Source: a virus. From it: a DNA stretch of 64,000 bases. The notes below the pieces were generated by a model that saw only the letters and a list, made by a program, of their open reading frames with translations, did no database searches and had not been told where the DNA came from. Location of the stretch: positions 4,133 through 68,132 of IMG/VR virus record IMGVR_UViG_3300042463_000409; one strand, 5' to 3'. A program made the position numbers and the translations under genes. Positions 1 through 64,000 of this stretch are shown here, one piece after another (within the stretch, counting starts at the first letter, position 1; every line of letters begins with the position of its first letter).

Positions 1-1
1 A

Positions 2-1795
2 TTATCTTGGACTAATTATCCTAACTATACGTGGAATTCAAATACACAGAATAGCACGTCTAATGGTACTACAAACTACCAAAATCAGAACTATACGTTC
101 AATGGAGCTAACGGAGATAATGCAATTATTAGAGCTACTTTAACTTGGGCTACTACATCAGCTATGCCGTATACTGGTTACGATAGATTGATTGTAATTA
201 AATTTAGACTTAGGACTACAAGCACAGCATACACATTCAATCCTATTAAATTAAACTTTGTAGCAGGCTGGACTAGCCAGGGCGTAGAAACGCCTACTAT
301 TATGGAAACTCCATTATTGACTACTGTTAATATGAATCAGAACTTTGGCAAGTTTGTTACAGCTAAAGTAGATTTAAGTTCTGCATTACAAAGCTTATCT
401 TCTATAAGAGTTTCTTTTAGAGATACGCTTACAAATCAGGGTCAATTATTCAATGTAACGTCTTCAGGAGATGTAGATATTAATCAATCTTTATTGGCTG
501 CTAATAGAGTATATGACGTTACTGTTATGTATGAAATGGATAAGCTATATAGCATATACAATAATGCCATTACAATATCCGATTTTACCACGGCTCAAAG
601 CGAATTTACTAGCATGGGCTTAGATGGTTCAAATGGTAAAAACTTAAAGACAGGTCAATCATTGTATGCTGCCGACATCAACAGAAACCAAAAGATTGAT
701 GGAGGAGATTTACCTAGATTGCTTGCTCAAATTGCAGGACTAGATACGCTAGTTGCATTACCTAGTCAGTATACGATTGGAAGTGGCGGATATATGAGTA
801 TTCCTACATGGATGGCCAATGATGGTACAACTATGGCAGGAGTTACAGAATGGTGCATAGTTACTCCAAACGGATATGGTCAAGGAGTTGCTAAAGTACT
901 TGTGGATATGAGAGAATTTGTAGGCACAGGTATTACTCCTAATCAGATAAAGAGCTTACAGATATTTGATATTTATTCTGGTCCTGTTGAATACGTTAGC
1001 GAAGATGCGGCTTGGGCTTCATTTAAAGTTCCTTCTAACATGCAAAAAGTAAGTGACGGCACTTCAGTATTCTTGGGTAGTATCAGAAATATGAATAACG
1101 CCAATACTGACTATGCTTTACAGGCTGAATTCCAATTCAATGTTAATCCTAGCAATTCTTGGGGGTCTGTTACAGCGTCAAATTGGAAAAATATCACAAT
1201 GCCTAGAACGATATTTAAAACAGGTGCTTTAGGCACAAATCAGTTCCTAGATTTAAAATATCTATTATGGGGGGACGTAAACAGGTCTCATTCATCTAGG
1301 GTTGTATTGTCTGAAAATGGAGCTCCTGTTATTCAAGTTAATTCTACAAATGGATTTATCAATACTCCAAACAATGTATCTGCTATAGATGTTACATTAT
1401 CTAACATGACAATCACATCTAACAGCATTGAGGTACCTGTGTCTGTAAATACAAATGGGGCTAATATGAGCGGACTTCAATTTGAGTTTGTTTTCGATGA
1501 GTCTAAATTAAAATTTGAGGAGCTAGTTGCCAATGTTCCTAATTCTTGGTATATCTTTGCAGATAGTAAGAATGGCAGAGTTAAGTTTGGTTCTTTAGAC
1601 CAAACAAAGTCTATTCCAATTAAAGGAGAAAGCGTTCCATTTAAGCTTAAATTCTCTGCAAAAGAAAGCGGCGTTAATATGCTAACTTCTATCAGAGTAT
1701 CTCAGATAATGGACGCTAGTGATGATAAAGGCAATCAGCTAGGAATTAACTTAAACTCTACTCAAATAAAACTAACAGGTTATAAAAATTTTTAA
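2..1795 (+). CDS. Cohesin/dockerin-like domain protein (5'-partial)
   Basis: Frame is open from nt 2, upstream of the tracked ATG at 164. Dockerin/EF-hand-like ADINRNQKIDGGDLPRLLAQI; C-terminal cohesin-like IEVPVSVNTNGANMSGLQFEFVFDESKLKF. Confidence 0.65.
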   Translation, partial: LSWTNYPNYTWNSNTQNSTSNGTTNYQNQNYTFNGANGDNAIIRATLTWATTSAMPYTGYDRLIVIKFRLRTTSTAYTFNPIKLNFVAGWTSQGVETPTIMETPLLTTVNMNQNFGKFVTAKVDLSSALQSLSSIRVSFRDTLTNQGQLFNVTSSGDVDINQSLLAANRVYDVTVMYEMDKLYSIYNNAITISDFTTAQSEFTSMGLDGSNGKNLKTGQSLYAADINRNQKIDGGDLPRLLAQIAGLDTLVALPSQYTIGSGGYMSIPTWMANDGTTMAGVTEWCIVTPNGYGQGVAKVLVDMREFVGTGITPNQIKSLQIFDIYSGPVEYVSEDAAWASFKVPSNMQKVSDGTSVFLGSIRNMNNANTDYALQAEFQFNVNPSNSWGSVTASNWKNITMPRTIFKTGALGTNQFLDLKYLLWGDVNRSHSSRVVLSENGAPVIQVNSTNGFINTPNNVSAIDVTLSNMTITSNSIEVPVSVNTNGANMSGLQFEFVFDESKLKFEELVANVPNSWYIFADSKNGRVKFGSLDQTKSIPIKGESVPFKLKFSAKESGVNMLTSIRVSQIMDASDDKGNQLGINLNSTQIKLTGYKNF

Positions 1796-1796
1796 T

Positions 1797-2159
1797 ATGA
1801 AAAACAAGTTCATTTTAGTTTGTATCGTTACGCTTATCATGATGGCTTGCACTAAAATAGATTTAGTAATGCCAGAAGTGATTGATTTAGGCGTTAAATC
1901 AACTTCAACATCTATCAAGTCTATCAAGCAATCAGCTAACGTAATTACGGCTGAATTTGGAACTACTGCAGGGTCAAAATACTCTATTCAGATAGTTCCA
2001 TTTGGCTCAGACCAGCCTGTTAAAAAAGAAGGATTTACAGCATCTAGCGATGTTACAACAAAAATATTAGACCTATCAAATTTGGAAAAGAAAGATTATG
2101 ATCTTATTTTTATAGATATTGATGGGAAAGAAGTTAAATACCCTATAATTATAAAATAA
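1797..2159 (+). CDS. Putative lipoprotein
   Basis: Basic N-terminus, hydrophobic stretch and MMAC lipobox-like Cys; beta-rich mature part. Confidence 0.6.
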   Translation: MKNKFILVCIVTLIMMACTKIDLVMPEVIDLGVKSTSTSIKSIKQSANVITAEFGTTAGSKYSIQIVPFGSDQPVKKEGFTASSDVTTKILDLSNLEKKDYDLIFIDIDGKEVKYPIIIK

Positions 2160-2164
2160 ATTTT

Positions 2165-2485
2165 ATGTCAGAAGAACAACAAGAAGGCACAATGTCTAGT
2201 CTAAAAAAAACCGTTGTAGGTACTTTGGCTACAGTTGTAACAGCAGGTGGTGCTTGGTTAGGATCAACATTATTTGGTGGTGGAAGCGACGATAAAGCTA
2301 CTCCTGCACCAGCTCCTGTAATCAATATTACTAACTCTAACCAACAAGCTCAACAAGCTAGTGGTGGTACTACTATTATTAAAGAAAGAGTTGTAGAAAA
2401 ACCTGCAGCACAACCAGCTGCTAAACCTGAAAAGAATAAGAAAAAAGAAGGCGACGAGTTCAAAGAAGAAGCTCCTAAATGGTAA
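2165..2485 (+). CDS. Membrane-anchored low-complexity protein
   Basis: One hydrophobic segment then a P/A/Q/K-rich tail; tightly packed in the operon. Confidence 0.6.
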   Translation: MSEEQQEGTMSSLKKTVVGTLATVVTAGGAWLGSTLFGGGSDDKATPAPAPVINITNSNQQAQQASGGTTIIKERVVEKPAAQPAAKPEKNKKKEGDEFKEEAPKW

Positions 2486-2488
2486 TAT

Positions 2489-2629
2489 ATGGCTAACGCA
2501 CAGAAAAAGAAAAAACCAATGAGAAGCAGAAGGTCTGGTTTAAAGACTTCTGCAATTATAAAACACAATCAACAAATAATAAATAACATATGGACAGCAA
2601 ACAGCAATCAGGTTTTAAAGACCTGTTAA
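2489..2629 (+). CDS. Small basic protein (46 aa)
   Basis: Translated by hand: MANAQKKKKPMRSRRSGLKTSAIIKHNQQ...; fills the intergenic gap. Confidence 0.4.
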   Translation: MANAQKKKKPMRSRRSGLKTSAIIKHNQQIINNIWTANSNQVLKTC

Positions 2630-3186
2630 ACAATTTGATGCAGAAAAGATGGTATGTAACAGCCATCGTGCTAGGGATATTTGTTCTTATATTGCTAGGG
2701 TTATTTGTAGCAGTAGCGATAGGCATTGAAATTCCTGCAGGACTAAGAGAAATATTGTTACTATTGGTCGGAGTGTTTAGCGGTAGCTATAATAAGATTA
2801 TAGACTACTATTACTCTGACGCAGATAAGGATAAGTTACTTGTTCAAAAAATGGACGAAGAAGATGGTGTATCTCTTTCTCATGCAAATGATATGAAGGA
2901 GACCAATAAGCCATTTGCTCCCGCTATTCCTGATGCCTTTGTTGCAGGTGCTCAAGCCGCAAGAGAGCTAGCTGTTGTAGAAAACAAACAGAACTATGAT
3001 TTAAATAAAGATGAGCAGGAGCACAGACAGGCTATGGAAGTTGACAAGCAAGAGCATGAGCAAGAAATGGAGAAATTAGAATTCGAGTTTCACGCACACA
3101 GGCAATGTCAGCATGAATGGGGAGATGCAGATAATGATGGAGAATTAGAATGTCAAATTTGTGGACTATTAAAAAACAAAGCATAA
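2590..3186 (+). CDS. Two-TM membrane protein with coiled coil and C-terminal Cys/His motif
   Basis: Two hydrophobic helices, E/Q-rich coiled coil, CQHEW...CQIC. Confidence 0.65.
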   Translation: MDSKQQSGFKDLLNNLMQKRWYVTAIVLGIFVLILLGLFVAVAIGIEIPAGLREILLLLVGVFSGSYNKIIDYYYSDADKDKLLVQKMDEEDGVSLSHANDMKETNKPFAPAIPDAFVAGAQAARELAVVENKQNYDLNKDEQEHRQAMEVDKQEHEQEMEKLEFEFHAHRQCQHEWGDADNDGELECQICGLLKNKA

Positions 3187-4025
3187 TGAAAAACCTACCA
3201 ATACTACTATTTTTACTTCCAATATTATCTTTCTCACAAGTTAGTAATTGGAGAGGAGGCGGAGCGCCTCAAATGCAAAGAAGCACTCAATCGTTTCAAC
3301 AATCAATGCCTCAAAGAGACAATATCAGCAGATGGAGAGACGAATCACCAAGAGAGTTTAATAGACCTATAGAAACAAAACCAGGTTCAAATATTATCGT
3401 CAACGACCCTTGGCTAGGAAATGGTTGGGGTTGGGGTTGGAATAGATGGGATATGTGGGGAGCTCCTGGATTTGGAGCAAATTGGTGGTTCTGGCAGCCT
3501 AGTTGGTATTGGAATGATTTCGGATACAGACAACCTGCAAGAATATATGTTTACAAGGATGGTAAAAGAGATACTATTAGAGGGAAGAAGCCTATAATAA
3601 GCTTTGGTATTCAAAAGACAAAAGATAATCAGTTAGGTGGATTCTTTACAGTAGGTGGGAAAGCTTATCTTATAGCAGAGTATAACTCAAGCGTAGAAAG
3701 AGACAACTCAACATTTTACCCATTCGGAAGCATAACCCAAGTTGACTTTCCATTGGTTGGAGATTTAGTTCAAAGGAATAGTTTTTATATTGGGGCAGGT
3801 AAAAGAATCAAAAGAACAGGTATACATTTTATGATTGGCAGCATTAGTGAAGATGTAAAGTGGAGAGGTAAGGACGATATAGGATATATTACGTTCCCTA
3901 AGTATTTAGATAGATTTACTACAATTAAAGTAGGGGCTCTGCATGATTATAAAAATTTCACAATCAAGGCTGATTATGATCCTGTAATCAATAGCACAAC
4001 TTTTGGACTAGGTATTAACTTTTAA
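3186..4025 (+). CDS. Signal-peptide protein with W/G-rich region and probable outer-membrane beta-barrel
   Basis: Start reassigned to MKNLPILLFLLPILSFSQ; GWGWGWNRWDMWG stretch; alternating beta strands ending GLGINF (BAM-type terminal Phe). Confidence 0.6.
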   Translation: MKNLPILLFLLPILSFSQVSNWRGGGAPQMQRSTQSFQQSMPQRDNISRWRDESPREFNRPIETKPGSNIIVNDPWLGNGWGWGWNRWDMWGAPGFGANWWFWQPSWYWNDFGYRQPARIYVYKDGKRDTIRGKKPIISFGIQKTKDNQLGGFFTVGGKAYLIAEYNSSVERDNSTFYPFGSITQVDFPLVGDLVQRNSFYIGAGKRIKRTGIHFMIGSISEDVKWRGKDDIGYITFPKYLDRFTTIKVGALHDYKNFTIKADYDPVINSTTFGLGINF

Positions 4026-4028
4026 TAT

Positions 4029-4742
4029 ATGAAAAAAATATTATTCTTTGTAACATTTTTATATACAAATTTGTTACAAGCTCAGGTTGCTAAAACAACT
4101 ACAGAGAATTACAAGGCTTCGTTTGAGACAAAGATTGATATAAGTCAGTTTATGGATTATGACGGACCTACTATACCAATACAAATACTTAAATGCGGAA
4201 TATCAGATGAAATGTATGAACAATACCCTGAGCTCAAAGAGAAAAGGGTCGGCCTTGGCGTCGCTAATATCACGCTGGAATATCTTGAAAACCTCAACAG
4301 ATTCACGTTTACAGAAGACAAGACAGAGATTAAGAATAGAATGGTTAAGCAATTCCAAGCGAGCCAATCAGGAATCACTCAAGATAAGTTGGACGGACGA
4401 GGAAAGATTAGACTAGCTCATTACTTTGTTGAGATAGAATGTTATGACTATAGCGTATCTGAAGATGAAGAAATAAGGGTAAAGGACGGAATAAAGGAAA
4501 CTGTAGTTACTCGTATAGGTCTACAAGTTAGATTTACTAACGCAGAAACAGGGGAAATTATTGCCGCTTCTGGTCTTGGTGAAGCAAAGACAACTAGGGA
4601 AGCAAGTTTGTTAAACGACGCTAACTTATCAGAAGTTAAATTTAATCAATCTACCATAGGAACAGCAACTAAAAAAGCGCTAGATATTGCGTGCGCTCGC
4701 ATCCTAAGTAGAATGGTTAAAAAGAATGTCTTTACGAAATAA
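4029..4742 (+). CDS. CsgG/HfaB-like (curli assembly/transport family) protein
   Basis: Signal peptide; GLGVANITLEYLENLNRFTFTE and IGLQVRFTNAETGEIIAASG match the CsgG-family pattern. Confidence 0.65.
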   Translation: MKKILFFVTFLYTNLLQAQVAKTTTENYKASFETKIDISQFMDYDGPTIPIQILKCGISDEMYEQYPELKEKRVGLGVANITLEYLENLNRFTFTEDKTEIKNRMVKQFQASQSGITQDKLDGRGKIRLAHYFVEIECYDYSVSEDEEIRVKDGIKETVVTRIGLQVRFTNAETGEIIAASGLGEAKTTREASLLNDANLSEVKFNQSTIGTATKKALDIACARILSRMVKKNVFTK

Positions 4743-5964
4743 GTTTATTTTACTTTACATATCAGTAGTATTACTACCAATATTCTCGTATTCTCAAATA
4801 ATTACGAGCACTTTCGTAGATCCGTGCACTAAGAAGGTTACAACATTTGTAGTCCCTATGCAAGGAACCACTATAGTGTTTATGGGTAAGTCAAGATACT
4901 TTACATCGGCAGATGTATCTAATGGCAATTTGATGGCGTGGATAAATCGGGTATATGCTGAATATGCAGCCCCGTGCCCTGTGGCTCAAGTAACTACACA
5001 GGTAGCAACACAGACTGTCGCTAATGCGGTAGCAGCAAGTGTAGCAGCAGCAGCTCCACCTCCTCCGCCACCAACTCCGCCTCCCGCACCAGCTGCATCG
5101 TCATCGTCGTCACAAAGTGGGGGTAGTTCTAGCTCATCTTCGTCACAAAGTGAGGGCAGTTCTTCTAAAAGCGAAGGAGGCTCATCAAAAAGCGAAGAAA
5201 GTTCGTCTAAAAGCGAAAGCAAAGAGGAGTCTAAATCTGAATCTAAGGAGGATAGTAAAGAGGAGAAAAAGGAGGATAAGAAGGAAGAAAAGAAAGAAGA
5301 GAAGAAGAAAGGGGGTAACAAAGCGGCAATGACGCCAATAGTTTTCTCTTCTGATTTAAGTTCTGTTCAAGTGATTGACGGAGACTTTAATTTAATGGCT
5401 AATTTAGGCCTTTCTAGGTCATCTTTAGCTGGAGATGTGTCTTACGGCACTACGGCAATTATATGGTCAAATTTGAAGCAATTTGCCCTATCTAGCAGGT
5501 ATTCTAAGATGCAGTTTAAAGACAACCAATTATGTGGCATATCTACCTACTCTTATACAACGGCTTACAATGATGGGAGTTTCACGCATATAGGGGCGTA
5601 TTCTTATGTAACGATGGTTAAATCCTACATTTTAGGGTACAATCTAGCTGTTATAGGCATGAGAATACCATCTGAAACAGCTAAACAAATATTTACTATG
5701 AGCTCTGTTACGTTGTTTGGTATGAGAGCTATAGTTATTAATCGTAGGATTACGATAATACCTGAGTTCTTTTTAATGGGAGCTCCTGTATCGTATGCTA
5801 TGGGGTCTAGGGACTTAGGGGTCAATAAGCAGATATCTTATATATTTGGGAATACGTTTGACTTGGCTTTATCCAAGAAGTTCAGGATAAGTGCCAATCT
5901 TAAGTATATGGGAGGTCCTAGCAAGACAATTGGACTATTGGTAGGCTCTAGATTTAATTTGTAA
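4726..5964 (+). CDS. Signal-peptide protein with P/S/EK-rich linker and C-terminal beta-barrel-like domain
   Basis: Signal peptide, two-Cys N-domain, poly-P/poly-S/EEKK linker, amphipathic strands ending GSRFNL. Confidence 0.6.
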   Translation: MSLRNKFILLYISVVLLPIFSYSQIITSTFVDPCTKKVTTFVVPMQGTTIVFMGKSRYFTSADVSNGNLMAWINRVYAEYAAPCPVAQVTTQVATQTVANAVAASVAAAAPPPPPPTPPPAPAASSSSSQSGGSSSSSSSQSEGSSSKSEGGSSKSEESSSKSESKEESKSESKEDSKEEKKEDKKEEKKEEKKKGGNKAAMTPIVFSSDLSSVQVIDGDFNLMANLGLSRSSLAGDVSYGTTAIIWSNLKQFALSSRYSKMQFKDNQLCGISTYSYTTAYNDGSFTHIGAYSYVTMVKSYILGYNLAVIGMRIPSETAKQIFTMSSVTLFGMRAIVINRRITIIPEFFLMGAPVSYAMGSRDLGVNKQISYIFGNTFDLALSKKFRISANLKYMGGPSKTIGLLVGSRFNL

Positions 5965-5969
5965 ATTTG
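5962..5969 (+). promoter_or_regulatory. Bacteroidota sigma-A -7 element (lysis operon)
   Basis: TAAATTTG fits TAnnTTTG, 17 nt upstream of the ATG at 5987. Confidence 0.55.
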
Positions 5970-5986
5970 CGTTAAATTATAAAACA

Positions 5987-6598
5987 ATGAAGAAAACATT
6001 ACAAGTAGTTGGTCTTTTTATGATAGTTGCCTTGGCGGTATACATCAAGTTAAATGGTGTTCATAACCCATTTTCTCCTACAATCAAATATGTAAATGGT
6101 AAACCATACGAGGTTATTAAACATGATATCGATACTACATATATCGACAAAGTAACCATCAAGAAGGTAAAAGGGGAAGATATCTACCACGATACTACCA
6201 TTTATGTAACTATTCCTGTAGATAAGCCTATTGATACAATGGCTATCTTGATGCATTACTATGCAAAGAATGTATACAAGGATACTTTACTACTCAATGA
6301 CTCACTAGGATACGTAGCTATTACAGATACAATCAGCAAGAATGCTATTGTTAGCAGATTATACAACGCTAAAGTAAAAGAGCGTACTATCAAAGAGACA
6401 ACTATTGTTAAGGAGTTACCTAAAATGCAGATATTCTGGGGTTTGGGTGCTTCGTTTGATAAGGTTAACTTTGTGAATAACGTACAAGCCAATTTTCTCA
6501 TAAAAACGAAGTGTGATAAAATTTACGGCGTAGGGGCAGGTGTGGACATAAACAAAGTTCCATTTGTAAATGCGTCATTATATTGGAAAATTAAATAA
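5987..6598 (+). CDS. Lysis-cassette membrane protein (spanin candidate)
   Basis: N-terminal TM, DT-rich extended region, C-terminal beta hairpin ending YWKIK; adjacent to holin and endolysin. Confidence 0.45.
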   Translation: MKKTLQVVGLFMIVALAVYIKLNGVHNPFSPTIKYVNGKPYEVIKHDIDTTYIDKVTIKKVKGEDIYHDTTIYVTIPVDKPIDTMAILMHYYAKNVYKDTLLLNDSLGYVAITDTISKNAIVSRLYNAKVKERTIKETTIVKELPKMQIFWGLGASFDKVNFVNNVQANFLIKTKCDKIYGVGAGVDINKVPFVNASLYWKIK

Positions 6599-6599
6599 T

Positions 6600-6848
6600 A
6601 TGAAAGAGTTTTTACTTAGAATGTTCAGTGACAAGTCTGACGTAAATCAAAAGGCTGTACTAGGTTTTGTATCATTTGTATTAATGGTTCTATATGCACT
6701 AGCAGACATCGTTACAGGTGTGGCAGGTGTTACATTTGTTATCGAACCTATTGTATTCAATGGCTTAATGTATACCGCAATGACTATGTGTGGCATTACA
6801 GGAGTAGAAGCTGTATTTGGTAACAAAAACTTAAAAGAAAAGCAGTAA
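6600..6848 (+). CDS. Putative holin
   Basis: Two TM helices and charged C-terminus; stop overlaps the endolysin start; start set at MKEFLLRMF. Confidence 0.55.
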   Translation: MKEFLLRMFSDKSDVNQKAVLGFVSFVLMVLYALADIVTGVAGVTFVIEPIVFNGLMYTAMTMCGITGVEAVFGNKNLKEKQ

Positions 6849-7444
6849 TGAAACTAGATAAGCTAAAAGGTCATATACCAGATTCTGTAATAGCTCAGAT
6901 TCCATTAGTTTCTGAAAAATTCGGTGTGAATACTCCGTTGCGTTTGGCTCATTTTTTAGCTCAAACAGGACATGAATCAGGTGGATTCAGGGCAACTGCT
7001 GAAAACCTAAACTATAGCGCAAAGGGATTGACTAATATATTCAAGAAGTATTTTACTCCAATAAGTGCCAAAGAGTTTGAACGTAAGCCTGAAAAGATTG
7101 CTAATATAGTTTACGCAAACAGAATGGGCAACGGGAATCAAGCGAGTGGAGATGGCTTTAAATTTAGAGGGAGAGGTTATATTCAATTGACAGGCAGAAG
7201 CAACTATACAGCATTCGACAAATCTGTTGATGATGATATAATTGCTAACCCTGATTTAGTTTCTACAAAATACCCTCTTCTTTCTGCTGCATGGTTTTGG
7301 TCTAAGAATGGTTTAAATGCTATATCTGACCAAGGCGCATCGGAAGATGTAGTAACAAAGATTACAAAGAGAGTTAATGGCGGTGTCATAGGACTTCCTG
7401 ATAGAATTAAACACTTCAAAGAGTATCATCAATTATTATCATGA
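6848..7444 (+). CDS. Endolysin, glycoside hydrolase family 19
   Basis: AHFLAQTGHESGG, FRGRGYIQLTGRSNY, SAAWFW, TKRVNGG motifs. Confidence 0.92.
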   Translation: MKLDKLKGHIPDSVIAQIPLVSEKFGVNTPLRLAHFLAQTGHESGGFRATAENLNYSAKGLTNIFKKYFTPISAKEFERKPEKIANIVYANRMGNGNQASGDGFKFRGRGYIQLTGRSNYTAFDKSVDDDIIANPDLVSTKYPLLSAAWFWSKNGLNAISDQGASEDVVTKITKRVNGGVIGLPDRIKHFKEYHQLLS

Positions 7445-7587
7445 TACCTAGAGCAATATTCATAAGTATGATACTATTAATCGTTTATCTTTTTATATCT
7501 TTAGTTATATCAGATAGAAAAGTAAGTAGACAAGAAAAAGAAATTAAAGTTCTTAAAGAAGAGCTTGAATTATATAAAAAATGGTAA
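7441..7587 (+). CDS. Small TM + coiled-coil protein (48 aa)
   Basis: MIPRAIFISMILLIVYLFISLVISDRKVSRQEKEIKVLKEELELYKKW; ATGA overlap with the endolysin stop. Confidence 0.5.
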   Translation: MIPRAIFISMILLIVYLFISLVISDRKVSRQEKEIKVLKEELELYKKW

Positions 7588-7615
7588 ATAACAAACCCGA
7601 ACAACCTGGTAACAT

Positions 7616-7897
7616 ATGCCTAGAAACAATAACGCTGGAAAGCATCCGAGCTATCTGCGTCTCAACTGGAGCCCAAGCTCAATAAAGAGAAAAAGGGAAT
7701 ACGATAAAAAGTATAGCTCTTCTGAAAAACAGAAGAAGTATCGAGTTGAACTAAACAGAGCAAACAGGGAGGCTGGTACTTATGGTAACGGCGACAATAA
7801 AGATATGAGCCATACTAAGTCAGGTAAACTTAAAATGGAACACCAGAGGTTAAATAGAGCTAGGAACGGGCGTAACGGTAAATCAACCAAGAAGTAA
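7616..7897 (+). CDS. Basic HNH-like protein
   Basis: GNGDNKDMSH...HQRLNRARN resembles minimal phage HNH nucleases. Confidence 0.5.
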   Translation: MPRNNNAGKHPSYLRLNWSPSSIKRKREYDKKYSSSEKQKKYRVELNRANREAGTYGNGDNKDMSHTKSGKLKMEHQRLNRARNGRNGKSTKK

Positions 7898-7922
7898 TAT
7901 ATTTGCAAAAATTAACAGATAA

Positions 7923-8138
7923 ATGGAGCATCCTTTAAAGATTTCGGATTCGGTAGGAATACCAAGTACGCTAGGGGCAATCACTTTAAATATTATGCAG
8001 ATGCTTAATTTATCAAACATTAATATGGTATTAACTTTAGTGATTTCACTATTGTCAATAACATATCTGTTAATCAACATCTCTATCAAGTATAGAGAAC
8101 TAAAGAAGGTAAAGAAGGGAAAAAATAACCCTTCTTAG
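7923..8138 (+). CDS. Small membrane protein (holin-like)
   Basis: Hydrophobic core with basic C-tail; preceded by TATATTTG at 7898-7905. Confidence 0.5.
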   Translation: MEHPLKISDSVGIPSTLGAITLNIMQMLNLSNINMVLTLVISLLSITYLLINISIKYRELKKVKKGKNNPS

Positions 8139-8302
8139 CCTTTTTTTCTGTAGTCTACTTTCCCAACATCATACTTGTATACAATAGCTCTAATTTTAGA
8201 TTGCAACAACTGAAGATAATCTTCTATTCTCTTTTTCTCTGCCATTAAAACTTCTAAGTCTTTTGAATCATTAACAGATTCATCCATTTTGATTATCTTC
8301 AT
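8135..8302 (-). CDS. Small coiled-coil protein (55 aa)
   Basis: MKIIKMDESVNDSKDLEVLMAEKKRIEDYLQLLQSKIRAIV...; minus-strand TATATTTG at 8360-8367 upstream. Confidence 0.5.
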   Translation of the reverse strand: MKIIKMDESVNDSKDLEVLMAEKKRIEDYLQLLQSKIRAIVYKYDVGKVDYRKKG

Positions 8303-8510
8303 AGTATCTAATTATTATTATTATGATTATTTCAGTGCATCCGATTCCAGAAACAGATCCAAATATACAATTTCAGGTGATATATTTATGCACTAAAATG
8401 GACCCCATTGATTTACTGAGCACTTCATATATAAATGATTTTATATCTGATGATGAAGGAGTCGACGGGGGGATTGACGACCCCTTCTTGTTATCATATA
8501 TATACGCTAA

Positions 8511-9551
8511 TTAAAATATGTGGCTGAATCTTGCAATCTGCCCGTGCAGTTTGTGATGCAAGAAACCTTCAACGGCCTTTGGTGCATGCACATATCCATT
8601 TCTGTGATGCCATGAATCAGCTCCTGACGGACTTCTTAAAGCCTCGATAGTAACTCCCATGATATCTTTTGAACGCTTGTGGTGAATGTGATGAATGTAA
8701 AAGTATTTGTGTTTACAAGAAGACCAGTCAGTTCCTGACTCGTGAGCCATAAGCAATGGTAAATCATTTTCTTTTGCTCCGTCTCCGTGTGTAGTACCTA
8801 TAAGGTTGTTATAGTATCTGTAATATTTTCTGTGGTTGATAGAGCAATTAAATTCAACATTCTTATCTCTACTGAACCAAGACTGAATTGTATCAGCTAA
8901 AAAGAAACCATTTGTGTAATCGTGGTTAGAAGGGTCGTACTGCACAAATACATTAGATACTTCTCTAAGTGTTTCAATAATCTCTACATGCAATCTTTTA
9001 GCAATCAAGAAATTATCATACCACATTCCGTCTGTATCTTGCGGAGTTCCAGATGTAGTCTGTCTTTTAGGTGTATCTACATGCAGGATATCGTTTCCGA
9101 TAACGTATAGTATTTGGTCTACATTGAACGCAGAAGCTTTTTCAAGTATACCATACACACCTTGCATAACTCTATCAACAGCTATCTTGTTATTATACTC
9201 GTCATTTGTTTCAAATGCAGAGCATAGTTTACCGATATGTATATCGGCAGGGTCAATAACCAAAAGATGTGCATCTTCGGGTCTGTTAAACGGAGTTCTT
9301 TGAATCTCTAAATACTCAGGAGCATATTCTTTCATTTCTGATATAATAGCGTCCTTGACGTCATTATAACTTACTTGAGCTCCCTTGACATTAATTGAGA
9401 AGTGTTCTCCTTTGAACCAATAGTGCTTAACATCTTGTACAGGAATGCCTTGTTTTTCGCATTCCTCAGAAAGCGCTTCGTGTTGAGACCTGATATCTTT
9501 TAAGATATCGAATTCGGCCTCTGTAATCCGAGGTCTGATTTCTTTTTTCAT
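8511..9551 (-). CDS. Calcineurin-like metallophosphoesterase
   Basis: DIHIG, GNDILH, SNHD, THGD, HHIHH metal-binding motifs. Confidence 0.8.
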   Translation of the reverse strand: MKKEIRPRITEAEFDILKDIRSQHEALSEECEKQGIPVQDVKHYWFKGEHFSINVKGAQVSYNDVKDAIISEMKEYAPEYLEIQRTPFNRPEDAHLLVIDPADIHIGKLCSAFETNDEYNNKIAVDRVMQGVYGILEKASAFNVDQILYVIGNDILHVDTPKRQTTSGTPQDTDGMWYDNFLIAKRLHVEIIETLREVSNVFVQYDPSNHDYTNGFFLADTIQSWFSRDKNVEFNCSINHRKYYRYYNNLIGTTHGDGAKENDLPLLMAHESGTDWSSCKHKYFYIHHIHHKRSKDIMGVTIEALRSPSGADSWHHRNGYVHAPKAVEGFLHHKLHGQIARFSHIF

Positions 9552-9577
9552 GTATTTATGGGTTAGGTTTTGCTAAA

Positions 9578-9946
9578 CTACAACTTTTTAATAAACTCAA
9601 CAACTTCTCTGCACTCTTTTTGATTTTTTGGTAAAAATATATGAGGCTGTTCTCCGAATTCACTATAAAGCCTGTACTTTAAGAGCTTCCACTTTAGCTT
9701 ATTGTCATTCCTCTGAAACCCTTTGGTGTCAACTATTACAGACTTCCCTTTCTCTGTCAAATCAAAATCAACAGTTAATGTCATTGCTCTAATGGACTTT
9801 CCTTGATACTTAAACGTTGGATGAAGTAAGTATGGAACTTGAAAATCAAATTTAATTTTCTCGCTCATCAATAGTTCATAGAAGAATAACTCTAACCTAG
9901 AGTCAAACTTCAAACCATACTTCTGCACCTTTTTGATTTGCCTCAT
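9578..9946 (-). CDS. PD-(D/E)XK nuclease, DUF1064-like
   Basis: FDSRLE...FQVPY...VDF...VDTKG. Confidence 0.75.
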   Translation of the reverse strand: MRQIKKVQKYGLKFDSRLELFFYELLMSEKIKFDFQVPYLLHPTFKYQGKSIRAMTLTVDFDLTEKGKSVIVDTKGFQRNDNKLKWKLLKYRLYSEFGEQPHIFLPKNQKECREVVEFIKKL

Positions 9947-10047
9947 AAATTAGATAAAGAACAGGTAAGTAAAAGACCCATCATTAGTAAATATAAAAAC
10001 AATAGTACTAAAACGGGATGCCCTTCATTATTATTGTCTTTTTTCAT
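9943..10047 (-). CDS. Small membrane peptide (34 aa)
   Basis: MKKDNNNEGHPVLVLLFLYLLMMGLLLTCSLSNL; ATGA-coupled to the nuclease gene. Confidence 0.4.
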   Translation of the reverse strand: MKKDNNNEGHPVLVLLFLYLLMMGLLLTCSLSNL

Positions 10048-10050
10048 AAA

Positions 10051-10452
10051 TTATATCAAATTTAATTCACTTTTGCTATATGACAATGCAGAACGCAATA
10101 TTTCTATCTTGTAATGGCATTCTTTAATCAATAACTCTGTAATGTTATTGTAAAAGCTACAATCGCCTATCTCGTAAGCTATTAGCATCTTTTTTTCTGT
10201 TGCAGACCTATCGTCATTGTTTAATGTGATAAGCTTAGAGAAAGATAATTTCTCTGTAAGGTATTGGAACTGAGCTTTTGCTGTAATACCTAAAGACATT
10301 ATTGATGTAATTTCAGATAGGTGTTCTACAATAGCCCTAGGGTCGCTACAATCAATCTTTTTTCCTACAACAGCTCTGTATGCTTCATACATTTCTATTG
10401 ACTTTTCAAAAGCAGATTGCAATGATTGGTCTGTAAATACTTGCTTCGCCAT
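10051..10452 (-). CDS. Helical hypothetical protein
   Basis: 133-aa ORF with A-rich leader, in operon. Confidence 0.6.
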   Translation of the reverse strand: MAKQVFTDQSLQSAFEKSIEMYEAYRAVVGKKIDCSDPRAIVEHLSEITSIMSLGITAKAQFQYLTEKLSFSKLITLNNDDRSATEKKMLIAYEIGDCSFYNNITELLIKECHYKIEILRSALSYSKSELNLI

Positions 10453-10456
10453 GGTT

Positions 10457-10693
10457 TTATGGTTTTATTGGTTTAATTCTAAGTGCAAATTCTTTGTCTA
10501 ACTCTTTTGAATAGACTCTCTTCTTTTGTTTTATAGCATTCTTAATAACATTGTGGCCGATGATTAGCTTTTGTTGTGCTAATTTCAATGTCTTGAACTC
10601 AATGGCCTTTTCTCTTCGCTCTTCCAAATCTTCAATAGATAAGTCATAAGCTAAAATTGTAACTCTTGATTCGTCTATAAACTCGTATCCCAT
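10457..10693 (-). CDS. Hypothetical protein (possible small DNA-binding domain)
   Basis: 78-aa ORF packed between neighbours. Confidence 0.55.
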   Translation of the reverse strand: MGYEFIDESRVTILAYDLSIEDLEERREKAIEFKTLKLAQQKLIIGHNVIKNAIKQKKRVYSKELDKEFALRIKPIKP

Positions 10694-10694
10694 T

Positions 10695-12512
10695 TTAAAA
10701 CTTACATTTATGTTTTAGTAATAAATAATCCCTATTAAAAGGAAGCATTCCGTTTTCATCTACAAATTCAACTCCATTATTCATTCTTAATATGCATGGG
10801 TTTCCTTGTGTTGTCGGCTTGCCACCCGTCTCTTTATTTCTAACTTTATCAACAGAAATCTCTGTTACCATCCATTCGTATTGGTCTTTGATTTTCCTAT
10901 GATAAGTCACAAAGTTATCAACCCTATTGTAAAGTGCAGCACCCCCTTCGGTATCTGATGCGTGAGGCATCTTTTGGTTGCCATCTTTATCTCTTTCTCT
11001 TTGAGAATTGGTTGTACTATGTACTGATAAAAATATAGAAGTGTTGTATCTTTTTGTATAGTTGAGCATCTCGCTATATGCCTCGTAGTCGTATATGTAT
11101 TTATTCTTTGCTGCTGTCAACTCCATCTTCAAAGAATTATACGGATCAATAAACAGCCCCTTCAAAGACTTATAGTTCATAAGCACTTTAGAGTGGTCTA
11201 ATATCTCTCCGTATGTGTACATATTATCGGTAGATAGTATAAAGAAGTGCTCATCTACAAACTTTAATGAAGCTGCATGCTCTGAGTCGTTCATACTTGT
11301 AATCTTCTTGCCAACAAAGAACTCCATAATCTTCATCTTAACTGAAGCAGATTGATTCTCTCCTGTGTACAGCATCCAATTCCAATCATAATGCACAGCA
11401 GATAGGAAAATGAGCCACAAATTGACTGTTGTTTTACCAATATGGCTGTGTGCTAGGGACGCATAAAATTCGCCCTCTTTTAGCCTCAGATGGTCATCTA
11501 AATGCTTATACCCAAAAGGCATACCCATAGGTATGAGGCCAGACCTAAACTTATAGATAAAATCATCGTCTTTGGACCTAGAAGAAAGAAAGGACAAGTC
11601 TTCCTCCATAACTCCAATTTCACGTACAGCTTCCCTGTACTCAGATTCAACCTCATGTATAGGCCTGGTCATACCATGACGCAATCCGTCTTCTATGGTT
11701 CTCTTGGCTAGTTGGATGTCGTCTACATCTTTCTTAGAAATCTCGTGAGCAAGAATATCGTAAGCAATATCATATTCTATGTATTTAGTTGCAACATATC
11801 CGCCTAATAATGTAGCTGCCCTAAGTAACGTATGATGCTTTTGTCCATCAGGTGCTAGCCTAATCATTCTAGAGGCTACATCAATTTTTTTATAATCCGT
11901 AAACCCATCTCCCATTTTAACCGAAGATGGCTTTATCTCTTCGTCCTGAACAATATCAAAAAACACACTAGAAGATGTGTTAACGTATATCTCAGGATCA
12001 TAAGATACGTACAATACCCTAGCTATGTTTTTAGCTGTTGGGTCTAAGCCAGGTATCTTTTCTAGTAGAGCTTTGTAGTGCTGCGTATGCTTATTTCCGT
12101 CTCCAATCTTAACTAGACCATGAAGACCTCTACCACTAGAAGAAATCCATAAGGCATATATAAATGGATTATTAATTAATTCTTGCTTTGCCTCATTAAC
12201 ATCTTCGATATCATCAATATCTATTGGCACAAATCCGCTATGCTTTGTCAGAGATTTGTCATCTCTGTAAGACACATACTCTGTTCCGTTGTCTCTTGTT
12301 TTAGTTATAGGCTTATTAAATTCTCCTGAAAATAAAACGCATGGCAGTCCTGACTTTAACTCTCTAATTTTGTTCTCGTCTTTACATTGCCTTATCTCGC
12401 TTACTTTCTCTTTGTATTTGCCTGTTTCTATTCCTTTCAATACCGAACCCAATTCGACAAAGTGGGGCTCATGTATTGTAGTAATGTTTCTAAATAAGGT
12501 TACTCTCTGCAT
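10695..12512 (-). CDS. Primase-helicase (VirE/BT4734-like N-domain + DnaB-like SF4 helicase)
   Basis: KSGLPCVLFSG, DIDD, SSSGRGLHG primase-like motifs; HSHIGKTT Walker A; FIDPYN; KVRNKETGG. Confidence 0.82.
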   Translation of the reverse strand: MQRVTLFRNITTIHEPHFVELGSVLKGIETGKYKEKVSEIRQCKDENKIRELKSGLPCVLFSGEFNKPITKTRDNGTEYVSYRDDKSLTKHSGFVPIDIDDIEDVNEAKQELINNPFIYALWISSSGRGLHGLVKIGDGNKHTQHYKALLEKIPGLDPTAKNIARVLYVSYDPEIYVNTSSSVFFDIVQDEEIKPSSVKMGDGFTDYKKIDVASRMIRLAPDGQKHHTLLRAATLLGGYVATKYIEYDIAYDILAHEISKKDVDDIQLAKRTIEDGLRHGMTRPIHEVESEYREAVREIGVMEEDLSFLSSRSKDDDFIYKFRSGLIPMGMPFGYKHLDDHLRLKEGEFYASLAHSHIGKTTVNLWLIFLSAVHYDWNWMLYTGENQSASVKMKIMEFFVGKKITSMNDSEHAASLKFVDEHFFILSTDNMYTYGEILDHSKVLMNYKSLKGLFIDPYNSLKMELTAAKNKYIYDYEAYSEMLNYTKRYNTSIFLSVHSTTNSQRERDKDGNQKMPHASDTEGGAALYNRVDNFVTYHRKIKDQYEWMVTEISVDKVRNKETGGKPTTQGNPCILRMNNGVEFVDENGMLPFNRDYLLLKHKCKF

Positions 12513-12525
12513 ACATATTGATTTT

Positions 12526-12591
12526 GACCTTGTGCTAGATTCGAACTAACTCCTTCATATAGATGTGCTAACCATTAAACACCAACAAGGT
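12526..12591 (-). ncRNA. tRNA-like RNA with truncated anticodon arm
   Basis: ACCTTGT/ACAAGGT 7-bp acceptor; GTGT/GCAC D-stem with TGG loop; GTTAG-TTCGAAT-CTAGC T-arm; only 14 nt between D- and T-arms. Confidence 0.7.
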
Positions 12592-12679
12592 ACTTAAAGC
12601 GCAATTAGTGTTCCCATTAAATAACTCGTTGATTAATAATAATTTTTTAGTTTATTTACACTAATTGAACTTAAGTTAG

Positions 12680-12949
12680 TTAGAATGGAAGGTCGTCAGT
12701 CTTACTAAAAGACTTTGGAGCTGCAGGTTGAACTGCATCTTTGTTAGGCTTCCATGTATCCAATACAGCAAATGCATTGTATCCGTACTGGTCAGGTGTC
12801 TTTTTATCTTTGATTTCGATATTTACGTAGCCTCTGTCATTTTGATGACTCTTAAGTTCTTCAATAAACTTTTCTACGTTGATACTAATCTTAGTACCAT
12901 ACTGAGTTTTCTTGCATCGTAATGCATTGATGTAAACAGTGTCTGACAT
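12680..12949 (-). CDS. Single-stranded DNA-binding protein (small phage type)
   Basis: Beta-rich 89 aa with C-terminal DDLPF tail, in the replication/recombination block. Confidence 0.65.
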   Translation of the reverse strand: MSDTVYINALRCKKTQYGTKISINVEKFIEELKSHQNDRGYVNIEIKDKKTPDQYGYNAFAVLDTWKPNKDAVQPAAPKSFSKTDDLPF

Positions 12950-12979
12950 TTTTATGGTTTTATTGGTTAAAAATTCGGT

Positions 12980-13010
12980 AAAAAAACCCCCGATGTAGAA
13001 ACACCAGGGG
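12980..13010 (-). terminator. Intrinsic terminator with TGT-TTCT-ACA apex
   Basis: Minus strand CCCCTGGTGT-TTCT-ACATCGGGGG followed by T7. Confidence 0.75.
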
Positions 13011-13039
13011 ATTGTCGCTTGTATGTATGAGAATCAATA

Positions 13040-13312
13040 TTAAACATTTTCAAGCTTTCCCCATAGAAGCTTTTTCTTTGGGTTCTTGGTAGCTGTAATC
13101 GCTACATCAAATCCATATTCAGAGAGGATGTCAATGACAGCCCCCATGGATACGGTTCTTGGCTTCCCGTCTTTATCCATATACTTTCCAGAGTAGTTAA
13201 CGAAAAACCAATAGTTCTTTGACTTGTCTTTCGAGTAAATCTCATCTAGTATTTTGGCGATTTGAGGGTAGGTTTTGGTTAGTTTGGTTTTGGTTATGCC
13301 CTTCGCGTTCAT
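13040..13312 (-). CDS. Hypothetical protein
   Basis: 90-aa ORF followed by a terminator. Confidence 0.55.
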   Translation of the reverse strand: MNAKGITKTKLTKTYPQIAKILDEIYSKDKSKNYWFFVNYSGKYMDKDGKPRTVSMGAVIDILSEYGFDVAITATKNPKKKLLWGKLENV

Positions 13313-13316
13313 GGTT

Positions 13317-13682
13317 TTATTGTTTGGAAATCAGGACGACAGATTCTAGTTCACCATCATTGAAGTACGCCATAAACGTATAGAATACTTCGTAAGGTTT
13401 TCCGTAGAATAAAACATCTCCATTATAATAGCTTTTCTTTGTTACTTGGTTTATTTTTCGCATCTCTGCCGAGAATAGCCCGTCTTTATTATCCTTAGCT
13501 ACTAATTCATACTCGAAGTCTTCAAAGTATAAATATCCGTCCATACCAACATGGTAATCTAGGAACTGGCAGTCAAGACTCTTAGTTTGAAACTCAAGGT
13601 CTTTTAGATCTTCAAGTTCTTGCTCGTTCTCAATAGGCAGGAACTTTAGGTCTATTTTCAAGGTGTCGTATCTGCTCGACAT
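13317..13682 (-). CDS. Phage hypothetical protein
   Basis: 121 aa, FQTKSLDC motif; upstream TATATTCG promoter-like variant at 13707-13714. Confidence 0.6.
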   Translation of the reverse strand: MSSRYDTLKIDLKFLPIENEQELEDLKDLEFQTKSLDCQFLDYHVGMDGYLYFEDFEYELVAKDNKDGLFSAEMRKINQVTKKSYYNGDVLFYGKPYEVFYTFMAYFNDGELESVVLISKQ

Positions 13683-13737
13683 AGGCTTATTTCAAATAGT
13701 GTATTGCGAATATACAATGTTTTTCACAAAAACAAAA

Positions 13738-14496
13738 TTATTTTACCCAATATGGCAAAGATATTTCAAAGTCTCCACCTGAATGGAACTCGTATCCCAT
13801 ATCCCAAAGGTTGTTTTGCATACACGAATTAAATAGCATTGCTAATTCAGATACCGTCTTTTTACCTAGGTCAATATACTCTTGACTAGCTTCTGCAACA
13901 ACAATATTGTATGGAGATTTAGTTTCAACGATTAGGTATTTTATAGGTTTATTAGTAACCATATTGTATATGGCAGCTTGTATGTGGTAGCCTCGGTCAT
14001 AGAAATTATTGATGATAGTTTTTGGATGTGCGTCCGAAGCTGTCTTTACTTCTAAAACATATTTATCAGATTCTCCATCTATAAATCCTCTGAATGGAAG
14101 TCCGTGCATCTCTGCCCTGAATTCATTTTCAAATATATTACAATCTGATACCAACTTTTTAAAATGGTCTTGCATCATTATCTTATCTACAAGTCTATTG
14201 GCATCTTCAAACTCAGACTCTTGCACAACGGTCTTACCTTCTGCTTCACTCATAAACTTTGCGTAAGTAGCTTTACCTTCTGTTGTTCTTCTGTCTACGT
14301 TTGGCATCACGGCAAACTGAGAATTAAATTCTTTGGGCTGTAGTAGTAAGCAGTGCAGCATGCTGCCAAATATCATTTCTTTACTAGGCTCTTTGTCTCC
14401 ATTTAGGTATGCAATGTAGTGTGCAGGACTCTTAGCAAACTCTTTTAGTGAAGAGTAGCTTAATGGCCTTTGTTGTAACGTTTCTAATGTTATCAT
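13738..14496 (-). CDS. RecE/exonuclease VIII-like PD-(D/E)XK exonuclease (DUF3799-like)
   Basis: LSYSSLK, FGSMLH, RGFID, EVKT, YHIQAAIY. Confidence 0.85.
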   Translation of the reverse strand: MITLETLQQRPLSYSSLKEFAKSPAHYIAYLNGDKEPSKEMIFGSMLHCLLLQPKEFNSQFAVMPNVDRRTTEGKATYAKFMSEAEGKTVVQESEFEDANRLVDKIMMQDHFKKLVSDCNIFENEFRAEMHGLPFRGFIDGESDKYVLEVKTASDAHPKTIINNFYDRGYHIQAAIYNMVTNKPIKYLIVETKSPYNIVVAEASQEYIDLGKKTVSELAMLFNSCMQNNLWDMGYEFHSGGDFEISLPYWVK

Positions 14497-14497
14497 A

Positions 14498-14770
14498 TTA
14501 TTCTGTTTCGTCGGTTAATATTACCCTGTATTTGTATGCAGCAACAGGATCGGTTTCATTCAATATATCTAGTGCATATTCGTATCTCATATTAATCATC
14601 TTCTCTACGTTTAAGTCAGAGCTTAACACTTCATACTTTACTTTAAGAGAATCTAATGATGCATTTTTATAAAGAAGCTGGTCTTCTAGTGTTGAGCATT
14701 TATTTGCCTGGTACAATGAAGTCCATAGTAAAGCAATGCAAAATACAAGAAGTAACCTTTGCTTTCCCAT
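14498..14770 (-). CDS. Membrane-anchored coiled-coil protein
   Basis: N-terminal hydrophobic segment then heptad repeats. Confidence 0.5.
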   Translation of the reverse strand: MGKQRLLLVFCIALLWTSLYQANKCSTLEDQLLYKNASLDSLKVKYEVLSSDLNVEKMINMRYEYALDILNETDPVAAYKYRVILTDETE

Positions 14771-14772
14771 GA

Positions 14773-15318
14773 TTATCCATTTTTAATTTTATTTAATTCA
14801 GCTTCAACAGCTTTTGATATGTTATAGAATTGTCTAAGTTTAGCTACATCTAGATTATTTGATTCAGCTCTTTTAACAATAGCACTCCAATCCTTGTGCT
14901 TATCTGTTAGCCATTCTTTCTGAGGAGCCGCTGTATCTCTTGACATAGCCTTCTCTCCATCATCATCTTCGTCTTCAATAACTAGGTTTAATAATCCTGA
15001 TAAGCTATATCTTTTAGCATAAGTTACAGCACTACCATAGTCTTGTGCGGTCTGCTTTTGAACTACGATAGGAAAGTATGATACCATCAATTCTCCTGTC
15101 TCTACATGATATAGATTAGTTTGAACATAAGGAGCTCCGTCTAATACAATAGTTGGTTGTGATATCACTAATCCATTGCGACTTAAGTGAGGGGCTATGT
15201 GTTGCTGAATAGCATCTAATTGCGCATACTTTGATTTAAAGAATGGGTTGTTAGATGACTTTGTAATTGGTTCGCATTGTGATTGAAATAGTGACAATGC
15301 TTTTAATAAATTCTGCAT
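14773..15318 (-). CDS. erf: ERF-family single-strand annealing protein
   Basis: NPFFKSKYA, QDYGSAVTYAKRYSL, EDDDG signature. Confidence 0.9.
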   Translation of the reverse strand: MQNLLKALSLFQSQCEPITKSSNNPFFKSKYAQLDAIQQHIAPHLSRNGLVISQPTIVLDGAPYVQTNLYHVETGELMVSYFPIVVQKQTAQDYGSAVTYAKRYSLSGLLNLVIEDEDDDGEKAMSRDTAAPQKEWLTDKHKDWSAIVKRAESNNLDVAKLRQFYNISKAVEAELNKIKNG

Positions 15319-15337
15319 TTTATTGTTATTTAGTTCG

Positions 15338-15420
15338 TAGTCAGTGTAGGATTCGAACCTACATTTAGGAGACTGATGTATTTAATCTCAGTTTTCGTCT
15401 ACCATAACGACTTCCTGACT
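15338..15420 (-). ncRNA. tRNA-like RNA with aberrant anticodon arm
   Basis: AGTCAG/CTGACT acceptor; GTC/GAC D-stem with TGGTA; ACTGA/TCAGT stem with 11-nt loop; GTAGG-TTCGAAT-CCTAC T-arm. Confidence 0.65.
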
Positions 15421-15581
15421 ATATCGGTTGTTCTGGCACAACCATAAGCCCCTTTGTTTTCTTTATGCGTATGAACAAATGCTGCTACTATAACACACTT
15501 GGCAAGAAAACTATGTCTAACCCAACCGCAAGGCATCGGTACTAGGGCTTTCTAAACTATAGTAGCATTTATTACTTATTG

Positions 15582-15589
15582 CAAAACTA
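15582..15589 (-). promoter_or_regulatory. -7 promoter element upstream of hairpin/tRNA-like/erf
   Basis: Minus strand TAGTTTTG. Confidence 0.5.
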
Positions 15590-15593
15590 CAAA

Positions 15594-15743
15594 CTATTTA
15601 AATAATATTCTAAATAATTTTTTGAATTCTGCTATTATATCGTATATCACACCTGAGTATATTAATCCCCATACCCATACTAAATATGGAATGAAGAATG
15701 TAAATATAAATATCAGTGCTCTCTCTTTTTTATCTTTTACCAT
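15594..15743 (-). CDS. Small membrane protein
   Basis: MVKDKKERALIFIFTFFIPYLVWVWGLIYSG...; start uncertain (track extends it to 15857). Confidence 0.4.
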   Translation of the reverse strand: MVKDKKERALIFIFTFFIPYLVWVWGLIYSGVIYDIIAEFKKLFRILFK

Positions 15744-16077
15744 AACTATATGTATATCAGGTTCTATATCCAAGTAAAAAGTTACCTGAACAGTCCTCCA
15801 CTTTATTTCAACTCGTGGATTCATAGCTCTACTACACACCCGAATATCTAACGGCACATTAGTTTTTTACTTTGTTTACTTGTCGGCAGTTGTCAACCTG
15901 TAAGACATGGCTACCACTTTGTACTAATATGTATATCTCCGCATGTGCAAAAAGTTAAGCACCATAGGTGCTACGAAAAACACACACGTTAAGTGTAAAG
16001 AACAGCAAATTTTTATTTGAACTATCGTTGTATAGAACAAGGCTAAAATGTGTTAAAACCTTACCGAATGGGGTATG

Positions 16078-16183
16078 AAAGAAAAAGCCCACCAAAGTAG
16101 AGATTTGATGGGCATGATTCAAAAAGGTGTTAGCCTTCTAAAAGCACACCCGATAACGTATCTCTACTACCTTATCGGATTTG
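16078..16183 (-). ncRNA. Kissing-loop small RNA / attenuator
   Basis: Two hairpins with complementary 7-nt loops GTAGAGA and TCTCTAC; second hairpin followed by TTTTTCTTT; consensus promoter directly upstream. Confidence 0.65.
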
Positions 16184-16188
16184 CAGTA

Positions 16189-16219
16189 CAAAAATACAAA
16201 TGTTTTTTATACCACCAAA
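16189..16219 (-). promoter_or_regulatory. Full Bacteroidota promoter (-33 TTTG, -7 TATTTTTG)
   Basis: TTTG-19 nt-TATTTTTG on the minus strand. Confidence 0.7.
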
Positions 16220-16226
16220 TATTTTT

Positions 16227-16421
16227 TTAATTTTTATTGTGTTCAGATATAGTTATTGTCAATGTCGCAAACAACAGGCCTAACTGAAAGGCTACAACAG
16301 GGGTTCCGCAGCACTCATATACTCCGTCAGATAAGCTAAACCCCAATAATATTGAACCATCATGTCCATCGATGAATGGGCTGTCAATAACAGCTTGTAC
16401 GTCGTTTTTAAATATTTTCAT
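16227..16421 (-). CDS. Hypothetical protein
   Basis: 64-aa ORF on the early strand. Confidence 0.5.
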   Translation of the reverse strand: MKIFKNDVQAVIDSPFIDGHDGSILLGFSLSDGVYECCGTPVVAFQLGLLFATLTITISEHNKN

Positions 16422-16426
16422 AGTTT

Positions 16427-16483
16427 GTAAAGTTATAGGTTTACTTTTATGTGGTTAAAGTAAAGTTATAGGTTGACTTTTAT
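16427..16483. repeat. Direct repeat of a 24-bp quasi-palindromic box
   Basis: GTAAAGTTATAGGTT(T/G)ACTTTTAT at 16427-16450 and 16460-16483. Confidence 0.7.
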
Positions 16484-16608
16484 TCTTGCCTATTCCTTTC
16501 ATCCTCTTCTATTTTTCTCTTGCTATAATCTATGAGGTATACCCATAGGATAGATACGGGAATAGCAAATAAAAAGGATATTAAGAACCCTTCAAATTGT
16601 ATATTCAT
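16480..16608 (-). CDS. Small membrane peptide (42 aa)
   Basis: MNIQFEGFLISFLFAIPVSILWVYLIDYSKRKIEEDERNRQE; a 28-aa TM ORF (16605-16691) is coupled upstream. Confidence 0.45.
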   Translation of the reverse strand: MNIQFEGFLISFLFAIPVSILWVYLIDYSKRKIEEDERNRQE

Positions 16609-16694
16609 AGTTTCTTTATTTGTTTATATATAGATATACATCCTAGGATAGATACTATTCCTACAAGTATCATAAATAATAATGCTAACATAAT

Positions 16695-16919
16695 TTATAG
16701 TTTTTCTATTTCTTGTTTAACTTCTTTCCACCAATTCTTTTCTATGCAGTTATCGTCTTTGTCAAAGGCAATAGGGTTAGAAGAAATTATTTCGTCTACT
16801 GCTATTAATGCACACTGTACAGCTTTTTTTAATATATATGAGTGCTCAAACCCCATTTTTAGGGTTACTATTGGCTTGTATTTCTTTATTAACTCATCAC
16901 ATTTTTCTTTTGGTGTCAT
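16695..16919 (-). CDS. Phage hypothetical protein
   Basis: MTPKEK...QCALIAVDEII...WKEVKQEIEKL pattern typical of Bacteroidota phage early genes. Confidence 0.65.
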   Translation of the reverse strand: MTPKEKCDELIKKYKPIVTLKMGFEHSYILKKAVQCALIAVDEIISSNPIAFDKDDNCIEKNWWKEVKQEIEKL

Positions 16920-16922
16920 AGG

Positions 16923-17135
16923 TTATTTGTTTTGGTTATAGGTTTGGTTGTAGTATTCTTCTCCTTCTTCTCTATATCCATATACTCCATCTATATTACC
17001 ATAGTAAGCATCTATTATCTGCTCTTTTTCTTTTTCAAGTTTAGATTCTGCTCTTTTTATTATACCATGTACAATAGAGTCATATGATTCAATGCTTTTT
17101 AATTCACTAATCAATTGTTGTAATACTGTTTGCAT
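16923..17135 (-). CDS. Phage hypothetical protein
   Basis: EKEQIIDAY...EYYNQTY; similar to 17585-17824. Confidence 0.65.
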   Translation of the reverse strand: MQTVLQQLISELKSIESYDSIVHGIIKRAESKLEKEKEQIIDAYYGNIDGVYGYREEGEEYYNQTYNQNK

Positions 17136-17138
17136 ATG

Positions 17139-17258
17139 TTATTTTCTAATGTTTATAGTAATGTATCCCCAACTTAACTCTATTAGCCACCATGCATATA
17201 TGTTTATAGACGGTATGAGAGCAAAGTAGAACCTGTTTTTGTGTACTGATACTTTCAT
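17139..17258 (-). CDS. Small hypothetical protein (39 aa)
   Basis: MKVSVHKNRFYFALIPSINIYAWWLIELSWGYITINIRK with an AAAAACC leader; preferred over the tracked 17146-17334 ORF. Confidence 0.45.
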   Translation of the reverse strand: MKVSVHKNRFYFALIPSINIYAWWLIELSWGYITINIRK

Positions 17259-17385
17259 GGTTTTTATATTTATTTACATATAATAATAATATTTGATAAG
17301 GAATTATATCGAATTGCGTATATTTTTTTAACATAAAGTGTCATAAAATGCACATTAATTAGGATTTTGTCACTTATAAAGGACA

Positions 17386-17580
17386 TTATTCTTTTTTAAT
17401 TTCTTTTGCTTTATTCCATATCAACTCTCCGTTATCTCCCCAATAGTAGTCACACTTATTGTTTTTAGTAATTGGTGGATCTAGGAAGTATGATTGCAAG
17501 TAAGATTCATGTGCTGTATACCTATAACAGCCTTCTTTATGTGGGCAACCTTCTCCGCTGCATTTTGTGATATCTGCCAT
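17386..17580 (-). CDS. Small Cys-rich protein
   Basis: MADITKC...CPHKEGCYRY...CDYYW. Confidence 0.65.
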   Translation of the reverse strand: MADITKCSGEGCPHKEGCYRYTAHESYLQSYFLDPPITKNNKCDYYWGDNGELIWNKAKEIKKE

Positions 17581-17584
17581 GTTA

Positions 17585-17824
17585 TTATATTTCGTTGTAT
17601 TTATCGTCGTAATACTCGGTTGCCGTTACGTTCTTCATTCCATCATTTGCAACCTGAAAGCAATTCATTTTTCCAAATCTATAAGCCTCTTCAATTTGAT
17701 TCTTCTCTTTACTCTTGGCTACACTTACTGCTGCGGTTATTAATGTTTGTTTTAATTGGTCATTAACATCATTCATATCGTTGATAATATTTAATTCTTT
17801 TGTCAAGTAGTCTATTGCTGTCAT
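17585..17824 (-). CDS. Phage hypothetical protein
   Basis: MTAIDYL...EKNQIEEAY...EYYDDKY. Confidence 0.6.
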   Translation of the reverse strand: MTAIDYLTKELNIINDMNDVNDQLKQTLITAAVSVAKSKEKNQIEEAYRFGKMNCFQVANDGMKNVTATEYYDDKYNEI

Positions 17825-17829
17825 TGTTT

Positions 17830-18837
17830 TTATATATTTTGTTTAGTAAATAAATCTATCGCCTTGAATATATTGTATGCTACCTGTGGTACAATAGCAT
17901 TCCCGTAAGCCTTTATTGATTCCATTCTCCACTTAGAAAAGGTAATAGAGTCCAATTCTCTGGGAAGCCCATCATCTCCTCCACAAATAGGGGGTTTAGT
18001 TGGGAAGTCTTGGAACTTGGCTCGTATATTTTCGCTATCTCGTCCGTTAAGTTGAATTTGCCTCTGTCTCTCGATGCGTTGCCTCTCGATTCTTGCGCCT
18101 TCGGTGTCGGTAACATACCTAGCTTCGCCATTTGCTTCAATGGGTTCTGCAAGTTGACCCCCTTTGCTTTGTGACGAGCTTTTGCTGCTAGGAATGTCTC
18201 CTCCTTGCGAGCCGTGTTCCAGTCGTATGCCGAAGGTGTCGGTAGTAATGATACTACTTGAGTAGCTAGGTTTGGCATCGTCGTTCCGTTGGGATACTTC
18301 TCCATCCTGTCCTTGAACTTGCCTAGATCCTGTACCTCTTCTCTTGTCGTTGGAGTAAGCAACAAACCAAACTCTGTCCCTTCTGTGCGGGGCGTTGACG
18401 CTTGCAGCTGGAATAATAAACGGTTGTACTTCATATCCTTGGCTTTCCAAGTCAGAGCACACCTCATGGAAGACCAATCCTCCATTCCAACTAACAAGCC
18501 CACGAACGTTTTCGCCCACGACGAATGTTGGTTGGACCTCTTTAATAACTCGTAGCATTTCAGGAAAGAGGTGTCTTTCATCGGCCTTACCAAGACGCTT
18601 TCCTGCGACTGAGTATGGTTGACAGGGGAATCCTCCTGTAAGTACATCAATTGTTCCTCTGTGAATAGAGAAATCTGTTTCGGTAATGTCATTGTATGAT
18701 ATTGATTTTGGAAAATGATATTTTAATACTCGCTGACCAAACGGATTCCATTCGCAGTGGAATACATTATCCCATCCCATCCATTGTGCAGCTACATCAA
18801 ATCCACCTATGCCAGAAAACAAACTAGCGTGATTCAT
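17830..18837 (-). CDS. DNA (cytosine-5) methyltransferase, large/alpha polypeptide
   Basis: Motif I LFSGIGG, IV GGFPCQ, VI GENV, VIII HRRDRVW, X YGNAIVP; motif IX absent from this frame. Confidence 0.9.
   Translation of the reverse strand: MNHASLFSGIGGFDVAAQWMGWDNVFHCEWNPFGQRVLKYHFPKSISYNDITETDFSIHRGTIDVLTGGFPCQPYSVAGKRLGKADERHLFPEMLRVIKEVQPTFVVGENVRGLVSWNGGLVFHEVCSDLESQGYEVQPFIIPAASVNAPHRRDRVWFVAYSNDKRRGTGSRQVQGQDGEVSQRNDDAKPSYSSSIITTDTFGIRLEHGSQGGDIPSSKSSSQSKGGQLAEPIEANGEARYVTDTEGARIERQRIERQRQIQLNGRDSENIRAKFQDFPTKPPICGGDDGLPRELDSITFSKWRMESIKAYGNAIVPQVAYNIFKAIDLFTKQNI
17913..18692 (-). CDS. Nested alternative-frame ORF: C5-MTase small/beta polypeptide (TRD-like repeats + motif IX)
   Basis: 259-aa open frame inside the MTase gene; three LL/ML-(P)TP repeats; QLNPLFVEEMMGFPENWT matches motif IX; true start uncertain. 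Confidence 0.7.
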   Translation of the reverse strand: MTLPKQISLFTEEQLMYLQEDSPVNHTQSQESVLVRPMKDTSFLKCYELLKRSNQHSSWAKTFVGLLVGMEDWSSMRCALTWKAKDMKYNRLLFQLQASTPRTEGTEFGLLLTPTTREEVQDLGKFKDRMEKYPNGTTMPNLATQVVSLLPTPSAYDWNTARKEETFLAAKARHKAKGVNLQNPLKQMAKLGMLPTPKAQESRGNASRDRGKFNLTDEIAKIYEPSSKTSQLNPLFVEEMMGFPENWTLLPFLSGEWNQ

Positions 18838-18838
18838 T

Positions 18839-19117
18839 TTATCCTATTAATTTTTTTAGTGAGTCTGATAATGCCTTTCCGTACCTTAAAAAGCAATACG
18901 CTTCAAACGGTAACTTATCAAGGTCTTTATTGTTATCATATTCCTTCCTCATTTTATCTAGATTGTCGTGATTCGCAAGGAAGTCTATGTACATTGCCTC
19001 TATGATTTCAATAGAATTATTGATTGTAACTAGGGATATGAGGGCTTCGTACTTATCTTCACGTTCTAGTGTCATGATATCACTAACTTCTACTTTTTTG
19101 TCTTTTTTCTTTGCCAT
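18839..19117 (-). CDS. Hypothetical protein
   Basis: 92-aa ORF in operon. Confidence 0.55.
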   Translation of the reverse strand: MAKKKDKKVEVSDIMTLEREDKYEALISLVTINNSIEIIEAMYIDFLANHDNLDKMRKEYDNNKDLDKLPFEAYCFLRYGKALSDSLKKLIG

Positions 19118-19118
19118 G

Positions 19119-19505
19119 TTAATCTTTTACTTTTAATATTAAATATAATAATGCCGAGTAATTACATAAGTCAATTACAGAATCTTGTATAGACTCATTG
19201 TACGCTTCTTTGTTGCTGCTTAATAGTTGACCTAGCCTAGCTACTTTTGTACCTATTAGGTTTAAACAATTAACAGCGTCAGGATTATTTGATGATTGAT
19301 TTACAATCATGCCAGCTAATCTGAAATTAGATAGTATGTCTTCGCCTGCATAGTCGTAACCCTTCTTGCTAAGGATTTCCCTTTGCGAGTCAAACAATGC
19401 TTCTAGCATAGCATCTCTTTCACTAGCTTTCAGTATCGCGTGGTCGTAACTCATCGGAGGTTTCTCTGGTTTCGATGTCTCGAATAGCTTCTTTAATAGG
19501 TTCAT
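19119..19505 (-). CDS. Nucleotide-modification-associated domain protein (DUF1599/Nmad1-like)
   Basis: KKGYDYA...NF...KVARL...ESIQDSVIDLCNY; start set at MNLLKK. Confidence 0.65.
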   Translation of the reverse strand: MNLLKKLFETSKPEKPPMSYDHAILKASERDAMLEALFDSQREILSKKGYDYAGEDILSNFRLAGMIVNQSSNNPDAVNCLNLIGTKVARLGQLLSSNKEAYNESIQDSVIDLCNYSALLYLILKVKD

Positions 19506-19626
19506 TTTGTTTGTTTTTGTATGGACAATGGCGGCATCCACGATTGCAGCAATACCCTCTGTCGAGAAGGAATTGCTCCGTGAATACCACCATTCCATTT
19601 TCTAAATAATAATCTAAGGTTTCCAT
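19423..19626 (-). CDS. DUF5522-like Cys-rich protein
   Basis: DYYLENGMVVFTEQFLLDRGYCCNRGCRHCPY. Confidence 0.75.
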   Translation of the reverse strand: METLDYYLENGMVVFTEQFLLDRGYCCNRGCRHCPYKNKQNEPIKEAIRDIETRETSDELRPRDTES

Positions 19627-20006
19627 TCTAATTCTTCGGTTATCCAATCAGCTTTCTCTCGGAATATGTCGTTAGTCTTATATAAGTCATAATACGTGCT
19701 GATGTTGTGTATAATAGTCGTGTGGTCTCTTGATGACAATTTTTTGCCTATGTCAACTAACGTCCACCCTAATCTAACCTTAACGTTATAACAATATATA
19801 CGCCTAGCGTCTACCAATTCTTGCTTTCTTCGGGTAGCCTTCATCTCGTCAAATGTGATATTTGTAACATTGGTTATTGCATTTACAATATCATCGTGAG
19901 TTACCTTCCCACTTGATAGCCTGATTAACCTAGTGAATCCCTTCGGCAAATCTTTACCTCTTATCCCAGGGTATATGTATGGGTTTATTAATTTCATGCT
20001 GCTCAT
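19614..20006 (-). CDS. Stand-alone DnaA C-terminal (domain IV) HTH protein
   Basis: RRKQELVDARRI...TLVDIGKKLSSRDHTTIIH. Confidence 0.8.
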   Translation of the reverse strand: MSSMKLINPYIYPGIRGKDLPKGFTRLIRLSSGKVTHDDIVNAITNVTNITFDEMKATRRKQELVDARRIYCYNVKVRLGWTLVDIGKKLSSRDHTTIIHNISTYYDLYKTNDIFREKADWITEELEWKP

Positions 20007-20016
20007 GATGATAGTT

Positions 20017-20238
20017 TTACATAACTTGAAACAAGCCTACGCCTCTAACGTCTACTAGGTGTATGCCATCTGCATGGTATAATCCAACTCTATAATTGTG
20101 AATTACATATTCTCCTTCGTACACGTAATGTTCTGGGATGGACTTAAAAAATACCTGCCCAACCATTGTAGCCTTTGATAATGATTCTACTTCAACAGCC
20201 AACGATATGGCAATTAGAAGATTGTTAATGTTCGACAT
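20017..20238 (-). CDS. Hypothetical protein
   Basis: ORF in the early operon. Confidence 0.5.
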   Translation of the reverse strand: MSNINNLLIAISLAVEVESLSKATMVGQVFFKSIPEHYVYEGEYVIHNYRVGLYHADGIHLVDVRGVGLFQVM

Positions 20239-20476
20239 CTGATAAGATATTTACTGTTGTGTCCAATGTATTTCTCTTGATGATAATCATCTTGTCGTTA
20301 TCATCTATTGAATACAGCATAGTAACTAATGAGCCACCACAATCTACAATTGTTTCAGACATAGTTACGAATATTTGCCTATATAAATCCAATGCCTGGT
20401 CTAACGTAGCTACGGATTGGGTGTCTGATGTGTGTTCGCCATCTGTTTCGATGTCGCTAAATATCTTATATATCAT
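20225..20476 (-). CDS. Hypothetical protein
   Basis: ORF overlapping both neighbours. Confidence 0.55.
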   Translation of the reverse strand: MIYKIFSDIETDGEHTSDTQSVATLDQALDLYRQIFVTMSETIVDCGGSLVTMLYSIDDNDKMIIIKRNTLDTTVNILSDVEH

Positions 20477-20682
20477 ATAATTGATTTTATTTTTAAAAAC
20501 TCGTTGTCTAGTATAGAGCCAACGTGATTTAATCCTGATAAATACCCACTCACGAATACAAGGTAAACTCCATTCTTACCTATCGCATCCATCATTAGCG
20601 GAACAGACGATTCGTTTTCTAGAACGAACTCTTCAAAGGCATTTAGTAAAGCCTTGTCTTCATAAATAGATTGGTTTTCCAT
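20473..20682 (-). CDS. Hypothetical protein
   Basis: First ORF after the promoter at 20703-20733. Confidence 0.55.
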   Translation of the reverse strand: MENQSIYEDKALLNAFEEFVLENESSVPLMMDAIGKNGVYLVFVSGYLSGLNHVGSILDNEFLKIKSII

Positions 20683-20702
20683 ATTGATTTTATTGGTTTA
20701 TA

Positions 20703-20733
20703 CAAATTTAAATATCTTTTGCTGATTTGCAAA
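20703..20733 (-). promoter_or_regulatory. Full Bacteroidota promoter (-33/-7)
   Basis: TTTG-19 nt-TAAATTTG on the minus strand. Confidence 0.7.
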
Positions 20734-20737
20734 ATAA

Positions 20738-21016
20738 TTAGATAGAAACTTCTAAAACTTTTACAATACCTCTACCCTTTGGAGCCTTATCGTAGATGGT
20801 AGACTTGAATGTAGACCCCCACTTACGTATCGCTACATAGTAGTTTGAATTAAGGCTAAGGTCGTTCTTTGATTTGTATACACCATTTGATAGTCTTCCA
20901 CGTGTGTTCCAGGTTAACGTCTTGCCATCTACTATACCTACGTATAGGTCACCTACTTTTGTTAATTGCTTTACTTCTTTACCATTAACTGTCTTGATTG
21001 TTTTTGTTGTACTCAT
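20738..21016 (-). CDS. Basic hypothetical protein
   Basis: 92 aa with A-rich leader. Confidence 0.6.
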   Translation of the reverse strand: MSTTKTIKTVNGKEVKQLTKVGDLYVGIVDGKTLTWNTRGRLSNGVYKSKNDLSLNSNYYVAIRKWGSTFKSTIYDKAPKGRGIVKVLEVSI

Positions 21017-21063
21017 TTTGATTTGATTTTGAATTGATTATAAAATAAAAATTGTTTAATATG

Positions 21064-21306
21064 TTATCGATATATTACAGGGAATACTCCGTCTGAACCA
21101 TAGAACATAACTCCTCCGTCATTGCCTTCATCATCCATGGAAAGCATACACGATGTTCCGTCATCTAGGAAAAAGCATAGGGGCCTAGAATGCCACCCCA
21201 TCATATCCATTTCCTTGTCATTTAGATACCTGGCGTCTACTATTTTTCTGCCTACTAATACTTCTTTGGCTTTGTCACTCCAATGTTTTACGTAATCTTT
21301 GCTCAT
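21064..21306 (-). CDS. Phage hypothetical protein
   Basis: LVGRKI...RY...GW...DDG...DDEGNDGG pattern. Confidence 0.65.
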   Translation of the reverse strand: MSKDYVKHWSDKAKEVLVGRKIVDARYLNDKEMDMMGWHSRPLCFFLDDGTSCMLSMDDEGNDGGVMFYGSDGVFPVIYR

Positions 21307-21316
21307 TTTTATAAAT

Positions 21317-21496
21317 TTATTTGTTAAAGAATTTTGTTTGAATTAAATCAAATTCGTGTGCGCTCTCTTTTATCTCCCCGCTATCTGTTCTTTCTTTATT
21401 GTGTGCCGATAGCCACTTCTTAAAATCACTTTTGGACTCAACAACAGCCTCAATACTATTGTCTTCTTTGTACACAACTACATATAAGGTTTTCAT
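21317..21496 (-). CDS. Hypothetical protein (59 aa)
   Basis: MKTLYVVVYKEDNSIEAVVESKSDFKKWL...; fills the gap exactly. Confidence 0.5.
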   Translation of the reverse strand: MKTLYVVVYKEDNSIEAVVESKSDFKKWLSAHNKERTDSGEIKESAHEFDLIQTKFFNK

Positions 21497-21498
21497 AG

Positions 21499-21768
21499 TT
21501 ATTTAATTTTGTTTGTGTAAATTAATTTGTCATCCTCTTCTGAATAGATTTCGCATGTTGATTGGCCATCGTTATCTTCTGGATCCATACCTTCAAGCGT
21601 TTCATACAGATACTCATGACCGATTTCGTTTTCATAACTTTGCCGTGGGTCCTTTTCTATTTGCTTGATTTTTTCCAATGCCTGCACATAGCTTTCAGCT
21701 TCGATACTGAATTTTAATCTTAACCATATTGTGTTTTTTTCGTCTCTGTAAAAGTCAAAAGTTTTCAT
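21499..21768 (-). CDS. Hypothetical protein
   Basis: 89-aa acidic ORF. Confidence 0.6.
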   Translation of the reverse strand: MKTFDFYRDEKNTIWLRLKFSIEAESYVQALEKIKQIEKDPRQSYENEIGHEYLYETLEGMDPEDNDGQSTCEIYSEEDDKLIYTNKIK

Positions 21769-21770
21769 GT

Positions 21771-22295
21771 TTATTGATTTATTTCTTTAATGAATTCTAC
21801 TATTTTATCTTTGAATGTATTTGTTTTAACAACCTCTTCTATTGTTGAACATCTTGCGCCACCTAATCTATAAGAGTAGCTTGGGTTTATTTCTCCTATT
21901 GATTCTATTTGGCTCTTAAACCATACAGTTGTTGCATCAAAGTCAAAATTAATGTGTAGTGTGTTGTAACTAGCAGACGCGTTTATTTTATGTACATCTT
22001 TTTCAGCGATTAATCTAATGCTATATTTTTCCAATATTGCTAATATTTTTGCATGAGCTAGGTCATCATTGAGCCTTTTGGCATCTCTTTCTATATTATC
22101 AAGATTAATTTTTCGATTAATATCGTTTTGTATTTCTATTTCTTTTCTCCTAATCTTATCCATATTTATTTGCTGCAAAAATGGACTAACGTCAACCAGG
22201 CTACCTTTTGGCACTAGATTTTCTGTGTTGATTTTTAGGAATTCGTTTGTAATGTTGTTGATGATAGTTTGCTGCTTTTCCGTTAATTGATTCAT
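21771..22295 (-). CDS. Hypothetical protein
   Basis: Start set at MNQLTEKQQ after an A-rich leader. Confidence 0.6.
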   Translation of the reverse strand: MNQLTEKQQTIINNITNEFLKINTENLVPKGSLVDVSPFLQQINMDKIRRKEIEIQNDINRKINLDNIERDAKRLNDDLAHAKILAILEKYSIRLIAEKDVHKINASASYNTLHINFDFDATTVWFKSQIESIGEINPSYSYRLGGARCSTIEEVVKTNTFKDKIVEFIKEINQ

Positions 22296-22314
22296 GTTTA
22301 TTAGGTTTAATTGT

Positions 22315-23400
22315 TTAAAATGGTAAGTTTTTATATTGAGTATTAAAATTCTTTGCCGTATGCACTTCTCTCTCATACGCTTTGAAACATTTCTTACATA
22401 CTATGGCATTGAAGTCCGATATGTATTCTGCCTCATCTACATTTGTTACGTTGTTGCAATCTTCACAAGCGAACACATCATTTGGGTCTGCGATATTTCC
22501 TTTTCCTGCATTACCTTCTAGCCAGCTATCGTCATATGAATCCCATGTGTAGTCATACTTATCACTCTTATACGTATCCTTGCTCAATCCATATGTTCCA
22601 TATCCACCATACCCCCCATAGTATCCCGTAGAATATGCATAAGTCTTTTCTGCCTTGTGTGGATACTCGTCAATCATATTTGACATGATATCGTAAACCA
22701 TGTACATACAATTTTCTACCTCGTTGAATACTACAATCTCGTCGTCTGAATGTGGATTGTGATAACCGCAGCTCATGTTTGCAACAGATACACCTACCCC
22801 GTCCATTGCTAGTTGATATACATCGGTCATACCGCCGTCGGAGAATTCATAGCCGTAATTTTTGATGATAGTTGACACATCTGTATTGAAGTCTTTGCTT
22901 TGTAAATCTAGTCCGAATATATTGTTTACAAAATCCTTATTACCTTTCCTGTCGCATTGTAGCACGAACCTGGCGTCATTGAAGAAATCCATGAACGCCT
23001 CTCCGCTACCTAAACAGCCTACCTCCTCGTCTCTGAAAAACACAACCTTAACGTTGTCTAGATACTGCAACATTGTAAGGCATATGAATATGCCGACCTT
23101 ATCGTCGCCACCACAACCGCTAGGCATGTTAAGACCTCTATCAAAACCCATGGCACAATAGTCATCATGCATGATTTTGAAATGATCCTGTGGTATAATC
23201 TTGTGCACAGTATCCATATGGGAAACAATACATGGATAGCTTGAAGACTCTCCCTTCGCTGCATATATGTTGCCTTTGTCAACAATATAGTCGATGTCCA
23301 TTTCTTCTAGCTTGTTCATGATAAAGTTCTCCATGTCAACAGAGTTGTATGTCTCTGATTGAATAGATAGTATTTCTAGTAATAGGTTTTTGTTAAACAT
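22315..23400 (-). CDS. M28/M20-family zinc peptidase
   Basis: SHMDTV, GGDDKVG, DEEVG, CDRKG, GYHNPH zinc ligands; C-terminal CxxC...CxxC. Confidence 0.85.
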   Translation of the reverse strand: MFNKNLLLEILSIQSETYNSVDMENFIMNKLEEMDIDYIVDKGNIYAAKGESSSYPCIVSHMDTVHKIIPQDHFKIMHDDYCAMGFDRGLNMPSGCGGDDKVGIFICLTMLQYLDNVKVVFFRDEEVGCLGSGEAFMDFFNDARFVLQCDRKGNKDFVNNIFGLDLQSKDFNTDVSTIIKNYGYEFSDGGMTDVYQLAMDGVGVSVANMSCGYHNPHSDDEIVVFNEVENCMYMVYDIMSNMIDEYPHKAEKTYAYSTGYYGGYGGYGTYGLSKDTYKSDKYDYTWDSYDDSWLEGNAGKGNIADPNDVFACEDCNNVTNVDEAEYISDFNAIVCKKCFKAYEREVHTAKNFNTQYKNLPF

Positions 23401-24982
23401 TTTCTTCGGATTTTAATTGTTCTAAATATTCTTCCACATTATCGTCTGCAACCCAAACATCGTCATCGAACTCTTTCATATCATCTATGTGATACTCCTC
23501 TCCATCATGCTCACATGTTCTAACATTACTTACTAGACAGTAATCATTTAGGCTATCTAGATACACTACATCATCATGACCTTCTGGATAAGTATGTCCC
23601 TCTACTTCTATGGAGTGTCTTTCTAATATCCTGTATCCATACCTAGTAACAACAGTTCTATCTATGTGAGTGTGACCGCTGAACGACACAGAATCTGTTG
23701 AATAATCTAGATACACAGAGTCATCTTCGTGTATGTTTTCGTCTGCATCATCGTCCCATATTGAGCCGTTTTCATCATACGAGCCATCAGTACATCTTAA
23801 AGTTCTATCGTGATCCTGACATTCATCATTGTACAATATCTTGCCTGATGTGTCTAGGTATGCCATGGTATCCATGTATGGATAGTAGTCGTATCTAGAC
23901 TTAGATAGTATAACTTCGGCTACCCAATCGTTCTGCCTCTTACCCATATGCATGTCAAATTGTGAATGATGACATGATTGTTGTGACTTGTACCAATACA
24001 TATTATCAATAGCCCAACTTATGAACATCGGTTGCACTGAATCGTCAGAGTATATGGTATCCATTGCACGTCTTCCGTTATTAGTATGCCATAGCAATGC
24101 CCTACCTACAATCTTATTATTAACATCTTTTGCGATAAGCATTTTGATGTTATCATTATGAACATATATATCGAAATAGTCTCTGCATGAATCGTATCTC
24201 ATACAAGACCCCCATAAGTTACTACCCATATTAGCAGCTTCACTATAATTTTTTTCGTTATAGTAATCTCTAATATGCTCTCCATCTATTACCTCTAATG
24301 TTACACTCTTACCATTGCCATCCTCGTCACCATTAATTCCTATGTAGGATTTTACTATGTTATTGTACTCCTCGAAGTATCGCTCGGATAGTTCAAGAGA
24401 CTCAGGTAAAATCTTTCTAGCTAATTTGGCTGGCTTCATTTCCTGTCTACCTTGTCTTGACCAATTGCCTTCATCATTTACTATATGCTCCTTACCATTT
24501 GGCAGAAACGATGTCATGCAACCACGCATAGTAATGTAATTACAAAACAGATTCTTGTCGGAATTTTGTAGGATATATTTTGCTACTACACTTCTGTCTT
24601 GTATCTCATACAACATCCTACGCATTGACTCACTAATGGTTACTAGATTGTCAATCCTTATTCGTTCCTGCTCTCGATACACTCTTAACCTTTCTTGTCG
24701 TATTATCTCCGCCTCTCTCTCCTCTTCCTCTTTTATCCTATTCTTTTCTGGCTGGTCCCTCTCTGTCCAATCGTCGTGCAGTCTCATCCAATACTCATGA
24801 CCCTGCGGTGTGACTGACCATTGCATTGCACCTGTGATAGCATCCGACATATAGTCGAATGTTGCTCCGCTTCTATTACTGATGACTTCTGAAAAATCAC
24901 TTTGTTCTTTAAGATTTTGAATTGCTTGTGATTTGTATGGTTCTGGCAATTCGGAGAACCATTCTAACGCTGTTTTGCTCAT
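23393..24982 (-). CDS. PcfJ-like domain protein with acidic C-terminal region
   Basis: GSCMRY...VGRALLW...MDTIY...YPYMDT. Confidence 0.55.
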   Translation of the reverse strand: MSKTALEWFSELPEPYKSQAIQNLKEQSDFSEVISNRSGATFDYMSDAITGAMQWSVTPQGHEYWMRLHDDWTERDQPEKNRIKEEEEREAEIIRQERLRVYREQERIRIDNLVTISESMRRMLYEIQDRSVVAKYILQNSDKNLFCNYITMRGCMTSFLPNGKEHIVNDEGNWSRQGRQEMKPAKLARKILPESLELSERYFEEYNNIVKSYIGINGDEDGNGKSVTLEVIDGEHIRDYYNEKNYSEAANMGSNLWGSCMRYDSCRDYFDIYVHNDNIKMLIAKDVNNKIVGRALLWHTNNGRRAMDTIYSDDSVQPMFISWAIDNMYWYKSQQSCHHSQFDMHMGKRQNDWVAEVILSKSRYDYYPYMDTMAYLDTSGKILYNDECQDHDRTLRCTDGSYDENGSIWDDDADENIHEDDSVYLDYSTDSVSFSGHTHIDRTVVTRYGYRILERHSIEVEGHTYPEGHDDVVYLDSLNDYCLVSNVRTCEHDGEEYHIDDMKEFDDDVWVADDNVEEYLEQLKSEENV

Positions 24983-24993
24983 GTTTATTTGAT

Positions 24994-25326
24994 TTATTGG
25001 TTTAGGGATGAATGAATTGTTAATAAGTGGGAGTGTATTTGAGGGTATTTATAATAGTCCCACCACTCCGATCCGTCATACTCACTTCTATCTAACCAAA
25101 CTCCATTTGTTAGCCACACTTTACCAAACAGGCCCTGAATACCATATCCATTGTGATATTCAAAATCAAGTTTAGATAAGAATAAATTAAAATCCTTTTC
25201 ATCGTGCCATTCAAATAATTCAATAACTTCGTTATCAAAATTAATACTAGCACACACTACTTCTGCGCCATGCATATTTTTAACATGGACTAGCATTTCT
25301 AATAATTCTTCTTTTGCATTTATCAT
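24994..25326 (-). CDS. Phage hypothetical protein
   Basis: YHNGYG...GKVW...EYDGSEWW motif. Confidence 0.7.
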   Translation of the reverse strand: MINAKEELLEMLVHVKNMHGAEVVCASINFDNEVIELFEWHDEKDFNLFLSKLDFEYHNGYGIQGLFGKVWLTNGVWLDRSEYDGSEWWDYYKYPQIHSHLLTIHSSLNQ

Positions 25327-25446
25327 ACAATTTGATTTAGAGGTTTAGGAATTTGTCTGTGTACCCGCTATCTTTTGAGTGGGCATCTCTGACTATTACA
25401 ACTGAAACAGAAACAGAGATAATGATTAGTAGGATTAGCATGATAG

Positions 25447-25662
25447 TTATCTTGCATCACCTATTTTGATTTTCCACGCATTGTTCATGTAGGTAACCCT
25501 ATCTGTCAGCATCCAATTAGCATTTGACAAATCAATGTGCATGTACCTTTCTGCATACTCATCGACAGAAGACACGTCGTCCATGTCTTCCCAGCCGATT
25601 GGTAATTTGTACTGCGTTACCGTCATTTCTTTGTGGTCCATTACTACTAGATAATACTGCAT
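25447..25662 (-). CDS. Hypothetical protein
   Basis: 71 aa with AATCAATAAAC leader. Confidence 0.55.
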   Translation of the reverse strand: MQYYLVVMDHKEMTVTQYKLPIGWEDMDDVSSVDEYAERYMHIDLSNANWMLTDRVTYMNNAWKIKIGDAR

Positions 25663-25680
25663 GTTTATTGATTTATTGGT

Positions 25681-25875
25681 TTAGAAATAAAATGATTTTT
25701 GTTCCCATCTTCCATTAACTCTTGTCTCTACCGTATAATCCCCACTATATTGCCTATTTTCATAAGCACTTAGCCAAACCCTGGTATCCCCTTCATCTAT
25801 CTTTAACTCGTCCCCATCCCATGATTGCTCGATAGTGTCAAGCGTGATTAGTTCTAATTTAGAATACTCTTTCAT
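25681..25875 (-). CDS. Hypothetical protein
   Basis: 64 aa with A-rich leader. Confidence 0.55.
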   Translation of the reverse strand: MKEYSKLELITLDTIEQSWDGDELKIDEGDTRVWLSAYENRQYSGDYTVETRVNGRWEQKSFYF

Positions 25876-25902
25876 GTTTAATGATTTTGATTTAAAAATT
25901 GG

Positions 25903-26139
25903 TTAATTGTGCTTCATGCCTTTGCATACTCCATACCCCTGCCTAGCAGCTAACCTATTGATCCTGTTAGCTACCTCCATGGGTACAACTTGGATAGAGT
26001 TGCCTGTCTTATGGTTAGTAATTGGCACACCGCCTACCTTCTGGGTAGTACTACAGTTTACGCAACTACGATACCCATACTTAGTAAAGCGTAATTCGGG
26101 CATAAGCCCGTTACACCTGACACATTGGATCATCTCCAT
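25903..26139 (-). CDS. C4 zinc-finger protein, DksA/TraR-like finger
   Basis: CVRCNGLMPELRFTKYGYRSCVNC matches CxxC-x3-(I/M)PxxR-x8-CxxC. Confidence 0.55.
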   Translation of the reverse strand: MEMIQCVRCNGLMPELRFTKYGYRSCVNCSTTQKVGGVPITNHKTGNSIQVVPMEVANRINRLAARQGYGVCKGMKHN

Positions 26140-26140
26140 A

Positions 26141-26371
26141 CTAAATTTTTGATTCGTAAATTATTTTTTCTAGTCGCCATAATTTATTAGCCGAATACGC
26201 TTTTTGCTCGTACATATAGTGGAACACTTCATCATTCTGCGACTCTATAATTTTGCCGTCAGGATATTTGATTAGATGTGTTGCATATATGTTATAGCAC
26301 TCGTATTGTGGCTCATCTTCTAACTCTACGTAGACTGGCGGACCCACGTACCTACTATAAAATTCTGTCAT
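26141..26371 (-). CDS. Hypothetical protein
   Basis: 76-aa ORF. Confidence 0.5.
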   Translation of the reverse strand: MTEFYSRYVGPPVYVELEDEPQYECYNIYATHLIKYPDGKIIESQNDEVFHYMYEQKAYSANKLWRLEKIIYESKI

Positions 26372-26561
26372 CTTTTCTTTTTAATTCTCTATAATTTATG
26401 TAGTATGCCAAGGCTGCCAGGTTACCTATTAGTGATGACATACAAATTATACCTAGATTTTCCTTTGTCACATCTAGGACTAATAATAGTAAAAGTGTGA
26501 CTGACATTGTTGTTAGTGTCATAATTATTGCACATAACAGATTAAAGTTTTTTTCGCTCAT
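26355..26561 (-). CDS. Two-TM membrane protein
   Basis: Two hydrophobic helices and a basic tail. Confidence 0.5.
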   Translation of the reverse strand: MSEKNFNLLCAIIMTLTTMSVTLLLLLVLDVTKENLGIICMSSLIGNLAALAYYINYRELKRKDDRIL

Positions 26562-26675
26562 TTTTTTAATAGTTTTTTGAAGAATGAATAAATAAGGCTA
26601 ACCATTATGTATCCGTAGATGCCCATAAAGATTAGAAACAGGATCGCCTGGGTATACATTGCCCACGACATTTGA

Positions 26676-26864
26676 CTAGCTGATGGCATAATCATTGAAT
26701 TTAAATTGTGATTGAATTTCTATTAATTTGAACTTTTGCCTAGCTTTATTTTGCGCCTCTGTTTTAGAGTCACCTAATAACACTAACTTTTTAACTATTC
26801 TGTCATAAACAGAAATGCGTGTGCGGACTCTCGGTCCGTTACTTGAATAGACTTTTGTTGCCAT
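26676..26864 (-). CDS. Small basic early protein
   Basis: 62 aa, K/R-rich. Confidence 0.55.
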   Translation of the reverse strand: MATKVYSSNGPRVRTRISVYDRIVKKLVLLGDSKTEAQNKARQKFKLIEIQSQFKFNDYAIS

Positions 26865-26900
26865 TTGAAAAGATTAAATTGGTTAATGAAATTGATTCGC

Positions 26901-26942
26901 TGAAAGGCGGGGGTGCGACCCCCCTTAGCCGAGCTCCTTTCA
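26901..26942 (-). ncRNA. tRNA-minihelix-like element (acceptor stem + T-arm only)
   Basis: TGAAAGG-AGCTCGGCTAA-GGGGG-GTCGCAC-CCCCG-CCTTTCA. Confidence 0.45.
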
Positions 26943-27202
26943 ATGTATAAAATCACGACATGACAATGCCGTGCAGATCTTCGCTATCGCGTATGTATGT
27001 AATATTAAAATGGCTCGAATGGAGCCGATGATAGTTTTGCTGTGTCTCTATTAGCTATGCACGATATAGGCAGCGGAGACGTACCCGCTTAATCTATTTT
27101 TATTTAGTTTATACTCCCGACCCTAAATTGCCCAAAATAGAACTAAAAAGGGAGTCAATGCAATTAATTTAATGCTCCGCGTGTTACACGTTGCAAGGTT
27201 TT

Positions 27203-27220
27203 CAGTATTTCAATGAACTT
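27203..27220 (-). promoter_or_regulatory. boxA-like antitermination element
   Basis: Minus strand AAGTTCATTGAAATACTG, resembling the Bacteroidota rrn boxA (GTTCATTGACAT, from memory); near the 5' end of the ~20-kb early strand. Confidence 0.55.
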
Positions 27221-27410
27221 ATCATTTTAATATTTAGGGCCTCTATTTTGTAGGCGTTGCGCCCCGAAAATTTCGGCAATTAGCATTGCGCTAATTTATA
27301 CCTAACTATTGCACTCCACTATGATAATACTTTGCGGAGCATATTTGAAGGCGTGTAAATATTCGATATTTTCGCGCGTCTATTTTCAACGCGCTAACAC
27401 GCCCAACGTA

Positions 27411-27800
27411 TTATGCTTTTTTGTAGTAGCGGCTAATTAGCTGCATGATAAGCCACACGCTAAAATTTGGGCGCGCTGCCTCCTTTTCGCTGCGTAATGG
27501 CAATAGATTTTTAGGCGTTAAATCTGCCTCGTTATAGGCTGCGAAGCCTTCTAAAAAGCCGCTATTGAATTGTAAAACCCTATTTTTGCAGTATGAAAAC
27601 GACCCCGCGTCTACTTTATGCGCTTTGTTAGTGTCTATTTTCGCGCTTTGCAAGGCTTTTCCTGTGATACCTTCGGCAAGGTAGGTGATTTTGGGTTTTA
27701 ACACTTTTTTAACGTTTGACAGTTTTTCGGCTTTTGCAGTTTTTAGTGCTTTTGCTTTGCTTACTTTTGGGGTTGCGTTTGTTGTTGTTGCGTTGTTCAT
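27411..27800 (-). CDS. First early gene, K/A-rich basic protein
   Basis: Start set at MNNATTTNATPKVSKAKALK; TACTTTTA -7-like element at 27836-27843. Confidence 0.65.
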   Translation of the reverse strand: MNNATTTNATPKVSKAKALKTAKAEKLSNVKKVLKPKITYLAEGITGKALQSAKIDTNKAHKVDAGSFSYCKNRVLQFNSGFLEGFAAYNEADLTPKNLLPLRSEKEAARPNFSVWLIMQLISRYYKKA

Positions 27801-27899
27801 TTTTTTAAGTTTTATGTTATGTCTTATTGACAATGTAAAAGTAAATAGCCATATGTTAAAATGGTGTTATCGGGTAGTTAAACAAATGTTAAATACCAA

Positions 27900-28260
27900 A
27901 AATTAAAAGTTTGTTCTTTTTGCTAATATATTTAGTATTAGTTTTTTTATTTATATAAGTTAATTGTAATATGTTGTTAGGGTATGGAGGAGGTATCCTG
28001 AATTTGCAACAACGTTGCATATTTTTTTAATTGTAATATATCCGCGTGAAATATAACAAAAAATTTATATAAGTAATTTTAGTAATATGTTTGAAAAGTT
28101 GAGGCACTCAGTAGCAGGATCCTGGTTTCCCACCGGATCGTTTTTTTTCCTGGGCTAGGGGTACCCTTTTACGACCACACATCTCCCATTTTTCTCAACT
28201 ATACGCACGTCCTATATATCCATATATATATAAATCCTCTACAACTCAATGGTATCAACA
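27900..28260. other. Divergent non-coding region, candidate genome end/packaging or origin region
   Basis: Strand switch between early (-) and late (+) blocks; AT-rich with a GC patch at 28110-28170. Confidence 0.4.
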
Positions 28261-28265
28261 AATCG

Positions 28266-28351
28266 TGTTCACTATTTTGAACAAAATATGCACCATTTGT
28301 TCAATAAAATGAACATTTGCAGTAAAATTAATTTGTTCAATAAAATGAACA
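28266..28351. repeat. Three palindromic TGTTCA-N6-TGAACA boxes
   Basis: At 28266-28283, 28298-28315 and 28334-28351, just upstream of the RepL-like gene. Confidence 0.8.
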
Positions 28352-28391
28352 TTGGTATCTTGCATGACCAATAACAGCCAAAAAACAACCA

Positions 28392-28898
28392 ATGAAACTT
28401 AAAGATTATCCTGTTTACAATTACAACCCTTTTAGGGTGAATGGAGATTATTTCAGAAGTATACCCACTCAGAAGGAGAAAGTCGTTTCCGACACGGGTG
28501 AGGTACTCAGGGACGAGAAGGAGTACAAGGTAGCCGATTTGCAGAGCCACGTCCGTATATACGAGGATATGTATGATTTACTATTTACTATGAGTCCTGC
28601 AGGTGTAATGATACTTGCCAATATCTTTAAACAGATGCCAAAGAACGGGGACTCTGTATTACTCAATGTACAGCAGATAGCTAGTGAACTGAACATAGGC
28701 AGTAGAAATACTGTTTATAAGGGTATTATAGAGCTTATGGACAAGAAGGTTATAGCCAAGGGTGTAGGTGCAGATATATACTATATAAACCCTGACTATG
28801 TGTATAAGGGTTCAAGGTCTGCGTGGTTTGAGAAGTACAAGGATTTTGATAAATGCAACAATGTTGCAACTATAAGAACTTATGTAAATAACAGGTAA
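28392..28898 (+). CDS. RepL-like winged-helix DNA-binding protein
   Basis: HTH QQIASELNIGSRNTVYKGIIELM and YYINPDYVYKG wing. Confidence 0.7.
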   Translation: MKLKDYPVYNYNPFRVNGDYFRSIPTQKEKVVSDTGEVLRDEKEYKVADLQSHVRIYEDMYDLLFTMSPAGVMILANIFKQMPKNGDSVLLNVQQIASELNIGSRNTVYKGIIELMDKKVIAKGVGADIYYINPDYVYKGSRSAWFEKYKDFDKCNNVATIRTYVNNR

Positions 28899-28906
28899 AT
28901 TTGCGT

Positions 28907-29527
28907 ATGAAGTATGATATCCCTAAAGAGTTCAGACCTTTTGTAAATAGCGTTAAAAGACAATGCAGGGATTACAAGGTAGATTTAGTTCTATCTCCCT
29001 CACGAAAGGTCGTTGTAACAGATGATTTTGAAACAGAGTGTGGCGGGTATTTTGATGGTGATAACAGGGACCTAGTGGTTGCCTGTGGTAAGCCATTCGA
29101 TAAGTGGATAGAAATACTTGTACACGAGTCTTCTCATATGGATCAGTGGAAGAGTGACGATAGATGGGATAAGTGGGGTGTATCGTGCAGTAATATGTGG
29201 GCGTGGTTATCCAAGGAAAAGATTATGAATAAGACCCAGGTGTCCAAGATGCTAGACGATATGATTGAGCTAGAGAAGGATTGTGAGATGAGGTCTGTTG
29301 AAAAGATAAAGAAGTGGGGGTTACCTATCAACATACCAAAGTATATCCAAAGGGCTAATGTATACTTATACAGCTATGGTATGATGAATGACCTTCAGAA
29401 GTTCCCTACAGATATATACTCGGATGATAAGCTAGTTGCTATGGCATCAACTACATTCAAGAAAAGCTATAAGAAAGTACCAGAAAATATATCAAATCAC
29501 ATGCTTCGTTTTTATTCAAAAAAGTAA
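28907..29527 (+). CDS. Zinc metallopeptidase-like protein
   Basis: GGYFD...ILVHESSH (HExxH)...LEKDCE. Confidence 0.65.
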   Translation: MKYDIPKEFRPFVNSVKRQCRDYKVDLVLSPSRKVVVTDDFETECGGYFDGDNRDLVVACGKPFDKWIEILVHESSHMDQWKSDDRWDKWGVSCSNMWAWLSKEKIMNKTQVSKMLDDMIELEKDCEMRSVEKIKKWGLPINIPKYIQRANVYLYSYGMMNDLQKFPTDIYSDDKLVAMASTTFKKSYKKVPENISNHMLRFYSKK

Positions 29528-29542
29528 CTTATTTTTGTACCT

Positions 29543-29785
29543 ATGAAAAAACTAATAGAACTTTTAAAATCCCTTTTCAAAAAGGAAGAAGCACCAATCG
29601 TACAAGAGATTGACGATATGGAATTATTCAAAACTAAAAAACCTAAAAGAGTGAAAAAACCAATCAAAGAGTACGGCGGTAAAGAAGTATATGCTTCAAA
29701 GGCTGCTAAAGCTGCACACGAAAAGAAAGAAGGCAAGAAAGTAGAAATGGCCGAAAAGAAATCTGTAAAAACTAAAAAGAAATAA
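29543..29785 (+). CDS. Small basic protein
   Basis: K-rich, KEYGGKEVYASKAAKAAHEKKEG. Confidence 0.6.
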   Translation: MKKLIELLKSLFKKEEAPIVQEIDDMELFKTKKPKRVKKPIKEYGGKEVYASKAAKAAHEKKEGKKVEMAEKKSVKTKKK

Positions 29786-29786
29786 G

Positions 29787-30074
29787 ATGCCACAAATCGT
29801 TAAAAAATCAGCACCGGCCGCGAAGGGCGAAATGGGTAAACCAAGTTTAAAAGGAAAGTTTGAAGCAGCTATGCAAAAACAATGGAAGTCTCGTCCAGAA
29901 AATCAAATGAAGTCAGCACCAGAAAAAGCTGCAAATCCTGGTCAGCGTTTCAAACCAAGTTCAAATCAAAATGAGGTTAGAATGGCACAAAATGCAAGTT
30001 CTATGCCAGTGAAAACTCCTTACAAAATGCCTAAAACTCAAAGCACTCCTGTAAGACCTAAAAAAAATAAATAA
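29787..30074 (+). CDS. Small basic disordered protein
   Basis: K/P/Q-rich 95 aa. Confidence 0.55.
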   Translation: MPQIVKKSAPAAKGEMGKPSLKGKFEAAMQKQWKSRPENQMKSAPEKAANPGQRFKPSSNQNEVRMAQNASSMPVKTPYKMPKTQSTPVRPKKNK

Positions 30075-30076
30075 TA

Positions 30077-30211
30077 ATGCCTAAGATTAAAAAATCAGCT
30101 CCTGTAAAATTAAGCACCGCTGCTCCATCTAAGGTTAAGCCTAGTCTTAAAAAACCCTTTTCATTGCCAATGACTGAAAAAGCAAAGGCTACAAACATGA
30201 AAATTAAATAA
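30077..30211 (+). CDS. Small basic protein (44 aa)
   Basis: MPKIKKSAPVKLSTAAPSKVKPSLKK...; N-terminus resembles the previous ORF. Confidence 0.5.
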   Translation: MPKIKKSAPVKLSTAAPSKVKPSLKKPFSLPMTEKAKATNMKIK

Positions 30212-30224
30212 GTTGAAAAAGGAA

Positions 30225-30356
30225 ATGATTAAACGCAAGGATGGTTCTGTCTCACAACGTGGGTTGTGGGACAACATCCGTGCCAATGTCGGAAGTAAAA
30301 AGAAGCCAACTGCGGCAATGCTAAAGCAAGAAAAGAAAATAAAAGGTAAAAAGTAA
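30225..30356 (+). CDS. Small basic protein (43 aa)
   Basis: MIKRKDGSVSQRGLWDNIRANVGSKKKPTAAMLKQEKKIKGKK. Confidence 0.6.
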   Translation: MIKRKDGSVSQRGLWDNIRANVGSKKKPTAAMLKQEKKIKGKK

Positions 30357-30357
30357 A

Positions 30358-31458
30358 ATGGCTATCAAGAACATTTTAAATATTATTGCTAATAATGGAG
30401 GTAGCCCATCTAAAAAGGAGCCAGACCCAACACCAACAGAAACGCCTATAAAAGAAAGGACATTTCAGCAAAAGCGTTTTGGTGATGCTGTGGCTAGAAG
30501 GGCTCAACAAATGATTATAAATGATCAGCCATATGAATTAGCTGAAAGCGCAACTAAAAAAGGTATAGACCCTTCTTTAACTTGCATAGGAGCTGCTTGT
30601 AATATTTATAAGGATTTTGGTGTTGACTTTTCTATGTTTGGAGGAGAGGCTGAAGGTGTAAGGGAATCTAGAACCGGCGGTAAGGTTGTAGAATACAATC
30701 CTACTTTTGAAAAGAATTATGCTAAAGCTGGTTTTGAAAAATTAAAAGGAAGACCAGTAACTATGCTAGAAATAGCTGATATGGCAAAGAACAAGCAGTT
30801 AGCTCCAGGAATGCTTATTCAGCAGTATAATGACAAAGGCGTACCAGACCACACTAATATCGTATTAAGGGCGAATCCTGACGGAACATATCAAATATAT
30901 AATGCTTTTAAACATAGCACATCTAAAAATAGGGGAACTAAGGAAGATTATGTTTATACATTAAATCCATTTTCCAAGCAATTTGAAGGAAAAAAATTCA
31001 ATGTATTTACTATGAATGATGAGATGTCTCAAAAACTTAATTTTGCATCAGTAGACCCTGTTACTAAAGAAGCTATAAAAGGAGGAGCTCAAGATATTGC
31101 AGATGAATATCAAATAGACGAAATGATAGAAACAATGTATGTTCCAAGAGCTTACAAAGAAATAAATCAAATGGATCGTGATACAAAGATGCAAATATTT
31201 GGTAAGGCAAATCCGGATAGAGATGATATATTTAAATTAGCATTTGCAGATATGCTTAGTACATACGAAAATGCTTCTGTAAAAGAAAACTTTCAAGGGT
31301 TTGAAAAACCTGGCACAAGACCTAAAATTGGAGGAGGATTCACTTTAAATGAAGTTGAAAGTATGGTAAAGTCTTCTAAAAGATTTGTTGAAAGAATGAA
31401 AAGAGGTGGATACGGAATAAACTATATTGAAAGGATGAAACAAAACTTAATGAAATAA
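30358..31458 (+). CDS. Possible NlpC/P60-CHAP-like cysteine hydrolase domain protein
   Basis: TCIGAACNIY...PGMLI...PDHTNIV...IYNA gives Cys/His/Asn spacing like papain-fold amidases. Confidence 0.45.
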   Translation: MAIKNILNIIANNGGSPSKKEPDPTPTETPIKERTFQQKRFGDAVARRAQQMIINDQPYELAESATKKGIDPSLTCIGAACNIYKDFGVDFSMFGGEAEGVRESRTGGKVVEYNPTFEKNYAKAGFEKLKGRPVTMLEIADMAKNKQLAPGMLIQQYNDKGVPDHTNIVLRANPDGTYQIYNAFKHSTSKNRGTKEDYVYTLNPFSKQFEGKKFNVFTMNDEMSQKLNFASVDPVTKEAIKGGAQDIADEYQIDEMIETMYVPRAYKEINQMDRDTKMQIFGKANPDRDDIFKLAFADMLSTYENASVKENFQGFEKPGTRPKIGGGFTLNEVESMVKSSKRFVERMKRGGYGINYIERMKQNLMK

Positions 31459-31459
31459 A

Positions 31460-31582
31460 ATGGCAAAGGCTAAAGCAGATAGCAGAAAGATTAATTTTGG
31501 TAAAAGAAAGTTAGGGTCAGCACAAAAAGCATTTAATAAACATACTCCTAGACCTAAAAAGTATAGGGGACAAGGCAGATAA
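31460..31582 (+). CDS. Small basic protein (40 aa)
   Basis: Ends KKYRGQGR, a motif common in phage small proteins. Confidence 0.6.
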   Translation: MAKAKADSRKINFGKRKLGSAQKAFNKHTPRPKKYRGQGR

Positions 31583-31584
31583 TT

Positions 31585-31890
31585 ATGATAGAGTATCGTG
31601 GTGAAAAATTCAGTGGCTACAATAAGCCAAAAGACGCATCAGATGGCGTACACAAAAAAGTAGTTCTTGCAAAAGAAGGAGATAAAGTACGCTTAGTTAG
31701 ATTTGGAGCCAAAGGATATTCTTCTAATTATAGTGACGAAGCGAGAAAGCAATATAGACAGCGTCACGCAAAATCAGCAAATGCATCTAAGTTATCTGCT
31801 GGTTGGTGGGCTTATCACCATTTATGGTCAAAGAGCTCTCAAGTGTATCGTTCAGGAAAAACTTCAGGTAAGGGAGAGAGATTCAAGTAG
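31585..31890 (+). CDS. Basic phage hypothetical protein
   Basis: VRFGAKGY...YRQRH...SAGWWAYHHLW. Confidence 0.7.
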   Translation: MIEYRGEKFSGYNKPKDASDGVHKKVVLAKEGDKVRLVRFGAKGYSSNYSDEARKQYRQRHAKSANASKLSAGWWAYHHLWSKSSQVYRSGKTSGKGERFK

Positions 31891-31920
31891 GTTACGTATA
31901 TTTGCGTATAACCGATAAGA

Positions 31921-32526
31921 ATGAAGCACTTATTTAACAAAATCAAGCCGATTGGCAAAAGGGTTATTGTTTACGTAGATACCCAAGAAAAAGACTCACA
32001 CAGAATAGATTTAGGAGACGGGAAGTCAATAGACTTGCATATCGCCAATGAGTATTCATGGGATAGCCGTATTACAAACTTCACACAAGGAGTTCTATTA
32101 ACAGATTTCAAAAACTTAAAAGCAGGAGACTATGTATTGGTACACCACAATAGTATGTCTGACGAATGCGAGTTGGACTACCCAGGTATCCCACACACTG
32201 CAAAAGTGTTCGCAGTCGACGAGACTTTCGTATACTTTGGTATAGATGGAGAAAAAATTATATGTATAGATGGGTATATGTTAGCCGAAAGAATATACGA
32301 GCCGATTCCCGAATCGAAGGCTGGATTAATATTTACGAGCGAACCAAAGCAAATACCTAATAAGCTTAAGATAATTGGGAAGCCAGAATCTATAACTGAC
32401 TATGAAATTAATGATGTAGCTGTAGTATACAAGTATTCTGACTATGAAATGACGCATAATGTAGGCGGCAAAATAAAGAAACTTATCCGATTAAAATATA
32501 CCGATTGTCTTGCAAAAGAAATTTAA
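31921..32526 (+). CDS. GroES-like co-chaperonin (tandem-domain type)
   Basis: IKPIGKRVIV...KAGDYVLVHH and a second unit with SKAGLIF; promoter TATATTTG at 31897-31904. Confidence 0.55.
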   Translation: MKHLFNKIKPIGKRVIVYVDTQEKDSHRIDLGDGKSIDLHIANEYSWDSRITNFTQGVLLTDFKNLKAGDYVLVHHNSMSDECELDYPGIPHTAKVFAVDETFVYFGIDGEKIICIDGYMLAERIYEPIPESKAGLIFTSEPKQIPNKLKIIGKPESITDYEINDVAVVYKYSDYEMTHNVGGKIKKLIRLKYTDCLAKEI

Positions 32527-32528
32527 AC

Positions 32529-32822
32529 ATGACCGATAAAGAAAAAATAAAGCTGTACGAAGAAGATGGTATATTAGGAGCATACTATGCACTTAATAGA
32601 AAGCTTAATGAGATTACTAAACTATTGAATAACAATGACTTAACTCAAGTAGATATGTCTAATAAAGATGATGGAACGCTAGAGAGGGTTATGAAGTTCT
32701 TTAATAGCGTAGGTGATATTAATGATGCAATGAAAAAGCTTAAGATAGACAACGCTTTAACAGGTGATGAAGATAAGGATAGGGCTAAACGCAAACCTTT
32801 AATAGAAGAGCTTGTAAAATGA
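32529..32822 (+). CDS. Helical protein, possible terminase small subunit
   Basis: Position upstream of terL; helical. Confidence 0.4.
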   Translation: MTDKEKIKLYEEDGILGAYYALNRKLNEITKLLNNNDLTQVDMSNKDDGTLERVMKFFNSVGDINDAMKKLKIDNALTGDEDKDRAKRKPLIEELVK

Positions 32823-33442
32823 ACGTAGCATATATAACCAAAGACTCTACTAAAGAAGAGGTTTACGAAGCATATATCAAAACCCAAAAGCTATTAAAAG
32901 CTCAAAGGCATTTGAATAAAAAGAACGCCGATAAGGTATCAGAGGTTCGTAAACAAAAGAATGGTAAAATAAGAGAACTTGGATACAAGCTATTTAAAGC
33001 ATATCAATTAAACTACGGCTTAAATAAGCATTTGCAAAATGTTCAAAGGTTTGCAGCTAACGCAAAATACAAATACAAAAAGCTTGGCATAGAAGAAGGA
33101 AAGGGTAAGATAAGAACAAAGGATTATGCTATAATAAAGATGTACTCATTCCTACTTCAGATAGAAAAAGTATCTGAAATACTAGAGATGCCACTTGATA
33201 AATGCGCTTTCTTTTTATGGGCTGGCAGGTACTCATTTTTTACTAGAGATGACTTTAAGAAAGACTTTGAAGGAGAGAGCTATAGTTTTACTAACTTTAT
33301 TGGCTATGGCAAAAAGAATAACTTTATAATATCAGTATCTAGCGATAAGACAATTAAAAGGTACGCATTAACTGCACTAGGACTTGATATATTTAATAAA
33401 GTGGATAGATTTACCAAAAAGCATTTTAAAGTAGATGTATAA
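32819..33442 (+). CDS. Coiled-coil protein with possible C-terminal winged helix
   Basis: Basic coiled coil; KRYALTALG wing-like motif. Confidence 0.5.
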   Translation: MNVAYITKDSTKEEVYEAYIKTQKLLKAQRHLNKKNADKVSEVRKQKNGKIRELGYKLFKAYQLNYGLNKHLQNVQRFAANAKYKYKKLGIEEGKGKIRTKDYAIIKMYSFLLQIEKVSEILEMPLDKCAFFLWAGRYSFFTRDDFKKDFEGESYSFTNFIGYGKKNNFIISVSSDKTIKRYALTALGLDIFNKVDRFTKKHFKVDV

Positions 33443-35462
33443 AGAAGAAGAGGTATACGGAATAAAATACAAGACACCTAATATCCCAAAGCATGAAGAT
33501 ATAGATAATTGGGATATGGAGCAGGTTGACCAAAAGTTCTATAAACTAGAACTTCCTGATATATTTGAGGACCTAGAATTTGATGAAGATGAGAATGCCT
33601 TGTACTCGGATGAGCAAAGGGATTTTGTAGTAAAAGAATGGAATAAGGTTAATAACGGATATTGGTTTTACAACAATGGGGTAGCTACATACATAACAGG
33701 TCTACACTATTTCTATTTAACATATTGGACGCTAGAAGATGGTAATAACCCAGATTATAGAGATGTAGACAGGAGGTACTATTACTTCCAGGATTATTGT
33801 GAATCTATACCACAATGCTTTGGTATAGTCCGTATTAAGAAGCGTCGTGAAGGAGCTACATCACAAGCTACATGCTATCTTGTATGGAAATCTATTACAA
33901 AGAGAAAGTCTTTTTGTGGTATTATATCTAAGACAGGTAAGGATGCTAGTGACGCTTTCGTATATATGGTGATGAACGGATACAGAAACCTTCCTATATT
34001 TTTTAAGCCTAGAGCAGAAGATGATGAGACTAAGACAGAGCTTGTTTTTAAAAAGAAGAAAGACAAAAGAAAGTCAAAGGCTAGAGAGAAGGGAAAGGTA
34101 TTTAATGATGACATAGGATTAGAATCAAAAATTAATTTTAAGAATACTGCACTTAACTCATACGATTCAGGTCGTGTTAGCGCTCTTCTTATGGATGAGG
34201 CAGGTAAGTGGCCTAAAGACGTTCCCGTAAACCAATATTGGCCTATTGTTAAAAAGACGCTAGGTAGAGGAGCAATTAAGGTAGGATTCTGTTTGATACC
34301 TTCTACAGCGAATGACGCCAAATCAGGTGGTGAACCATACAAAGAATTATTCGATGGCAGCAACCAATTTGAGGAGTCAGTAACAGCGACAGGTCTATAT
34401 AGATACTTCTGCCCTGCTTATGATGGGTACGAGGGATTTATAGATGAATACGGAGCTTCAATTATAGATGCACCTACTGAGTCTCAAAAAAAATACATAT
34501 ACGAAAGATACGGCCTTAAAATAGATATTGGAAGCAAAGACTATCTTTTAAACCAAAGGAGAATAATTACAGACAAGAAGGCTCTTTCTGAAGAGGTTCG
34601 TATGAATCCTTTTACAGAAGAGGAAGCCTTTATGATTGATGCAAAGAAGTGTTACTTTAATGCAGATAAGATATATGACCAATTAGATTTTTTAAAAGAA
34701 GAAAGAATTAAGCTTAGAAAGGTTAGATTGTTTTGGAAAGACGATAAGAGTGTAGATTGGGCAGATGACCCTAATGGATCATGGCTAGTATACAAGTTTC
34801 CAGAAAGAGAAATGCAGAATAAATGGGTAGAGGTAAATGGTATGAGGGTTCCAGCAAACAAGGAGATTTATAGCAGCGGTATTGACCCGTTCAAATCTTC
34901 AGTTATTAGCGGGAAGGGCTCTATGGGTGCATGTTATGTATTTGAGAGATTGAACATAAAGGACCCTAATAACACGTGTATGCCAATAGCTGAATATGTA
35001 GATAGACCTAGATTAAAAAGTCTATTTCACGAAGAGATGCTAAAGGCTGCTGTTTTTTGGGGATACAAGGCTTGTTATGAGAATGACGTAGGAGATGACT
35101 TTGTTGACTACTTTTCAAATAAGGGATACAAAGGTTACCTAATGAAGACTCCTGAGTCTGCTGTTGATAGGTTTAAAAGAAGGCAGGGGCCATCTAAATA
35201 TGGGGTAGCATCTTCGGACGCTTTTGCCTTGGCTAGGCAACTAGATACTTGTATAACCTACGTTGAAAACCATTGCGAAAAGATATACTTCCCAGATTTA
35301 TTAGAGGAATTGCTTAAGTACGACCATGAGCATAGAACTCCATTCGACCGAACAGTTTCTTTTATGATTAGTCTACTTTCTGGTGTATCTTTGGAAAACA
35401 ACAAAACAGAAGTTAAATTGGCGACATTGCCTGTTAGAACATACAAGTTAGATGTAATCTAA
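33435..35462 (+). CDS. terL: Terminase large subunit
   Basis: YITGLHYFYL, KKRREGAT Walker A, LLMDEAGK Walker B, STAN, GIDP nuclease motif. Confidence 0.92.
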   Translation: MYKEEEVYGIKYKTPNIPKHEDIDNWDMEQVDQKFYKLELPDIFEDLEFDEDENALYSDEQRDFVVKEWNKVNNGYWFYNNGVATYITGLHYFYLTYWTLEDGNNPDYRDVDRRYYYFQDYCESIPQCFGIVRIKKRREGATSQATCYLVWKSITKRKSFCGIISKTGKDASDAFVYMVMNGYRNLPIFFKPRAEDDETKTELVFKKKKDKRKSKAREKGKVFNDDIGLESKINFKNTALNSYDSGRVSALLMDEAGKWPKDVPVNQYWPIVKKTLGRGAIKVGFCLIPSTANDAKSGGEPYKELFDGSNQFEESVTATGLYRYFCPAYDGYEGFIDEYGASIIDAPTESQKKYIYERYGLKIDIGSKDYLLNQRRIITDKKALSEEVRMNPFTEEEAFMIDAKKCYFNADKIYDQLDFLKEERIKLRKVRLFWKDDKSVDWADDPNGSWLVYKFPEREMQNKWVEVNGMRVPANKEIYSSGIDPFKSSVISGKGSMGACYVFERLNIKDPNNTCMPIAEYVDRPRLKSLFHEEMLKAAVFWGYKACYENDVGDDFVDYFSNKGYKGYLMKTPESAVDRFKRRQGPSKYGVASSDAFALARQLDTCITYVENHCEKIYFPDLLEELLKYDHEHRTPFDRTVSFMISLLSGVSLENNKTEVKLATLPVRTYKLDVI

Positions 35463-35483
35463 TTTTGTACTTTTGCTATAATT

Positions 35484-37952
35484 ATGAGCGAGAATAAACA
35501 AATACTTAATTTTCACCTTGGTAACTCCAAGCTGAAGAGAGATGAAAAAGAAGGCCTAAAGATATCTAAGTTTTTGCAACAGGCGTATAATAGTGGATAC
35601 TTTACTAGGAGAAACAAGAAGTTCGAGAAGAACAGAAAGTTCTCTAGAGGTAGACAGCCAATGGCAGAATTCTTGGATTTATTGAATGTGGATGGTAAAG
35701 AAGCGTTTGTAAATCTAGATATGAAAGCTCCTGCTATCGCTCCAAAGTTCATGCAGGTTATTATAGGCGGCTTCATGAAAAGAGAAGAAAAGGTTAGAGC
35801 ATCTGCTGTAGACCCAATATCTGTAGATAGAAAGGTGTACGACAAGGAGAATGCGGAGTTCAGGATGAACCATGGAGATAGTGTAAGGCAAATAGAAGAA
35901 CAGGTTGGCCTTAAGTTGATGCCAGATGGCGGCTTTACCCCAGAAGATTATGAAGAATTAGAATTATATTTTGGTTTAGAATATCAACTACCTGAAGAGA
36001 TTTTATTTGAAAAAGGCTGCGATTACGTATTTCACGACAATGGATGGCCGGTAATTAAAAGAAAGCTTTTAGAAGATATATCTGAAACAGGTGTTGGAGC
36101 TACAAAAGTTAGTGTAGCAAATACCGGCAAAATTAACATTAGAAGAGTAGTTCCTGAGAACCTATTTTATGGGTTTTCTCAATATGATGACTTTAGAGAT
36201 GTATCGTTTATAGGTGAAATTATATCTATGAAGATTGTGGATATTAGAAATAACTACCCGCACATCACAGAAGAAAAGATATATGAAATTGCTAAAAATT
36301 CTAAGCAACACACACAGACGGTTAAGTGGGACGATAGGTTTAGATACTCTATTGATAGGCCATATGACGATTGGACTGTAGATGTGATAGACTACGAAAT
36401 CAAGACAATCGATACAATGATTTACCAATTTAAAACTAATAAGTATGGTAATCTAATTGTAGAGAAGAAAGAGAAAGCACCACAAAGACTAGGAGATAAT
36501 AAAGAATTATTGACTAAAGACATGTACGTTATATATCGTGGTGTATATATTTTGAATACAGATATAATGCTAGAATGGGGTGTAGCTAAGAATATGATTA
36601 AGCCTTCTGTAGCAAAAGAAATGGCAGATGCTTATTTCAGCTATAGCTTATATATGTTCGAGAACCTTGATTTAGAGAATATGGCTATTCCTGAAAGAAT
36701 GGAAACATCTATCAGGCAAATGACATTGGCTCATTTAAAAATTCAGCAGTTAATAGCAAAACTTAGACCATCTGGTTTAATCATAGATATTGATTCATTA
36801 TCTGACATTAATATTGGTCAAGGTAAAGCGTTGAATCCTTTAGAACTTCAAAGGGTTTACGACCAAACAGGTAATATCTACTACAAAAGAAGAACAGAAG
36901 ATGGAGAAGGAACAAATGGCCTTCCAATCCAAGAAGCTCCAAATAATGGAAGTATAGGTCAGATTCAAGAATTGATTTTAGTATACAATCATTATCTAGA
37001 CAGACTTCGTGATGAAATAGGTGTAAATGAATACAGAGAAGGATCTGGTGTTAATCCTAAATTAGGACTAGGTGTTCAACAGGCACAAATACAAGCATCT
37101 AACAACGCAACAGACTTCTTATATGATGCATATTTAAATATATATCAGCAAACAGCATTTAAGATTTCTTTATTATTATACGATTCAGTATTGTATGGAG
37201 GAGAGCAGTACAGAAACTACTTAAACCCAAATAATGTAGAAGGAAAGTCATTTGATATTAAAATCGAAGTTCTTCCTGACGACAAAGAAAAGATGTTTAT
37301 GGAGCAGATGATTCAGACTGCATTATCTGCTGGTATTATTGAGTTTGAGGATGCATTTAGAATTAGGAGTATAAAGAATACCAAGTTATCTGAAATGTAC
37401 CTCGCAAAAGCTAAAAAGAAGAAGCAAAAAGAAGAGGCGCAAAAAGCTCAAATGAATTCAGAAATGAATGCCCAATCTCAACAGCAGTCTATCCAAATGA
37501 AGGCTCAAATGGATGCTCAATTAGAGCAAATACAAAGCCAGGGCAAACTAGCTATTGTGAATACAGAAATGACATTGAAGAAAGATTTGTTAGAGCAAGA
37601 GTTTGTTCAGTTAGCTCTTTTAAAGTCTTTTGAACTAGGCAGACCATTAAGCTCTCAGCTAGACCAAGTTGTTAATTCATATTTTGCCAAAAAGCAGCAG
37701 GAAATGATGCAGGAAGCTATGGCTCAACAAATGATGGCACAGCAACAGCAAGACCCTCAAGCTCAAGAAGAACAAGCAATGATTGATGCTATTAATCAAA
37801 AGCTTCAAGAAGAGTCAGGTCAAATATCTAAACAAGAGTCTCAAGAAAGAGGTCCTTCAGCAACAGAAGAAGAAGTGATGGCCGAAGAAATGGGCAGCGA
37901 AGAAGCAGAGGGTCAACAGACTGAAGAATTGCAACAGCCTGAAGCTGAATAA
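35484..37952 (+). CDS. Portal protein
   Basis: 822 aa directly after terL; APKFMQVIIG, GVNEYREG; Q/E-rich C-terminal coiled coil; promoter TACTTTTG at 35468-35475. Confidence 0.85.
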   Translation: MSENKQILNFHLGNSKLKRDEKEGLKISKFLQQAYNSGYFTRRNKKFEKNRKFSRGRQPMAEFLDLLNVDGKEAFVNLDMKAPAIAPKFMQVIIGGFMKREEKVRASAVDPISVDRKVYDKENAEFRMNHGDSVRQIEEQVGLKLMPDGGFTPEDYEELELYFGLEYQLPEEILFEKGCDYVFHDNGWPVIKRKLLEDISETGVGATKVSVANTGKINIRRVVPENLFYGFSQYDDFRDVSFIGEIISMKIVDIRNNYPHITEEKIYEIAKNSKQHTQTVKWDDRFRYSIDRPYDDWTVDVIDYEIKTIDTMIYQFKTNKYGNLIVEKKEKAPQRLGDNKELLTKDMYVIYRGVYILNTDIMLEWGVAKNMIKPSVAKEMADAYFSYSLYMFENLDLENMAIPERMETSIRQMTLAHLKIQQLIAKLRPSGLIIDIDSLSDINIGQGKALNPLELQRVYDQTGNIYYKRRTEDGEGTNGLPIQEAPNNGSIGQIQELILVYNHYLDRLRDEIGVNEYREGSGVNPKLGLGVQQAQIQASNNATDFLYDAYLNIYQQTAFKISLLLYDSVLYGGEQYRNYLNPNNVEGKSFDIKIEVLPDDKEKMFMEQMIQTALSAGIIEFEDAFRIRSIKNTKLSEMYLAKAKKKKQKEEAQKAQMNSEMNAQSQQQSIQMKAQMDAQLEQIQSQGKLAIVNTEMTLKKDLLEQEFVQLALLKSFELGRPLSSQLDQVVNSYFAKKQQEMMQEAMAQQMMAQQQQDPQAQEEQAMIDAINQKLQEESGQISKQESQERGPSATEEEVMAEEMGSEEAEGQQTEELQQPEAE

Positions 37953-37999
37953 CAAATGAGTGATAATATTTATATATTTGCAAAATAAAACAAACCAAC

Positions 38000-39136
38000 A
38001 TGACCGAAGAAAGCCTTAACCCGTTTGACGTTTCCAGTTATTCAACTCAGGACACGCAAGCAAATACTACCACGGTAGTAGAAGAAACACAAGGTACGGA
38101 TTTGCCACAGCAAGACCCTGCACCTACAGAAGAAAACAATGAAACTGCACAACAAAATGTGCAAACAAATACCGAACCTGCACAACCAGTTGTGCAAACG
38201 GAAGAAAATCAGGCCCAAGGTCAAGAGCCTGCCCAGCCAAAAAGTTTTGAGTGGGATAACGAAATGGCCAAGCAGATATATAATAGTCTTGTTAACGGAG
38301 ACATTTCTCAGGTTGCAGATATTATGTACGAGCAAAAAGTTCTTTCAGAGATTGACTCTATGAGTGAAAACGAGGTTCTTATGCTTAAGTTAGCATACGA
38401 TTATCCAGATTTAACTCCAGATGAAATCCAAGAAGAGTTTCATTCAAAGTACTCTGTTGATTCAGACTTTGATGAATCTCTTTTAACAGATGATGAAATT
38501 GCTTCAAAGAAAAAGCAAATCGAGAAGCAGCAAAAGGCTATTGCAAGAGAGATTAAGAAAGATGTGAGAGAGGCTAAAGAGTACTTGCAAACGCTAAAAC
38601 AGGACATTAGTTTTCCAGATATTCTGAGTCAAGTTCAACAGGCGCCACAGCAAAATGTGAATCCTGAAGAGTATGTGAATCAGTATTTGACAGCTCAACA
38701 AGAAGAGCAAGCGAAAGCGTATCAACAAGCTAGAGAGACATTTGAAAAAAGTGTTGAAGAAGGCTTGAGGAGTTTTGATGGATTTAACGTCAACTATAAG
38801 GACGAGGATGTCCAATTTGACGGAAAGTTTTCTCTAACGCAAGAAGAGAAAACCCAACTTCAAGACACTATGAAAGCTTTTGATTTAGAGTCTTTTTATG
38901 GTAATCGCTACTACAAGGAAGGTAAGTACGATACTAAGCAACTTGCAGAAGACATCTACTTCTTACAAAACAGAGACAAAGTTGTTAACTCTATGGTAAC
39001 GCAAGCCGTTAGCAAAGCGAAAGCAGATTTGTTAAAGAGTATGAAGAATATTGACTATAGCAATTCTCCAAGACAATCAGCAGCTATAAGCTCTAATGAT
39101 TACGATAAGATGGTGGATGCAATGTTTAATATTTAA
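38000..39136 (+). CDS. Capsid scaffolding protein (putative)
   Basis: Acidic helical protein between portal and MCP. Confidence 0.65.
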   Translation: MTEESLNPFDVSSYSTQDTQANTTTVVEETQGTDLPQQDPAPTEENNETAQQNVQTNTEPAQPVVQTEENQAQGQEPAQPKSFEWDNEMAKQIYNSLVNGDISQVADIMYEQKVLSEIDSMSENEVLMLKLAYDYPDLTPDEIQEEFHSKYSVDSDFDESLLTDDEIASKKKQIEKQQKAIAREIKKDVREAKEYLQTLKQDISFPDILSQVQQAPQQNVNPEEYVNQYLTAQQEEQAKAYQQARETFEKSVEEGLRSFDGFNVNYKDEDVQFDGKFSLTQEEKTQLQDTMKAFDLESFYGNRYYKEGKYDTKQLAEDIYFLQNRDKVVNSMVTQAVSKAKADLLKSMKNIDYSNSPRQSAAISSNDYDKMVDAMFNI

Positions 39137-39159
39137 AAAACAAATTAAAATAATTTAAG

Positions 39160-40500
39160 ATGCCAGTTTTACAACCAGGTAATGTACAACCTACAGGTGG
39201 CCAAGTAGCTCGTCAGTTTGTTTCTGACTTGTCTATCTTAAAGCCCCAGTACTATGACAAATTTATTGAGAAGTATGGTTCTCAAAACTACACTCAATTG
39301 TTAGAAGCTTTAGGTATGAAGGCTACAGTTCCTTCTCGTGAATTCTTCCACTTTGAGTCAAAAGGTAAATTACATTCAGCAGTTCAGTTGGATGGTGGTG
39401 CTTTAGCTAACGTAGCTGCAGGCGCTCCAGTAGACGTTGCTATTAGCTCTGCTTTCGTTGATGGCGGTAGAAGCCCATTACGTGTAGGTGAAGTAGTAGA
39501 AAACGCTGCTACAGGCGTTCAGTACAAAATCACAGCTGTAGCTTCTGCAACTGCTTGTACTATTAGACCTTTAGATTCTGCAATTGATGCTAACACTGAT
39601 TTAGGTGCTAACTCAACTGCACATTTGTTATTCCGTGGAATTTCAGAAGCTGGTGAAGCATCTAGCAAATTCAACAGTTTAACAGGTCTTACTGAAAGAA
39701 AAACTTTCTTCACAACTGAAATCCGTGAAGATTTTTCTATCACAGATAGAGCTAAAATTGAAGAACTTTATTTTGAAGTAAACGGTCAAGCTTACTATAC
39801 CTACAAAGGTCTTGATGAAGCTGTACGTCGTTTCATGAACAATAAAGAGTTCAAATTAATGTTTGGTAAGCCAACTAACAACATCAGCGGTACTGTAGGT
39901 ACTACAGGTCTTGTTCCTCAAATCGAGGCTGGTGGACAAACTTATCAGTGGAATGCTTCTTCTAGCGGTTTCACTATCGATGATTTCCACGCTCTTGCTC
40001 GTCTTGCTGACTTCAATGGCGGTTCTAGCGAATACCATTTCTTAATGGATTCTTACTTAAGAACTGTTGTTGACGATGCGTTATTCAACAAGTACACTAA
40101 CGGCGCTATTCAGTGGGCTGCAGTTGGTGGTTCTAGCGAAGTTGCAATCAAATATGGCTTCGATTCATTAAAGATTGATGGTACTACTTTCCACTTAAAG
40201 AAATACTTACCATTCAATGCTGAAGCTGTTTATGGTGTTGCTCCTTCAACAGAGTACTACAAGAATAGCGGTATCTTAATCCCTGTTAAAGAGGGTAGAG
40301 ATGCTCAAACTGGCGACAAAATCCCTTCATTACGTATTGTTTACAATGAAGTTGAAGCTGGTAAAGAAATCAAAGTTTGGGAAACAGGTGCTTTAGCTAA
40401 AGTTCCTACTTCTGACAAGATGGAATTGAATGTACACCACATGGCATACTGCGGTATTCAAGTGTTTGCTGCAAATCAATACATCAGCGTTAAGAGCTAG
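39160..40500 (+). CDS. Major capsid protein
   Basis: 446 aa, strongly biased codons, GTTGLVPQI, GFDSLKIDGTTFHLK; followed by a terminator. Confidence 0.85.
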   Translation: MPVLQPGNVQPTGGQVARQFVSDLSILKPQYYDKFIEKYGSQNYTQLLEALGMKATVPSREFFHFESKGKLHSAVQLDGGALANVAAGAPVDVAISSAFVDGGRSPLRVGEVVENAATGVQYKITAVASATACTIRPLDSAIDANTDLGANSTAHLLFRGISEAGEASSKFNSLTGLTERKTFFTTEIREDFSITDRAKIEELYFEVNGQAYYTYKGLDEAVRRFMNNKEFKLMFGKPTNNISGTVGTTGLVPQIEAGGQTYQWNASSSGFTIDDFHALARLADFNGGSSEYHFLMDSYLRTVVDDALFNKYTNGAIQWAAVGGSSEVAIKYGFDSLKIDGTTFHLKKYLPFNAEAVYGVAPSTEYYKNSGILIPVKEGRDAQTGDKIPSLRIVYNEVEAGKEIKVWETGALAKVPTSDKMELNVHHMAYCGIQVFAANQYISVKS

Positions 40501-40520
40501 TTTTAACTTGATTATAAAGA

Positions 40521-40555
40521 GACCCCATCGTATAGCGGTGGGGTTTTCTTTTTTT
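40521..40555 (+). terminator. Intrinsic terminator after MCP
   Basis: ACCCCATCG-TATAG-CGGTGGGGT followed by a T-run. Confidence 0.8.
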
Positions 40556-40584
40556 ATTATATTTGTAACATAAAACAAACCATT

Positions 40585-41505
40585 ATGTCAAAAACCACGA
40601 AAAAACAAACTATTGACGCTAACGGTGACATCGTAGATGTTATCGATACGGCAAATCAAATTGAAGAGGTTGCCGATATTAAAGTAGAAGCACCTAAAAG
40701 ACAGGTAAAGAAACCTGAATTCTACGTTTTCCAATTGACTCAGAAATTCTATGTAACAAGTCCAGGTAAGCTACCTTATCCTGAAAATTGGCTAGTTAAG
40801 AATGCTGACATTATTTATGACGAAGAAACAGGGACTGAAAGAAATATTAGATATTTAGAGGGCGTAAGCACTATATGGGAAGATGAACAAGAACATCTTT
40901 CTGAGCAAAAGAAACGTTCTAGGCCAGATATTAGATTTGTAAACGGATACCTTAGAGTTCCAGCAAACAAACCTTCGTTACTAGAGTTCTTGATGAAAAG
41001 CAACATGAACGAGAGCAACAAGAATAGAATGGCCGGGACTAAGTCTCTATACAAACTTCTTGATTTTCAAGCTGAAGAAGATAAAAACTTAGAGAAAGCA
41101 GAAACAAGAATGCAGGCTATGAAGATAGCTATGGAGGCTCCATTAGATATGATGATTCCTCACGCTAAATATCTTGGTGTTAAATTCACAAACAATCAGA
41201 ATGTAGAAAGGGGAGATAAGGCTATTAGATTTGACTATCTAGATGTAGCTGATAAGAAACCTGATATGTTCATTAAAACCTATAATAATCCATTAGTTAA
41301 GATTCAGTACATTGTACAGAAAGCTGCTGCTAGTGGATTGGTAGACACGAGCTCGGTTAAAGGTCAAGCAATTTGGGGTGATAGCAAGTCTTTTATTGCT
41401 CAAATCCCAGATGGTAAAGCTCCTATTGAATTCCTATCGGAGTTCTGCTTAACTGAAAAGGGTAAAGAATTTTATTCTCAGATTAAACATATGGTTAACT
41501 CCTAA
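40585..41505 (+). CDS. Post-capsid protein of unknown function
   Basis: ERNIRY...IRFVNGYLRVP; own promoter TATATTTG at 40558-40565. Confidence 0.6.
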   Translation: MSKTTKKQTIDANGDIVDVIDTANQIEEVADIKVEAPKRQVKKPEFYVFQLTQKFYVTSPGKLPYPENWLVKNADIIYDEETGTERNIRYLEGVSTIWEDEQEHLSEQKKRSRPDIRFVNGYLRVPANKPSLLEFLMKSNMNESNKNRMAGTKSLYKLLDFQAEEDKNLEKAETRMQAMKIAMEAPLDMMIPHAKYLGVKFTNNQNVERGDKAIRFDYLDVADKKPDMFIKTYNNPLVKIQYIVQKAAASGLVDTSSVKGQAIWGDSKSFIAQIPDGKAPIEFLSEFCLTEKGKEFYSQIKHMVNS

Positions 41506-41567
41506 GACGCTTCGTGTTTTATGGTTTTATTGGTTAGGGCCCCTTGTTTCTACAGGGGGCTTTTTTT
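41506..41567 (+). ncRNA. 3'UTR antisense element + TGT-TTCT-ACA terminator
   Basis: GTTTTATGGTTTTATTGGTTA (41516-41536) is complementary to early-gene leaders; GCCCCTTGT-TTCT-ACAGGGGGC-T7 at 41539-41567. Confidence 0.6.
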
Positions 41568-41582
41568 ATTTATATTTGCAAT

Positions 41583-42227
41583 ATGAATATTAACGATATA
41601 TACAAACTTGTGTCATATCTAGTAGATAAATACCAAGGAACATATTTATCTCCAGATGACTTTAATATGGCCATCAATATGGCTCAAAGGCAATACCTAA
41701 ACTTCCTGACAGAAGAAACGTTAGAAACAACGGGAAGAGGCCCTGGGCAGCAACAATTTGTTACTAGAGGTTCTTTGTCTGGATTTCTTAAAGAAAGCAC
41801 ATTAACCATATCTAGTCAATTAGCTACTTATCCATCAGACTACTATAAGATATCTGCAATGAGAACGACTAATGACGACTTCTTGATTAGAAAAGTTGGT
41901 GCAGATAAACTATATGCTTACATAAATAACCCAATCGATACCCCTACATTAACAGAGCCAATATATACTGAAATAGGAAGCAACTTTAAATTCTTCCCAA
42001 ATACATTAACTTCAGCTAAAATTATTTATTTTAAGCAGCCAGTTGATGCAGCATGGGTTCCATTAACAGGAACGTTAACATACAATCCATCAGCTAGTAC
42101 TCAATTAGAATGGCCTGATAATGATTTAAATGATATTATATACAGAACAATAGGTATTATAGGAATCAATTTAAAAGACGGAGACTTAGTAAGAGCTTCT
42201 TTAACAGTTAAAAACGATGGTCAATAA
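41583..42227 (+). CDS. Head-tail ring/adaptor protein
   Basis: YLSPDDFNMAINMAQ...YFKQP pattern; position after the capsid genes; ATG at 41583. Confidence 0.7.
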   Translation: MNINDIYKLVSYLVDKYQGTYLSPDDFNMAINMAQRQYLNFLTEETLETTGRGPGQQQFVTRGSLSGFLKESTLTISSQLATYPSDYYKISAMRTTNDDFLIRKVGADKLYAYINNPIDTPTLTEPIYTEIGSNFKFFPNTLTSAKIIYFKQPVDAAWVPLTGTLTYNPSASTQLEWPDNDLNDIIYRTIGIIGINLKDGDLVRASLTVKNDGQ

Positions 42228-42850
42228 TGACTAGAAAAGTAATAATAGAACAGATAAGACGTATCTTGTATGGCGGTGTGCCAAATGACGATGCAAATGT
42301 TTCTGAAAAAGAAATAAACGTATACTTGAATCAAGCCATAGCTTATATGGCTAAAATCAATTATACAGACGCTATTAAACTAGATGGAATAGAAACGGTT
42401 GCGGATTCTTTTTATGCTACGTTTAAGAACTTAACAGTATTGTTAGACACAGATACGGGGTATTACTATACAGAGTTGCCTCAAGTTCCTTTAGGATTAT
42501 CTAGAGGATATGGCATTTCAACAGTTACATTCCCCACATCTACTGGACTAGCAAAAGCACCGATACCTATATCTGTTAGAGAGTTGGACTATATGGATAA
42601 CCTAAAGACACCTCCTAGTAAGATATTTTATTGGGCTGAAGGTAAAAGGCTCTGGTTCAAGAGTTATACAAATCTAGTTGGCAGGGCTCCTATTGTTAGA
42701 ATGGTAAGTACAGAAAACGATGATTTAAATGCTGAGGTTAATGTTCCTCAAGAATACATCTCAGATATGATTAACTTAGTATTAACTCAATTAAAAATTA
42801 GAAAAGGAACACCAGAGGAAGGCGTTAACGATGGTGCAGATAAAGCTTAA
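42227..42850 (+). CDS. Head-tail ring protein
   Basis: Coupled to the previous gene; similar size and character. Confidence 0.6.
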   Translation: MTRKVIIEQIRRILYGGVPNDDANVSEKEINVYLNQAIAYMAKINYTDAIKLDGIETVADSFYATFKNLTVLLDTDTGYYYTELPQVPLGLSRGYGISTVTFPTSTGLAKAPIPISVRELDYMDNLKTPPSKIFYWAEGKRLWFKSYTNLVGRAPIVRMVSTENDDLNAEVNVPQEYISDMINLVLTQLKIRKGTPEEGVNDGADKA

Positions 42851-42855
42851 ATAAT

Positions 42856-43626
42856 ATGGCAAAGAATACAGCAAAATGGGTTCCACTATCTGAGATAATC
42901 TATCAGTACATAGACCAAGCAAGAATGTCTAATGCAGACTATAGAAGGCTATGGACAATAGGCATTAGAGGTGTTGAAGAGATGGGTCTTGATGTATACT
43001 CTACTCCAAGAACAGTTAAGTTAATGGTTAATCCTAATAAGACAGTTAATCTTCCTTCTGATTACATTGGTTTTTCTAAAGTAGGTGTATTTAACGCTAA
43101 AGGAGAGGTAGCTTCTTTGAGAAGAAATATAGGATTGAGTTCATTTAAAATTACTCAATCAGATAGACTTACTAGCAATACAGATAACACCACAGGTAAT
43201 ACATATAGACTTCAAGACCTAGCTTACGTAAACTATTTTGACGGAGCAAGGTATGTAAACATATTTGGTGTTGGGTCTGTTTTGAATAATGCAGGTGAAT
43301 TTGATATAGATGAAGAGGAAGGTTTGATATACCTAGGTAATGACTATGATTTTACTTATGTAGTTTTAGAGTATATGTCATCTCCATCTAGTGACCCTGA
43401 TTATAAAATACCTATTCAGATAAGGGAAGCTGTTTTAGCTTTTATAGCATGGAAAGATATTGAGCATCTGCCATTAGGAAGAAAGGCTAGCCTAGGCGAC
43501 AAGCAACTAAGACGTAAAGAATACTACAACCAAAAGAGAAACGCTAACTTAAGAGAAACTCCTATGTTCCTTTGGGATGCAAATGAGGTTATTAGAATGG
43601 GTGCTAAACTAGCAGTTAAGATATAA
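42856..43626 (+). CDS. Head-tail ring protein
   Basis: LPSDYIGFSKV, VVLEYMS, IPIQIREAVLAFI. Confidence 0.65.
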   Translation: MAKNTAKWVPLSEIIYQYIDQARMSNADYRRLWTIGIRGVEEMGLDVYSTPRTVKLMVNPNKTVNLPSDYIGFSKVGVFNAKGEVASLRRNIGLSSFKITQSDRLTSNTDNTTGNTYRLQDLAYVNYFDGARYVNIFGVGSVLNNAGEFDIDEEEGLIYLGNDYDFTYVVLEYMSSPSSDPDYKIPIQIREAVLAFIAWKDIEHLPLGRKASLGDKQLRRKEYYNQKRNANLRETPMFLWDANEVIRMGAKLAVKI

Positions 43627-43627
43627 T

Positions 43628-44260
43628 ATGAAAATAGAAAGGAAGACTTTTTCGGGAATAATGAATCTAGATGACCCAAGAGAGGTGTTCCCTCCTAGTC
43701 ATCATAGAGAGGCTAAAAATGGAGTCTTTAGAGGCAATGGTACGTATAATAGGTACGAGAGCATTAGAGGAAACCAAGAGTCTGCAAATAGGGAATTAAT
43801 AACAAATAATTGTACTATAAGAGGAATAGCTAGAAGAATAGATTGCGGATTTAGTGGCATAGCTGTCAAAGTAGTTTCAGATTGTATGCTACTTGGTAAC
43901 GCAACAAAGGTTACTGTTGTTGATCCTAATATAGCAGTTTCTAGTGTAGGAGCGTATTCTGGGGCTTGTATAGGCGGCACGATTAATGAGTACCTTACAG
44001 CTTATATTGGATTAAATAATATAGTTGTATCTGATACCACTTTTGAAGTGCAAGTTAGATATGTCTATAGCGGCAATACATGCACTTTAGAGAATTTCTT
44101 TTATGCAAATTTCCAATTGGTAGTACCAGCTGGAAGTAATGGAGTAGAATTAGATATGTGTACGCAGGGTGGATATGTAGGATTCCCTTTCAGTATATGT
44201 TCAACTTGTATAATTAGTTGTAGCAACCCTGCGATAAATATATCAGCATTTGATTGCTAG
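43628..44260 (+). CDS. Muzzle N-terminal peptide fused to a Cys-rich domain
   Basis: FSGIMNLDD...P...REAKN...ESIRGN N-terminus, then CxxxGxA repeats and a Cys-rich tail. Confidence 0.6.
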   Translation: MKIERKTFSGIMNLDDPREVFPPSHHREAKNGVFRGNGTYNRYESIRGNQESANRELITNNCTIRGIARRIDCGFSGIAVKVVSDCMLLGNATKVTVVDPNIAVSSVGAYSGACIGGTINEYLTAYIGLNNIVVSDTTFEVQVRYVYSGNTCTLENFFYANFQLVVPAGSNGVELDMCTQGGYVGFPFSICSTCIISCSNPAINISAFDC

Positions 44261-44300
44261 CGTAATAAAATTGTATCTTTGACAATAAAAATTAATTAAT

Positions 44301-44549
44301 ATGGCCCAAGTAGTAGACGTAACCTTAACAGCTATAGGAGCAGATACGGGCAATTTCACAGTTAGGGCACTTACAAATGCAGATGTGGAAATTGTTGTTT
44401 CAGGGGCATGGCCCAAAACAGCTCAAACATTCATTCAGAATGTAGCTAAAAGGTTTGCCGATGTACCAGATACTGCGTATAAGCTTAAAGTTGAGTCAAA
44501 TACCACATCTTGTACGAATTCATTAACAATGGTTTTTTTAACTGCGTAA
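44301..44549 (+). CDS. Small beta-rich virion protein (putative)
   Basis: VTLTAIGADTGNFTV...CTNSL; promoter TATCTTTG at 44274-44281. Confidence 0.55.
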   Translation: MAQVVDVTLTAIGADTGNFTVRALTNADVEIVVSGAWPKTAQTFIQNVAKRFADVPDTAYKLKVESNTTSCTNSLTMVFLTA

Positions 44550-44552
44550 TAA

Positions 44553-47500
44553 ATGGCTTCAGTAAATCAATGTATAGGTTCTTGTTATGACGAGTTAAAG
44601 CATCGTGTGTTCTATTTTAACTGGAACTCAGATGGGTACAATGGCATTTATATGTACGATATTAAGACAAAGACTATTAAGCCTTTGCTTGTCTCATTGA
44701 TTCACAGCACAACAGATATATTAAATTTTAGCCCAGACTACCCTATTGCAAGTGTAAATATATTATACAGGACAGAGGAAGATGGGGATATACTTCATTG
44801 GACTGATAGAAATCAGAGACCAATGAAACTAAACATAAAAGATGCATTAGATACGATATATGCATCAGATTGGAGAAAGGAGTACTTAACTGTTTCAAGG
44901 AAAATGCCTCTAATAGCTCCTGTTTGCGCTTACGGAGATGACCTTACAAAAACTATAAATAACCTAAAAAGTAACCTATTTCAATTCAGTTACAGATGGG
45001 TATACAAGGATAATACTAAATCTACATGGAGCCCATGGAGCAAATCTTTTGCGCCATACAAGATAGATACACTTTCAATTGAAACTAATCCTTCTGTAAA
45101 TAACTATATATCTGTTATGATTAATACAGGACCTAGAGATGCTCTACAAGTAGAGTTCTCTGCTAGGGGGGTGTTAGCAGGTGCGTATAGTGACAGGTTT
45201 ATAGTTCATACTTTAGATAAGAGAAAGCTTTCGGTAGGTAATGACCTATCGTACACGTATAAGTTTTATAACGATAGTACGTACCCTTACGCTAGTAAGT
45301 CAGAAAGTATTCAGTTATTTGACTATGTGCCAAAGAAGGCTAATGCTCAAGAGCTTTTGAATGGTAATATTTTATCATATGGAGGGATAACTGAAGGGGT
45401 GACATTTGATACATCATTGAATGTAACCAAGAACTTAACATACTTCCAAAATGCATATCCATTAACTATATCTAGCTATGCTGATGCTAGAAAGTGGACG
45501 TATGTATTATTTAACTCTCCTGTTATGGGAGACATCATTGACTTAAAGGTTACTATAGATGAAGGTAACGGGACTAGATATTTTCACATATTTAGTTATA
45601 CCGTATTATCAGGTGACACATTAGCATCGGTAAATACAGCTCTTAAAGCATTAGTAGCAGCTTATCCAGGATTAACAACATCAGATGTGTCTTATGCTAG
45701 TGGGCAAGGATTCACTATCGATGGAGGTGTTTCTAAAACAATTACAGGTACTTACACAATAACATATTCTCCTAATACAAACCCATTAGATGTAAATACA
45801 GCAGTATTTAAACCAAACTCTACTTATAGATTTGGTATGGTGTATTTTGATGAGTTTGGCGTAACGAATGGAGTAGTTACTAATGATGTAATGGTAGTAA
45901 ATACTAGAGAGGCTATATCTAGCGCTTTAGGTACTCAACAATTCGTTGTACCTAACATTCAGTTTTCTATCAACCATGCGCCTCCTTCATGGGCTAAATA
46001 CTTCTCATTTGTAAGGACTTCAAACCTAACATATAGCGATTTCAAATTTATTATATCTGATTTATCTTATGGAGTTTATAGAGATACAAAGTATGGATAT
46101 ATTAATATAAAAAATTATAATACGAATACTTCTGGATACCCTTCTTACGACTTTACAAAAGGCGATAGAATACGTATATACGGAACAAATAATGGTACAC
46201 TTACTGCCGTAAAAGACTACCCTATATTAGATATGCTAAATAAGCATCCTAATTCTAGTGTTACAGGTGACGCTAGCGTAGGATTCTTTTTAAAGCTAGA
46301 GTATGATAGTTCTTTTATGTCTGGATGGCCTACTAACCCTGCTTTATTATTTGGAGAGTATTATATAGAAGTGTATACTCCTGGTAAGAATGCAGATGCG
46401 TCTTCTCAATTATTCTATGAGTTTGGGGAAACATATGCAATAGGCACAGATATAAATAATAATAAGGTACACTTAGGTCAACAGCAGAATCAAGTTATAG
46501 GAGCAGGCGCTAGAGCTGCTATATACAACTTCTTTAGAGGTGATGTATATTTAAGACAAAGGGATAGCATATGGATTTTTGATAGCTCTATATCTGATAA
46601 ATTTGATTCTAAAGTTTCAGGTACAGGGAGAGCTTTTGTTATAGATGAATTTGCTAAAGAAACATATTATCCTACTTTGCATAGATATTCACTTGATTAT
46701 CAGCAAGGTACAAATGTTAATATGACGAATAGATTCTATGCTGAAAACATGGACGAATACGATAGGCAGAAAGGAGATATTCAAAGGTTTAAGGTAAGAG
46801 GGCGTCAATTAAGAGTATTCCAAAATAGAGCATGCGGAGTTGTTCCTATCTACCAAAACATTATGCAGACTGGATCAGGTGATAATGTGGTTAGCCAAAG
46901 CACAGAGATAGTTAATAGAATACAATACTATAGTGGTGAGTTTGGTATAGGTAATCAATATTGTTCATTAGCTTCTTCTGCAAGTGCGGATTATTTCTCT
47001 GACCCAATTATAGGGTGCCAGGTTAGGGTAGCTAATGATGGATTGACTTCAATAACAGAGCTATACAAGGGGCATTTTTACTTTACGAATAAGATAAACA
47101 AGTATCAAAAAGAGGTTACTAATTCATTTAATAATGGTAAGGCTAAGATACTTGGCGTGTATGATGGATTTGAAGAAGAGTTTATTACTTGTATGCAAGC
47201 GTCGGCTAGTTCTGGAGATAATATGCCTGGAATTACATTTGGGTTTTCTGAAACAAGAAACGCTTATACAGCTTTTTATGACTACTATCCTGAGTGGATT
47301 TGTTCTGCAGGAAACCTTATAATTAGCTGGAGAAATGGTAAGCTATGGACGCACGATAATGAAACTAGCAGAGCTAACTTCTATAATACACAATATACCT
47401 GTTCTATTAAGTTAATATTTAACGAGACAGCAATTATCAAAAAACATTTTAATTCTATATCTTTATTAGCTAATGATTATTGGTTATCACAGAATCAGGG

Positions 47501-47738
47501 AGATGTATTAACCAATATGGGTAATGAGTCTAGACTTGTTCAGGACGACTATAGAATTAAAGACGATAAATACCATGCAGCATTTAAAAGAGATATGTTG
47601 AGCGTAGGTGGGCTGTATAATGGTAGAACTCTTCACGGGTCTTGGCTTGAAATAAATTTAAAAGCTTTAAGTCCGCAAAACTTAGTAAATTTGTATTATA
47701 TAGATTTGTCAATTTTAGAACCTTTTAATAATAGATAA
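44553..47738 (+). CDS. Tail muzzle/stabilization protein (P22 gp10-like), main body
   Basis: NQCIG..DE..RVFYF, LHWTD..RPMKLN, FSYRWVYKD, YYSGEFGIG, FYDYYPEW. Confidence 0.75.
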   Translation: MASVNQCIGSCYDELKHRVFYFNWNSDGYNGIYMYDIKTKTIKPLLVSLIHSTTDILNFSPDYPIASVNILYRTEEDGDILHWTDRNQRPMKLNIKDALDTIYASDWRKEYLTVSRKMPLIAPVCAYGDDLTKTINNLKSNLFQFSYRWVYKDNTKSTWSPWSKSFAPYKIDTLSIETNPSVNNYISVMINTGPRDALQVEFSARGVLAGAYSDRFIVHTLDKRKLSVGNDLSYTYKFYNDSTYPYASKSESIQLFDYVPKKANAQELLNGNILSYGGITEGVTFDTSLNVTKNLTYFQNAYPLTISSYADARKWTYVLFNSPVMGDIIDLKVTIDEGNGTRYFHIFSYTVLSGDTLASVNTALKALVAAYPGLTTSDVSYASGQGFTIDGGVSKTITGTYTITYSPNTNPLDVNTAVFKPNSTYRFGMVYFDEFGVTNGVVTNDVMVVNTREAISSALGTQQFVVPNIQFSINHAPPSWAKYFSFVRTSNLTYSDFKFIISDLSYGVYRDTKYGYINIKNYNTNTSGYPSYDFTKGDRIRIYGTNNGTLTAVKDYPILDMLNKHPNSSVTGDASVGFFLKLEYDSSFMSGWPTNPALLFGEYYIEVYTPGKNADASSQLFYEFGETYAIGTDINNNKVHLGQQQNQVIGAGARAAIYNFFRGDVYLRQRDSIWIFDSSISDKFDSKVSGTGRAFVIDEFAKETYYPTLHRYSLDYQQGTNVNMTNRFYAENMDEYDRQKGDIQRFKVRGRQLRVFQNRACGVVPIYQNIMQTGSGDNVVSQSTEIVNRIQYYSGEFGIGNQYCSLASSASADYFSDPIIGCQVRVANDGLTSITELYKGHFYFTNKINKYQKEVTNSFNNGKAKILGVYDGFEEEFITCMQASASSGDNMPGITFGFSETRNAYTAFYDYYPEWICSAGNLIISWRNGKLWTHDNETSRANFYNTQYTCSIKLIFNETAIIKKHFNSISLLANDYWLSQNQGDVLTNMGNESRLVQDDYRIKDDKYHAAFKRDMLSVGGLYNGRTLHGSWLEINLKALSPQNLVNLYYIDLSILEPFNNR

Positions 47739-47739
47739 T

Positions 47740-48399
47740 ATGAGCTCACTTAATTCAATATTTGGAATGGGCAATAGTGTTCAGGGCGCAGTTGGAAAAG
47801 CATTAGCTAAAAAGGCATTAGGCTTTAGCCCTGCTGGATTAGCTCTTCAAGCATTACCTTCAGTTGCTGGACTTATGTTCGGCGAAAACAGCCTTTTTAG
47901 TGGAAAAGCTAGACAGGCTAGTCAGAAGCTAATGAGTGATTTTCAAAAGTCTCAAGCAACTCCAATTGATTCAGGGTATACTGATTGGTATAATAGAATG
48001 CAGTCAATGGGTAATATGGGTCTTAGTGGAGCTACTCGTGGGTTAATGAATGAGTCTTTCGCTAGACAGCAGGGCTCTATGATGAGTGGACTTCGTTCTA
48101 AAAGGTCTTTATTAGGTGGCATAGGTCAAGTTGCAGATGCAGGTAATGAATTTATTAAAAGACAGGGCGAAGCAAATGAAAATTTATTAAGACAAAATAG
48201 AATGGCAGCTGCTGATGCTGCGTTTAAAATGGCTGGAATAAGGACTCAAGATAGGCTTAGAAAAGAAGATGAAGCTAGACAATTCTGGGGAATGAGAAAG
48301 GCCGAATCTAATCAATCTATATCTAGAAACTTGGCTGGTATTGGACAAGCAGTTGGCTCTCAGTCTTACTACTCAGCAATGAATAATAGTAGACCATAA
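47740..48399 (+). CDS. Internal virion/ejection protein (putative)
   Basis: G/A/Q-rich amphipathic protein after the muzzle gene. Confidence 0.55.
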   Translation: MSSLNSIFGMGNSVQGAVGKALAKKALGFSPAGLALQALPSVAGLMFGENSLFSGKARQASQKLMSDFQKSQATPIDSGYTDWYNRMQSMGNMGLSGATRGLMNESFARQQGSMMSGLRSKRSLLGGIGQVADAGNEFIKRQGEANENLLRQNRMAAADAAFKMAGIRTQDRLRKEDEARQFWGMRKAESNQSISRNLAGIGQAVGSQSYYSAMNNSRP

Positions 48400-48419
48400 A
48401 AACATAAATAACCTATAAA

Positions 48420-49727
48420 ATGGCGATATATCAACCTTCTTTTGTAGACACAACTGGATATACTTCTGGGATAGCAGCAGGTATTAATAGGGCTATGGAA
48501 TATAGACTTAGACAAGACAGACTATTTGCTAACTCTATGGATGATTTAAGGAGGTCTTATGATACAAAAAGGATGAGAACAGGAGATGTTCCAAGATTTT
48601 TAGGCGCATTTGATCAGCATAAAAATGCTTTAATTGCATACACTAGAGTTAATAATAGCAATGCTAGTGCTGATGAGATATATCAAGCGTCTCAAGCTGT
48701 TGAGAATTCTAGAATGAATATGGATAATGTTTTTTCTAAATCATCTGAAATTTTTGGAAAACTAAAACTTTTTAATTCAGCTAGCCAATCTATGTTTAAG
48801 AATGGTATAGAGCCTGTTGGTGAATTCAAAGATGCATTTAATAAGCTAAGTAATCTCGATTTGGATTTAATAACAGATAATGACATTAACATAAATCCAT
48901 TTGACTATAAGACGCTAGCTAATGCTGATGACCTTAAAGATATTGATTCTACTATTTTAAAGAACATTGTATTCTCTCAAAAAGATGAAGCTGTTCTTGA
49001 TGCCAATGGTGTCCCTGTTGCATTTAGTATACAAATTCCTAGCCCTGGGAAAACGCCTGGAAAGACATATAATATTCCTTGGATGGCTAAAAAAGAGAAA
49101 AGAGACCCAAATGCGGTAGCTGCTGCTATTCAATCTAATTTTAATTTACCTGGTGGCGAAAAAATAAAGAACTACGCTTCTAATCAGATTAATAATTTAG
49201 CTAAATCATTGTCTATCGACGAAACAAATCCAAGCACTACCCCTGCCCAAGTTTCAGAAAAAAGAATGGCAGAAGCTACTTTTGGTAAAATAAAAGCGTC
49301 ATTCCCTTCAATAAAAGATGTTAAGGATATCCTACCTTCTCAAATTTATGCTGTAGAAAGAGGGTTATTAGAAGGTAGAATTAAAGGATTCTATTACAAT
49401 GACGATGAGTTTAAATTAGCTATGCAAAGAATAACCTCTGATTTTGGAATGGATATGAGAAGCAATGCAGCTGCTATGGCAATGCAAAATGCAGCATTAC
49501 AAGCTACCAATGCAGCAAATTCAGCTACAATGAGACTTTTAACATTTGCATTAGGCGGTGGTACAACTATTGCTCCTGAGATTATTGATTTATTGAAAAA
49601 TAAGGGAATCACATTAAATCTTGAAGCCCTTGGTATTATTAATGAAAAGAAGCTAACTGGCGGTAAAAAGTCTGACCCAATTGCAGAGGCATTGATTAAG
49701 CTTAAAAATAAAAAGGGTAGCAAATAG
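48420..49727 (+). CDS. Internal virion/ejection protein (putative)
   Basis: Helical 435 aa in the cargo position. Confidence 0.55.
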   Translation: MAIYQPSFVDTTGYTSGIAAGINRAMEYRLRQDRLFANSMDDLRRSYDTKRMRTGDVPRFLGAFDQHKNALIAYTRVNNSNASADEIYQASQAVENSRMNMDNVFSKSSEIFGKLKLFNSASQSMFKNGIEPVGEFKDAFNKLSNLDLDLITDNDININPFDYKTLANADDLKDIDSTILKNIVFSQKDEAVLDANGVPVAFSIQIPSPGKTPGKTYNIPWMAKKEKRDPNAVAAAIQSNFNLPGGEKIKNYASNQINNLAKSLSIDETNPSTTPAQVSEKRMAEATFGKIKASFPSIKDVKDILPSQIYAVERGLLEGRIKGFYYNDDEFKLAMQRITSDFGMDMRSNAAAMAMQNAALQATNAANSATMRLLTFALGGGTTIAPEIIDLLKNKGITLNLEALGIINEKKLTGGKKSDPIAEALIKLKNKKGSK

Positions 49728-49766
49728 GGCAAAATTCGTTAGATTTGCATACTATAAAGATGCATA

Positions 49767-52700
49767 ATGGCTGAAACAAAAAACACTCAGACACCAGACC
49801 CTAAGAGTAATCCATCTCCTAAGCCTAGTCCAAAACCTAATCTTAGTGCATTACCTTTTTTGAGCAATGCTAATGGTTTACCATTTTTAGATAAATCTAA
49901 AGGAACAACTCTTCCAGACGTAACAGTTACAGCTACAAGGAAGAAGCCTAATCTTGGATCTCTTATGAAGCGTATTAAAACTGCTCAGGATGCTACTGAT
50001 GCAGAGTTTAATGCTTTAGGTGAATATGCTACTAGAAATACTAGGTATGATCGTGGATTAATAAAGAAACAATATGAAGCTCCTGTAGCTCCTAATACTA
50101 TAACAAATACTAGGGAGGCTGTTCAAAAAAAGAGACGAGATGCATTAGATTTAGCTGCTAAATTAAAGGTAGTAGACGAGTATGATGCTGTAAATAATAC
50201 TCTTGAAGCATATTTGAAAAAAGAAAAGAGTTCTGGTCAAAATTACTCTACTACATTTAACCCTAGTACAGGTAAGTTTGAAGATATTGATCCGTATAAT
50301 CACCCTAGTGTAATTGAAAAAAGAAAGGAACTAGAGTACGGATTAAAAACTGGACAATTTGAGATTGATAAGGACGAGTTAACGGGTATGCCTGTATTGT
50401 TTTCTACATATGACAACCCATTGTATGCTTTTAATAAGGCTTTAGACAAAAGTGCAATTACAACTTACGAAAATAAAGATTTCCTTACTCTATCAACAGA
50501 AGAAAAGGTAAAGCAGATTAATTATGAAAATGCTATTGGCCCTGCGTATTTACCACAGAAAGCAGTAGGATACTCTAAGCCAGCAAAATTTTTAGGAGAT
50601 GTAACGCTTCCTCTTTTAAAAGCTACTGTTTATGGTATGGGAGCTATGACTCTTGGAAAGCTTAACCCGGCATGGGGAGCGACTATGTCAGCAGAAGTGG
50701 CAGCTAGTCTTAATAAGCTTGGCTCTACGTTGTCATTTGTTGAAGACATGTCAGAAGCAAACGCATCAAGTGCGATTAAGATATACTATAATAATATAAT
50801 GAAGAATAATCCTACAATGGACCCTATTGTAGCGATGAAAGATGCAGAAAAGCAAGCAATTACAGGAGCAGCAACAGGTGCTGCAGAAGCTATATTAATG
50901 GGAACTAGCTTTTCAAAATTTTCAAAATTCAAAGGAATTGAAGAAGCTGCTACTAAGGTAAACACAGCTCCATTTCTGAAATCAATGTTAGGGACTTCTA
51001 AAAAAGCATTAAAAGAATTTGTACCCGTTGTAAAAGAGGCAACTAAAATTGGTACTATATCTGCAGCAGGGGCTGCTACTAGAGATGTTGTAGCTAATGT
51101 TTCAGGAGCTGATATTTCAGCTGAAGAAACAACACAAAGAAGCATTACTGCATTCGAAGAAGGATTTAAGATGGTTGCGGGACTCGGAATAGTACCTGCT
51201 GCAGCAAGAGGAGCTAGAGTTATAGCTCAAACAATACCATATGTCAGAGATGTTAATACGCAAAATATAAAGTATGCAATAGCTGTTGCTACTAATTCTA
51301 TACCTGGCATTCAGCCATCTGTTTTTCATCAGGCAAAATTAATTGCGTATGAAGTACCTGAAATAGATTCTCTTATAAAAGCAGGTGAAACAGAAGGAGT
51401 TTTTGAACAAGGGACACTTGAGAAGTTTAAATCAGATAGAAATCTTTACGAAGAAACAGACTCTCAAGTCCCCACAGATATACCAAAAGAAAAAAGAGAT
51501 ATTATAAGAGGTATACAAGTAAAGTTGAATAAACTTGATAAAATGGCTAAAGGATTGAAAGAAGGTAGTCCATTTTTAGATAGGGTTAATAAGATGAGAG
51601 AGCAGCTTGATAATAAAGCTGTAAAAGTTCTTGAATCAGATAATCCAATAGAGGTAGATGCTACTATTGCATCAAACGCTCCTGTATCTAAAGAGTCTGC
51701 AGTAGAAAGCGGAGATTCTAGCACAAGCACATCTATTGAGGATTTGAATAATTTTAATAATCTTCCTAACATAGAATTTGCTGATAAGCAAAAAACTGTA
51801 ACGCTTCTTTCTTTAGGGGTAGATAGTTTAGATAATTATAATGCTAAAACATTGGCTAAAAAATTATCTGAATTTAATGGACCTTATCAAGCTATATTTA
51901 AGGCATTATCAAACATGACAGGTTTAGAGAATGTTGAAATATATCAACTAGAAGGACCTAAATCTTTTTTTCAAACGAATATAATTAGTGGATTGTATCA
52001 CTTTCAAGAAAATCCTAGAAAAATAGGAATACTTGCTAGCAATATGACTAATGAATACGCCACTGCTGCTCATGAAATGATTCATTGGGCTACTATGACT
52101 AGCTTAAGCAAGTACAGAAAAACACCAGAATACAAGTCTATTGAAAATATATTCAACTATATAAAAGCAAAAAACCCAGAAATAACAGGATCTATGGCTT
52201 CTGGTGATTACTATGGACTTAGTAATTTTAATGAGTTCATGGCTGAACTTTTAGTGAATAAAAGGTTTAGAGATAAAATTTCTGATTTATATTCTGAAAA
52301 TGCAAAAGAATTTGAAAAAACAGTGTATTCATATAAAAATAATCCAGATTGGGCAAAAGCAGACCTGATAACTATTTTATATAAATATGTAGAAAGAGTA
52401 ATTAAAGACCTAGTAGATAATTGGGGCAGAGGGAAATCTTTTCAAAATATAGATTATAATGAATCTATGTTGAATAACGCTACAAGACTTGCCACAAAGG
52501 CATTTTTTGAAGAGCCAATATCAAAGAGTGAAATATCATCCCCACAAACAAAATCTAAGGGAGAAACAATACCTTCAATAGAAGGGCCTATTAACGAACA
52601 AAACAAGCCTATAGAAAATGCCACTCCAATCGGCCAAGAGCCAGCAAAAGAAATCAGTACAGAAAGCAATATCGGCGAACCTACGGGAATTGAAGGCGTC

Positions 52701-55700
52701 AAAAACAAAAAGACCCCTCAAGCAAATGTTGGCGATAGCAATATCGGCGGCAAAGCGAAACCAAAAGTAGAAGCTCCTAAGCTAGAAGTAGAGCCCGAAA
52801 AAGAAACTCCTAAAGAGTTTAATAACAACGAGACAGCTACAGTATTTGGTAAGATGAAAAAGGCTGCCGAAGAGTATCTTTCTAAAAAGGCAGACGACTT
52901 CTCTGGTGCTTCTAGAAAGGCGTTGTCTACATTGAAAAACTCTGCGTTCTATAAGGGATTAGATAAGAATGAAAGAGAGAAGTATGTATCAGCAGCTGCT
53001 AAATTCTTTGAAGGTAAGCGACCTCCGTCTCCTACAATCCAAAGAATCCTAGGAACAGCTAATGACGCAAAGACTACTGTTAATAACATGGCTGCGTTAA
53101 AAACGCAGTTAAGACTACAAGCTAAGGCGGCTAAAGATGCTGCAATGTGGATTAAGGGTACAAGGAAGTCTATTAGCAATGGCCTTAATGAATTAAAGAA
53201 GAAAGGCGTTATTAAAACATCTCAATTCTTATCAATACTTAAGAAGTACGACTCATTGAACATGGCAAATAAAGATGCCATAGATAACTTTACGTCTTAT
53301 GTTACAAAGATTGTAAATGACGCTAATTATAATGATAAATTAAAAACAGCAACTAGGTTTAATGGTTTAATTAAAAAGGCTTCTAAAATGAAAGGGAAGC
53401 AGGCTAATCTAGTATCTGCTGCTAAAGAGTTTTTAGGAATAGACCCTAAGAAAGTAGAAAATATCGATGAGTACATTGAGAAAGCTAACATAGTATTAAA
53501 TGGCGTTAGGTCTTCAAGGATAAAAGGATTAGAGGTTAATTTTTCTGATGCATTTAAAGGTTCTGATATATTAGAATATGCTAAAGAGCAAAAATCTAAA
53601 ATAGAAGAAGCTAAAAAGCAATCTAAGTTAGAAGATTACAATGACCTTGTTGAATCAGGTGAGATATCAAGTGATATGTCTTTTGATGAGATTAGTCAAA
53701 TTATAGGAGAGATAGAGCAAGGAAACGAAAGCGATATACCTAACATTGAAAATAAGTCTAAAGAAATAAGAGCTTATATAAATAAAAGATTTGATTCTAT
53801 ATCTTCTGAAGTTAAATCTATGTTAGATAGAAGTATTGACCCATTCACAGGAGTTAGACTATCTGATATATCAGATGCTGATAGAGTTAGACTGAATAAG
53901 ATTATTGATATGGGTCTAAATGACTTACCATTAAAAGAGGCCTATAATGTAGTAGAAGCGTTAAACAACTTTGCAGTAAATGGAAAGGCGTCTAATCTTG
54001 ATTCCGCAATAGCTATTAGCGATGCTTATTCAGGAGCAAGAGAGATAACAGGCAAAGGAATAAAATCTTTAACAATTAAAGGTATTTTTGGTAAAAGAGC
54101 TGCAAGAGCGTTTGCTGCAGATTTTACTAGCTTCCCTGTTTTATTTGATAAAGCATTTGGTGCTAACAGGTCACTGGCTGTTCAAAAAGCAATGGGATTA
54201 TCATCATTGCAAAAAAATAGCAATATGGCTGAGAAAATTCACCAAAAAGCTATAAAAGAATATTCAGATAAATTCTTAGGTAAACTTGGTGGAACATTCA
54301 AGACAAAGGTTAATCCTAATGGGATGAGATTCGACGCTAGAGAGAATATATACGAAAGAGGTATGCTATCTGTTTTGAGAAGAAACATGGGTGGAGACGA
54401 GGCGTCTGTTGCGAAAGAATTTGCAAGAAGAAAGTCTTTGCTAGAACAAAGCATAAAGGTTCTTAGAGAAAAAGGTGGAGATGATGCTAAGATGGCTGAT
54501 GTATATGAAAGTATTTTTAATAAGATTGCAAAAGATTCTAAGAACATATCAGAAGTAGAGTCTAAGGCTGACCCTTCAAATTTAGAAGCTAATAATTGGT
54601 GGATTAATGAATATGGTAAGCATTACGACAAAATGAGGGATGTCAGCTTAAATATATACAATCAGGAGTTGGGTTATGACAATAACTATATACCAGATGT
54701 GTATGATAAGTTTGATAAAAGCGAAGTTGAATCAAATTTTGATCCATTAAAAGATAATCCTTTTTTTGCAAAGTTTGATTATATCCCCAAGGTAAAGAGT
54801 GGTAGTTTAATGAAGACTACTAATCCAGAGACGCTTCCTAATGGAAAGTTTATTAACCTAGATTTCGATTACAATAACAATAAAGCATTAAAATCAGCTC
54901 TTGTCAATATATATACAGCTAAAGATTTAAAGCAAGTAGAAGCGTTTAGAGACTCCCCTTATTTTGATAAGATATTTAACAAGGAAGATGGCAAGGTATT
55001 TAAGGGCAAGATTAGCACTTACGCTAAAAAAATACAGAATAGAGATATATCTGAATTTAGAGAGTTTAATGAACTAGGCAGGTCATTATCTGTTGCTGCG
55101 ACAACAGCCGTATCTTCAGCATTATCTTCTGTTGCACAACCTGTTAAACAGCTAGCTCCTGCTGTGCATACATTAATAGCAACAAATGGTAGATTAGCTA
55201 TATCAGATGCGTTAAATCCTAGCGCCCATAGTTTCATAGATAGAATAGGGTATGGTATATCTAATAGAGGCATGTCTTCTCAAGTAAGCATGGAGAGCAT
55301 TAGCTCAATGTTAAAAAGAGCAGAAGATGGCGCTTTAGCAAGAGGTATTAGAACTATTGGGAAAGTGCAAGAAGCAAAGTTGAAAATATTTGTAGGATAC
55401 TCTGACATATTCACAGCTAGGATGTCTTGGCTATCTTTCTATAAAGACGCTTTGAGGAAAAAGGGAGAGGATGTGTCAAATATAGATTGGGATACGCATA
55501 AGGTAAATAATGATGCAGCAGCTTATGCTGAACAAATGGTTGATGTAAGCCAAAACGTATCTGACACTAATTTACAGGGCAGATTGATTGGGTCTAATGA
55601 CCCTTACCATAAGGCATTTAAGAATATGGTAATGACTTTAGCAAACTATACAATTAACCAAAAAGCCAAGATTGGCGGGAATGTTAGAGTTGCTTTAGGG

Positions 55701-56894
55701 AGGGGCGTTTCTGCTGAAGATAGAGCTTTATCTATAAAGTCTTTATCGGGTACAGCTGCTGAGATGTTTGTGTACAATGCTATATGGCAGATGGCTAGTA
55801 ATATCCAATGGGGTATTGCAGATAAGATGTCAAATACTACTCCTTCTCAAGAAGAGAAAAGAAGAAGAGAATTGTCTTCTAAAAGAACTACTATTACAAA
55901 CCTTGTAAATGATATTGCTTCTCCTCACCCAATTTTTAACGATGGGCTAGATAAGATGGTTAATGCTGTTATTGACCAAATAGACCCGAATACCCCTCAA
56001 GCATTTAAAGTTAGGCTTTATGATGGAGGAGGTGCTGATGCTTTTGCTAAAAACTATGGGGTAGGTGGTATATTAATTAAAACAATAATGGATGCTTCTA
56101 AGTACAGCGATGTAGCTATAAGTGGAGAGGTAAAGACAGAAGACCCATTTGGCGAAGAGCAAATTAAAACACTTACAAAAGAGGACAAGAAAATAGCTAT
56201 GTCTTGGCTTCCATTAACAATAGTAGGAAGAGCTTTAGGATTTTCAGATATAGCTAATGTTTCTAATAAAATAATAAAGAACTTGAGCGCTAGGGGAATG
56301 TCAGAAGAAAGTGCACTTGTTAATGAAGCTGTTCAAGGCGTTCCTGCTGAAGAAGGGAAGCAAAAAGTAGTAGATAATAGAACTATTAATGAAGCTGCTG
56401 CTGAAGCTGTTAAGTTTAAAGATCCTGAATCTAGAGCTAAGTACCTATTAGATTTGAAAGATAAGTATGGCGATGATGCTTGGTCCAAAGAAATTGATTT
56501 GATATCTAGTTCAAAAGCAGGTATTATAGACGGAGGAACGGTAGCGTTTATGTCTGCTATGGCTAATAACGACCAAGATGCATTAAAAGTATATAGGGCG
56601 TTTTCTTTAGCTAAACCAGAGGCAAAAGTAGAGTCTCTTATGAGAACTAAACAAGAGATAGGTTCTGACAGATTCTTTAAAAAGGTTCGCAGTATCCTAG
56701 ACTTCAAGATGCTTAATGCTGATGCTATATTGTTATTTGCTGATAAGTTAGAAGGTAAAGATTTAGACAAATTCATTAAGATATATTCAGAGTTTAGTAA
56801 AAAAGAGCAAGAGGCTGCTGATGCAGAAGAAGAGGCTAAAAGACTTGAGGAGCAAAAGAAGACAGCAGCAGAGATTCTAGGTTCTGACCAATAG
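49767..56894 (+). CDS. Giant ejection/cargo protein with zincin HExxH domain
   Basis: 2375 aa; AAHEMIH at 52065-52085 followed by NEFMAE; A/G-rich hydrophobic segments; promoter TAGATTTG at 49740-49747. Confidence 0.7.
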   Translation: MAETKNTQTPDPKSNPSPKPSPKPNLSALPFLSNANGLPFLDKSKGTTLPDVTVTATRKKPNLGSLMKRIKTAQDATDAEFNALGEYATRNTRYDRGLIKKQYEAPVAPNTITNTREAVQKKRRDALDLAAKLKVVDEYDAVNNTLEAYLKKEKSSGQNYSTTFNPSTGKFEDIDPYNHPSVIEKRKELEYGLKTGQFEIDKDELTGMPVLFSTYDNPLYAFNKALDKSAITTYENKDFLTLSTEEKVKQINYENAIGPAYLPQKAVGYSKPAKFLGDVTLPLLKATVYGMGAMTLGKLNPAWGATMSAEVAASLNKLGSTLSFVEDMSEANASSAIKIYYNNIMKNNPTMDPIVAMKDAEKQAITGAATGAAEAILMGTSFSKFSKFKGIEEAATKVNTAPFLKSMLGTSKKALKEFVPVVKEATKIGTISAAGAATRDVVANVSGADISAEETTQRSITAFEEGFKMVAGLGIVPAAARGARVIAQTIPYVRDVNTQNIKYAIAVATNSIPGIQPSVFHQAKLIAYEVPEIDSLIKAGETEGVFEQGTLEKFKSDRNLYEETDSQVPTDIPKEKRDIIRGIQVKLNKLDKMAKGLKEGSPFLDRVNKMREQLDNKAVKVLESDNPIEVDATIASNAPVSKESAVESGDSSTSTSIEDLNNFNNLPNIEFADKQKTVTLLSLGVDSLDNYNAKTLAKKLSEFNGPYQAIFKALSNMTGLENVEIYQLEGPKSFFQTNIISGLYHFQENPRKIGILASNMTNEYATAAHEMIHWATMTSLSKYRKTPEYKSIENIFNYIKAKNPEITGSMASGDYYGLSNFNEFMAELLVNKRFRDKISDLYSENAKEFEKTVYSYKNNPDWAKADLITILYKYVERVIKDLVDNWGRGKSFQNIDYNESMLNNATRLATKAFFEEPISKSEISSPQTKSKGETIPSIEGPINEQNKPIENATPIGQEPAKEISTESNIGEPTGIEGVKNKKTPQANVGDSNIGGKAKPKVEAPKLEVEPEKETPKEFNNNETATVFGKMKKAAEEYLSKKADDFSGASRKALSTLKNSAFYKGLDKNEREKYVSAAAKFFEGKRPPSPTIQRILGTANDAKTTVNNMAALKTQLRLQAKAAKDAAMWIKGTRKSISNGLNELKKKGVIKTSQFLSILKKYDSLNMANKDAIDNFTSYVTKIVNDANYNDKLKTATRFNGLIKKASKMKGKQANLVSAAKEFLGIDPKKVENIDEYIEKANIVLNGVRSSRIKGLEVNFSDAFKGSDILEYAKEQKSKIEEAKKQSKLEDYNDLVESGEISSDMSFDEISQIIGEIEQGNESDIPNIENKSKEIRAYINKRFDSISSEVKSMLDRSIDPFTGVRLSDISDADRVRLNKIIDMGLNDLPLKEAYNVVEALNNFAVNGKASNLDSAIAISDAYSGAREITGKGIKSLTIKGIFGKRAARAFAADFTSFPVLFDKAFGANRSLAVQKAMGLSSLQKNSNMAEKIHQKAIKEYSDKFLGKLGGTFKTKVNPNGMRFDARENIYERGMLSVLRRNMGGDEASVAKEFARRKSLLEQSIKVLREKGGDDAKMADVYESIFNKIAKDSKNISEVESKADPSNLEANNWWINEYGKHYDKMRDVSLNIYNQELGYDNNYIPDVYDKFDKSEVESNFDPLKDNPFFAKFDYIPKVKSGSLMKTTNPETLPNGKFINLDFDYNNNKALKSALVNIYTAKDLKQVEAFRDSPYFDKIFNKEDGKVFKGKISTYAKKIQNRDISEFREFNELGRSLSVAATTAVSSALSSVAQPVKQLAPAVHTLIATNGRLAISDALNPSAHSFIDRIGYGISNRGMSSQVSMESISSMLKRAEDGALARGIRTIGKVQEAKLKIFVGYSDIFTARMSWLSFYKDALRKKGEDVSNIDWDTHKVNNDAAAYAEQMVDVSQNVSDTNLQGRLIGSNDPYHKAFKNMVMTLANYTINQKAKIGGNVRVALGRGVSAEDRALSIKSLSGTAAEMFVYNAIWQMASNIQWGIADKMSNTTPSQEEKRRRELSSKRTTITNLVNDIASPHPIFNDGLDKMVNAVIDQIDPNTPQAFKVRLYDGGGADAFAKNYGVGGILIKTIMDASKYSDVAISGEVKTEDPFGEEQIKTLTKEDKKIAMSWLPLTIVGRALGFSDIANVSNKIIKNLSARGMSEESALVNEAVQGVPAEEGKQKVVDNRTINEAAAEAVKFKDPESRAKYLLDLKDKYGDDAWSKEIDLISSSKAGIIDGGTVAFMSAMANNDQDALKVYRAFSLAKPEAKVESLMRTKQEIGSDRFFKKVRSILDFKMLNADAILLFADKLEGKDLDKFIKIYSEFSKKEQEAADAEEEAKRLEEQKKTAAEILGSDQ

Positions 56895-56942
56895 TATCAT
56901 CAAAATAAAGCTTTTTAGGTATATTTGCATAAACAAATAAAT

Positions 56943-57497
56943 ATGCCTTTTACAACCTCGGTAAGTATCACTCAAGGGGCAGACTGTAGCCAGTTCACCA
57001 TTACAGATAGTTCAACATATAATGTTGAGGGAACAGGCACGTTTTCTGCTAGAAAACTTACTATACAGAAATCTGATGGGTCTTACCTTAAAATAGGTAC
57101 TAGAACCTATAATCAATATGTTTGGCCTTTTGCTGATGGAAATAGTATTATTATATCAGGTGTTGACGATAAGAATATACCTTATCTAGATATAGATTAT
57201 GCTTTTAATATCACATTAGCATTAACATCTACTAGCCCTCAAGTTAACTCTGTGTATACTAAATCAGAGTTACCTGTTTTTGTTTGTTACACAATGAGTG
57301 CGTTTTTCTCTAATAATTATAAAATGTCTATTGACAATAGCCTAGAGAAAGATTACAAGTTTGTAAAAGATGTTATGAGGCTATTTATGGAGCAGGAGTC
57401 AGGCAAAAAAGCGGGAGCTGATGGAGATATCGGAGCCGCTCAAGGATGTTTAGATAGAGCTAAACAAATTTCTGATGCACTTAAAATAGGATATTAA
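56943..57497 (+). CDS. Tail-associated structural protein
   Basis: Beta-rich N-domain and helical C-domain; promoter TATATTTG at 56920-56927. Confidence 0.55.
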   Translation: MPFTTSVSITQGADCSQFTITDSSTYNVEGTGTFSARKLTIQKSDGSYLKIGTRTYNQYVWPFADGNSIIISGVDDKNIPYLDIDYAFNITLALTSTSPQVNSVYTKSELPVFVCYTMSAFFSNNYKMSIDNSLEKDYKFVKDVMRLFMEQESGKKAGADGDIGAAQGCLDRAKQISDALKIGY

Positions 57498-58111
57498 TGC
57501 CTTATACTATCCCTCAAATATCAGAAATACTATTAAAAGCAGATAAGACAGTCTACAGATTAGGCGCTGTTGCCTATGATGATATGTTTGCTGAAGATAG
57601 CGAGGCGCTTGATTATGAAAGAGATGTTATTTTTATATACAAGAAATGCGTAGAATGGGCGGACAATTTATATGTTGGTAATAGTAGATTAGACAGCGTT
57701 GTAGAGAGATTATCCGCAAAGGTTAATATATATGACTATGGTAAGCTAACGCCAATATATTCAGATTCTGTAACGCAGAATGCTATATCTACCGTTAGTC
57801 CTTATGTATTAAAAACAACAAACCTTTCGTTAGGACAGGGGTTATTTGGTTCTAATAACTTTACTCAAGAGACTATATCTATAGCAGTTGATTACGAGTA
57901 CGTTCAATCTCAAGTAAGAGAGAATTATGTGCACGACCAACAGGTAGCTTCTAGTTCATGGGTAGTGATTCATGAACTAAATAAATTTCCTTCTGTAAGT
58001 ATAGTGAATACAGCTAATCAAGCTGTTGTTGGAGATATAACTTATAATTCATTAAATCAATTAACAATAACATTTACATCATCAATAAGCGGGAAAGCTT
58101 ATATAAATTAA
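57497..58111 (+). CDS. Tail fibre-associated protein
   Basis: C-terminal WVVIHELNKFPSVSIV...SGKAYIN domain. Confidence 0.6.
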   Translation: MPYTIPQISEILLKADKTVYRLGAVAYDDMFAEDSEALDYERDVIFIYKKCVEWADNLYVGNSRLDSVVERLSAKVNIYDYGKLTPIYSDSVTQNAISTVSPYVLKTTNLSLGQGLFGSNNFTQETISIAVDYEYVQSQVRENYVHDQQVASSSWVVIHELNKFPSVSIVNTANQAVVGDITYNSLNQLTITFTSSISGKAYIN

Positions 58112-58118
58112 AATTAAA

Positions 58119-59207
58119 ATGCAGTTTCTTACCAACCTCGATTTAACTAAAAATCAGATTCTCAACGTAGCGTTACAGAATCTATCTTCACCTCCAGGCT
58201 CACCTGTTGCAGGTCAAGTTTACTACAACACAGTTGATAAAGCTATCTACTTTTGGGATTCTACTCAATGGGTAAATATCTCAGGTGATATTACCGCAGT
58301 TGTTGCAGGTTCAGGTCTTACAGGCGGTGGTACAGGTGGGTCTGTTACACTAGACGTAAACGTAGATAACGCTACAATTGAAGTAGATAACGATATAGTT
58401 CGTGTTAAAGACTTAGGCATCACCACAGCTAAATTGAATGATGGTGCTGTAACTACAATTAAGATAGGTGCGAACCAAGTAACATTAGCAAAACTTGCTC
58501 AGATTGCAAACAATACCGTAATTGGTAATACATCAGGTGGAACTGCAACACCTTCTGAAGTTGTTATTGTAACTGACTTAGCTAGTGCTAGTTCAACTAC
58601 ACTTGCTACATCTGCTGCAATTAAAACATATATCGATACTAACGTAGGTAACCTAGGTAATCTAGAAGGAGCATGGGACGCTTCAAGTGGAAGTTTTCCT
58701 GTAGGCTCTTCTCCTGTAGCTGGCACAAAAGCTGGTGACTATTGGTATGTAAGCGTAGCTGGTACAACAGGCGGTGTAGCTTTTAATGTTGGAGATGTAA
58801 TTGTTGCTAAAGTTAATAATGCTTCTACATCTACCGCTTCTGATTGGATTCAATTAGAAGTTAACAGAGACCAAGCTACAGAAACAGTTTTAGGTTTAGC
58901 AGAAATTGCCACTCAAACAGAAGTAAATACAGGTACTGACGACCAAAGAATTGTAACTCCGCTTAAATTAAAAACTCTATTAGATAATAGAACAGGTGGA
59001 TATGCGGCAAACATTGGGAACGGAAGTGCAACTTCTTATGCAGTATCTCACGGATTGGGGACAATTGATGTAAACGTTATGTTAAAAGATAATAGTACTT
59101 TAGCACAAGTTTTTGCTGACGTAGTTATTACAGACGCAAACACGGTTACAGTTAGTTTCGCAGTAGCACCTGCATCAAATGCTTACAGAGTTATTATAAA
59201 GAAATAG
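58119..59207 (+). CDS. Tail fibre protein
   Basis: ITTAKL/VTLAKL repeats, ATETVLGLAEIATQTE..TGTDD.RIVTPLKL, C-terminal HGLGT domain. Confidence 0.75.
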   Translation: MQFLTNLDLTKNQILNVALQNLSSPPGSPVAGQVYYNTVDKAIYFWDSTQWVNISGDITAVVAGSGLTGGGTGGSVTLDVNVDNATIEVDNDIVRVKDLGITTAKLNDGAVTTIKIGANQVTLAKLAQIANNTVIGNTSGGTATPSEVVIVTDLASASSTTLATSAAIKTYIDTNVGNLGNLEGAWDASSGSFPVGSSPVAGTKAGDYWYVSVAGTTGGVAFNVGDVIVAKVNNASTSTASDWIQLEVNRDQATETVLGLAEIATQTEVNTGTDDQRIVTPLKLKTLLDNRTGGYAANIGNGSATSYAVSHGLGTIDVNVMLKDNSTLAQVFADVVITDANTVTVSFAVAPASNAYRVIIKK

Positions 59208-59213
59208 AAGTAA

Positions 59214-62200
59214 ATGCAAATATTATCTAATTTATCCTTATACGGAACATTAGGATTAAATTCAGTAGCTGACGCTAATACTGATACTGACAAGTTTCTT
59301 GTCATAGATTCTAATGGAATAGTAAAATACAGAACAGGCCAAGAGCTCTACAATGATATTGGGGCAGGTGGAGCGGCAGCTTATACGTCTAATCTTCAGC
59401 ATGAAGTGAAGGCGGGTGTAGCTCTAGCTAAAGGTCAAGCTGTATATGTTACAAGCGCTGATGGCACTAATATGATAGTTGGCAAAGCTTCAAACGCATC
59501 AGAGGCTACATCAAGCAAGACATTAGGATTAATAGCACAAGACCTTTCAATAAATGCCAAGGGCTTTGTTATTACAGAAGGGTTGCTTTCGGGATTAAAT
59601 ACAATGGCAGCAGGAACTGAAGGGGATCCTGTATGGCTAGGAACAGATGGCAATTTAATATACGGCTTAGGTGCTAAACCTTATGCTCCTGACCATCTAG
59701 TTTTCATTGGTATTGTTACTAGAAAAAATGCTAATAACGGAGAAATATTTGTTAAGGTACAGAACGGATTTGAGCTCCAAGAGCTTCACAACGTTCAAAT
59801 AACATCTACTCCTTCTGATAATACAGTTCTAGCGTATGAGACTTCTACATCTTTATACAAGATGAAGTCGATACCTGCATTGTTAGGATATACTCCTACA
59901 ACTAATGCTAGAACATTAACTATAAATGGAACTTCTTATGATTTAAGTGCAGATAGAAGTTGGTCAGTAGGTACGCATACAGGTAATTTAACTACAGGAT
60001 ATGTACCTAAAGCTACAGGAGCTACAACATTAACAGATAGTATAATATACGATAATGGTAGCGGTATAGGTATTAATACAAACTCTCCATACGAGTCTTC
60101 AGCTTTTAAGCTAGATGTAAATGGTGGAGTGATTATTAAAAATACTAGCGGCACAGCTGCTCAATTAATATTAATAAATTCAAATCCTGCTACAGGAGGC
60201 AATAATGGATTCGTTCAACTAAGTGCTGGTGGAAACACCGCCACCGCGTTTGGACAATGGCAAACATATTATGGAATGTCTGTTGCTTCAGGAGCATTAA
60301 GACTTCAACCGGCAGGTGGTCAAGTTCTAATTGGAACAACAACAACATCAGCGTTCACTACTGATATAAATGGAACATTAAGAGTATCAGGTCAACTAAC
60401 ATTAGGCTCAACAATAAGTAACAATACTTATGTTTATACTATGCCAGGAGCTTCAGGAACTTTAGCTCTTGTTAGTCAAATACCTAGCTTGAGCGGATAC
60501 GTTCAAACTTCTAGGACATTAACAATAAACGGAGTTTCTTATGATCTATCAGCTGATAGGTCTTGGTCTATAGCTACAGGTATAACATCTGCAACCGCAG
60601 GCAACGGAATATCTATAGGAGGAACTTCATCTGCAATTACAATTACAAACACAGGAGTTTTAACTGCAACAGCAAGTAATGGTATATTAATAGGCGGAAC
60701 CTCTTCAAATATAACAATTGCAAATACAGGTGTCTTAACCGCTGCGGCAGGTAACGGTATTTCTATAGGCGGTACTACTTCAAATATAACAATTTCAAAC
60801 ACGGGTGTGCTAACTGCTACCGCAAGCAATGGTATTTCTATAGGAGGTACTTCTTCAAATATAACAATTGCAAATACGGGGATACTGACTGCAACTGCAG
60901 GAAATGGAATTAGTGTATCTGTAGTTAGCGGTGGGTTAACGATTACGAATACAATCAATAATACGAATCAACTTACCAATGGAGCAGGGTACATAACAGG
61001 TATCACTAGCTCAATGGTAACAAGTGCTTTAGGTTACACTCCTTATAATAGCTCAAACCCTAATGGATATATCAGTTCGTACACAGAAACCGATACATTA
61101 GCTAGTGTTACAGGCAGGGGAGCTAGCACATCAACATTATCAAACTTTAATGCAGGATTGACTTCTGCAAAGACTTCTAAAACTGCATATGGTGTACAAA
61201 TAAAAGGAGCTTTTTATGGAGCTCCAAGATTACAGTTATATGATTTAGCTGTTGATAGTAATGCATTTGTTGGTTTAGGTGTAGACATGTCTGGTGCAGC
61301 ATATGAATTTTCAAATTATTTTCCTAGATATGCTGGTAATGGCAAATGGTCGGTAGGGTCTTGGGCAGGTGATTTTGGAACAGGACAATATGTTTCTGGA
61401 TATAATGAAAAGTTTTGGATAACTGAAAGTGCTTCTGCACTTAATGTACCTATAACTGTAAACGGAAGAATAACAAGTACAAGTAGTTTAGGTTTATATG
61501 TTAATTCAGGTGGTGCATCTTATATAGGTATTAATTCAACTTCAAGTTGGGCTTATGCTAGTCTTTTAAATAATGGAACTACAACATGGGATTTAGGAGC
61601 GTTTAATGGTGGAAATTTTGAGTTTAGACCTTATGGTGGAGATAATAATAGAATAATAGTAGGATTAAATGGTGTTATGTATTTTACTGACACTACAAAT
61701 GGTGTTTACAAATCTGGTGGAAGATTTACTGTACGCTCAGAATCTACAGATAACGTAGCAAACTTTGCAAGCTATGGTCTTTATCTTCCTGTAATGGGAC
61801 AAACTGCAGGTCTTTATGTTGAGAGTCCTATCGAAGCTAGAGGTGGTTTAAGAATGGGTAATAATGCCGGCAGTGGAACAATAACTGTGGGAGCTACAAC
61901 AGGAGCAACAGCAGATAGACTTGTTCAGCGTGATTCAGGTGGGGATATATACAGTCGTTATTCATTTGCTATACACTTTAATGCATCATGTGCAAATAAT
62001 GAAAATCCTTCTATTGGAGGTATATGGGCAAATAGTACATCTGATAATTATTTAAGAAAGTCTACACCTGCTCACTTTATAAGTCAATTAGGTCTTATTA
62101 CTACATCAAACTATTCATCTTATTCACTTCCTTTATCTGGAGGTATAATGACAGGTGCTTTAGTAAATAATACAGATGGTGCTGTTATAATGGAATCTAA

Positions 62201-64000
62201 TGCTTCTGAAAATAACAACTGGTTATGGAAAGAAGCTGCAAAGCAATGGGGTTTATTTTGGTTTAATAGAGGAACTCAATCAGGTCAAACTATAGGGAGT
62301 TATACTACTGTTGGTGCAGAGTTAATGTTTATGGGAGGTAGTAGTGGAATAGCTATGCCGACAGGTTGGACAGGTTATATTGCTGGTAGTAATATAGCAG
62401 CAATGATTTCTAACTGGAATGGTTATATATATTCTGCTTCTACAGTATTTGCTGCTTCAGATATGCGGACTCCTATTTTTTATGACTCTGCAGATACAAG
62501 TTTCTATTTAGACCCTAACTCATATTCAAGATTAAGTAGAGTTGGTGTTGGTGGAGCAGCTAATGATGTTAGTGGTATCAATATTAATGGTGATGCTGGT
62601 TTAACAGGTGCTAACTTTTTTTATTTTGGACACAATAATGGTTCATTAGGAAGTTGGCAAACAAGGACATTTGCAAGTGGTGGTAGACAAATATGGAATA
62701 CTAATGGGTTTGAAGTTAATAGAGATGGATATGGTGGAGGACTTATAATATATTCTGATTCATCAGCAAGAGTAGGTTTTGCAACATCTGATTTTTCATA
62801 CACAGCCTCTGACAATACTGCCGTTGTATCAGGAGGAATAAGTAATAACAGAGTATTTGTAAACGGTTCTATTCAACTACTAAACAACGCTGATGCTATA
62901 GTTATTGGTAGAGGTACTTCAACTTTCCTTAAAGATGAAGAATTAGGATTTGGTTGGGGTGGTGGTTGGTATATGGTAGATGGCACATGGTTACGAGTAA
63001 GAAACGATAAGGCTATTATTACAGGTGGTACAATGAGAGCCGGTAATTACGAGAACTATTATGCAGACAATGCATATACTATGTATACCAACTCTGGATG
63101 GGGAGGGTGGGCAAGAAATGCTTTTTCAATTAGAACAGATAATGGAATTGCATTAGCATCATTTGGTGGTTTTGGTTCAGGAACTTCTTTATCATATTCA
63201 TATATAGGAACAGATTACCTTACTACTTGGATTAGATTTAGCAGCAGTGCAGTTAACTCTCAGGTAGCTTTACAACAAGGTGGTAATCAAGTTCTTCATG
63301 CAGGCAACTTTTCCTCTTATGCTGTTCCATCAGTAGGTCAATCAGGTTGGAATAGTGGTAGTGGTGTTATTAATAATGTTGTAGGATTATTATCATGGAA
63401 AAACTATAGTAATGGTCACGTTATTTTTGATGCTTCTAATTCAACTACTCCTAGTGGAACATCTTGTAGTAATACAAATCCACAAAATAACTGGACTGGT
63501 ACATACCCTACATTAATGGGTTGGAACGGTTCTAATACATATGGTGTTAGAGTAGACTCAGCTCGTTATGCCGATAGTGCAGGATCAGCTACAGACTCAT
63601 CAAAATTACCTCTTTCTGGAGGTACTATGACAGGTAATATTACACTTAGATACAGTACTGCTAATGCTGATGATTATAATGCAATTACATTTGCTCCTGG
63701 TTCTAATGACTATATTATTAAAGCATCAACTACAAGAGGTGTATTTGGTAGAAGTTCATTTGGTTGGCACGTTGATACTACTTCAGCCTTTGGTGTATAT
63801 TCAAATGGATGGACTAAGTTATTTGGTGTAGAAGGTGGATCCGGAAATACACAAGTATTTGGAAACTTAAGTATAGCATCAGGAATTGATCAGGATAATT
63901 TAGTTGGTAGACCTTATGCTGTTTGGGGAGCTAGTGGTGGTGCAAGTGGACCAGTAGTTATTAAGTTTCCTGGTGGAACTGGTAACTATGGTATGATTCA
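59214..64000 (+). CDS. Long tail fibre protein (3'-partial, >1590 aa; absent from the ORF track)
   Basis: ATG at 59214 (MQILSNLSLYGTLG...); same frame reads sensibly at the window end (...IKFPGGTGNYGMI); LGYTP, LPLSGG and YPTLMGWNGSNTYGVRVDSAR fibre motifs. Confidence 0.8.
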   Translation, partial: MQILSNLSLYGTLGLNSVADANTDTDKFLVIDSNGIVKYRTGQELYNDIGAGGAAAYTSNLQHEVKAGVALAKGQAVYVTSADGTNMIVGKASNASEATSSKTLGLIAQDLSINAKGFVITEGLLSGLNTMAAGTEGDPVWLGTDGNLIYGLGAKPYAPDHLVFIGIVTRKNANNGEIFVKVQNGFELQELHNVQITSTPSDNTVLAYETSTSLYKMKSIPALLGYTPTTNARTLTINGTSYDLSADRSWSVGTHTGNLTTGYVPKATGATTLTDSIIYDNGSGIGINTNSPYESSAFKLDVNGGVIIKNTSGTAAQLILINSNPATGGNNGFVQLSAGGNTATAFGQWQTYYGMSVASGALRLQPAGGQVLIGTTTTSAFTTDINGTLRVSGQLTLGSTISNNTYVYTMPGASGTLALVSQIPSLSGYVQTSRTLTINGVSYDLSADRSWSIATGITSATAGNGISIGGTSSAITITNTGVLTATASNGILIGGTSSNITIANTGVLTAAAGNGISIGGTTSNITISNTGVLTATASNGISIGGTSSNITIANTGILTATAGNGISVSVVSGGLTITNTINNTNQLTNGAGYITGITSSMVTSALGYTPYNSSNPNGYISSYTETDTLASVTGRGASTSTLSNFNAGLTSAKTSKTAYGVQIKGAFYGAPRLQLYDLAVDSNAFVGLGVDMSGAAYEFSNYFPRYAGNGKWSVGSWAGDFGTGQYVSGYNEKFWITESASALNVPITVNGRITSTSSLGLYVNSGGASYIGINSTSSWAYASLLNNGTTTWDLGAFNGGNFEFRPYGGDNNRIIVGLNGVMYFTDTTNGVYKSGGRFTVRSESTDNVANFASYGLYLPVMGQTAGLYVESPIEARGGLRMGNNAGSGTITVGATTGATADRLVQRDSGGDIYSRYSFAIHFNASCANNENPSIGGIWANSTSDNYLRKSTPAHFISQLGLITTSNYSSYSLPLSGGIMTGALVNNTDGAVIMESNASENNNWLWKEAAKQWGLFWFNRGTQSGQTIGSYTTVGAELMFMGGSSGIAMPTGWTGYIAGSNIAAMISNWNGYIYSASTVFAASDMRTPIFYDSADTSFYLDPNSYSRLSRVGVGGAANDVSGININGDAGLTGANFFYFGHNNGSLGSWQTRTFASGGRQIWNTNGFEVNRDGYGGGLIIYSDSSARVGFATSDFSYTASDNTAVVSGGISNNRVFVNGSIQLLNNADAIVIGRGTSTFLKDEELGFGWGGGWYMVDGTWLRVRNDKAIITGGTMRAGNYENYYADNAYTMYTNSGWGGWARNAFSIRTDNGIALASFGGFGSGTSLSYSYIGTDYLTTWIRFSSSAVNSQVALQQGGNQVLHAGNFSSYAVPSVGQSGWNSGSGVINNVVGLLSWKNYSNGHVIFDASNSTTPSGTSCSNTNPQNNWTGTYPTLMGWNGSNTYGVRVDSARYADSAGSATDSSKLPLSGGTMTGNITLRYSTANADDYNAITFAPGSNDYIIKASTTRGVFGRSSFGWHVDTTSAFGVYSNGWTKLFGVEGGSGNTQVFGNLSIASGIDQDNLVGRPYAVWGASGGASGPVVIKFPGGTGNYGMI
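60586..60955 (+). repeat. Tandem 75-nt (25-aa) repeat, about 5 copies, within the tail fibre
   Basis: Unit approx. TATASNGISIGGTSSNITIANTGVL. Confidence 0.8.

Follow-up and report, generated by a model that had tools for sequence, protein, structure and literature searches.

Phage tRNA genes are usually explained either by codon supply or by the replacement of tRNAs that anticodon nucleases have cut. Within a tRNA, the acceptor stem, the T arm and the D arm with its elbow are the parts read by RNase P, RNase Z and the CCA-adding enzyme. In the eukaryotic nucleus, mascRNA (MALAT1) and the MEN-beta tRNA-like RNA are small, possess a poor anticodon arm and are excised by RNase P and RNase Z, and this excision defines the ends of the flanking RNAs; the upstream RNA is protected there by a triple helix.

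Plant mitochondrial t-elements direct cuts by RNase P and RNase Z at mRNA ends (Forner et al. 2007, PMC1920247). As that paper presents them, they are non-canonical cloverleaves with a conserved T arm that lie beside genes in polycistronic transcripts, their ends are mRNA ends made by the two enzymes, and the excised element can persist. In the mitochondria of the eustigmatophyte Vischeria, the tRNA-X1, tRNA-X2 and tRNA-X3 loci are tRNA-derived, occupy fixed intergenic positions and vary almost only in the anticodon arm; in some of them the stem is truncated and the anticodon loop is missing. The authors of that bioRxiv preprint judge the loci to be kept by selection for a non-decoding role (PMC13060386). 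Host RNase P also cuts phage or operon transcripts at tRNA-like features, namely phage C4 (the antisense RNA of P1/P7), M3 RNA, and his and other operon mRNAs (PMC11143913). In the open-access literature, supplements aside, we found no anticodon-less or tRNA-like processing elements in phage operons.

We analysed a stretch of phage DNA of 64,000 nt (the window), which spans positions 4133-68132 of an IMG/VR virus record that is 68,132 bases long and has direct terminal repeats; the public runs that contain the record are lake, river and other freshwater metagenomes. An anticodon-less tRNA-like element (element 1) stands ahead of its primase-helicase gene, and a second tRNA-derived element (element 2) ahead of its Erf recombinase gene (Table 1). 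mascRNA and the MEN-beta RNA have no homology to the phage element. Like t-elements, element 1 is a non-canonical cloverleaf with its acceptor stem and T arm on the coding strand beside a gene, the position by which t-elements are recognised; element 2 shares this arrangement. It differs from them in its full D arm and elbow, its strong sequence constraint and a conserved upstream motif; t-elements are organellar and their ends were mapped experimentally, whereas the phage element is known here from its sequence. The tRNA-X loci resemble elements 1 and 2 in where they vary, but they are mitochondrial and derive from a duplicated trnK, and the part of the preprint devoted to them describes no terminator swap. 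The C4, M3 and operon substrates are not three-armed bodies, and none is described, in the part of that account that covers them, as replacing a junction terminator.

Table 1. Positions of the two tRNA-derived elements and of neighbouring features in the window
Feature	Positions	Strand	Remarks
Primase-helicase gene, 605 aa	10695..12512	-	ATG at 12512; PF08800 BT4734-like_N, E=2.8e-12
A-rich leader, 13 nt, to helicase ATG 12512	12513..12525	-	without Shine-Dalgarno
Element 1, 66-nt anticodon-less tRNA-like	12526..12591	-	coding strand of both flanking genes
Discriminator C of element 1	12526	-	no encoded CCA after it
Acceptor stem of element 1, 7 perfect pairs	12591-12585 with 12533-12527	-	
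T arm of element 1, 5-pair stem (one G.U), loop TTCGAAT	12550-12534	-	
Middle of element 1, 14 nt replacing position 26, anticodon arm and variable loop	12564-12551	-	
D arm of element 1, 4-pair stem (one G.U), 10-nt loop with GG	12582-12565	-	18 nt
AT-rich spacer, ssb-like stop to element 1	12592..12679	-	fast-evolving outside motif
Motif, two TTATT(T)AAT direct repeats, end ...TTATTTAATGGGAAC	12610..12640	-	18 nt 5' of element 1
ssb-like gene, 89 aa, C-terminal DDLPF	12680..12949	-	called ORF
Terminator-like hairpin and T run upstream of ssb-like gene	12987..13010	-	
PD-(D/E)XK nuclease gene	14496..13738	-	
Erf recombinase gene	15318..14773	-	
Element 2, second tRNA-derived element	15338..15420	-	RF00005 18.7 bits; ends 19 nt before Erf ATG 15318

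The preliminary description had placed element 1 between an ssb and a primase-helicase gene, and this position is borne out, with 13 nt between the discriminator and the ATG. Both genes belong to a minus-strand block that extends from ~27,000 down to 8,500. The 89-aa gene has no match in Pfam or PHROGs; its name comes from the DDLPF C-terminal tail alone, which we take to be a hallmark of ssb, and a DDLPF-tailed gene occupies the same position in relatives. The Atlas clusters nearest to the helicase have DnaB_C, their bacterial members are Bacteroidota, and a Bacteroidota host is weakly indicated. An A-rich leader that lacks a Shine-Dalgarno sequence is typical of Bacteroidota. Elsewhere the window encodes a C-5 cytosine DNA methylase (17830-18837, -), a small protein with a DnaA C-terminal HTH domain (19614-20006, -), a DNA repair exonuclease (PHROG 704; 8511-9551, -) and a glycoside hydrolase 19 lysin (6848-7444, +). 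GC-rich hairpins with T runs lie at 12987-13010 (-) and 16087-16113 (-), inside the same-strand early gene block. The former stops ~28 nt short of the ssb-like gene and so leaves little space for a promoter; both may be RNA-end marks and not full transcription stops.

The three-armed tRNA body with a collapsed 14-nt anticodon region, as first described, was recovered both by reading the arms from the sequence and by alignment to the Rfam tRNA model RF00005. A 2-nt linker separates the acceptor and D stems, and the 14-nt middle compares with 22-23 nt in tRNAs. The Rfam alignment retains the acceptor, D and T arms, deletes the anticodon arm and leaves the middle with a 2-bp stem and a 5-nt loop. 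The minimum-energy fold of element 1 is the cloverleaf (-13.9 kcal/mol), at a folding energy that is unremarkable (z=-0.93; 35/200 shuffles fold as well). Element 1 is unable to decode, and with no anticodon it serves neither codon supply nor anticodon-nuclease replacement.

Standard detection passes over this form. The preliminary description had anticipated a pseudo or undetermined call from tRNAscan-SE or ARAGORN; ARAGORN, the finder that was run, reports neither a tRNA nor a tmRNA in the window and makes no call on element 1. RF00005 aligns it at 17.8 bits against a gathering cut-off of 29 bits, and it is absent from the matches of the whole-genome search. It was rejected as a canonical tRNA on this score and for want of a 5-bp anticodon stem with a 7-nt anticodon-bearing loop, and as the tRNA-like domain of a tmRNA on the ARAGORN result and on its length of only 66 nt with contiguous arms. 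With no PF00589 integrase match across the 68-kb record and both tRNA halves present, an attP copy of the 3' part of a host tRNA was rejected as well.

We then used a descriptor of our own, consisting of a 7-bp acceptor stem, a 4-bp D stem with GG in the loop, and a 5-bp T stem with loop TTCRANN. Element 1 is its one match in the window, and none arose in 300 first-order Markov simulations of the window. Over 2.56 Mb of fetched loci it found 63 distinct matches, 51 of which have a middle of 22-23 nt. Among these 63, a 14-nt middle is limited to a group that we call clade A (the window's own record and five IMG/VR contigs, with helicases 95-100% identical), and an 18-nt middle to clade B (nine IMG/VR contigs, helicase 52% identical to that of the window). 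An unrelated IMG/VR contig carries at L140:818-886 (+) a tRNA-like sequence with a 20-nt middle, a 4-bp anticodon stem and the loop GATGATT.

The 18-nt D arm of element 1 occurs identically in 20 IMG/VR contigs, comprising the five of clade A and 15 with ordinary phage tRNA genes (10 Gly, 5 Pro) that belong to unrelated phages. The tRNA-Gly(UCC/GCC/CCC) genes share this D arm and have a similar T loop, and against a model built on clade A they score 42-52 bits versus 30-35 bits for the clade B elements. They differ from element 1 in their full 17-nt anticodon arm, variable loop, G1-C72 acceptor pair, U73 and encoded CCA, and they sit in tRNA clusters, whereas element 1 stands before a helicase gene. 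These likenesses make a clear case for tRNA ancestry of element 1. BLASTN of the 2.8 kb around it against 50,697 deposited phage genomes gave no matches. Exact-pattern scans of IMG/VR with its 3' and 5' halves returned the five clade-A contigs and six unrelated non-tRNA loci, and in these scans no full-length tRNA had its acceptor stem.

Next, we compared element 1 with its surroundings within clade A. The short form is present in 6/6 records, in three distinct versions. Between the window and the contig L003, 3/66 positions of element 1 and 0/13 of the leader differ, against 26/88 (30%) in the spacer, which also has indels, 41/267 in the ssb-like coding sequence and 73/196 (37%) at four-fold sites of the helicase gene (Fisher tests of element 1, p=3.7e-8 versus four-fold sites and p=5.2e-5 versus spacer). 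In X12, a DNA contig from an independent lake study, element 1 is unchanged, and the 88-nt spacer has seven substitutions and two indels. The changes seen in clade A are G9 to A in the linker and A to G at the equivalent of position 26, together with two that keep pairs, G.U to A-U in the anticodon stub and G.U to G-C in the T stem; the stub has changed at 1/13 positions. An A1 to G change in the X20 allele gives a G.U that is still paired, and U72 to C in L005 gives an A.C mismatch at pair 1:72. Judged by this comparison, element 1 is under purifying selection, and its low divergence rules out a decaying pseudogene. The earlier argument against random decay therefore holds, resting now on 3/66 versus 37% divergence.

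We also investigated what relatives carry at this junction. A protein search with the helicase yielded 26 IMG/VR and 36 metagenome loci. A GC-rich hairpin occupies the junction in 18/23 of the IMG/VR loci and in 28/29 of the metagenome loci, the 29th being a clade-A contig. A T run comes after it in nearly all cases and stops 10-20 nt short of the ATG; three hairpin loci with a short T run were left unclassed by the script. Relatives with such a terminator-like hairpin have helicases 70-78% identical to that of the window. Those at 58-61% mostly have a bare spacer of 20-45 nt with neither hairpin nor tRNA-like sequence, so the helicase gene needs no such signal, and at 47-51% another gene abuts the helicase gene. 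In the window itself there is no GC-rich hairpin with a T run at 12513-12679 (-), and element 1 was accordingly rejected as an intrinsic terminator. A sub-threshold RF00005 match in G013 (22.8 bits) proved to be a GC hairpin flanked by an A run on one side and a T run on the other, terminator-like and not tRNA-like.

A quick maximum-likelihood tree (IQ-TREE) of 40 distinct helicases nests clade A in hairpin-bearing lineages (supports 95 and 100) and places clade B as a long outgroup; the hairpin label requires at least two changes on this tree whatever the root. From this nesting, the module of motif and tRNA body was probably swapped in, and it looks like an exchangeable cassette that replaces a terminator-like hairpin. 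Two hairpin-clade relatives have different true tRNA genes at what is apparently one and the same slot, Leu-TAA in G007 and Arg-TCT in G015 (L090:1501-1576 and L091:1501-1574), and the sequence after both is similar. This Leu-TAA/Arg-TCT slot suggests that phages of this group exchange tRNA genes at set junctions.

Clade B was found through a 15-mer of the spacer, followed by a pattern that combined the 15-mer with the T loop. Its layout runs from the stop of an 89-aa DDLPF gene through an AT-rich spacer, a motif ending ...TTATTTAATGGGAAC, 16 unrelated nt, a tRNA body and a further 16 nt to the helicase ATG. The body is 67-68 nt long and anticodon-less in 9/9 contigs. Its anticodon stem has 5 bp and is capped by 2 nt where a 7-nt loop would be, in practice four pairs and a tetraloop, and a normal 5-nt variable loop follows. 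RF00005 scores it at 44.6-48.7 bits in the five genomes searched, above the 29-bit cut-off; ARAGORN makes no call on it, and its minimum-energy fold is not the cloverleaf. The clades have different discriminators (C or U) and are unlike in acceptor pairs 2, 4 and 5; the discriminator is followed by AAA in clade A and CTC in clade B, so that CCA is encoded in neither. One contig name of each clade carries the same IMG/VR sample number. Ordinary tRNAs as homologues, or a lone deletion allele, had been set out as what would speak against the preliminary description; instead, there is no ordinary-tRNA homologue, and the copies are anticodon-less in 6/6 clade-A records and 9/9 clade-B contigs.

Covariation had been proposed as a check across relatives, and it is present between the clades but not within clade A, where three distinct sequences with no both-sided change are too few to inform. 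When both clades were fitted to the clade-A model, and thus to the structure, with one deep split between them, 99.1% of cells paired and 8/19 pairs had changed on both sides. This score was reached by 0/500 shuffles, and controls with slid partners gave 0-1 both-sided pairs. In a hand-made register table of the 16 acceptor, D and T pairs, six had changed on both sides and two on one side, and none was broken except the A.C of L005. An alignment of the clades by MAFFT misaligned them, and the RNAalifold result obtained from it was discarded. By alignment score, the A and B bodies resemble each other no more closely than each resembles unrelated phage tRNAs (of 115 comparisons, the A-B score ranks 19th for A and 15th for B, with a tRNA set biased towards the D arm of element 1), so the both-sided changes may reflect two captured tRNAs and not compensation in a single lineage. 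Either one body diverged with compensation, or two tRNAs came to lie behind the same motif and each lost its anticodon loop; under either origin, selection for a tRNA body without an anticodon is implied. In GTDB genomes the combined motif and T-loop pattern gave 54 matches; the five that survive a check of T stem and acceptor are either ordinary tRNAs or chance matches, and by this pattern no host or prophage copy of the module is present there.

The 15-mer core of the upstream motif is identical in clades A and B, and the 16-18 nt that separate the motif from the element are unrelated. The motif is present once in the window, and one lake contig has an additional G in its G run. Alone, the 15-mer gives at least 117 IMG/VR matches, mostly in unrelated coding sequence. 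It does not match a sigma-70 scan, and by eye it is unlike TAnnTTTG, the promoter box of Bacteroidota. Two other candidates in this region were rejected by eye: a sigma-54-like spacing in the spacer of the window is absent from L003, L005 and clade B, and a short ORF from an ATG inside the motif has variable stops and a frame change in L005 and was not taken as a gene.

Element 2 came from an RF00005 search of whole related records. It has an intact T arm and a D arm that we take to be of the tRNA-Leu kind; its seventh acceptor pair is G.A in the window. RF00005 scores its homologues at 45.5 bits in G003, 38.3 bits in the clade B genome G019 and 21.5 bits in G002. Homologues are located at L092:1501-1582, L043:~1105-1250 and L392:106-206 (-). 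The acceptor stem, D arm and T stem are retained across clades A and B, and the T stem covaries among lineages (GTAGG/CCTAC, GCAGG/CCTGC, ACAGG/CCTGT). The region from the D to the T arm, by contrast, is unrelated in sequence and length between relatives. It measures ~30 nt in the window and likewise in G003, whose copy ARAGORN calls as an odd Phe-AAA, and 48 nt in G019; the form in G002 is of ~146 nt, with a ~33-nt insertion in the D loop. The genes that follow element 2 also differ between relatives. With elements 1 and 2, the phages thus carry two families of tRNA bodies that can do without their anticodon region; both end 13-22 nt ahead of a start codon. Upstream of element 2, ~170 nt of non-coding sequence (15421-15600, -) is highly conserved within clade A. 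It has no match to an Rfam family, contains TAGTTTTG, a match to the Bacteroidota -7 box, and ends in a hairpin, GGTTGTGCCAGAACAACC, that recurs in clade B and in all lineages seen.

We tentatively favour the reading that element 1 is a selected, non-decoding tRNA-like RNA that is cut from the early transcript by host RNase P and RNase Z. A tRNA gene would have been remade into a non-decoding body that keeps the acceptor, D and T arms and the elbow and has lost the anticodon stem-loop, a part needed only for decoding and for anticodon-directed enzymes. Element 1 would be co-transcribed with the early replication genes on the minus strand, and cleavage at both borders is expected because the parts read by host tRNA-processing enzymes are kept. 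RNase P would cut at the 5' end (12592/12591), and RNase Z, or an equivalent 3' pathway, after the discriminator (12526). These cuts would separate the ssb-like message from the helicase message, leave the helicase mRNA with its 13-nt A-rich leader and release a tRNA-like RNA of ~66 nt. A discriminator without CCA after it makes a transcript an RNase Z substrate, an encoded CCA being an anti-determinant. Position, strand, lack of a CCA and the exchange with a terminator-like hairpin all agree with this reading. As element 1 stands in the slot that holds a hairpin in most relatives, it would form RNA ends without stopping transcription. The preliminary description had offered two functions for a non-decoding mimic, a processing signal for the helicase mRNA and a decoy for tRNA-targeting defence nucleases or tRNA-binding enzymes. 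Both remain candidates, but a decoy for anticodon nucleases is unlikely, there being no anticodon loop to cut.

One line of expression data bears on these cuts. In the X20 RNA run, assembled contigs, which do not resolve RNA ends, cover 12483-12633 and 12699-12842 of the 901 bases compared at depth 2. The contig over the first of these intervals (151 nt) continues uncut through element 1 into the flank on either side, and may represent a precursor or DNA carry-over. Against a pure cutting signal stands the retention of the D arm, both loops and the stub, when an acceptor stem and a T arm nearly suffice for cutting.

Such retention of the whole body would also fit a role for the released RNA. 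The ~66-nt RNA could itself be the functional product, a decoy, sponge or inhibitor of a protein that recognises tRNAs by their acceptor end or elbow and does not read the anticodon, with cutting as its maturation only; we consider this possible but somewhat doubtful. Candidate targets are defence toxins that modify tRNA 3' ends, and host tRNA-processing or tRNA-binding enzymes. The entire body is conserved in clade A, including the D arm, D loop, T loop and stub; the module is an accessory insert, absent from most relatives and probably exchanged, as counter-defence genes are; and two clades have different bodies, both without an anticodon loop. Yet no tRNA-related enzyme was found among the 25 distinct ORFs scanned with Pfam, the differences in discriminator and acceptor pairs 2, 4 and 5 leave the clades no shared acceptor identity, and anticodon nucleases are impossible as a target. 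A broader version, which we regard as rather unlikely, is that anticodon-less bodies form a class of trans-acting phage RNAs, matured by RNase P, RNase Z and CCA addition, which occupy or mislead proteins that bind the elbow or the acceptor end; the two clades would have arrived at this form independently, from different tRNAs, in a slot that is otherwise a terminator's.

Were the motif a promoter, element 1 would head the helicase mRNA instead of separating two cistrons. It could then be an uncleaved 5'-UTR structure whose cloverleaf sets stability or translation. In keeping with this arrangement, the distance from motif to element is held at 16-18 nt in both clades, 13-16 nt lie between the element and the ATG, the leader is invariant in clade A, and the X20 contig is uncut. 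We nevertheless judge it unlikely. The motif, single-copy in the window, matches neither the sigma-70 scan nor, by eye, the TAnnTTTG box; a plain hairpin would suffice, which leaves the tRNA loops and the elbow unexplained; and RNase Z should remove a tRNA-shaped 5' end.

It is very unlikely that the locus acts as DNA, with the motif repeats, the AT-rich spacer and the structured stretch forming a replication origin or a protein-binding site. The spacer and the two TTATT(T)AAT repeats would suit such a site, the helicase gene adjoins it, and one of the phage's proteins has a DnaA C-terminal HTH domain. The G.U stem pairs, however, are mismatches on the other DNA strand, and together with the coding-strand orientation they fit an RNA and not a DNA cruciform; moreover, the loops keep the tRNA consensus, the design recurs in element 2 at an unrelated junction, and the module is missing from the majority of relatives.

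A neutral relic of a phage tRNA gene, its anticodon arm partly lost in one deletion, would agree with the clear tRNA ancestry and with the A.C mismatch of L005, but is highly improbable given the 3/66 changes, when the figure is 37% for four-fold sites (p=3.7e-8) and 30% for the spacer next to it, and given the short or anticodon-less form in every record of both clades (6/6 and 9/9). A working decoder with an aberrantly short anticodon arm, for example a 3-bp stem and the loop AUAUGAA with U second and A sixth of its 7 nt, can be dismissed, because 2-3 stem pairs and no variable loop would by established tRNA geometry keep the loop from the decoding site, clade B has 2-4 loop nt and no anticodon, and ARAGORN calls neither the clade A nor the clade B elements.

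What this locus contributes is the conservation measured against a neutral yardstick, the second clade, and the swap with a terminator-like hairpin. Cumulatively, 1) the 3/66 conservation, 2) the occurrence in two distant clades and 3) the interchange with a hairpin point to phages using the tRNA shape for something other than decoding. As tRNA finders and Rfam thresholds miss the form found in the window, such elements are probably undercounted. As a cutting signal, element 1 would mean that phages shape their early operons by the same tRNA punctuation as organelles; as a decoy, it would be a new kind of counter-defence RNA.

Follow-up and report, generated by a model that had tools for sequence, protein, structure and literature searches.

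Two terminator hairpins of this phage genome, lying about 28 kb apart and on opposite strands, carry the same apex, which raises the question whether this apex is just a loop that terminators favour or the constant part of RNAs that act on other transcripts. The latter was proposed in a first-pass annotation of the DNA, which read the hairpins as members of a family of small RNAs combining a variable guide with a constant handle. The window analysed, 64,000 nucleotides in total, comprises positions 4133-68132 of a viral record that is 68,132 bp long and has direct terminal repeats. A block of minus-strand genes at ~8.5-27.8 kb is of the replication type, including a primase/helicase (10695..12512), PD-(D/E)XK and other exonucleases and a DNA methyltransferase, and a plus-strand block encodes the terminase, the portal, structural proteins and an SU10-adaptor-like protein. 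From this gene content only, we infer the minus-strand block to be early and the plus-strand block to be late, and the two names are used in this sense throughout. A blastn search in distant mode with positions 10000-16000 resulted in no match among deposited phage genomes.

The first of the two terminators forms the stretch 12980-13039 on the minus strand and follows gene X (13040..13312, minus strand), which encodes a conserved early protein of 90 amino acids with 16 orthologues (61% mean column identity). Its stop codon (13040-13042) is directly followed by a 29-nt 3'UTR, in the following called the spacer (13011..13039, minus strand; sequence and ORF calls), by a hairpin (12987..13010, minus strand) found consistently by sequence, terminator scan and folding, and by a U7 tail (12980..12986, minus strand; sequence and terminator scan). 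The hairpin arms, CCCCTGGTGT-TTCT-ACATCGGGGG, form 10 pairs, six of them G-C and two G.U, below a UUCU loop that is part of the apex TGTTTCTACA, and the inner 22 nt fold with -12.6 kcal/mol. In a consensus scan of positions 1-20000 the hairpin ranked first of 20 terminator-like sites, with shuffled sequences giving 10.9 ± 3.6 sites. The site thus combines what characterises an intrinsic terminator, i.e. a GC-rich stem-loop, an immediately following U-run and a same-strand gene ending 29 nt upstream, and the presence of a stop codon upstream of a 10-pair stem and U7 places it in a 3'UTR. We show that these 60 bases form the predicted mRNA 3' end of a small, conserved early gene and that this end is closed by an intrinsic terminator. 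The protein encoded by gene X is predicted to be well folded (AlphaFold2 pLDDT 90); it has no match in the PDB, no Foldseek match with an E value below 1 and no Pfam or PHROG family of use.

The second terminator (41537..41567, plus strand), in the following called the sister site, consists of a hairpin (41537-41560) with the arms GGGCCCCTTGT-TTCT-ACAGGGGGC and a T7 run (41561-41567). It stands behind a head-module gene encoding a 306-amino acid protein with its stop codon at 41503-41505, and between this gene and the hairpin lies a G/U-rich element of 31 nt (41506..41536, plus strand). Downstream of the T-run, at 41571..41585 on the plus strand, a TATATTTG box, which we take to be a Bacteroidota-type -7 box, is followed after 4 nt by the ATG of the adaptor-like gene, an arrangement kept in all relatives read. 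The 306-amino acid protein has no PDB sequence match and matches only PHROGs of unknown function, for which reason we do not call its gene the major capsid gene. As seen in the first-pass annotation, the two terminators share the apex, each in the terminator's own transcribed sense, and the sequences of their lower stems differ. The window contains two copies of the apex 10-mer and no more, one on each strand, with 0.20 copies being expected and 3 of 100 shuffles giving two or more; in the full 68,132-bp record there are no further copies, and the apex written backwards, which served as control, is absent from it. As the relatives described next show, the shared apex of the two terminators is not a matter of chance.

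Related phages show how the two sites change over time. They were collected as 26 loci via the primase and as 4, then 10 more, via the 306-amino acid protein, which is down to 49% identical among relatives. At the sister site, a hairpin is formed by every one of the 16 distinct intergenic sequences of the orthologous loci, with energies of -14.5 to -19.8 kcal/mol upon folding each sequence individually; RNAalifold on a MAFFT alignment of the region, in which the hairpins are misaligned, returned no pairs, and the individual folding was used instead. The loops are TTCT in twelve, GTCT in three and CTCT in one of the 16 orthologues, and stem positions 1-5 show three to five different pair types each, i.e. 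the stem undergoes compensatory changes while an NUCU loop is kept. An NTCT-loop terminator is likewise present at 12 of the 17 loci orthologous to the gene X site (TTCT 9, GTCT 3), the remaining ones comprising four without a terminator by the criteria used and one with a weak unrelated hairpin. Across six complete or near-complete genomes, TTCT forms the loop of 8 of 20 terminator-like tetraloop hairpins compared to 3 of 268 tetraloops of other hairpins, using a filter that missed the window's own second site. The other terminators of the same genomes show the opposite pattern, the stem being kept and the loop being varied. Since the loop is kept while the stems vary among the relatives, we conclude that selection acts on the loop in part of the terminators.

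The apex extends far beyond this group of phages. Searching a viral collection for the pattern CCCC-N0-4-apex-N0-4-GGGG resulted in at least 119 stretches, compared to 13 for the apex written backwards and 10 for a one-base UUCG variant in patterns of the same form. Among the matches listed, 84 in 80 viral loci, 58 have complementary inner stems and 53 of these a T-rich tail, and in 10 of the 84 the 24-nt hairpin is identical to that behind gene X. The contigs carrying the pattern, 4 to 287 kb in length, are not related to the window; five other phage contigs have nine apex copies compared to one copy of the control. The UUCG variant being far rarer, stability does not explain the UUCU loop. 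We show the apex UGUUUCUACA to be a specific motif that is under selection and marks a module of an upstream segment, a hairpin and a U-run. The gene X hairpin belongs to it with its apex in a G/C-rich stem and its T-rich tail. The module is real and apparently undescribed: no Rfam family reached the gathering score in the whole window or in ten of the bacterial loci described below, and permissive Rfam scans of both terminator sites and one bacterial locus gave only far-sub-threshold matches to unrelated terminator-bearing families. A search of full texts, supplements excluded, found no paper on UUCU tetraloop terminators, and the motif is absent among the matches listed for literature on Bacteroidetes terminators and Chitinophagaceae small RNAs.

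The same pattern is present in bacteria. Bacterial contigs, taken as one genome per species, contain at least 120 stretches with the apex pattern, and about 74 of 80 titles among the matches listed are Bacteroidota, mostly Chitinophagales of the genera Sediminibacterium, Ferruginibacter, Flavisolibacter, Puia, Niabella, Niastella, Terrimonas and others, with six being from other phyla. The bacterial copies fall into recurrent types. Type-1 loci (45 sequences) have a TAAATTTG-like box approximately 70 nt upstream, followed by a variable stretch, 30 invariant nucleotides, an identical 18-nt hairpin and a T-run; type-2 loci (16 sequences) have a different invariant segment of approximately 30 nt in front of the same hairpin, and a further 19 copies carry other upstream segments. 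Both loci examined in their genomic surroundings lie in ORF-free gaps, the four host genomes analysed have two to three paralogues each, and none of the loci searched has a match in Rfam. BLAST searches for targets of the type-1 RNA in four host genomes gave only the paralogues and a few matches of 15-18 nt, the two examined not being located at gene starts. The bare apex is not enriched across these genomes (72 copies compared to 60 copies of the control), so that the apex is not simply the loop that terminators of this group of hosts usually have. This finding and the rarity of the UUCG variant together run counter to the view, named in the first-pass annotation as the one that would defeat its proposal, that the loop is nothing more than a favoured terminator tetraloop. 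By the distribution of the apex, the host of the phage is likely a member of the Chitinophagales. The presence of the apex at the ends of small-RNA-like genes in Chitinophagales as well as in phages suggests a shared 'handle' of regulatory RNAs.

The segments upstream of the hairpin differ from control sequence in two respects. Within the 30 nt upstream of 57 distinct viral copies, the G+T content is 0.63 compared to 0.50 in control windows, with 22 of the 57 segments and none of 57 controls reaching 0.7 or more. The word YTCAT, the complement of ATGAR and thereby of a start codon with its first following bases, is found in 25 of 57 viral segments compared to 7 and 2 of 57 control windows, and in 20 of the 25 carriers it is 15-29 nt away from the hairpin. 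The anti-start-like look noticed in the first-pass annotation is thus shared by the family. In hosts, YTCAT is present in 25 of 35 segments compared to 4 and 2 in the controls, mostly in two families. Of the 57 viral copies, 47 stand behind an open frame that runs in the same sense for 60 codons or more, and these are of a 3'UTR type; 11 of the 57 have a TAnnTTTG box 25-110 nt upstream, in 8 of these 11 the box ends 28-35 nt before the hairpin, implying an RNA of ~55 nt, and 7 of the 57 are without any of the features scored, i.e. frame, box or nearby opposite-strand ORF start. Some copies are tiny units reaching from promoter to terminator or conserved loci free of ORFs. We also considered the segments being cis-antisense to a small gene, as in type I toxin-antitoxin systems, and rejected this: the opposite-strand frames that begin at the anti-start word comprise 1-73 amino acids and are unconserved past the first few codons, and being short and unconserved they argue against the YTCAT sites being gene starts. 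The combination of a variable upstream segment and a constant hairpin thus holds for the family as a whole, across many viral contigs and Chitinophagales genomes.

Within the window, the sister site carries the evidence for pairing. All 16 distinct relatives share identical blocks of its 31-nt element, next to a hairpin that turns over. A tight pattern for the element, searched in the whole viral collection, gave 33 matches of which 26 are true ones, always located between the stop codon of the 306-amino acid gene and the hairpin; a looser scan with 16 nt returned mostly chance or coding matches, with eight true ones of 85 matches among the 80 loci listed. Twenty nucleotides of the element (41517-41536) are repeated exactly at 12950-12969 on the same DNA strand, and a search with this repeat gave five matches with up to three mismatches where 0.09 are expected. 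Read on the minus strand, 12950..12969 is the start-region motif TAACCAATAAAACCATAAAA, the exact RNA complement of 41517-41536, and it is positioned just 5' of the ATG of ORF 12680..12949, 30 nt beyond the T7 of the gene X terminator on the minus strand. Since the repeat joins the two sites, a target for the sister site does lie in the window; the first-pass annotation had overlooked this repeat, as well as the position of the spacer directly behind a stop codon. A second early start region of the same kind (10453..10474, minus strand) precedes ORF 10051..10452 and is the best predicted partner of 41506-41536. The predicted duplexes of the element have energies of -36.9 kcal/mol with this start, -31.1 kcal/mol with the start of gene X and -25.8 kcal/mol with the start of ORF 12680..12949. 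None of 200 shuffled elements did as well (shuffle mean -19.1 kcal/mol), so that the seed complementarity of the element is beyond chance. The early copies of the motif are always in sense orientation and 0-12 nt before the ATG.

The pairing with gene X recurs in relatives. In genome-wide scans, for which each genome was searched with its own element and any position was allowed, the best non-self partner is the start of gene X in G001 (-37.1 kcal/mol, next best -28.4), G002 (-34.3, next -27.7), G003 (-34.0, next -27.1) and G007 (-31.6, next -28.9), and in G010 it is a near-tie second. The duplex of element and gene X spans approximately -17 to +12 relative to the start, with the AUG pairing with UAU via a G.U pair. 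In this clade (clade 1), elements and gene X starts from the same genome pair with a mean of -33.6 kcal/mol, compared to -29.9 kcal/mol when the partners come from different genomes, and among 5000 random pairings only 7 were as good, a comparison resting on about three independent lineages. By eye, matched changes are a U/A versus C/G at a variable position and a C/G versus U/A in the 5' block; in G007 a 1-nt deletion is found in both the element and the gene X start. Gene conversion between two inverted copies could also yield such co-variation. In a second clade (G004, G006, G009, G011, G012, G015-18) the element is equally conserved and pairs with gene X with -15 to -20 kcal/mol only, own pairs having -16.7 compared to -17.5 kcal/mol for cross pairs, and no consistent start-region partner was found. 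Across 12 genomes, the mean energy of the element barely differs between start windows and inner coding windows; the difference is in the strong tail of -20 kcal/mol or below, which contains 41 of 980 start windows compared to 9 of 980 inner coding windows. We show the sister element to be complementary to early start regions and, in clade 1, to co-vary with one of them, as predicted duplexes of the genomic sequences indicate. A micro-ORF or a read-through extension within the element was considered and rejected, the relatives differing by indels of 1-3 nt and by stop codons.

For the origin of these observations we favour, with a probability of about 0.55, a combined reading in which the terminator module doubles as the common 3' 'handle' of base-pairing RNAs, with the sister copy being a guide and the copy behind gene X a terminator. 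In such a mechanism the module would be at the same time a terminator and the common 3' end of base-pairing RNAs, the single-stranded 5' part of which would be complementary to translation start regions, and some host factor would probably recognise the apex. The working guide of this phage would most likely be 41506-41567, which, being the 3'UTR of an abundant late mRNA from the head module, could base-pair over early-gene start codons and thereby help to shut these genes off late in infection. The copy behind gene X would most likely only terminate and stabilise the gene X mRNA, with its CUCAU either being inherited as part of the family architecture or perhaps aiming at a host mRNA. A wider proposal is tentative and in our view doubtful: Chitinophagales and their phages might share an undescribed riboregulatory system in which a host factor acts on the UGUUUCUACA hairpin and a G/U-rich CAU segment pairs across start codons, with phages using guides that are embedded in 3'UTRs or tiny and stand-alone, the 3'UTR of a late mRNA silencing early genes by mRNA-mRNA pairing, and the copy behind gene X possibly aiming at a host mRNA. 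The weights we attach to the readings in this and the following paragraphs are not additive, as those treating the sister element as a DNA site, the spacer as a guide and the hairpin as a CRISPR-like structure address sub-questions other than the one on which the combined reading and its first rival differ.

This first rival takes the hairpins for plain terminators. The apex would be shared by descent and by the exchange of cassettes between phage and host, the loop would suit the transcription or RNA-decay machinery of the host, and the G/U-rich CAU segments would be a by-product of cassettes that once stood beside gene starts. We regard it as a serious possibility, placed well below even odds. 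Agreeing with it, the 47 of 57 viral copies behind a same-sense frame are arranged like ordinary terminators, none of the phage's start regions is a target of the spacer, the element of the second clade is conserved without a partner, and the 20-nt identity is on the same DNA strand and might be a product of recombination. Other phages point in the same direction: in the five other contigs, each searched as the partial contig it is, none of six guides has a significant non-self start-region partner, and three strong 'targets' are self-complements only. What argues against it is that the hosts do not use the apex generally and have only two to three paralogous loci each, that in the remaining terminators of these phages it is the stem that is constant and the loop that varies, that host loci are free of ORFs with a conserved promoter-like box upstream, that the anti-start word is position-specific, and that the element and the start of gene X co-vary in clade 1.

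A DNA-level explanation of the sister element, which we hold to be unlikely, is that it acts as double-stranded DNA, either as an operator or as an upstream promoter element for a phage regulator, the copies at early starts being repressor sites. The element keeps a constant distance of 32-36 bp to the downstream TATATTTG box throughout the relatives, contains the direct repeat TGGTT N4 TGGTT and is conserved in the second clade without an RNA partner, all of which would be expected of such a site. A candidate regulator might be seen in the protein of gene X, for which structural comparison gave helix-turn-helix-like rows that are weak (Z 2.5-4.2, the best VIA Z being 4.2) and below the tool's stated noise level. 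No DNA-binding protein was identified, however, and the sense orientation of the early copies and their position 0-12 nt before an ATG are as expected of a feature of the mRNA, the G/U-rich anti-start segment in front of the hairpin moreover recurring in unrelated contigs and in the small loci of hosts.

The combined reading assigns the guide to the sister site, and this differs from what had been proposed for the stretch behind gene X, namely that its 29-nt spacer and hairpin are released as a small RNA pairing with the start of a host mRNA, or of a phage mRNA. The spacer does look like an anti-start segment: its complement reads like a start region (ATG-AGA), as had been noticed before, and this fits the family-wide YTCAT trait, with a CTCAT whose CAT is 19 nt away from the stem, a distance typical of the family. 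In G001, G002, G003 and G007 the orthologous hairpin is still preceded by a GACATAC core, which contains CAU, and in distant relatives only a GACATAC-like core and ACAATC are kept, the remaining spacer being mostly unconserved past the close relatives. Against the phage itself, the best duplex of the spacer, calculated with RNAduplex for windows of -30..+12 around the starts of 94 crude gene calls of this phage only, has -12.6 kcal/mol, and 158 of 200 shuffled spacers were equal or better. As the spacer pairs no better than its shuffles, which for phage targets is the outcome named in the first-pass annotation as refuting, the idea of a guide at this site fails its own test against phage genes. 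The spacer is moreover poor in G and U (12 of 29 positions are G or T, compared to a family mean of 0.63), unlike most members of the family, and the 110 nt upstream of it, which are coding sequence, contain no TAnnTTTG promoter box. Nor does it resemble the guide families of hosts: comparing the type-1 and type-2 segments to the upstream segments of the two phage sites gave nothing significant (50, 206, 326 and 417 of 500 shuffles as good). A small RNA released from the spacer and directed at a host mRNA is therefore quite unlikely in our estimate, and the copy behind gene X is probably only a terminator and no guide. The original observation was nonetheless right and more general than noted, and its reading as guide and handle is plausible for the family and, in one clade, for the sister site.

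Compared to a generic intrinsic terminator, the module shares the GC-rich hairpin and the U-run behind an ORF in the transcribed sense and probably also the protection of the 3' end; it differs in that the stems vary but the loop and its three closing pairs stay the same from one unrelated gene to the next and between phages and hosts, no set apex being required for a generic terminator. Enterobacterial small RNAs derived from 3'UTRs likewise have their regulatory segment just 5' of the terminator of the mRNA and use terminator and U-tail as a protein-binding 3' module for Hfq. Hfq recognises the U-tail and structure, not the sequence of the loop, and Bacteroidota to our knowledge lack both Hfq and ProQ. 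Short antisense RNAs of phages that block a start region in temporal or immunity control are exemplified by P22 sar, P1/P7 c4 and lambda OOP. The proposed guide resembles these in that a short RNA from the phage is complementary to the ribosome-binding region of a second gene of the phage. They are dedicated small transcripts of temperate enterobacterial phages, whereas the candidate here comes from a Bacteroidota phage, forms the 3'UTR of one of its late structural mRNAs and would act in trans across 28 kb. As far as we know, post-transcriptional control in Bacteroidota is almost unexplored beyond gut Bacteroides.

The closest architecture is that of the small RNAs FopS and GibS of Bacteroides, a multicopy Bacteroidota family in which a single-stranded 5' seed, followed by a terminator hairpin, pairs with translation initiation regions, which associates with the RRM protein RbpB and of which one copy was seen in a phage (PMC11697453). 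The members of the FopS family share the seed, whereas here the apex is constant and the upstream segments differ, and most phage copies of the apex are 3'UTRs and not separate genes. The Rfam models of FopS and GibS are absent at both terminator sites up to E = 10, none reaching the gathering score, and from the host locus scanned. Loops of terminators are described as pairing sites in PMC11979758, by which the conserved loop could itself be a pairing surface. It is highly improbable that the hairpin mimics a CRISPR repeat or the scaffold of a guide RNA and serves as a decoy or guide for a Cas-like protein: UUUCUAC is like part of the Cas12a repeat, and RNA-guided systems are known in Bacteroidota (PMC13472631), but there are no arrays, only two lone phage copies 28.5 kb apart on opposite strands and single loci in hosts, neither site has a CRISPR direct-repeat match up to E = 10, and the dCas12f guide RNAs of Bacteroidota have their guide 3' of the scaffold, i.e. 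in the opposite order (PMC13472631).

Returning to the module as a handle of base-pairing RNAs, an apex that is constant across upstream segments, genes, phages and a bacterial order would offer a means to find the missing RNA-binding factor and would make it easier to catalogue regulatory RNAs, for which a plain pattern search would do. Should the sister copy act in the proposed way, it would illustrate how a phage can use the 3'UTR of one of its late mRNAs as an antisense switch on early genes; if it does not, the apex would still be a host-range marker for Chitinophagales in many uncultured phage contigs. Either way, the loop of these terminators is under strong selection that thermodynamics does not explain. 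Transcripts of the region are represented in two freshwater metatranscriptomes by short contigs (151-459 nt, 90-99% alike) distributed across 38.6-41.7 kb, and one of these (41383-41537) stops at the base of the sister hairpin, contigs of this kind not being able to show RNA ends. The freshwater labels of the metatranscriptomes and the TAnnTTTG boxes both agree weakly with a host from the Chitinophagales.

The conserved hairpin tip with its UUCU loop (the apex), common to the terminator behind gene X (12980-13039, minus strand) and to its plus-strand sister (41537-41567), occurs more often in the window than expected, with 17 matches at up to one mismatch against 7.6 ± 3.1 expected, a number reached in 1 of 100 shuffles; these 17 include 15 one-mismatch copies and were counted irrespective of hairpin or coding context. 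Four relatives also have, ~520 nt downstream of their primase gene, an extended apex, TGGTGTTTCTACATCA, that lacks a T-run (minus strand of loci L008, 2523-2532; L009, 6330-6339; L011 and L012, both 6091-6100); these copies run antisense to the genes and probably lie within coding sequence. A third strong terminator of the window, GCCCATCAAA-TCTCTAC-TTTGGTGGGC (16087-16113, minus strand), is orthologous across relatives and keeps its stem while the loop varies, which is the reverse of the pattern of the terminator behind gene X.

Unrelated viral contigs of two groups (L240, L242, L249, L290 and L299; L237, L251, L280, L293, L297 and L306) carry a G/U-rich word, UGGUUUUGUUGGUUU or UUUUGUUGGUUUU, within the loop of a 5' hairpin that immediately precedes the apex-conserved terminator, both hairpins together being a two-hairpin sRNA-like shape. 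Within Chitinophagales, the likely host group, the ORF-free small locus that we call type 1 has an invariant segment of ~30 nt followed by the apex hairpin. One paralogue of it, L492 (G021:C1:815200-815700), keeps the upstream segment and has a different hairpin apex (CGTTTTTACG), and apex and segment are therefore exchangeable.

The start regions of the minus-strand, replication-type genes, termed early by their gene content, share the A/C-rich motif (T/A)AACCAATAAA, present on the minus strand at 10453-10474, 12950-12969, 13313-13326, 20683-20699, 24983-25002 and 25663-25682, with the ATG following 0-12 nt past it. In relatives the start codon itself is part of the motif variant AACCA-ATG, and seven of the eight exact AACCAATRAA copies in this record are on the early strand. 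After the sister terminator on the plus strand (41571-41585), the sequence TAnnTTTG is followed by 4 nt and an ATG, an arrangement kept in all relatives read and, at exactly this spacing, present in 3-6 copies per genome (G000, G001-G004 and G007). We take TAnnTTTG to resemble a Bacteroidota-type -7 box, and judged by the spacing to the ATG, an mRNA from this putative box would have little or no leader.

The late, structural block contains two giant ORFs, one of 2375 aa (49767-56894) showing no PHROG match at E < 1e-5, and one of >1595 aa (59214-63998) continuing past the window edge. A 91-kb viral contig carries, at L111:9900-13623, a coding repeat in six copies, ~340-1420 nt apart, with runs of GGT-rich triplets, by eye collagen-like; its match to the 16-nt scan pattern is due to chance.

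Gene X (13040-13312) is predicted with high confidence (pLDDT 90, 16-sequence alignment) to be a small, mainly helical domain that also contains a short beta element. Comparison with the PDB returned no convincing structural neighbour (best Z 4.2) and several weak helix-turn-helix rows.

What the first reader, a model, noticed from the sequence alone, without database searches (positions are those of the whole stretch)
16078..16219. Self-contained ~105-nt RNA with complementary hairpin loops (kissing loop)
Seen on the minus strand: consensus -33/-7 promoter, hairpin CCGATAAGGTA-GTAGAGA-TACGTTATCGG, a 36-nt spacer, then terminator GCCCATCAAA-TCTCTAC-TTTGGTGGGC-TTTTTCTTT. The two 7-nt loops are exact complements, and a G-U pair supports the minus strand. 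Inference: an sRNA or attenuator in which loop-loop pairing controls read-through into the ~230-nt non-coding stretch and the recombination/replication genes downstream.
Basis: partly seen in the sequence, partly recalled or inferred. Interest (0 to 1): 0.7.

Follow-up and report, generated by a model that had tools for sequence, protein, structure and literature searches.

The report
Phage leader RNA with kissing loops
A lake-water phage carries a small RNA whose two hairpin loops are made to pair with each other, in at least 18 different lock-and-key versions among its relatives, and it always sits directly in front of a much larger folded RNA of unknown function.

Summary
On the minus strand, 16219-16078 holds a Bacteroidota-type promoter, a 5' hairpin (HP1), a small middle hairpin and a terminator hairpin (HP2) with a U-run. 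The predicted RNA is about 105 nt. No Rfam family, tRNA or conserved ORF covers it.

I found the same unit in about 40 phage and metagenome contigs. Across 29 distinct aligned sequences, all 7 loop-loop pairs change on both sides and 95.5% of cells stay paired. There are 18 different fully complementary loop pairs and 2 imperfect ones. Invariant U-G pairs fix the strand.

Between near-identical phages the RNA is a local hotspot of change.

The unit is always followed by such a cargo RNA (type A or an unrelated type B), with no promoter between them. It also occurs in structural-gene modules, so it is not tied to the recombination genes.

Best reading (mechanism about 0.4): a specificity-coded leader/attenuator that gates transcription into the cargo RNA. 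It appears to be a new RNA family.

The parts
16216..16219 (-). -33 box TTTG of a Bacteroidota sigma-ABfr-type promoter
   Evidence: Read directly. An exact TTTG-N18-21-TAnnTTTG is found in 27 of 30 related units at the same distance. The consensus is as quoted in PMC7366714 (passage).
16189..16196 (-). -7 box TATTTTTG (TAnnTTTG)
   Evidence: The box ends 3-5 nt before the first conserved base of the RNA in the 27 units with an exact promoter match.
16078..16184 (-). Predicted ~105-nt KL RNA, from the inferred start (G 16184) to the end of the U-run
   Evidence: Covariance model hit 16079-16184, 122-131 bits. The fold has z = -4.9. The start and end are inferred from the promoter and terminator, not measured.
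16150..16178 (-). HP1: an 11-pair stem with a G.G mismatch. It extends outward by A-U and U.G pairs (16180-16148) and a GCA/UGC helix (16184-16182 with 16146-16144).
   Evidence: Helix 1 has 96.3% of cells paired and 6 pairs with double changes. The U.G at the base is invariant in 29 of 29.
16161..16167 (-). Loop 1, GUAGAGA
   Evidence: Pairs with loop 2. All 7 positions covary.
16122..16139 (-). Middle hairpin AGAAGG/CCUUUU
   Evidence: The helix is kept with different sequences (AAGAA/UUCUU, AAGAG/CUCUU). Helix 3 has 6 of 6 pairs with double changes but only 80% of cells paired, because the linker aligns poorly.
16087..16113 (-). HP2: intrinsic-terminator hairpin with a 10-pair stem
   Evidence: 99.7% of cells paired, 5 pairs with double changes, and an invariant U.G (29 of 29).
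16097..16103 (-). Loop 2, UCUCUAC
   Evidence: Exact complement of loop 1. Covaries with it.
16078..16086 (-). U-run UUUUUCUUU
   Evidence: A run of at least 5 U follows HP2 in 29 of 30 units.
15759..16061 (-). 'Type A' cargo: a large structured non-coding RNA closed by a long-range helix (AGGUU..UUA with UAUAGAACCU). The conserved block is 16087-15741.
   Evidence: nhmmer match 16087-15741. RNAalifold predicts 57 pairs, 29 with compensatory changes. 94.3% of cells are paired against 80.9% in shuffles (0 of 500) and 33-46% when slid. No Rfam match.

Best explanation
The element is a real RNA module, which I call the KL module, transcribed from the minus strand.

Anatomy. A Bacteroidota-type promoter drives a ~105-nt RNA made of a 5' hairpin (HP1), a small middle hairpin and an intrinsic-terminator hairpin (HP2) with a U-run. 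The 7-nt loops of HP1 and HP2 base-pair with each other as a 7-bp loop-loop (kissing) helix.

Setting. The module is the invariant 5' part of a two-part, self-contained phage non-coding locus. It is always followed directly, with no promoter in between, by a large structured 'cargo' RNA. In this window the cargo is type A (16061-15759). In other phages it is an unrelated type B.

Most likely way of working (inferred). The module acts as a leader/attenuator.
1. RNA polymerase starts at the KL promoter.
2. It either stops at HP2, releasing the free 105-nt RNA, or runs on into the cargo RNA.
3. The loop-loop contact sets that choice. The contact forms either within the nascent chain or with free KL RNA carrying the same loop sequence.
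4. The loop sequence therefore acts as a specificity label. It differs between otherwise near-identical phages, so co-infecting relatives do not cross-talk.

Shown: the RNA, its strand, the three hairpins, loop-loop pairing under selection, the constant coupling to a cargo RNA, and the local hypervariability.

Inferred: termination versus read-through, any effect of the kissing on it, and any action in trans.
For: Structure and strand:
- The fold has z = -4.9 on the minus strand against -2.1 on the plus strand.
- In 29 distinct sequences, 95.1% of cells are paired against 80.6% in shuffles (0 of 500) and 38-48% when slid.
- U.G pairs are invariant in 29 of 29 in both stems, which would be A-C mismatches on the other strand.

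Loop-loop pairing:
- 7 of 7 pairs change on both sides, in 6-15 sequences each, and 95.5% of cells are paired. The covariance model did not contain these pairs.
- There are 18 distinct fully complementary loop pairs.
- For the 17 types in the in-register matrix, cognate pairs give 7 of 7 Watson-Crick pairs in 16; type 2 pairs one register off. Non-cognate pairs average 2.86 of 7.
- The loops have no other consistent partner within +-3 kb or in the type A cargo.

Transcription unit:
- The promoter is exact in 27 of 30 units at a fixed distance, and a U-run follows HP2 in 29 of 30.

Coupling to cargo:
- 19 of 19 KL loci printed with downstream sequence carry type A or B.
- 18 of 18 loci found with a type-A-only pattern have a KL unit upstream.
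- 10 of 10 loci found with a type-B-only pattern have a KL unit upstream.
- No -33/-7 promoter lies between HP2 and the cargo, by reading the sequences.
- There is one unit per genome in 6 of 6 records of 61-68 kb.

Hypervariability:
- L184 vs L193: 896 of 900 identical downstream, but 78 of 94 in the RNA.
- L183 vs L193: 981 of 1000 upstream, 87 of 94 in the RNA.
- L005 vs L008: 339 of 342 upstream, 87 of 98 in the RNA.

Weak hint of expression: a metatranscriptome run holds a 735-nt contig, mean depth 161, of an L155-like relative. It spans the KL unit and runs on into type A.
Against: - No data on RNA ends. The only RNA evidence is an assembled contig, which may contain DNA and cannot show starts, ends or strand.
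- A kissing complex is compatible with a fully formed terminator hairpin. It is therefore not obvious how the loop contact would change termination, and I found no conserved alternative (antiterminator) pairing by reading the alignments.
- Geometry. The linker between the hairpins can be as short as 28 nt including a 5-bp hairpin. My rough estimate, which is not a computation, is that a straight stem-kiss-stem stack of about 28 bp (~78 A) would be only just spanned. This favours pairing between molecules.
- If the cargo must be made, a strong terminator in front of it is unexpected.
- Two natural sequences have imperfect loops. L167 has 3 Watson-Crick and 2 G-U pairs with 1 mismatch. L192 has 5 of 7. 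Perfect pairing is therefore not absolutely required, or these contigs are recombinants or assembly chimeras.
- The hotspot pattern could reflect exchange of whole KL cassettes by recombination rather than selection for new specificities.
Confidence: 0.4

Rival explanations
Loop 1 of one RNA pairs with loop 2 of another, and vice versa. KL RNAs, or KL-cargo RNAs, then form closed dimers, rings or larger RNA-only assemblies. The loop sequence is an address that keeps the RNAs of different co-infecting phages apart. The terminator is incidental or merely produces two isoforms.
For: - One RNA carries both a loop and its complement, as phi29 pRNA does (PMC2582624, passages).
- Phage-borne large RNAs (ROOL, GOLLD) assemble through intermolecular kissing loops that were first seen only as covariation (PMC12286853, passages).
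- The KL unit is always joined to a large structured RNA.
- Short linkers (28-35 nt including a hairpin) suit a side-by-side dimer better than an intramolecular straight stack. This is my own estimate.
- Allelic diversity with conserved stems is what a self-recognition code would look like.
Against: - It does not explain why a canonical U-run follows HP2 in 29 of 30 units.
- There is no biophysical evidence.
- Some alleles differ by a single pair (GUGGAAU, GGGGAAU, GCGGAAU), and 11 of 272 non-cognate combinations still have 6 of 7 pairs. Discrimination would therefore be imperfect.
- Nothing excludes the intramolecular form.
Confidence: 0.3
2. A stand-alone small RNA whose loop-loop contact is only an intramolecular clamp. 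The clamp would give a compact, nuclease-resistant fold or a platform for a protein. Loop variation would be neutral compensatory drift plus recombination, and the neighbouring cargo RNA would be a separate gene that happens to be linked.
For: - Own promoter and strong terminator.
- The stems are highly conserved in sequence, with invariant U.G pairs and a conserved irregularity three pairs below loop 1. This suggests recognition by a protein or another RNA.
- The loops have no other partner nearby.
Against: - Neutral drift should be slower than in flanking DNA, because each change needs a second, compensating one. Here the RNA diverges far faster than its flanks.
- The invariable coupling to a cargo RNA with no promoter of its own, in 28 of 28 cargo-first searches, argues against mere linkage.
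Confidence: 0.15
3. One reading: an attenuator that controls expression of the downstream recombination/replication genes (ERF annealing protein, PD-(D/E)XK exonuclease, primase-helicase).
For: In the window and in 14 of 25 loci examined, an ERF gene follows on the same strand 0.4-2.6 kb downstream. The exonuclease comes after it.
Against: - In L155-type phages the unit lies between the major head protein and the head-tail adaptor. In L173 it follows the large terminase subunit. In L185 it precedes a DNA methyltransferase.
- A 300-nt structured RNA always intervenes, and often other small ORFs or an HNH gene as well.
Confidence: 0.1
4. A DNA-level element: inverted binding sites for a dimeric protein, or single-strand DNA hairpins of an origin. 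Under this reading it is not an RNA.
For: - Inverted repeats that covary would also arise if two half-sites were read by one protein.
- In the window the unit lies near replication genes.
Against: - Wobble pairs, invariant or arising by substitution, are valid on one strand only (U.G 29 of 29 at two positions; A-U to G-U changes).
- The promoter and the terminator U-run are conserved at fixed distances.
- The complementary 7-mers sit exactly in hairpin loops.
- The unit also occurs in structural-gene modules.
Confidence: 0.03

Closest known systems
phi29-family packaging RNA (pRNA)
   Same: - A phage-encoded RNA of about 120 nt that carries two loops complementary to each other.
- The loop sequences can be exchanged as long as complementarity is kept, and they decide which molecules interlock (PMC2582624, passages).
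   Different: - pRNA loops pair over 4 nt. Here the pairing is 7 nt.
- pRNA has a three-way junction and paired 5'/3' ends and works on the portal of protein-primed phi29-like phages (recalled).
- This RNA ends in a terminator, precedes a large cargo RNA, and sits in a 68-kb terminase-packaging phage with terminal repeats.
- No Rfam pRNA match.
Kissing-loop copy-number and incompatibility RNAs of plasmids (ColE1 RNA I/RNA II; countertranscript-driven attenuation in pT181/pIP501). Recalled, not read here.
   Same: - 7-nt loops that pair completely.
- Loop sequence as a specificity (incompatibility) determinant that can change by single compensated substitutions.
- In the attenuation systems, a loop-loop contact decides whether a leader terminator forms.
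   Different: - In the plasmid systems the two partners are antisense transcripts of the same DNA, so complementarity is automatic.
- Here both loops lie on the same strand of one RNA, 57 nt apart, and must co-evolve.
- Here there is no replication-gene leader, and the downstream product is a non-coding RNA.
Immunity RNAs of phages P1/P7 (c4) and P4 (CI). Recalled, not read here.
   Same: - A small RNA and its complementary target boxes lie in the same transcript.
- Related phages differ by compensating changes that make them heteroimmune.
- In P4 the pairing causes premature termination.
   Different: - Those are processed from longer transcripts in temperate elements and act on mRNA leaders or ribosome-binding sites.
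- No sign of lysogeny was seen among the window proteins I searched.
- No Rfam match.
ROOL, GOLLD and OLE large 'ornate' RNAs
   Same: - Large structured non-coding RNAs carried by phages, including lake-derived ones.
- Function unknown.
- They are held together by kissing loops between molecules that were first detected as covariation (PMC12286853, passages).
   Different: - No sequence or structure match to any of them (Rfam gathering and E-value scans).
- The cargo here is ~300 nt, not 580-800 nt.
- A separate, terminator-bearing 5' module with hypervariable loops is not mentioned in the passages I read.

Membership tests
Intrinsic (Rho-independent) terminator | G+C-rich hairpin followed directly by a U-run | tested here: met
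   10-pair stem with 5 G-C pairs, a 7-nt loop, and a TTTTTCTTT tail. A U-run of at least 5 is present in 29 of 30 relatives. Function as a terminator was not measured.
Bacteroidota sigma-ABfr promoter | TTTG near -33 and TAnnTTTG near -7 | tested here: met
   Window: TTTG, 19 nt, TATTTTTG. An exact match is present in 27 of 30 units at a fixed distance. Consensus from PMC7366714.
phi29 pRNA | Two mutually complementary loops on one RNA that covary among relatives | tested here: met
   7 of 7 loop pairs have double changes.
phi29 pRNA | Match to the Rfam pRNA model | tested here: not met
   No Rfam family reaches its gathering score in the window or in 12 related loci, where the only hit is a tRNA.
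phi29 pRNA | [quoted passage not shown] | tested here: not met
   The RNA ends in a terminator. No 5'/3' closing helix appears in the fold.
phi29 pRNA | Host genome is a small protein-primed phi29-like phage | tested here: not met
   The record is 68 kb with direct terminal repeats and encodes a large terminase subunit.
Antisense kissing regulators (ColE1 RNA I type) | The partners are transcribed from opposite strands of the same DNA | tested here: not met
   Both loops lie on the same strand, 57 nt apart. The U.G pairs exclude the other strand. The weak reverse-strand model hits of 25-36 bits are shadows of the hairpins.
P1 c4 / P4 CI immunity RNAs | Match to the family model | tested here: not met
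   No Rfam match.
P1 c4 / P4 CI immunity RNAs | Complementary target boxes in the leader of an anti-repressor or early operon | tested here: not met
   The loop 7-mers have no further consistent copy within +-3 kb.
ROOL / GOLLD / OLE | Match to the family covariance model | tested here: not met
Transcription attenuator | Mutually exclusive terminator and antiterminator structures, or measured conditional read-through | not testable with these tools
   I saw no conserved alternative pairing by reading the alignments. Read-through cannot be measured here.

The most novel reading that the evidence does not exclude
The loop pair is an allelic self-recognition code. Two consequences are possible. 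One is RNA-level kin discrimination or incompatibility between co-infecting phages, which would maintain many alleles by frequency-dependent selection. The other is allele-specific assembly of large RNA-only complexes. The KL module would then be a portable, programmable 'handle' that different phages attach to different cargo RNAs.
Probability: 0.3. Interest if true: 0.9.

Novelty: new variant of a known kind. Interest (0 to 1): 0.78.

Why it matters
Loop-loop (kissing) contacts that carry specificity are known from plasmid copy-number RNAs, phi29 pRNA and, recently, the giant phage RNAs ROOL and GOLLD. This appears to be an undescribed family. No Rfam family matches and three literature searches found no description.

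Three features make it useful:
- Both partners of a 7-bp kissing helix sit on one small RNA.
- They have diversified into at least 18 matched alleles while the stems stay constant.
- The module always precedes one of two unrelated large structured RNAs.

This gives a natural, ready-made allelic series, including two natural mismatched hybrids. With it one can test how loop identity controls termination, RNA assembly or cross-talk between co-infecting phages. It also adds two new large phage RNAs of unknown function (types A and B) from uncultured lake phages of Bacteroidota. If the loops act between molecules, this would be an RNA-based self/non-self label in lytic phages. It would also be a compact, orthogonal set of natural parts for RNA engineering.

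Tried and rejected
Searches that found nothing:
- Rfam gathering scan of the whole window.
- Rfam E-value scan of 15300-16300. The best hits there are a sub-threshold tRNA-like match and noise.
- Rfam gathering scan of 12 related loci. Only a tRNA in L185.
- ARAGORN on the window.
- blastn of 15500-17000 against 50,697 phage records: no match.
- Two scans of 185,579 species genomes, one with the KL pattern and one with the type A pattern: 0 hits each. No prophage or host was found.

Related loci that lack the unit:
- The ERF-based neighbour search gave 80 loci. Of the 75 that are not contigs already found by the pattern scans (L014-L088), only L014 holds the RNA.

Chance pattern matches, dropped from all counts:
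- L002.
- L189 and L197.
- About 70 unrelated terminators. Many belong to one abundant gene-end family.

Ideas tested and rejected:
- The GUAGUAGAG copy at 15835-15827, which resembles loop 1, is a target or mimic. Rejected: it lies in a conserved stem of type A and does not change when the loops change.
- The loops pair with the cargo. Rejected: no type A column is complementary to the loops in more than 4 of 9 sequences.
- A protein-coding reading of the 51-aa plus-strand ORF 16075-16230. Rejected: unit lengths range from 97 to 136 nt, not in steps of three. No frame is open across the family. 20 of 30 units have stops in all six frames, and the other 10 are open in differing frames.
- A link to tRNA islands, as for ROOL and GOLLD. 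Only 3 of 30 loci have an ARAGORN tRNA, and one further locus (L185) has one by Rfam only.

Steps that did not work well:
- The type B alignment was too poor for RNAalifold: 16 pairs, 1 compensatory. Its structure rests on helices I read by eye.
- The sigma-70 promoter scan does not apply to Bacteroidota promoters.

Read data:
- The read-laying result shows only assembled contigs. It cannot show RNA ends, strand or level.
- The parts of the stretch without cover in the RNA runs say nothing.

- Supplementary files of papers were not consulted. Supplementary tables of PMC12286853 may list further kissing-loop covariation that I did not see.
Full report
WHERE THE WINDOW COMES FROM. The window is bases 4133-68132 of a 68,132-base virus record with direct terminal repeats. 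Genes on the minus strand from about 8.5 to 27.8 kb include:
- a C5 DNA methyltransferase (17830-18837);
- an ERF-type annealing protein (14773-15318);
- a PD-(D/E)XK exonuclease (13738-14496);
- a primase/helicase (10695-12512).

The plus-strand block from 28 kb holds the large terminase subunit and virion proteins. The stretch is held in lake-water metagenomes: 17 of the 24 listed runs hold at least half of its sampled words, and 4 of those may be the source. It has no relative among 50,697 phage records. The promoter type points to a Bacteroidota host. The consensus is TTTG at -33 and TAnnTTTG at -7, as quoted in PMC7366714 (passage read).

THE OBSERVATION.
- TTTG at 16219-16216, 19 nt, then TATTTTTG at 16196-16189;
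- HP1 at 16178-16150, with loop GUAGAGA at 16167-16161;
- a 36-nt spacer;
- HP2 at 16113-16087, with loop UCUCUAC at 16103-16097;
- UUUUUCUUU.

The loops are exact complements. The terminator scan lists HP2. HP1 has an internal G.G mismatch. HP1 extends outward by A-U, U.G and a GCA/UGC helix. The spacer holds a third, 6-pair hairpin at 16139-16122. The minus strand folds to -40 kcal/mol (z = -4.9, 0 of 200 shuffles). The plus strand folds to -29 kcal/mol (z = -2.1, 7 of 200). No Rfam family and no tRNA cover it.

RELATIVES. Collection scans and a covariance model recovered the unit widely (for the scans; for the models; for the model searches). It is in 32 viral contigs, counting the window's own record, and in 15 of 17 metagenome hits. 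The other two, L189 and L197, are chance matches. Some metagenome contigs are the same records as viral ones. Each of 6 phage records of 61-68 kb holds exactly one unit. None was found in 185,579 species genomes with strict patterns.

THE LOOPS PAIR. I aligned 30 units to the model, 29 of them distinct. The model does not contain the loop-loop pairs. I then counted a structure that includes the loop-loop helix as a pseudoknot.
- Whole structure: 95.1% of cells paired, against 80.6% in shuffles (0 of 500) and 38-48% when partners are slid.
- Loop-loop helix: all 7 pairs have changes on both sides, in 6 to 15 sequences each, and 95.5% of cells are paired.

By position I count 18 different fully complementary loop pairs. 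Examples are GUAGAGA/UCUCUAC (window), GUAAGAG/CUCUUAC, AGGAGAG/CUCUCCU, GUGGAAU/AUUCCAC, GGGGAAU/AUUCCCC, GCGGAAU/AUUCCGC, AUGUGUC/GACACAU, AUUGCGG/CCGCAAU and GAUGCAA/UUGCAUC. One type pairs one register off (AGGGAGAU/AUCUCCCU). One type has a 6-nt loop 2 (GGGGAU/AUCCCC). A very divergent unit (L203) has different stems but still GUAGAGA...UCUCUAC.

There are two exceptions. L167 carries loop 1 of one type and loop 2 of another, giving 3 Watson-Crick and 2 G-U pairs with 1 mismatch. L192 has 5 of 7 pairs. They may be recombinants or assembly chimeras.

For the 17 types in the in-register matrix, 16 cognate pairs score 7 of 7. Non-cognate pairs average 2.86 of 7, and 11 of 272 reach 6.

THE STRAND. 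Two U.G pairs are invariant in 29 of 29 sequences, one at the base of HP1 and one in HP2. Several substitutions turn A-U into G-U. These would be mismatches on the other strand. The promoter is exact in 27 of 30 units and ends 3-5 nt before the conserved RNA start. A U-run follows HP2 in 29 of 30. No reading frame is conserved. The RNA reading and the strand are therefore secure.

WHAT LIES AROUND IT. The stretch after the terminator is not a spacer. In nine diverse loci it aligns as a conserved ~330-nt block with variable inserted hairpins.
- RNAalifold predicts 57 pairs, 29 with compensatory changes, closed by a long-range helix.
- 94.3% of cells are paired, against 80.9% in shuffles (0 of 500) and 33-46% when slid. 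The caveat is that the structure was derived from the same alignment.
- In the window this 'type A' RNA spans about 16061-15759. The ORF listed at 15594-15857 overlaps it and is probably not real over that part.

Other phages carry in the same place an unrelated conserved non-coding block, 'type B'. It has a G-rich motif and helices that I could follow by eye, but the automatic alignment was too poor to support them.

The coupling between unit and cargo is complete in what I examined:
- 19 of 19 KL loci printed with downstream sequence have type A or B.
- A scan with a type-A-only pattern gave 18 loci, all 18 with a KL unit just upstream.
- A scan with a type-B-only pattern gave 10 loci, all 10 with a KL unit.

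I see no -33/-7 promoter between HP2 and the cargo. The cargo must therefore be transcribed through HP2.

GENE CONTEXT. In the window-like phages the unit lies between small early ORFs and the ERF/exonuclease genes. In L155-type phages it lies between the major head protein and the head-tail adaptor. In L173 it follows the large terminase subunit. In L185 it precedes a DNA methyltransferase. It is always co-directional with its neighbours. It behaves as a self-contained, movable unit of promoter, KL module and cargo RNA. It is not a regulator dedicated to recombination genes.

A HOTSPOT OF CHANGE. Between phages that are almost identical around it, the RNA differs sharply:
- L184 vs L193: 896 of 900 identical downstream and 847 of 865 upstream, but 78 of 94 in the RNA.
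- L183 vs L193: 981 of 1000 upstream, 87 of 94 in the RNA.
- L005 vs L008: 339 of 342 upstream, 87 of 98 in the RNA.

The same loop type also recurs on different backbones. For example, GUAAGAG occurs with three different linkers. This looks like a set of alleles exchanged and maintained in the population. It argues that loop identity matters beyond merely closing a fold. That is an inference.

HOW IT MOST LIKELY WORKS.

Shown: an RNA with three hairpins, selected loop-loop pairing, constant coupling to a cargo RNA, and allelic diversity.

Inferred, at about 0.4: the KL module is a leader/attenuator. Polymerase either stops at HP2, giving the free ~105-nt RNA, or reads on into the cargo. The loop contact, in cis or with free cognate KL RNA, sets the balance. 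The loop sequence keeps relatives from cross-talking.

Against this:
- A kissing complex is compatible with a formed terminator.
- I found no antiterminator.
- There are no end-mapping data.

This is what phi29 pRNA does (PMC2582624, passages), and it is also how ROOL and GOLLD assemble (PMC12286853, passages). Short linkers of 28-35 nt including a hairpin fit a side-by-side dimer better than a straight intramolecular stack, by my rough estimate. That rival leaves the conserved U-run unexplained.

A purely structural clamp (0.15), control of the ERF operon (0.1) and a DNA-level element (0.03) are less likely, for the reasons given under rivals.

EXPRESSION. One metatranscriptome run holds a 735-nt contig with mean depth 161. 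It belongs to an L155-like relative, covers 16082-16211 of the window, and runs on into the start of type A on one side and an upstream terminator on the other. The other contigs laid from that run have depth 2-25. Contigs cannot show ends, strand or level, and DNA may be present, so this is only a weak hint.

COMPARISON AND NOVELTY. The principle, kissing loops that carry specificity, is known. The arrangement is not one I can find. Here both partners sit on one small terminator-bearing RNA. They have diversified into many matched alleles. They always lead into one of two unrelated large RNAs. No Rfam family matches. Three full-text searches returned no description. For those searches I saw only listings, apart from the three papers named above, of which I read passages.

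VERDICT. This is a new RNA family whose function is open but directly testable.

Noticed in passing
window 15741-16087 (-): The 'non-coding stretch' is a large structured RNA (type A). It has a long-range closing helix and nine helices, and 29 of 57 pairs show compensatory changes. No Rfam match. Found only downstream of KL units.
   Followed up: yes
L183:5556-5859, L188:1937-2282, L014:2779-3082 and others: A second, unrelated conserved non-coding block (type B, with sub-forms) takes the place of type A after the KL unit. It has a G-rich motif (GGGGG-N-AGGGGG) in a hairpin tip and helices that seem to covary by eye. Automatic alignment did not support a consensus structure.
   Followed up: partly
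window 15594-15743 (-): The listed ORF 15594-15857 overlaps the type A RNA. A shorter in-frame 49-aa ORF from the ATG at 15743 encodes a strongly hydrophobic peptide. Similar 35-50-aa hydrophobic ORFs follow the cargo RNA in L188, L194, L196, L191, L167 and L198 (read by eye). They are absent in L155, L174, L173 and L192. No Pfam hit.
   Followed up: partly
window 15338-15412 (-): A tRNA-like element with a perfect T-arm sits just upstream of the ERF gene. It scores 18.7 bits, below the Rfam threshold of 29, and ARAGORN does not call it. At the matching place in L004 and L008, ARAGORN calls an odd 83-nt 'tRNA-Phe (aaa)'.
   Followed up: partly
L167:3774-3862 and L192:2208-2301: Two natural units whose loops do not match perfectly. 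L167 combines loop 1 of the L121 type with loop 2 of the L198 type. They may be recombinants or metagenome assembly chimeras.
   Followed up: partly
L014:2972-3466 (+); L193:1313-1684 (-): Free-standing endonuclease-like ORFs are inserted between the cargo RNA and the ERF gene. L014 matches Pfam HNH (22.2 bits, cut-off 21.4). L193 and L184 have cysteine and histidine motifs by eye but no Pfam hit.
   Followed up: partly
L090, L095, L097, L099 and about 40 more loci: A large unrelated family of contigs shares a conserved gene end followed by a terminator GCCCATCAGTA...TACTGGTGGGC. It matched my terminator pattern by chance of sequence, and it has no HP1 and no complementary upstream loop.
   Followed up: no
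window 16082-16211, run X18: A metatranscriptome contig of 735 nt, mean depth 161, from an L155-like relative spans the KL unit and continues into type A. The other contigs laid from that run have depth 2-25.
   Followed up: no
window 16227-16421 (-): A 64-aa ORF ends right at the -33 box of the KL promoter. It is conserved in that position in 11 of 25 loci examined (cluster c2). No PHROG or Pfam match.
   Followed up: no
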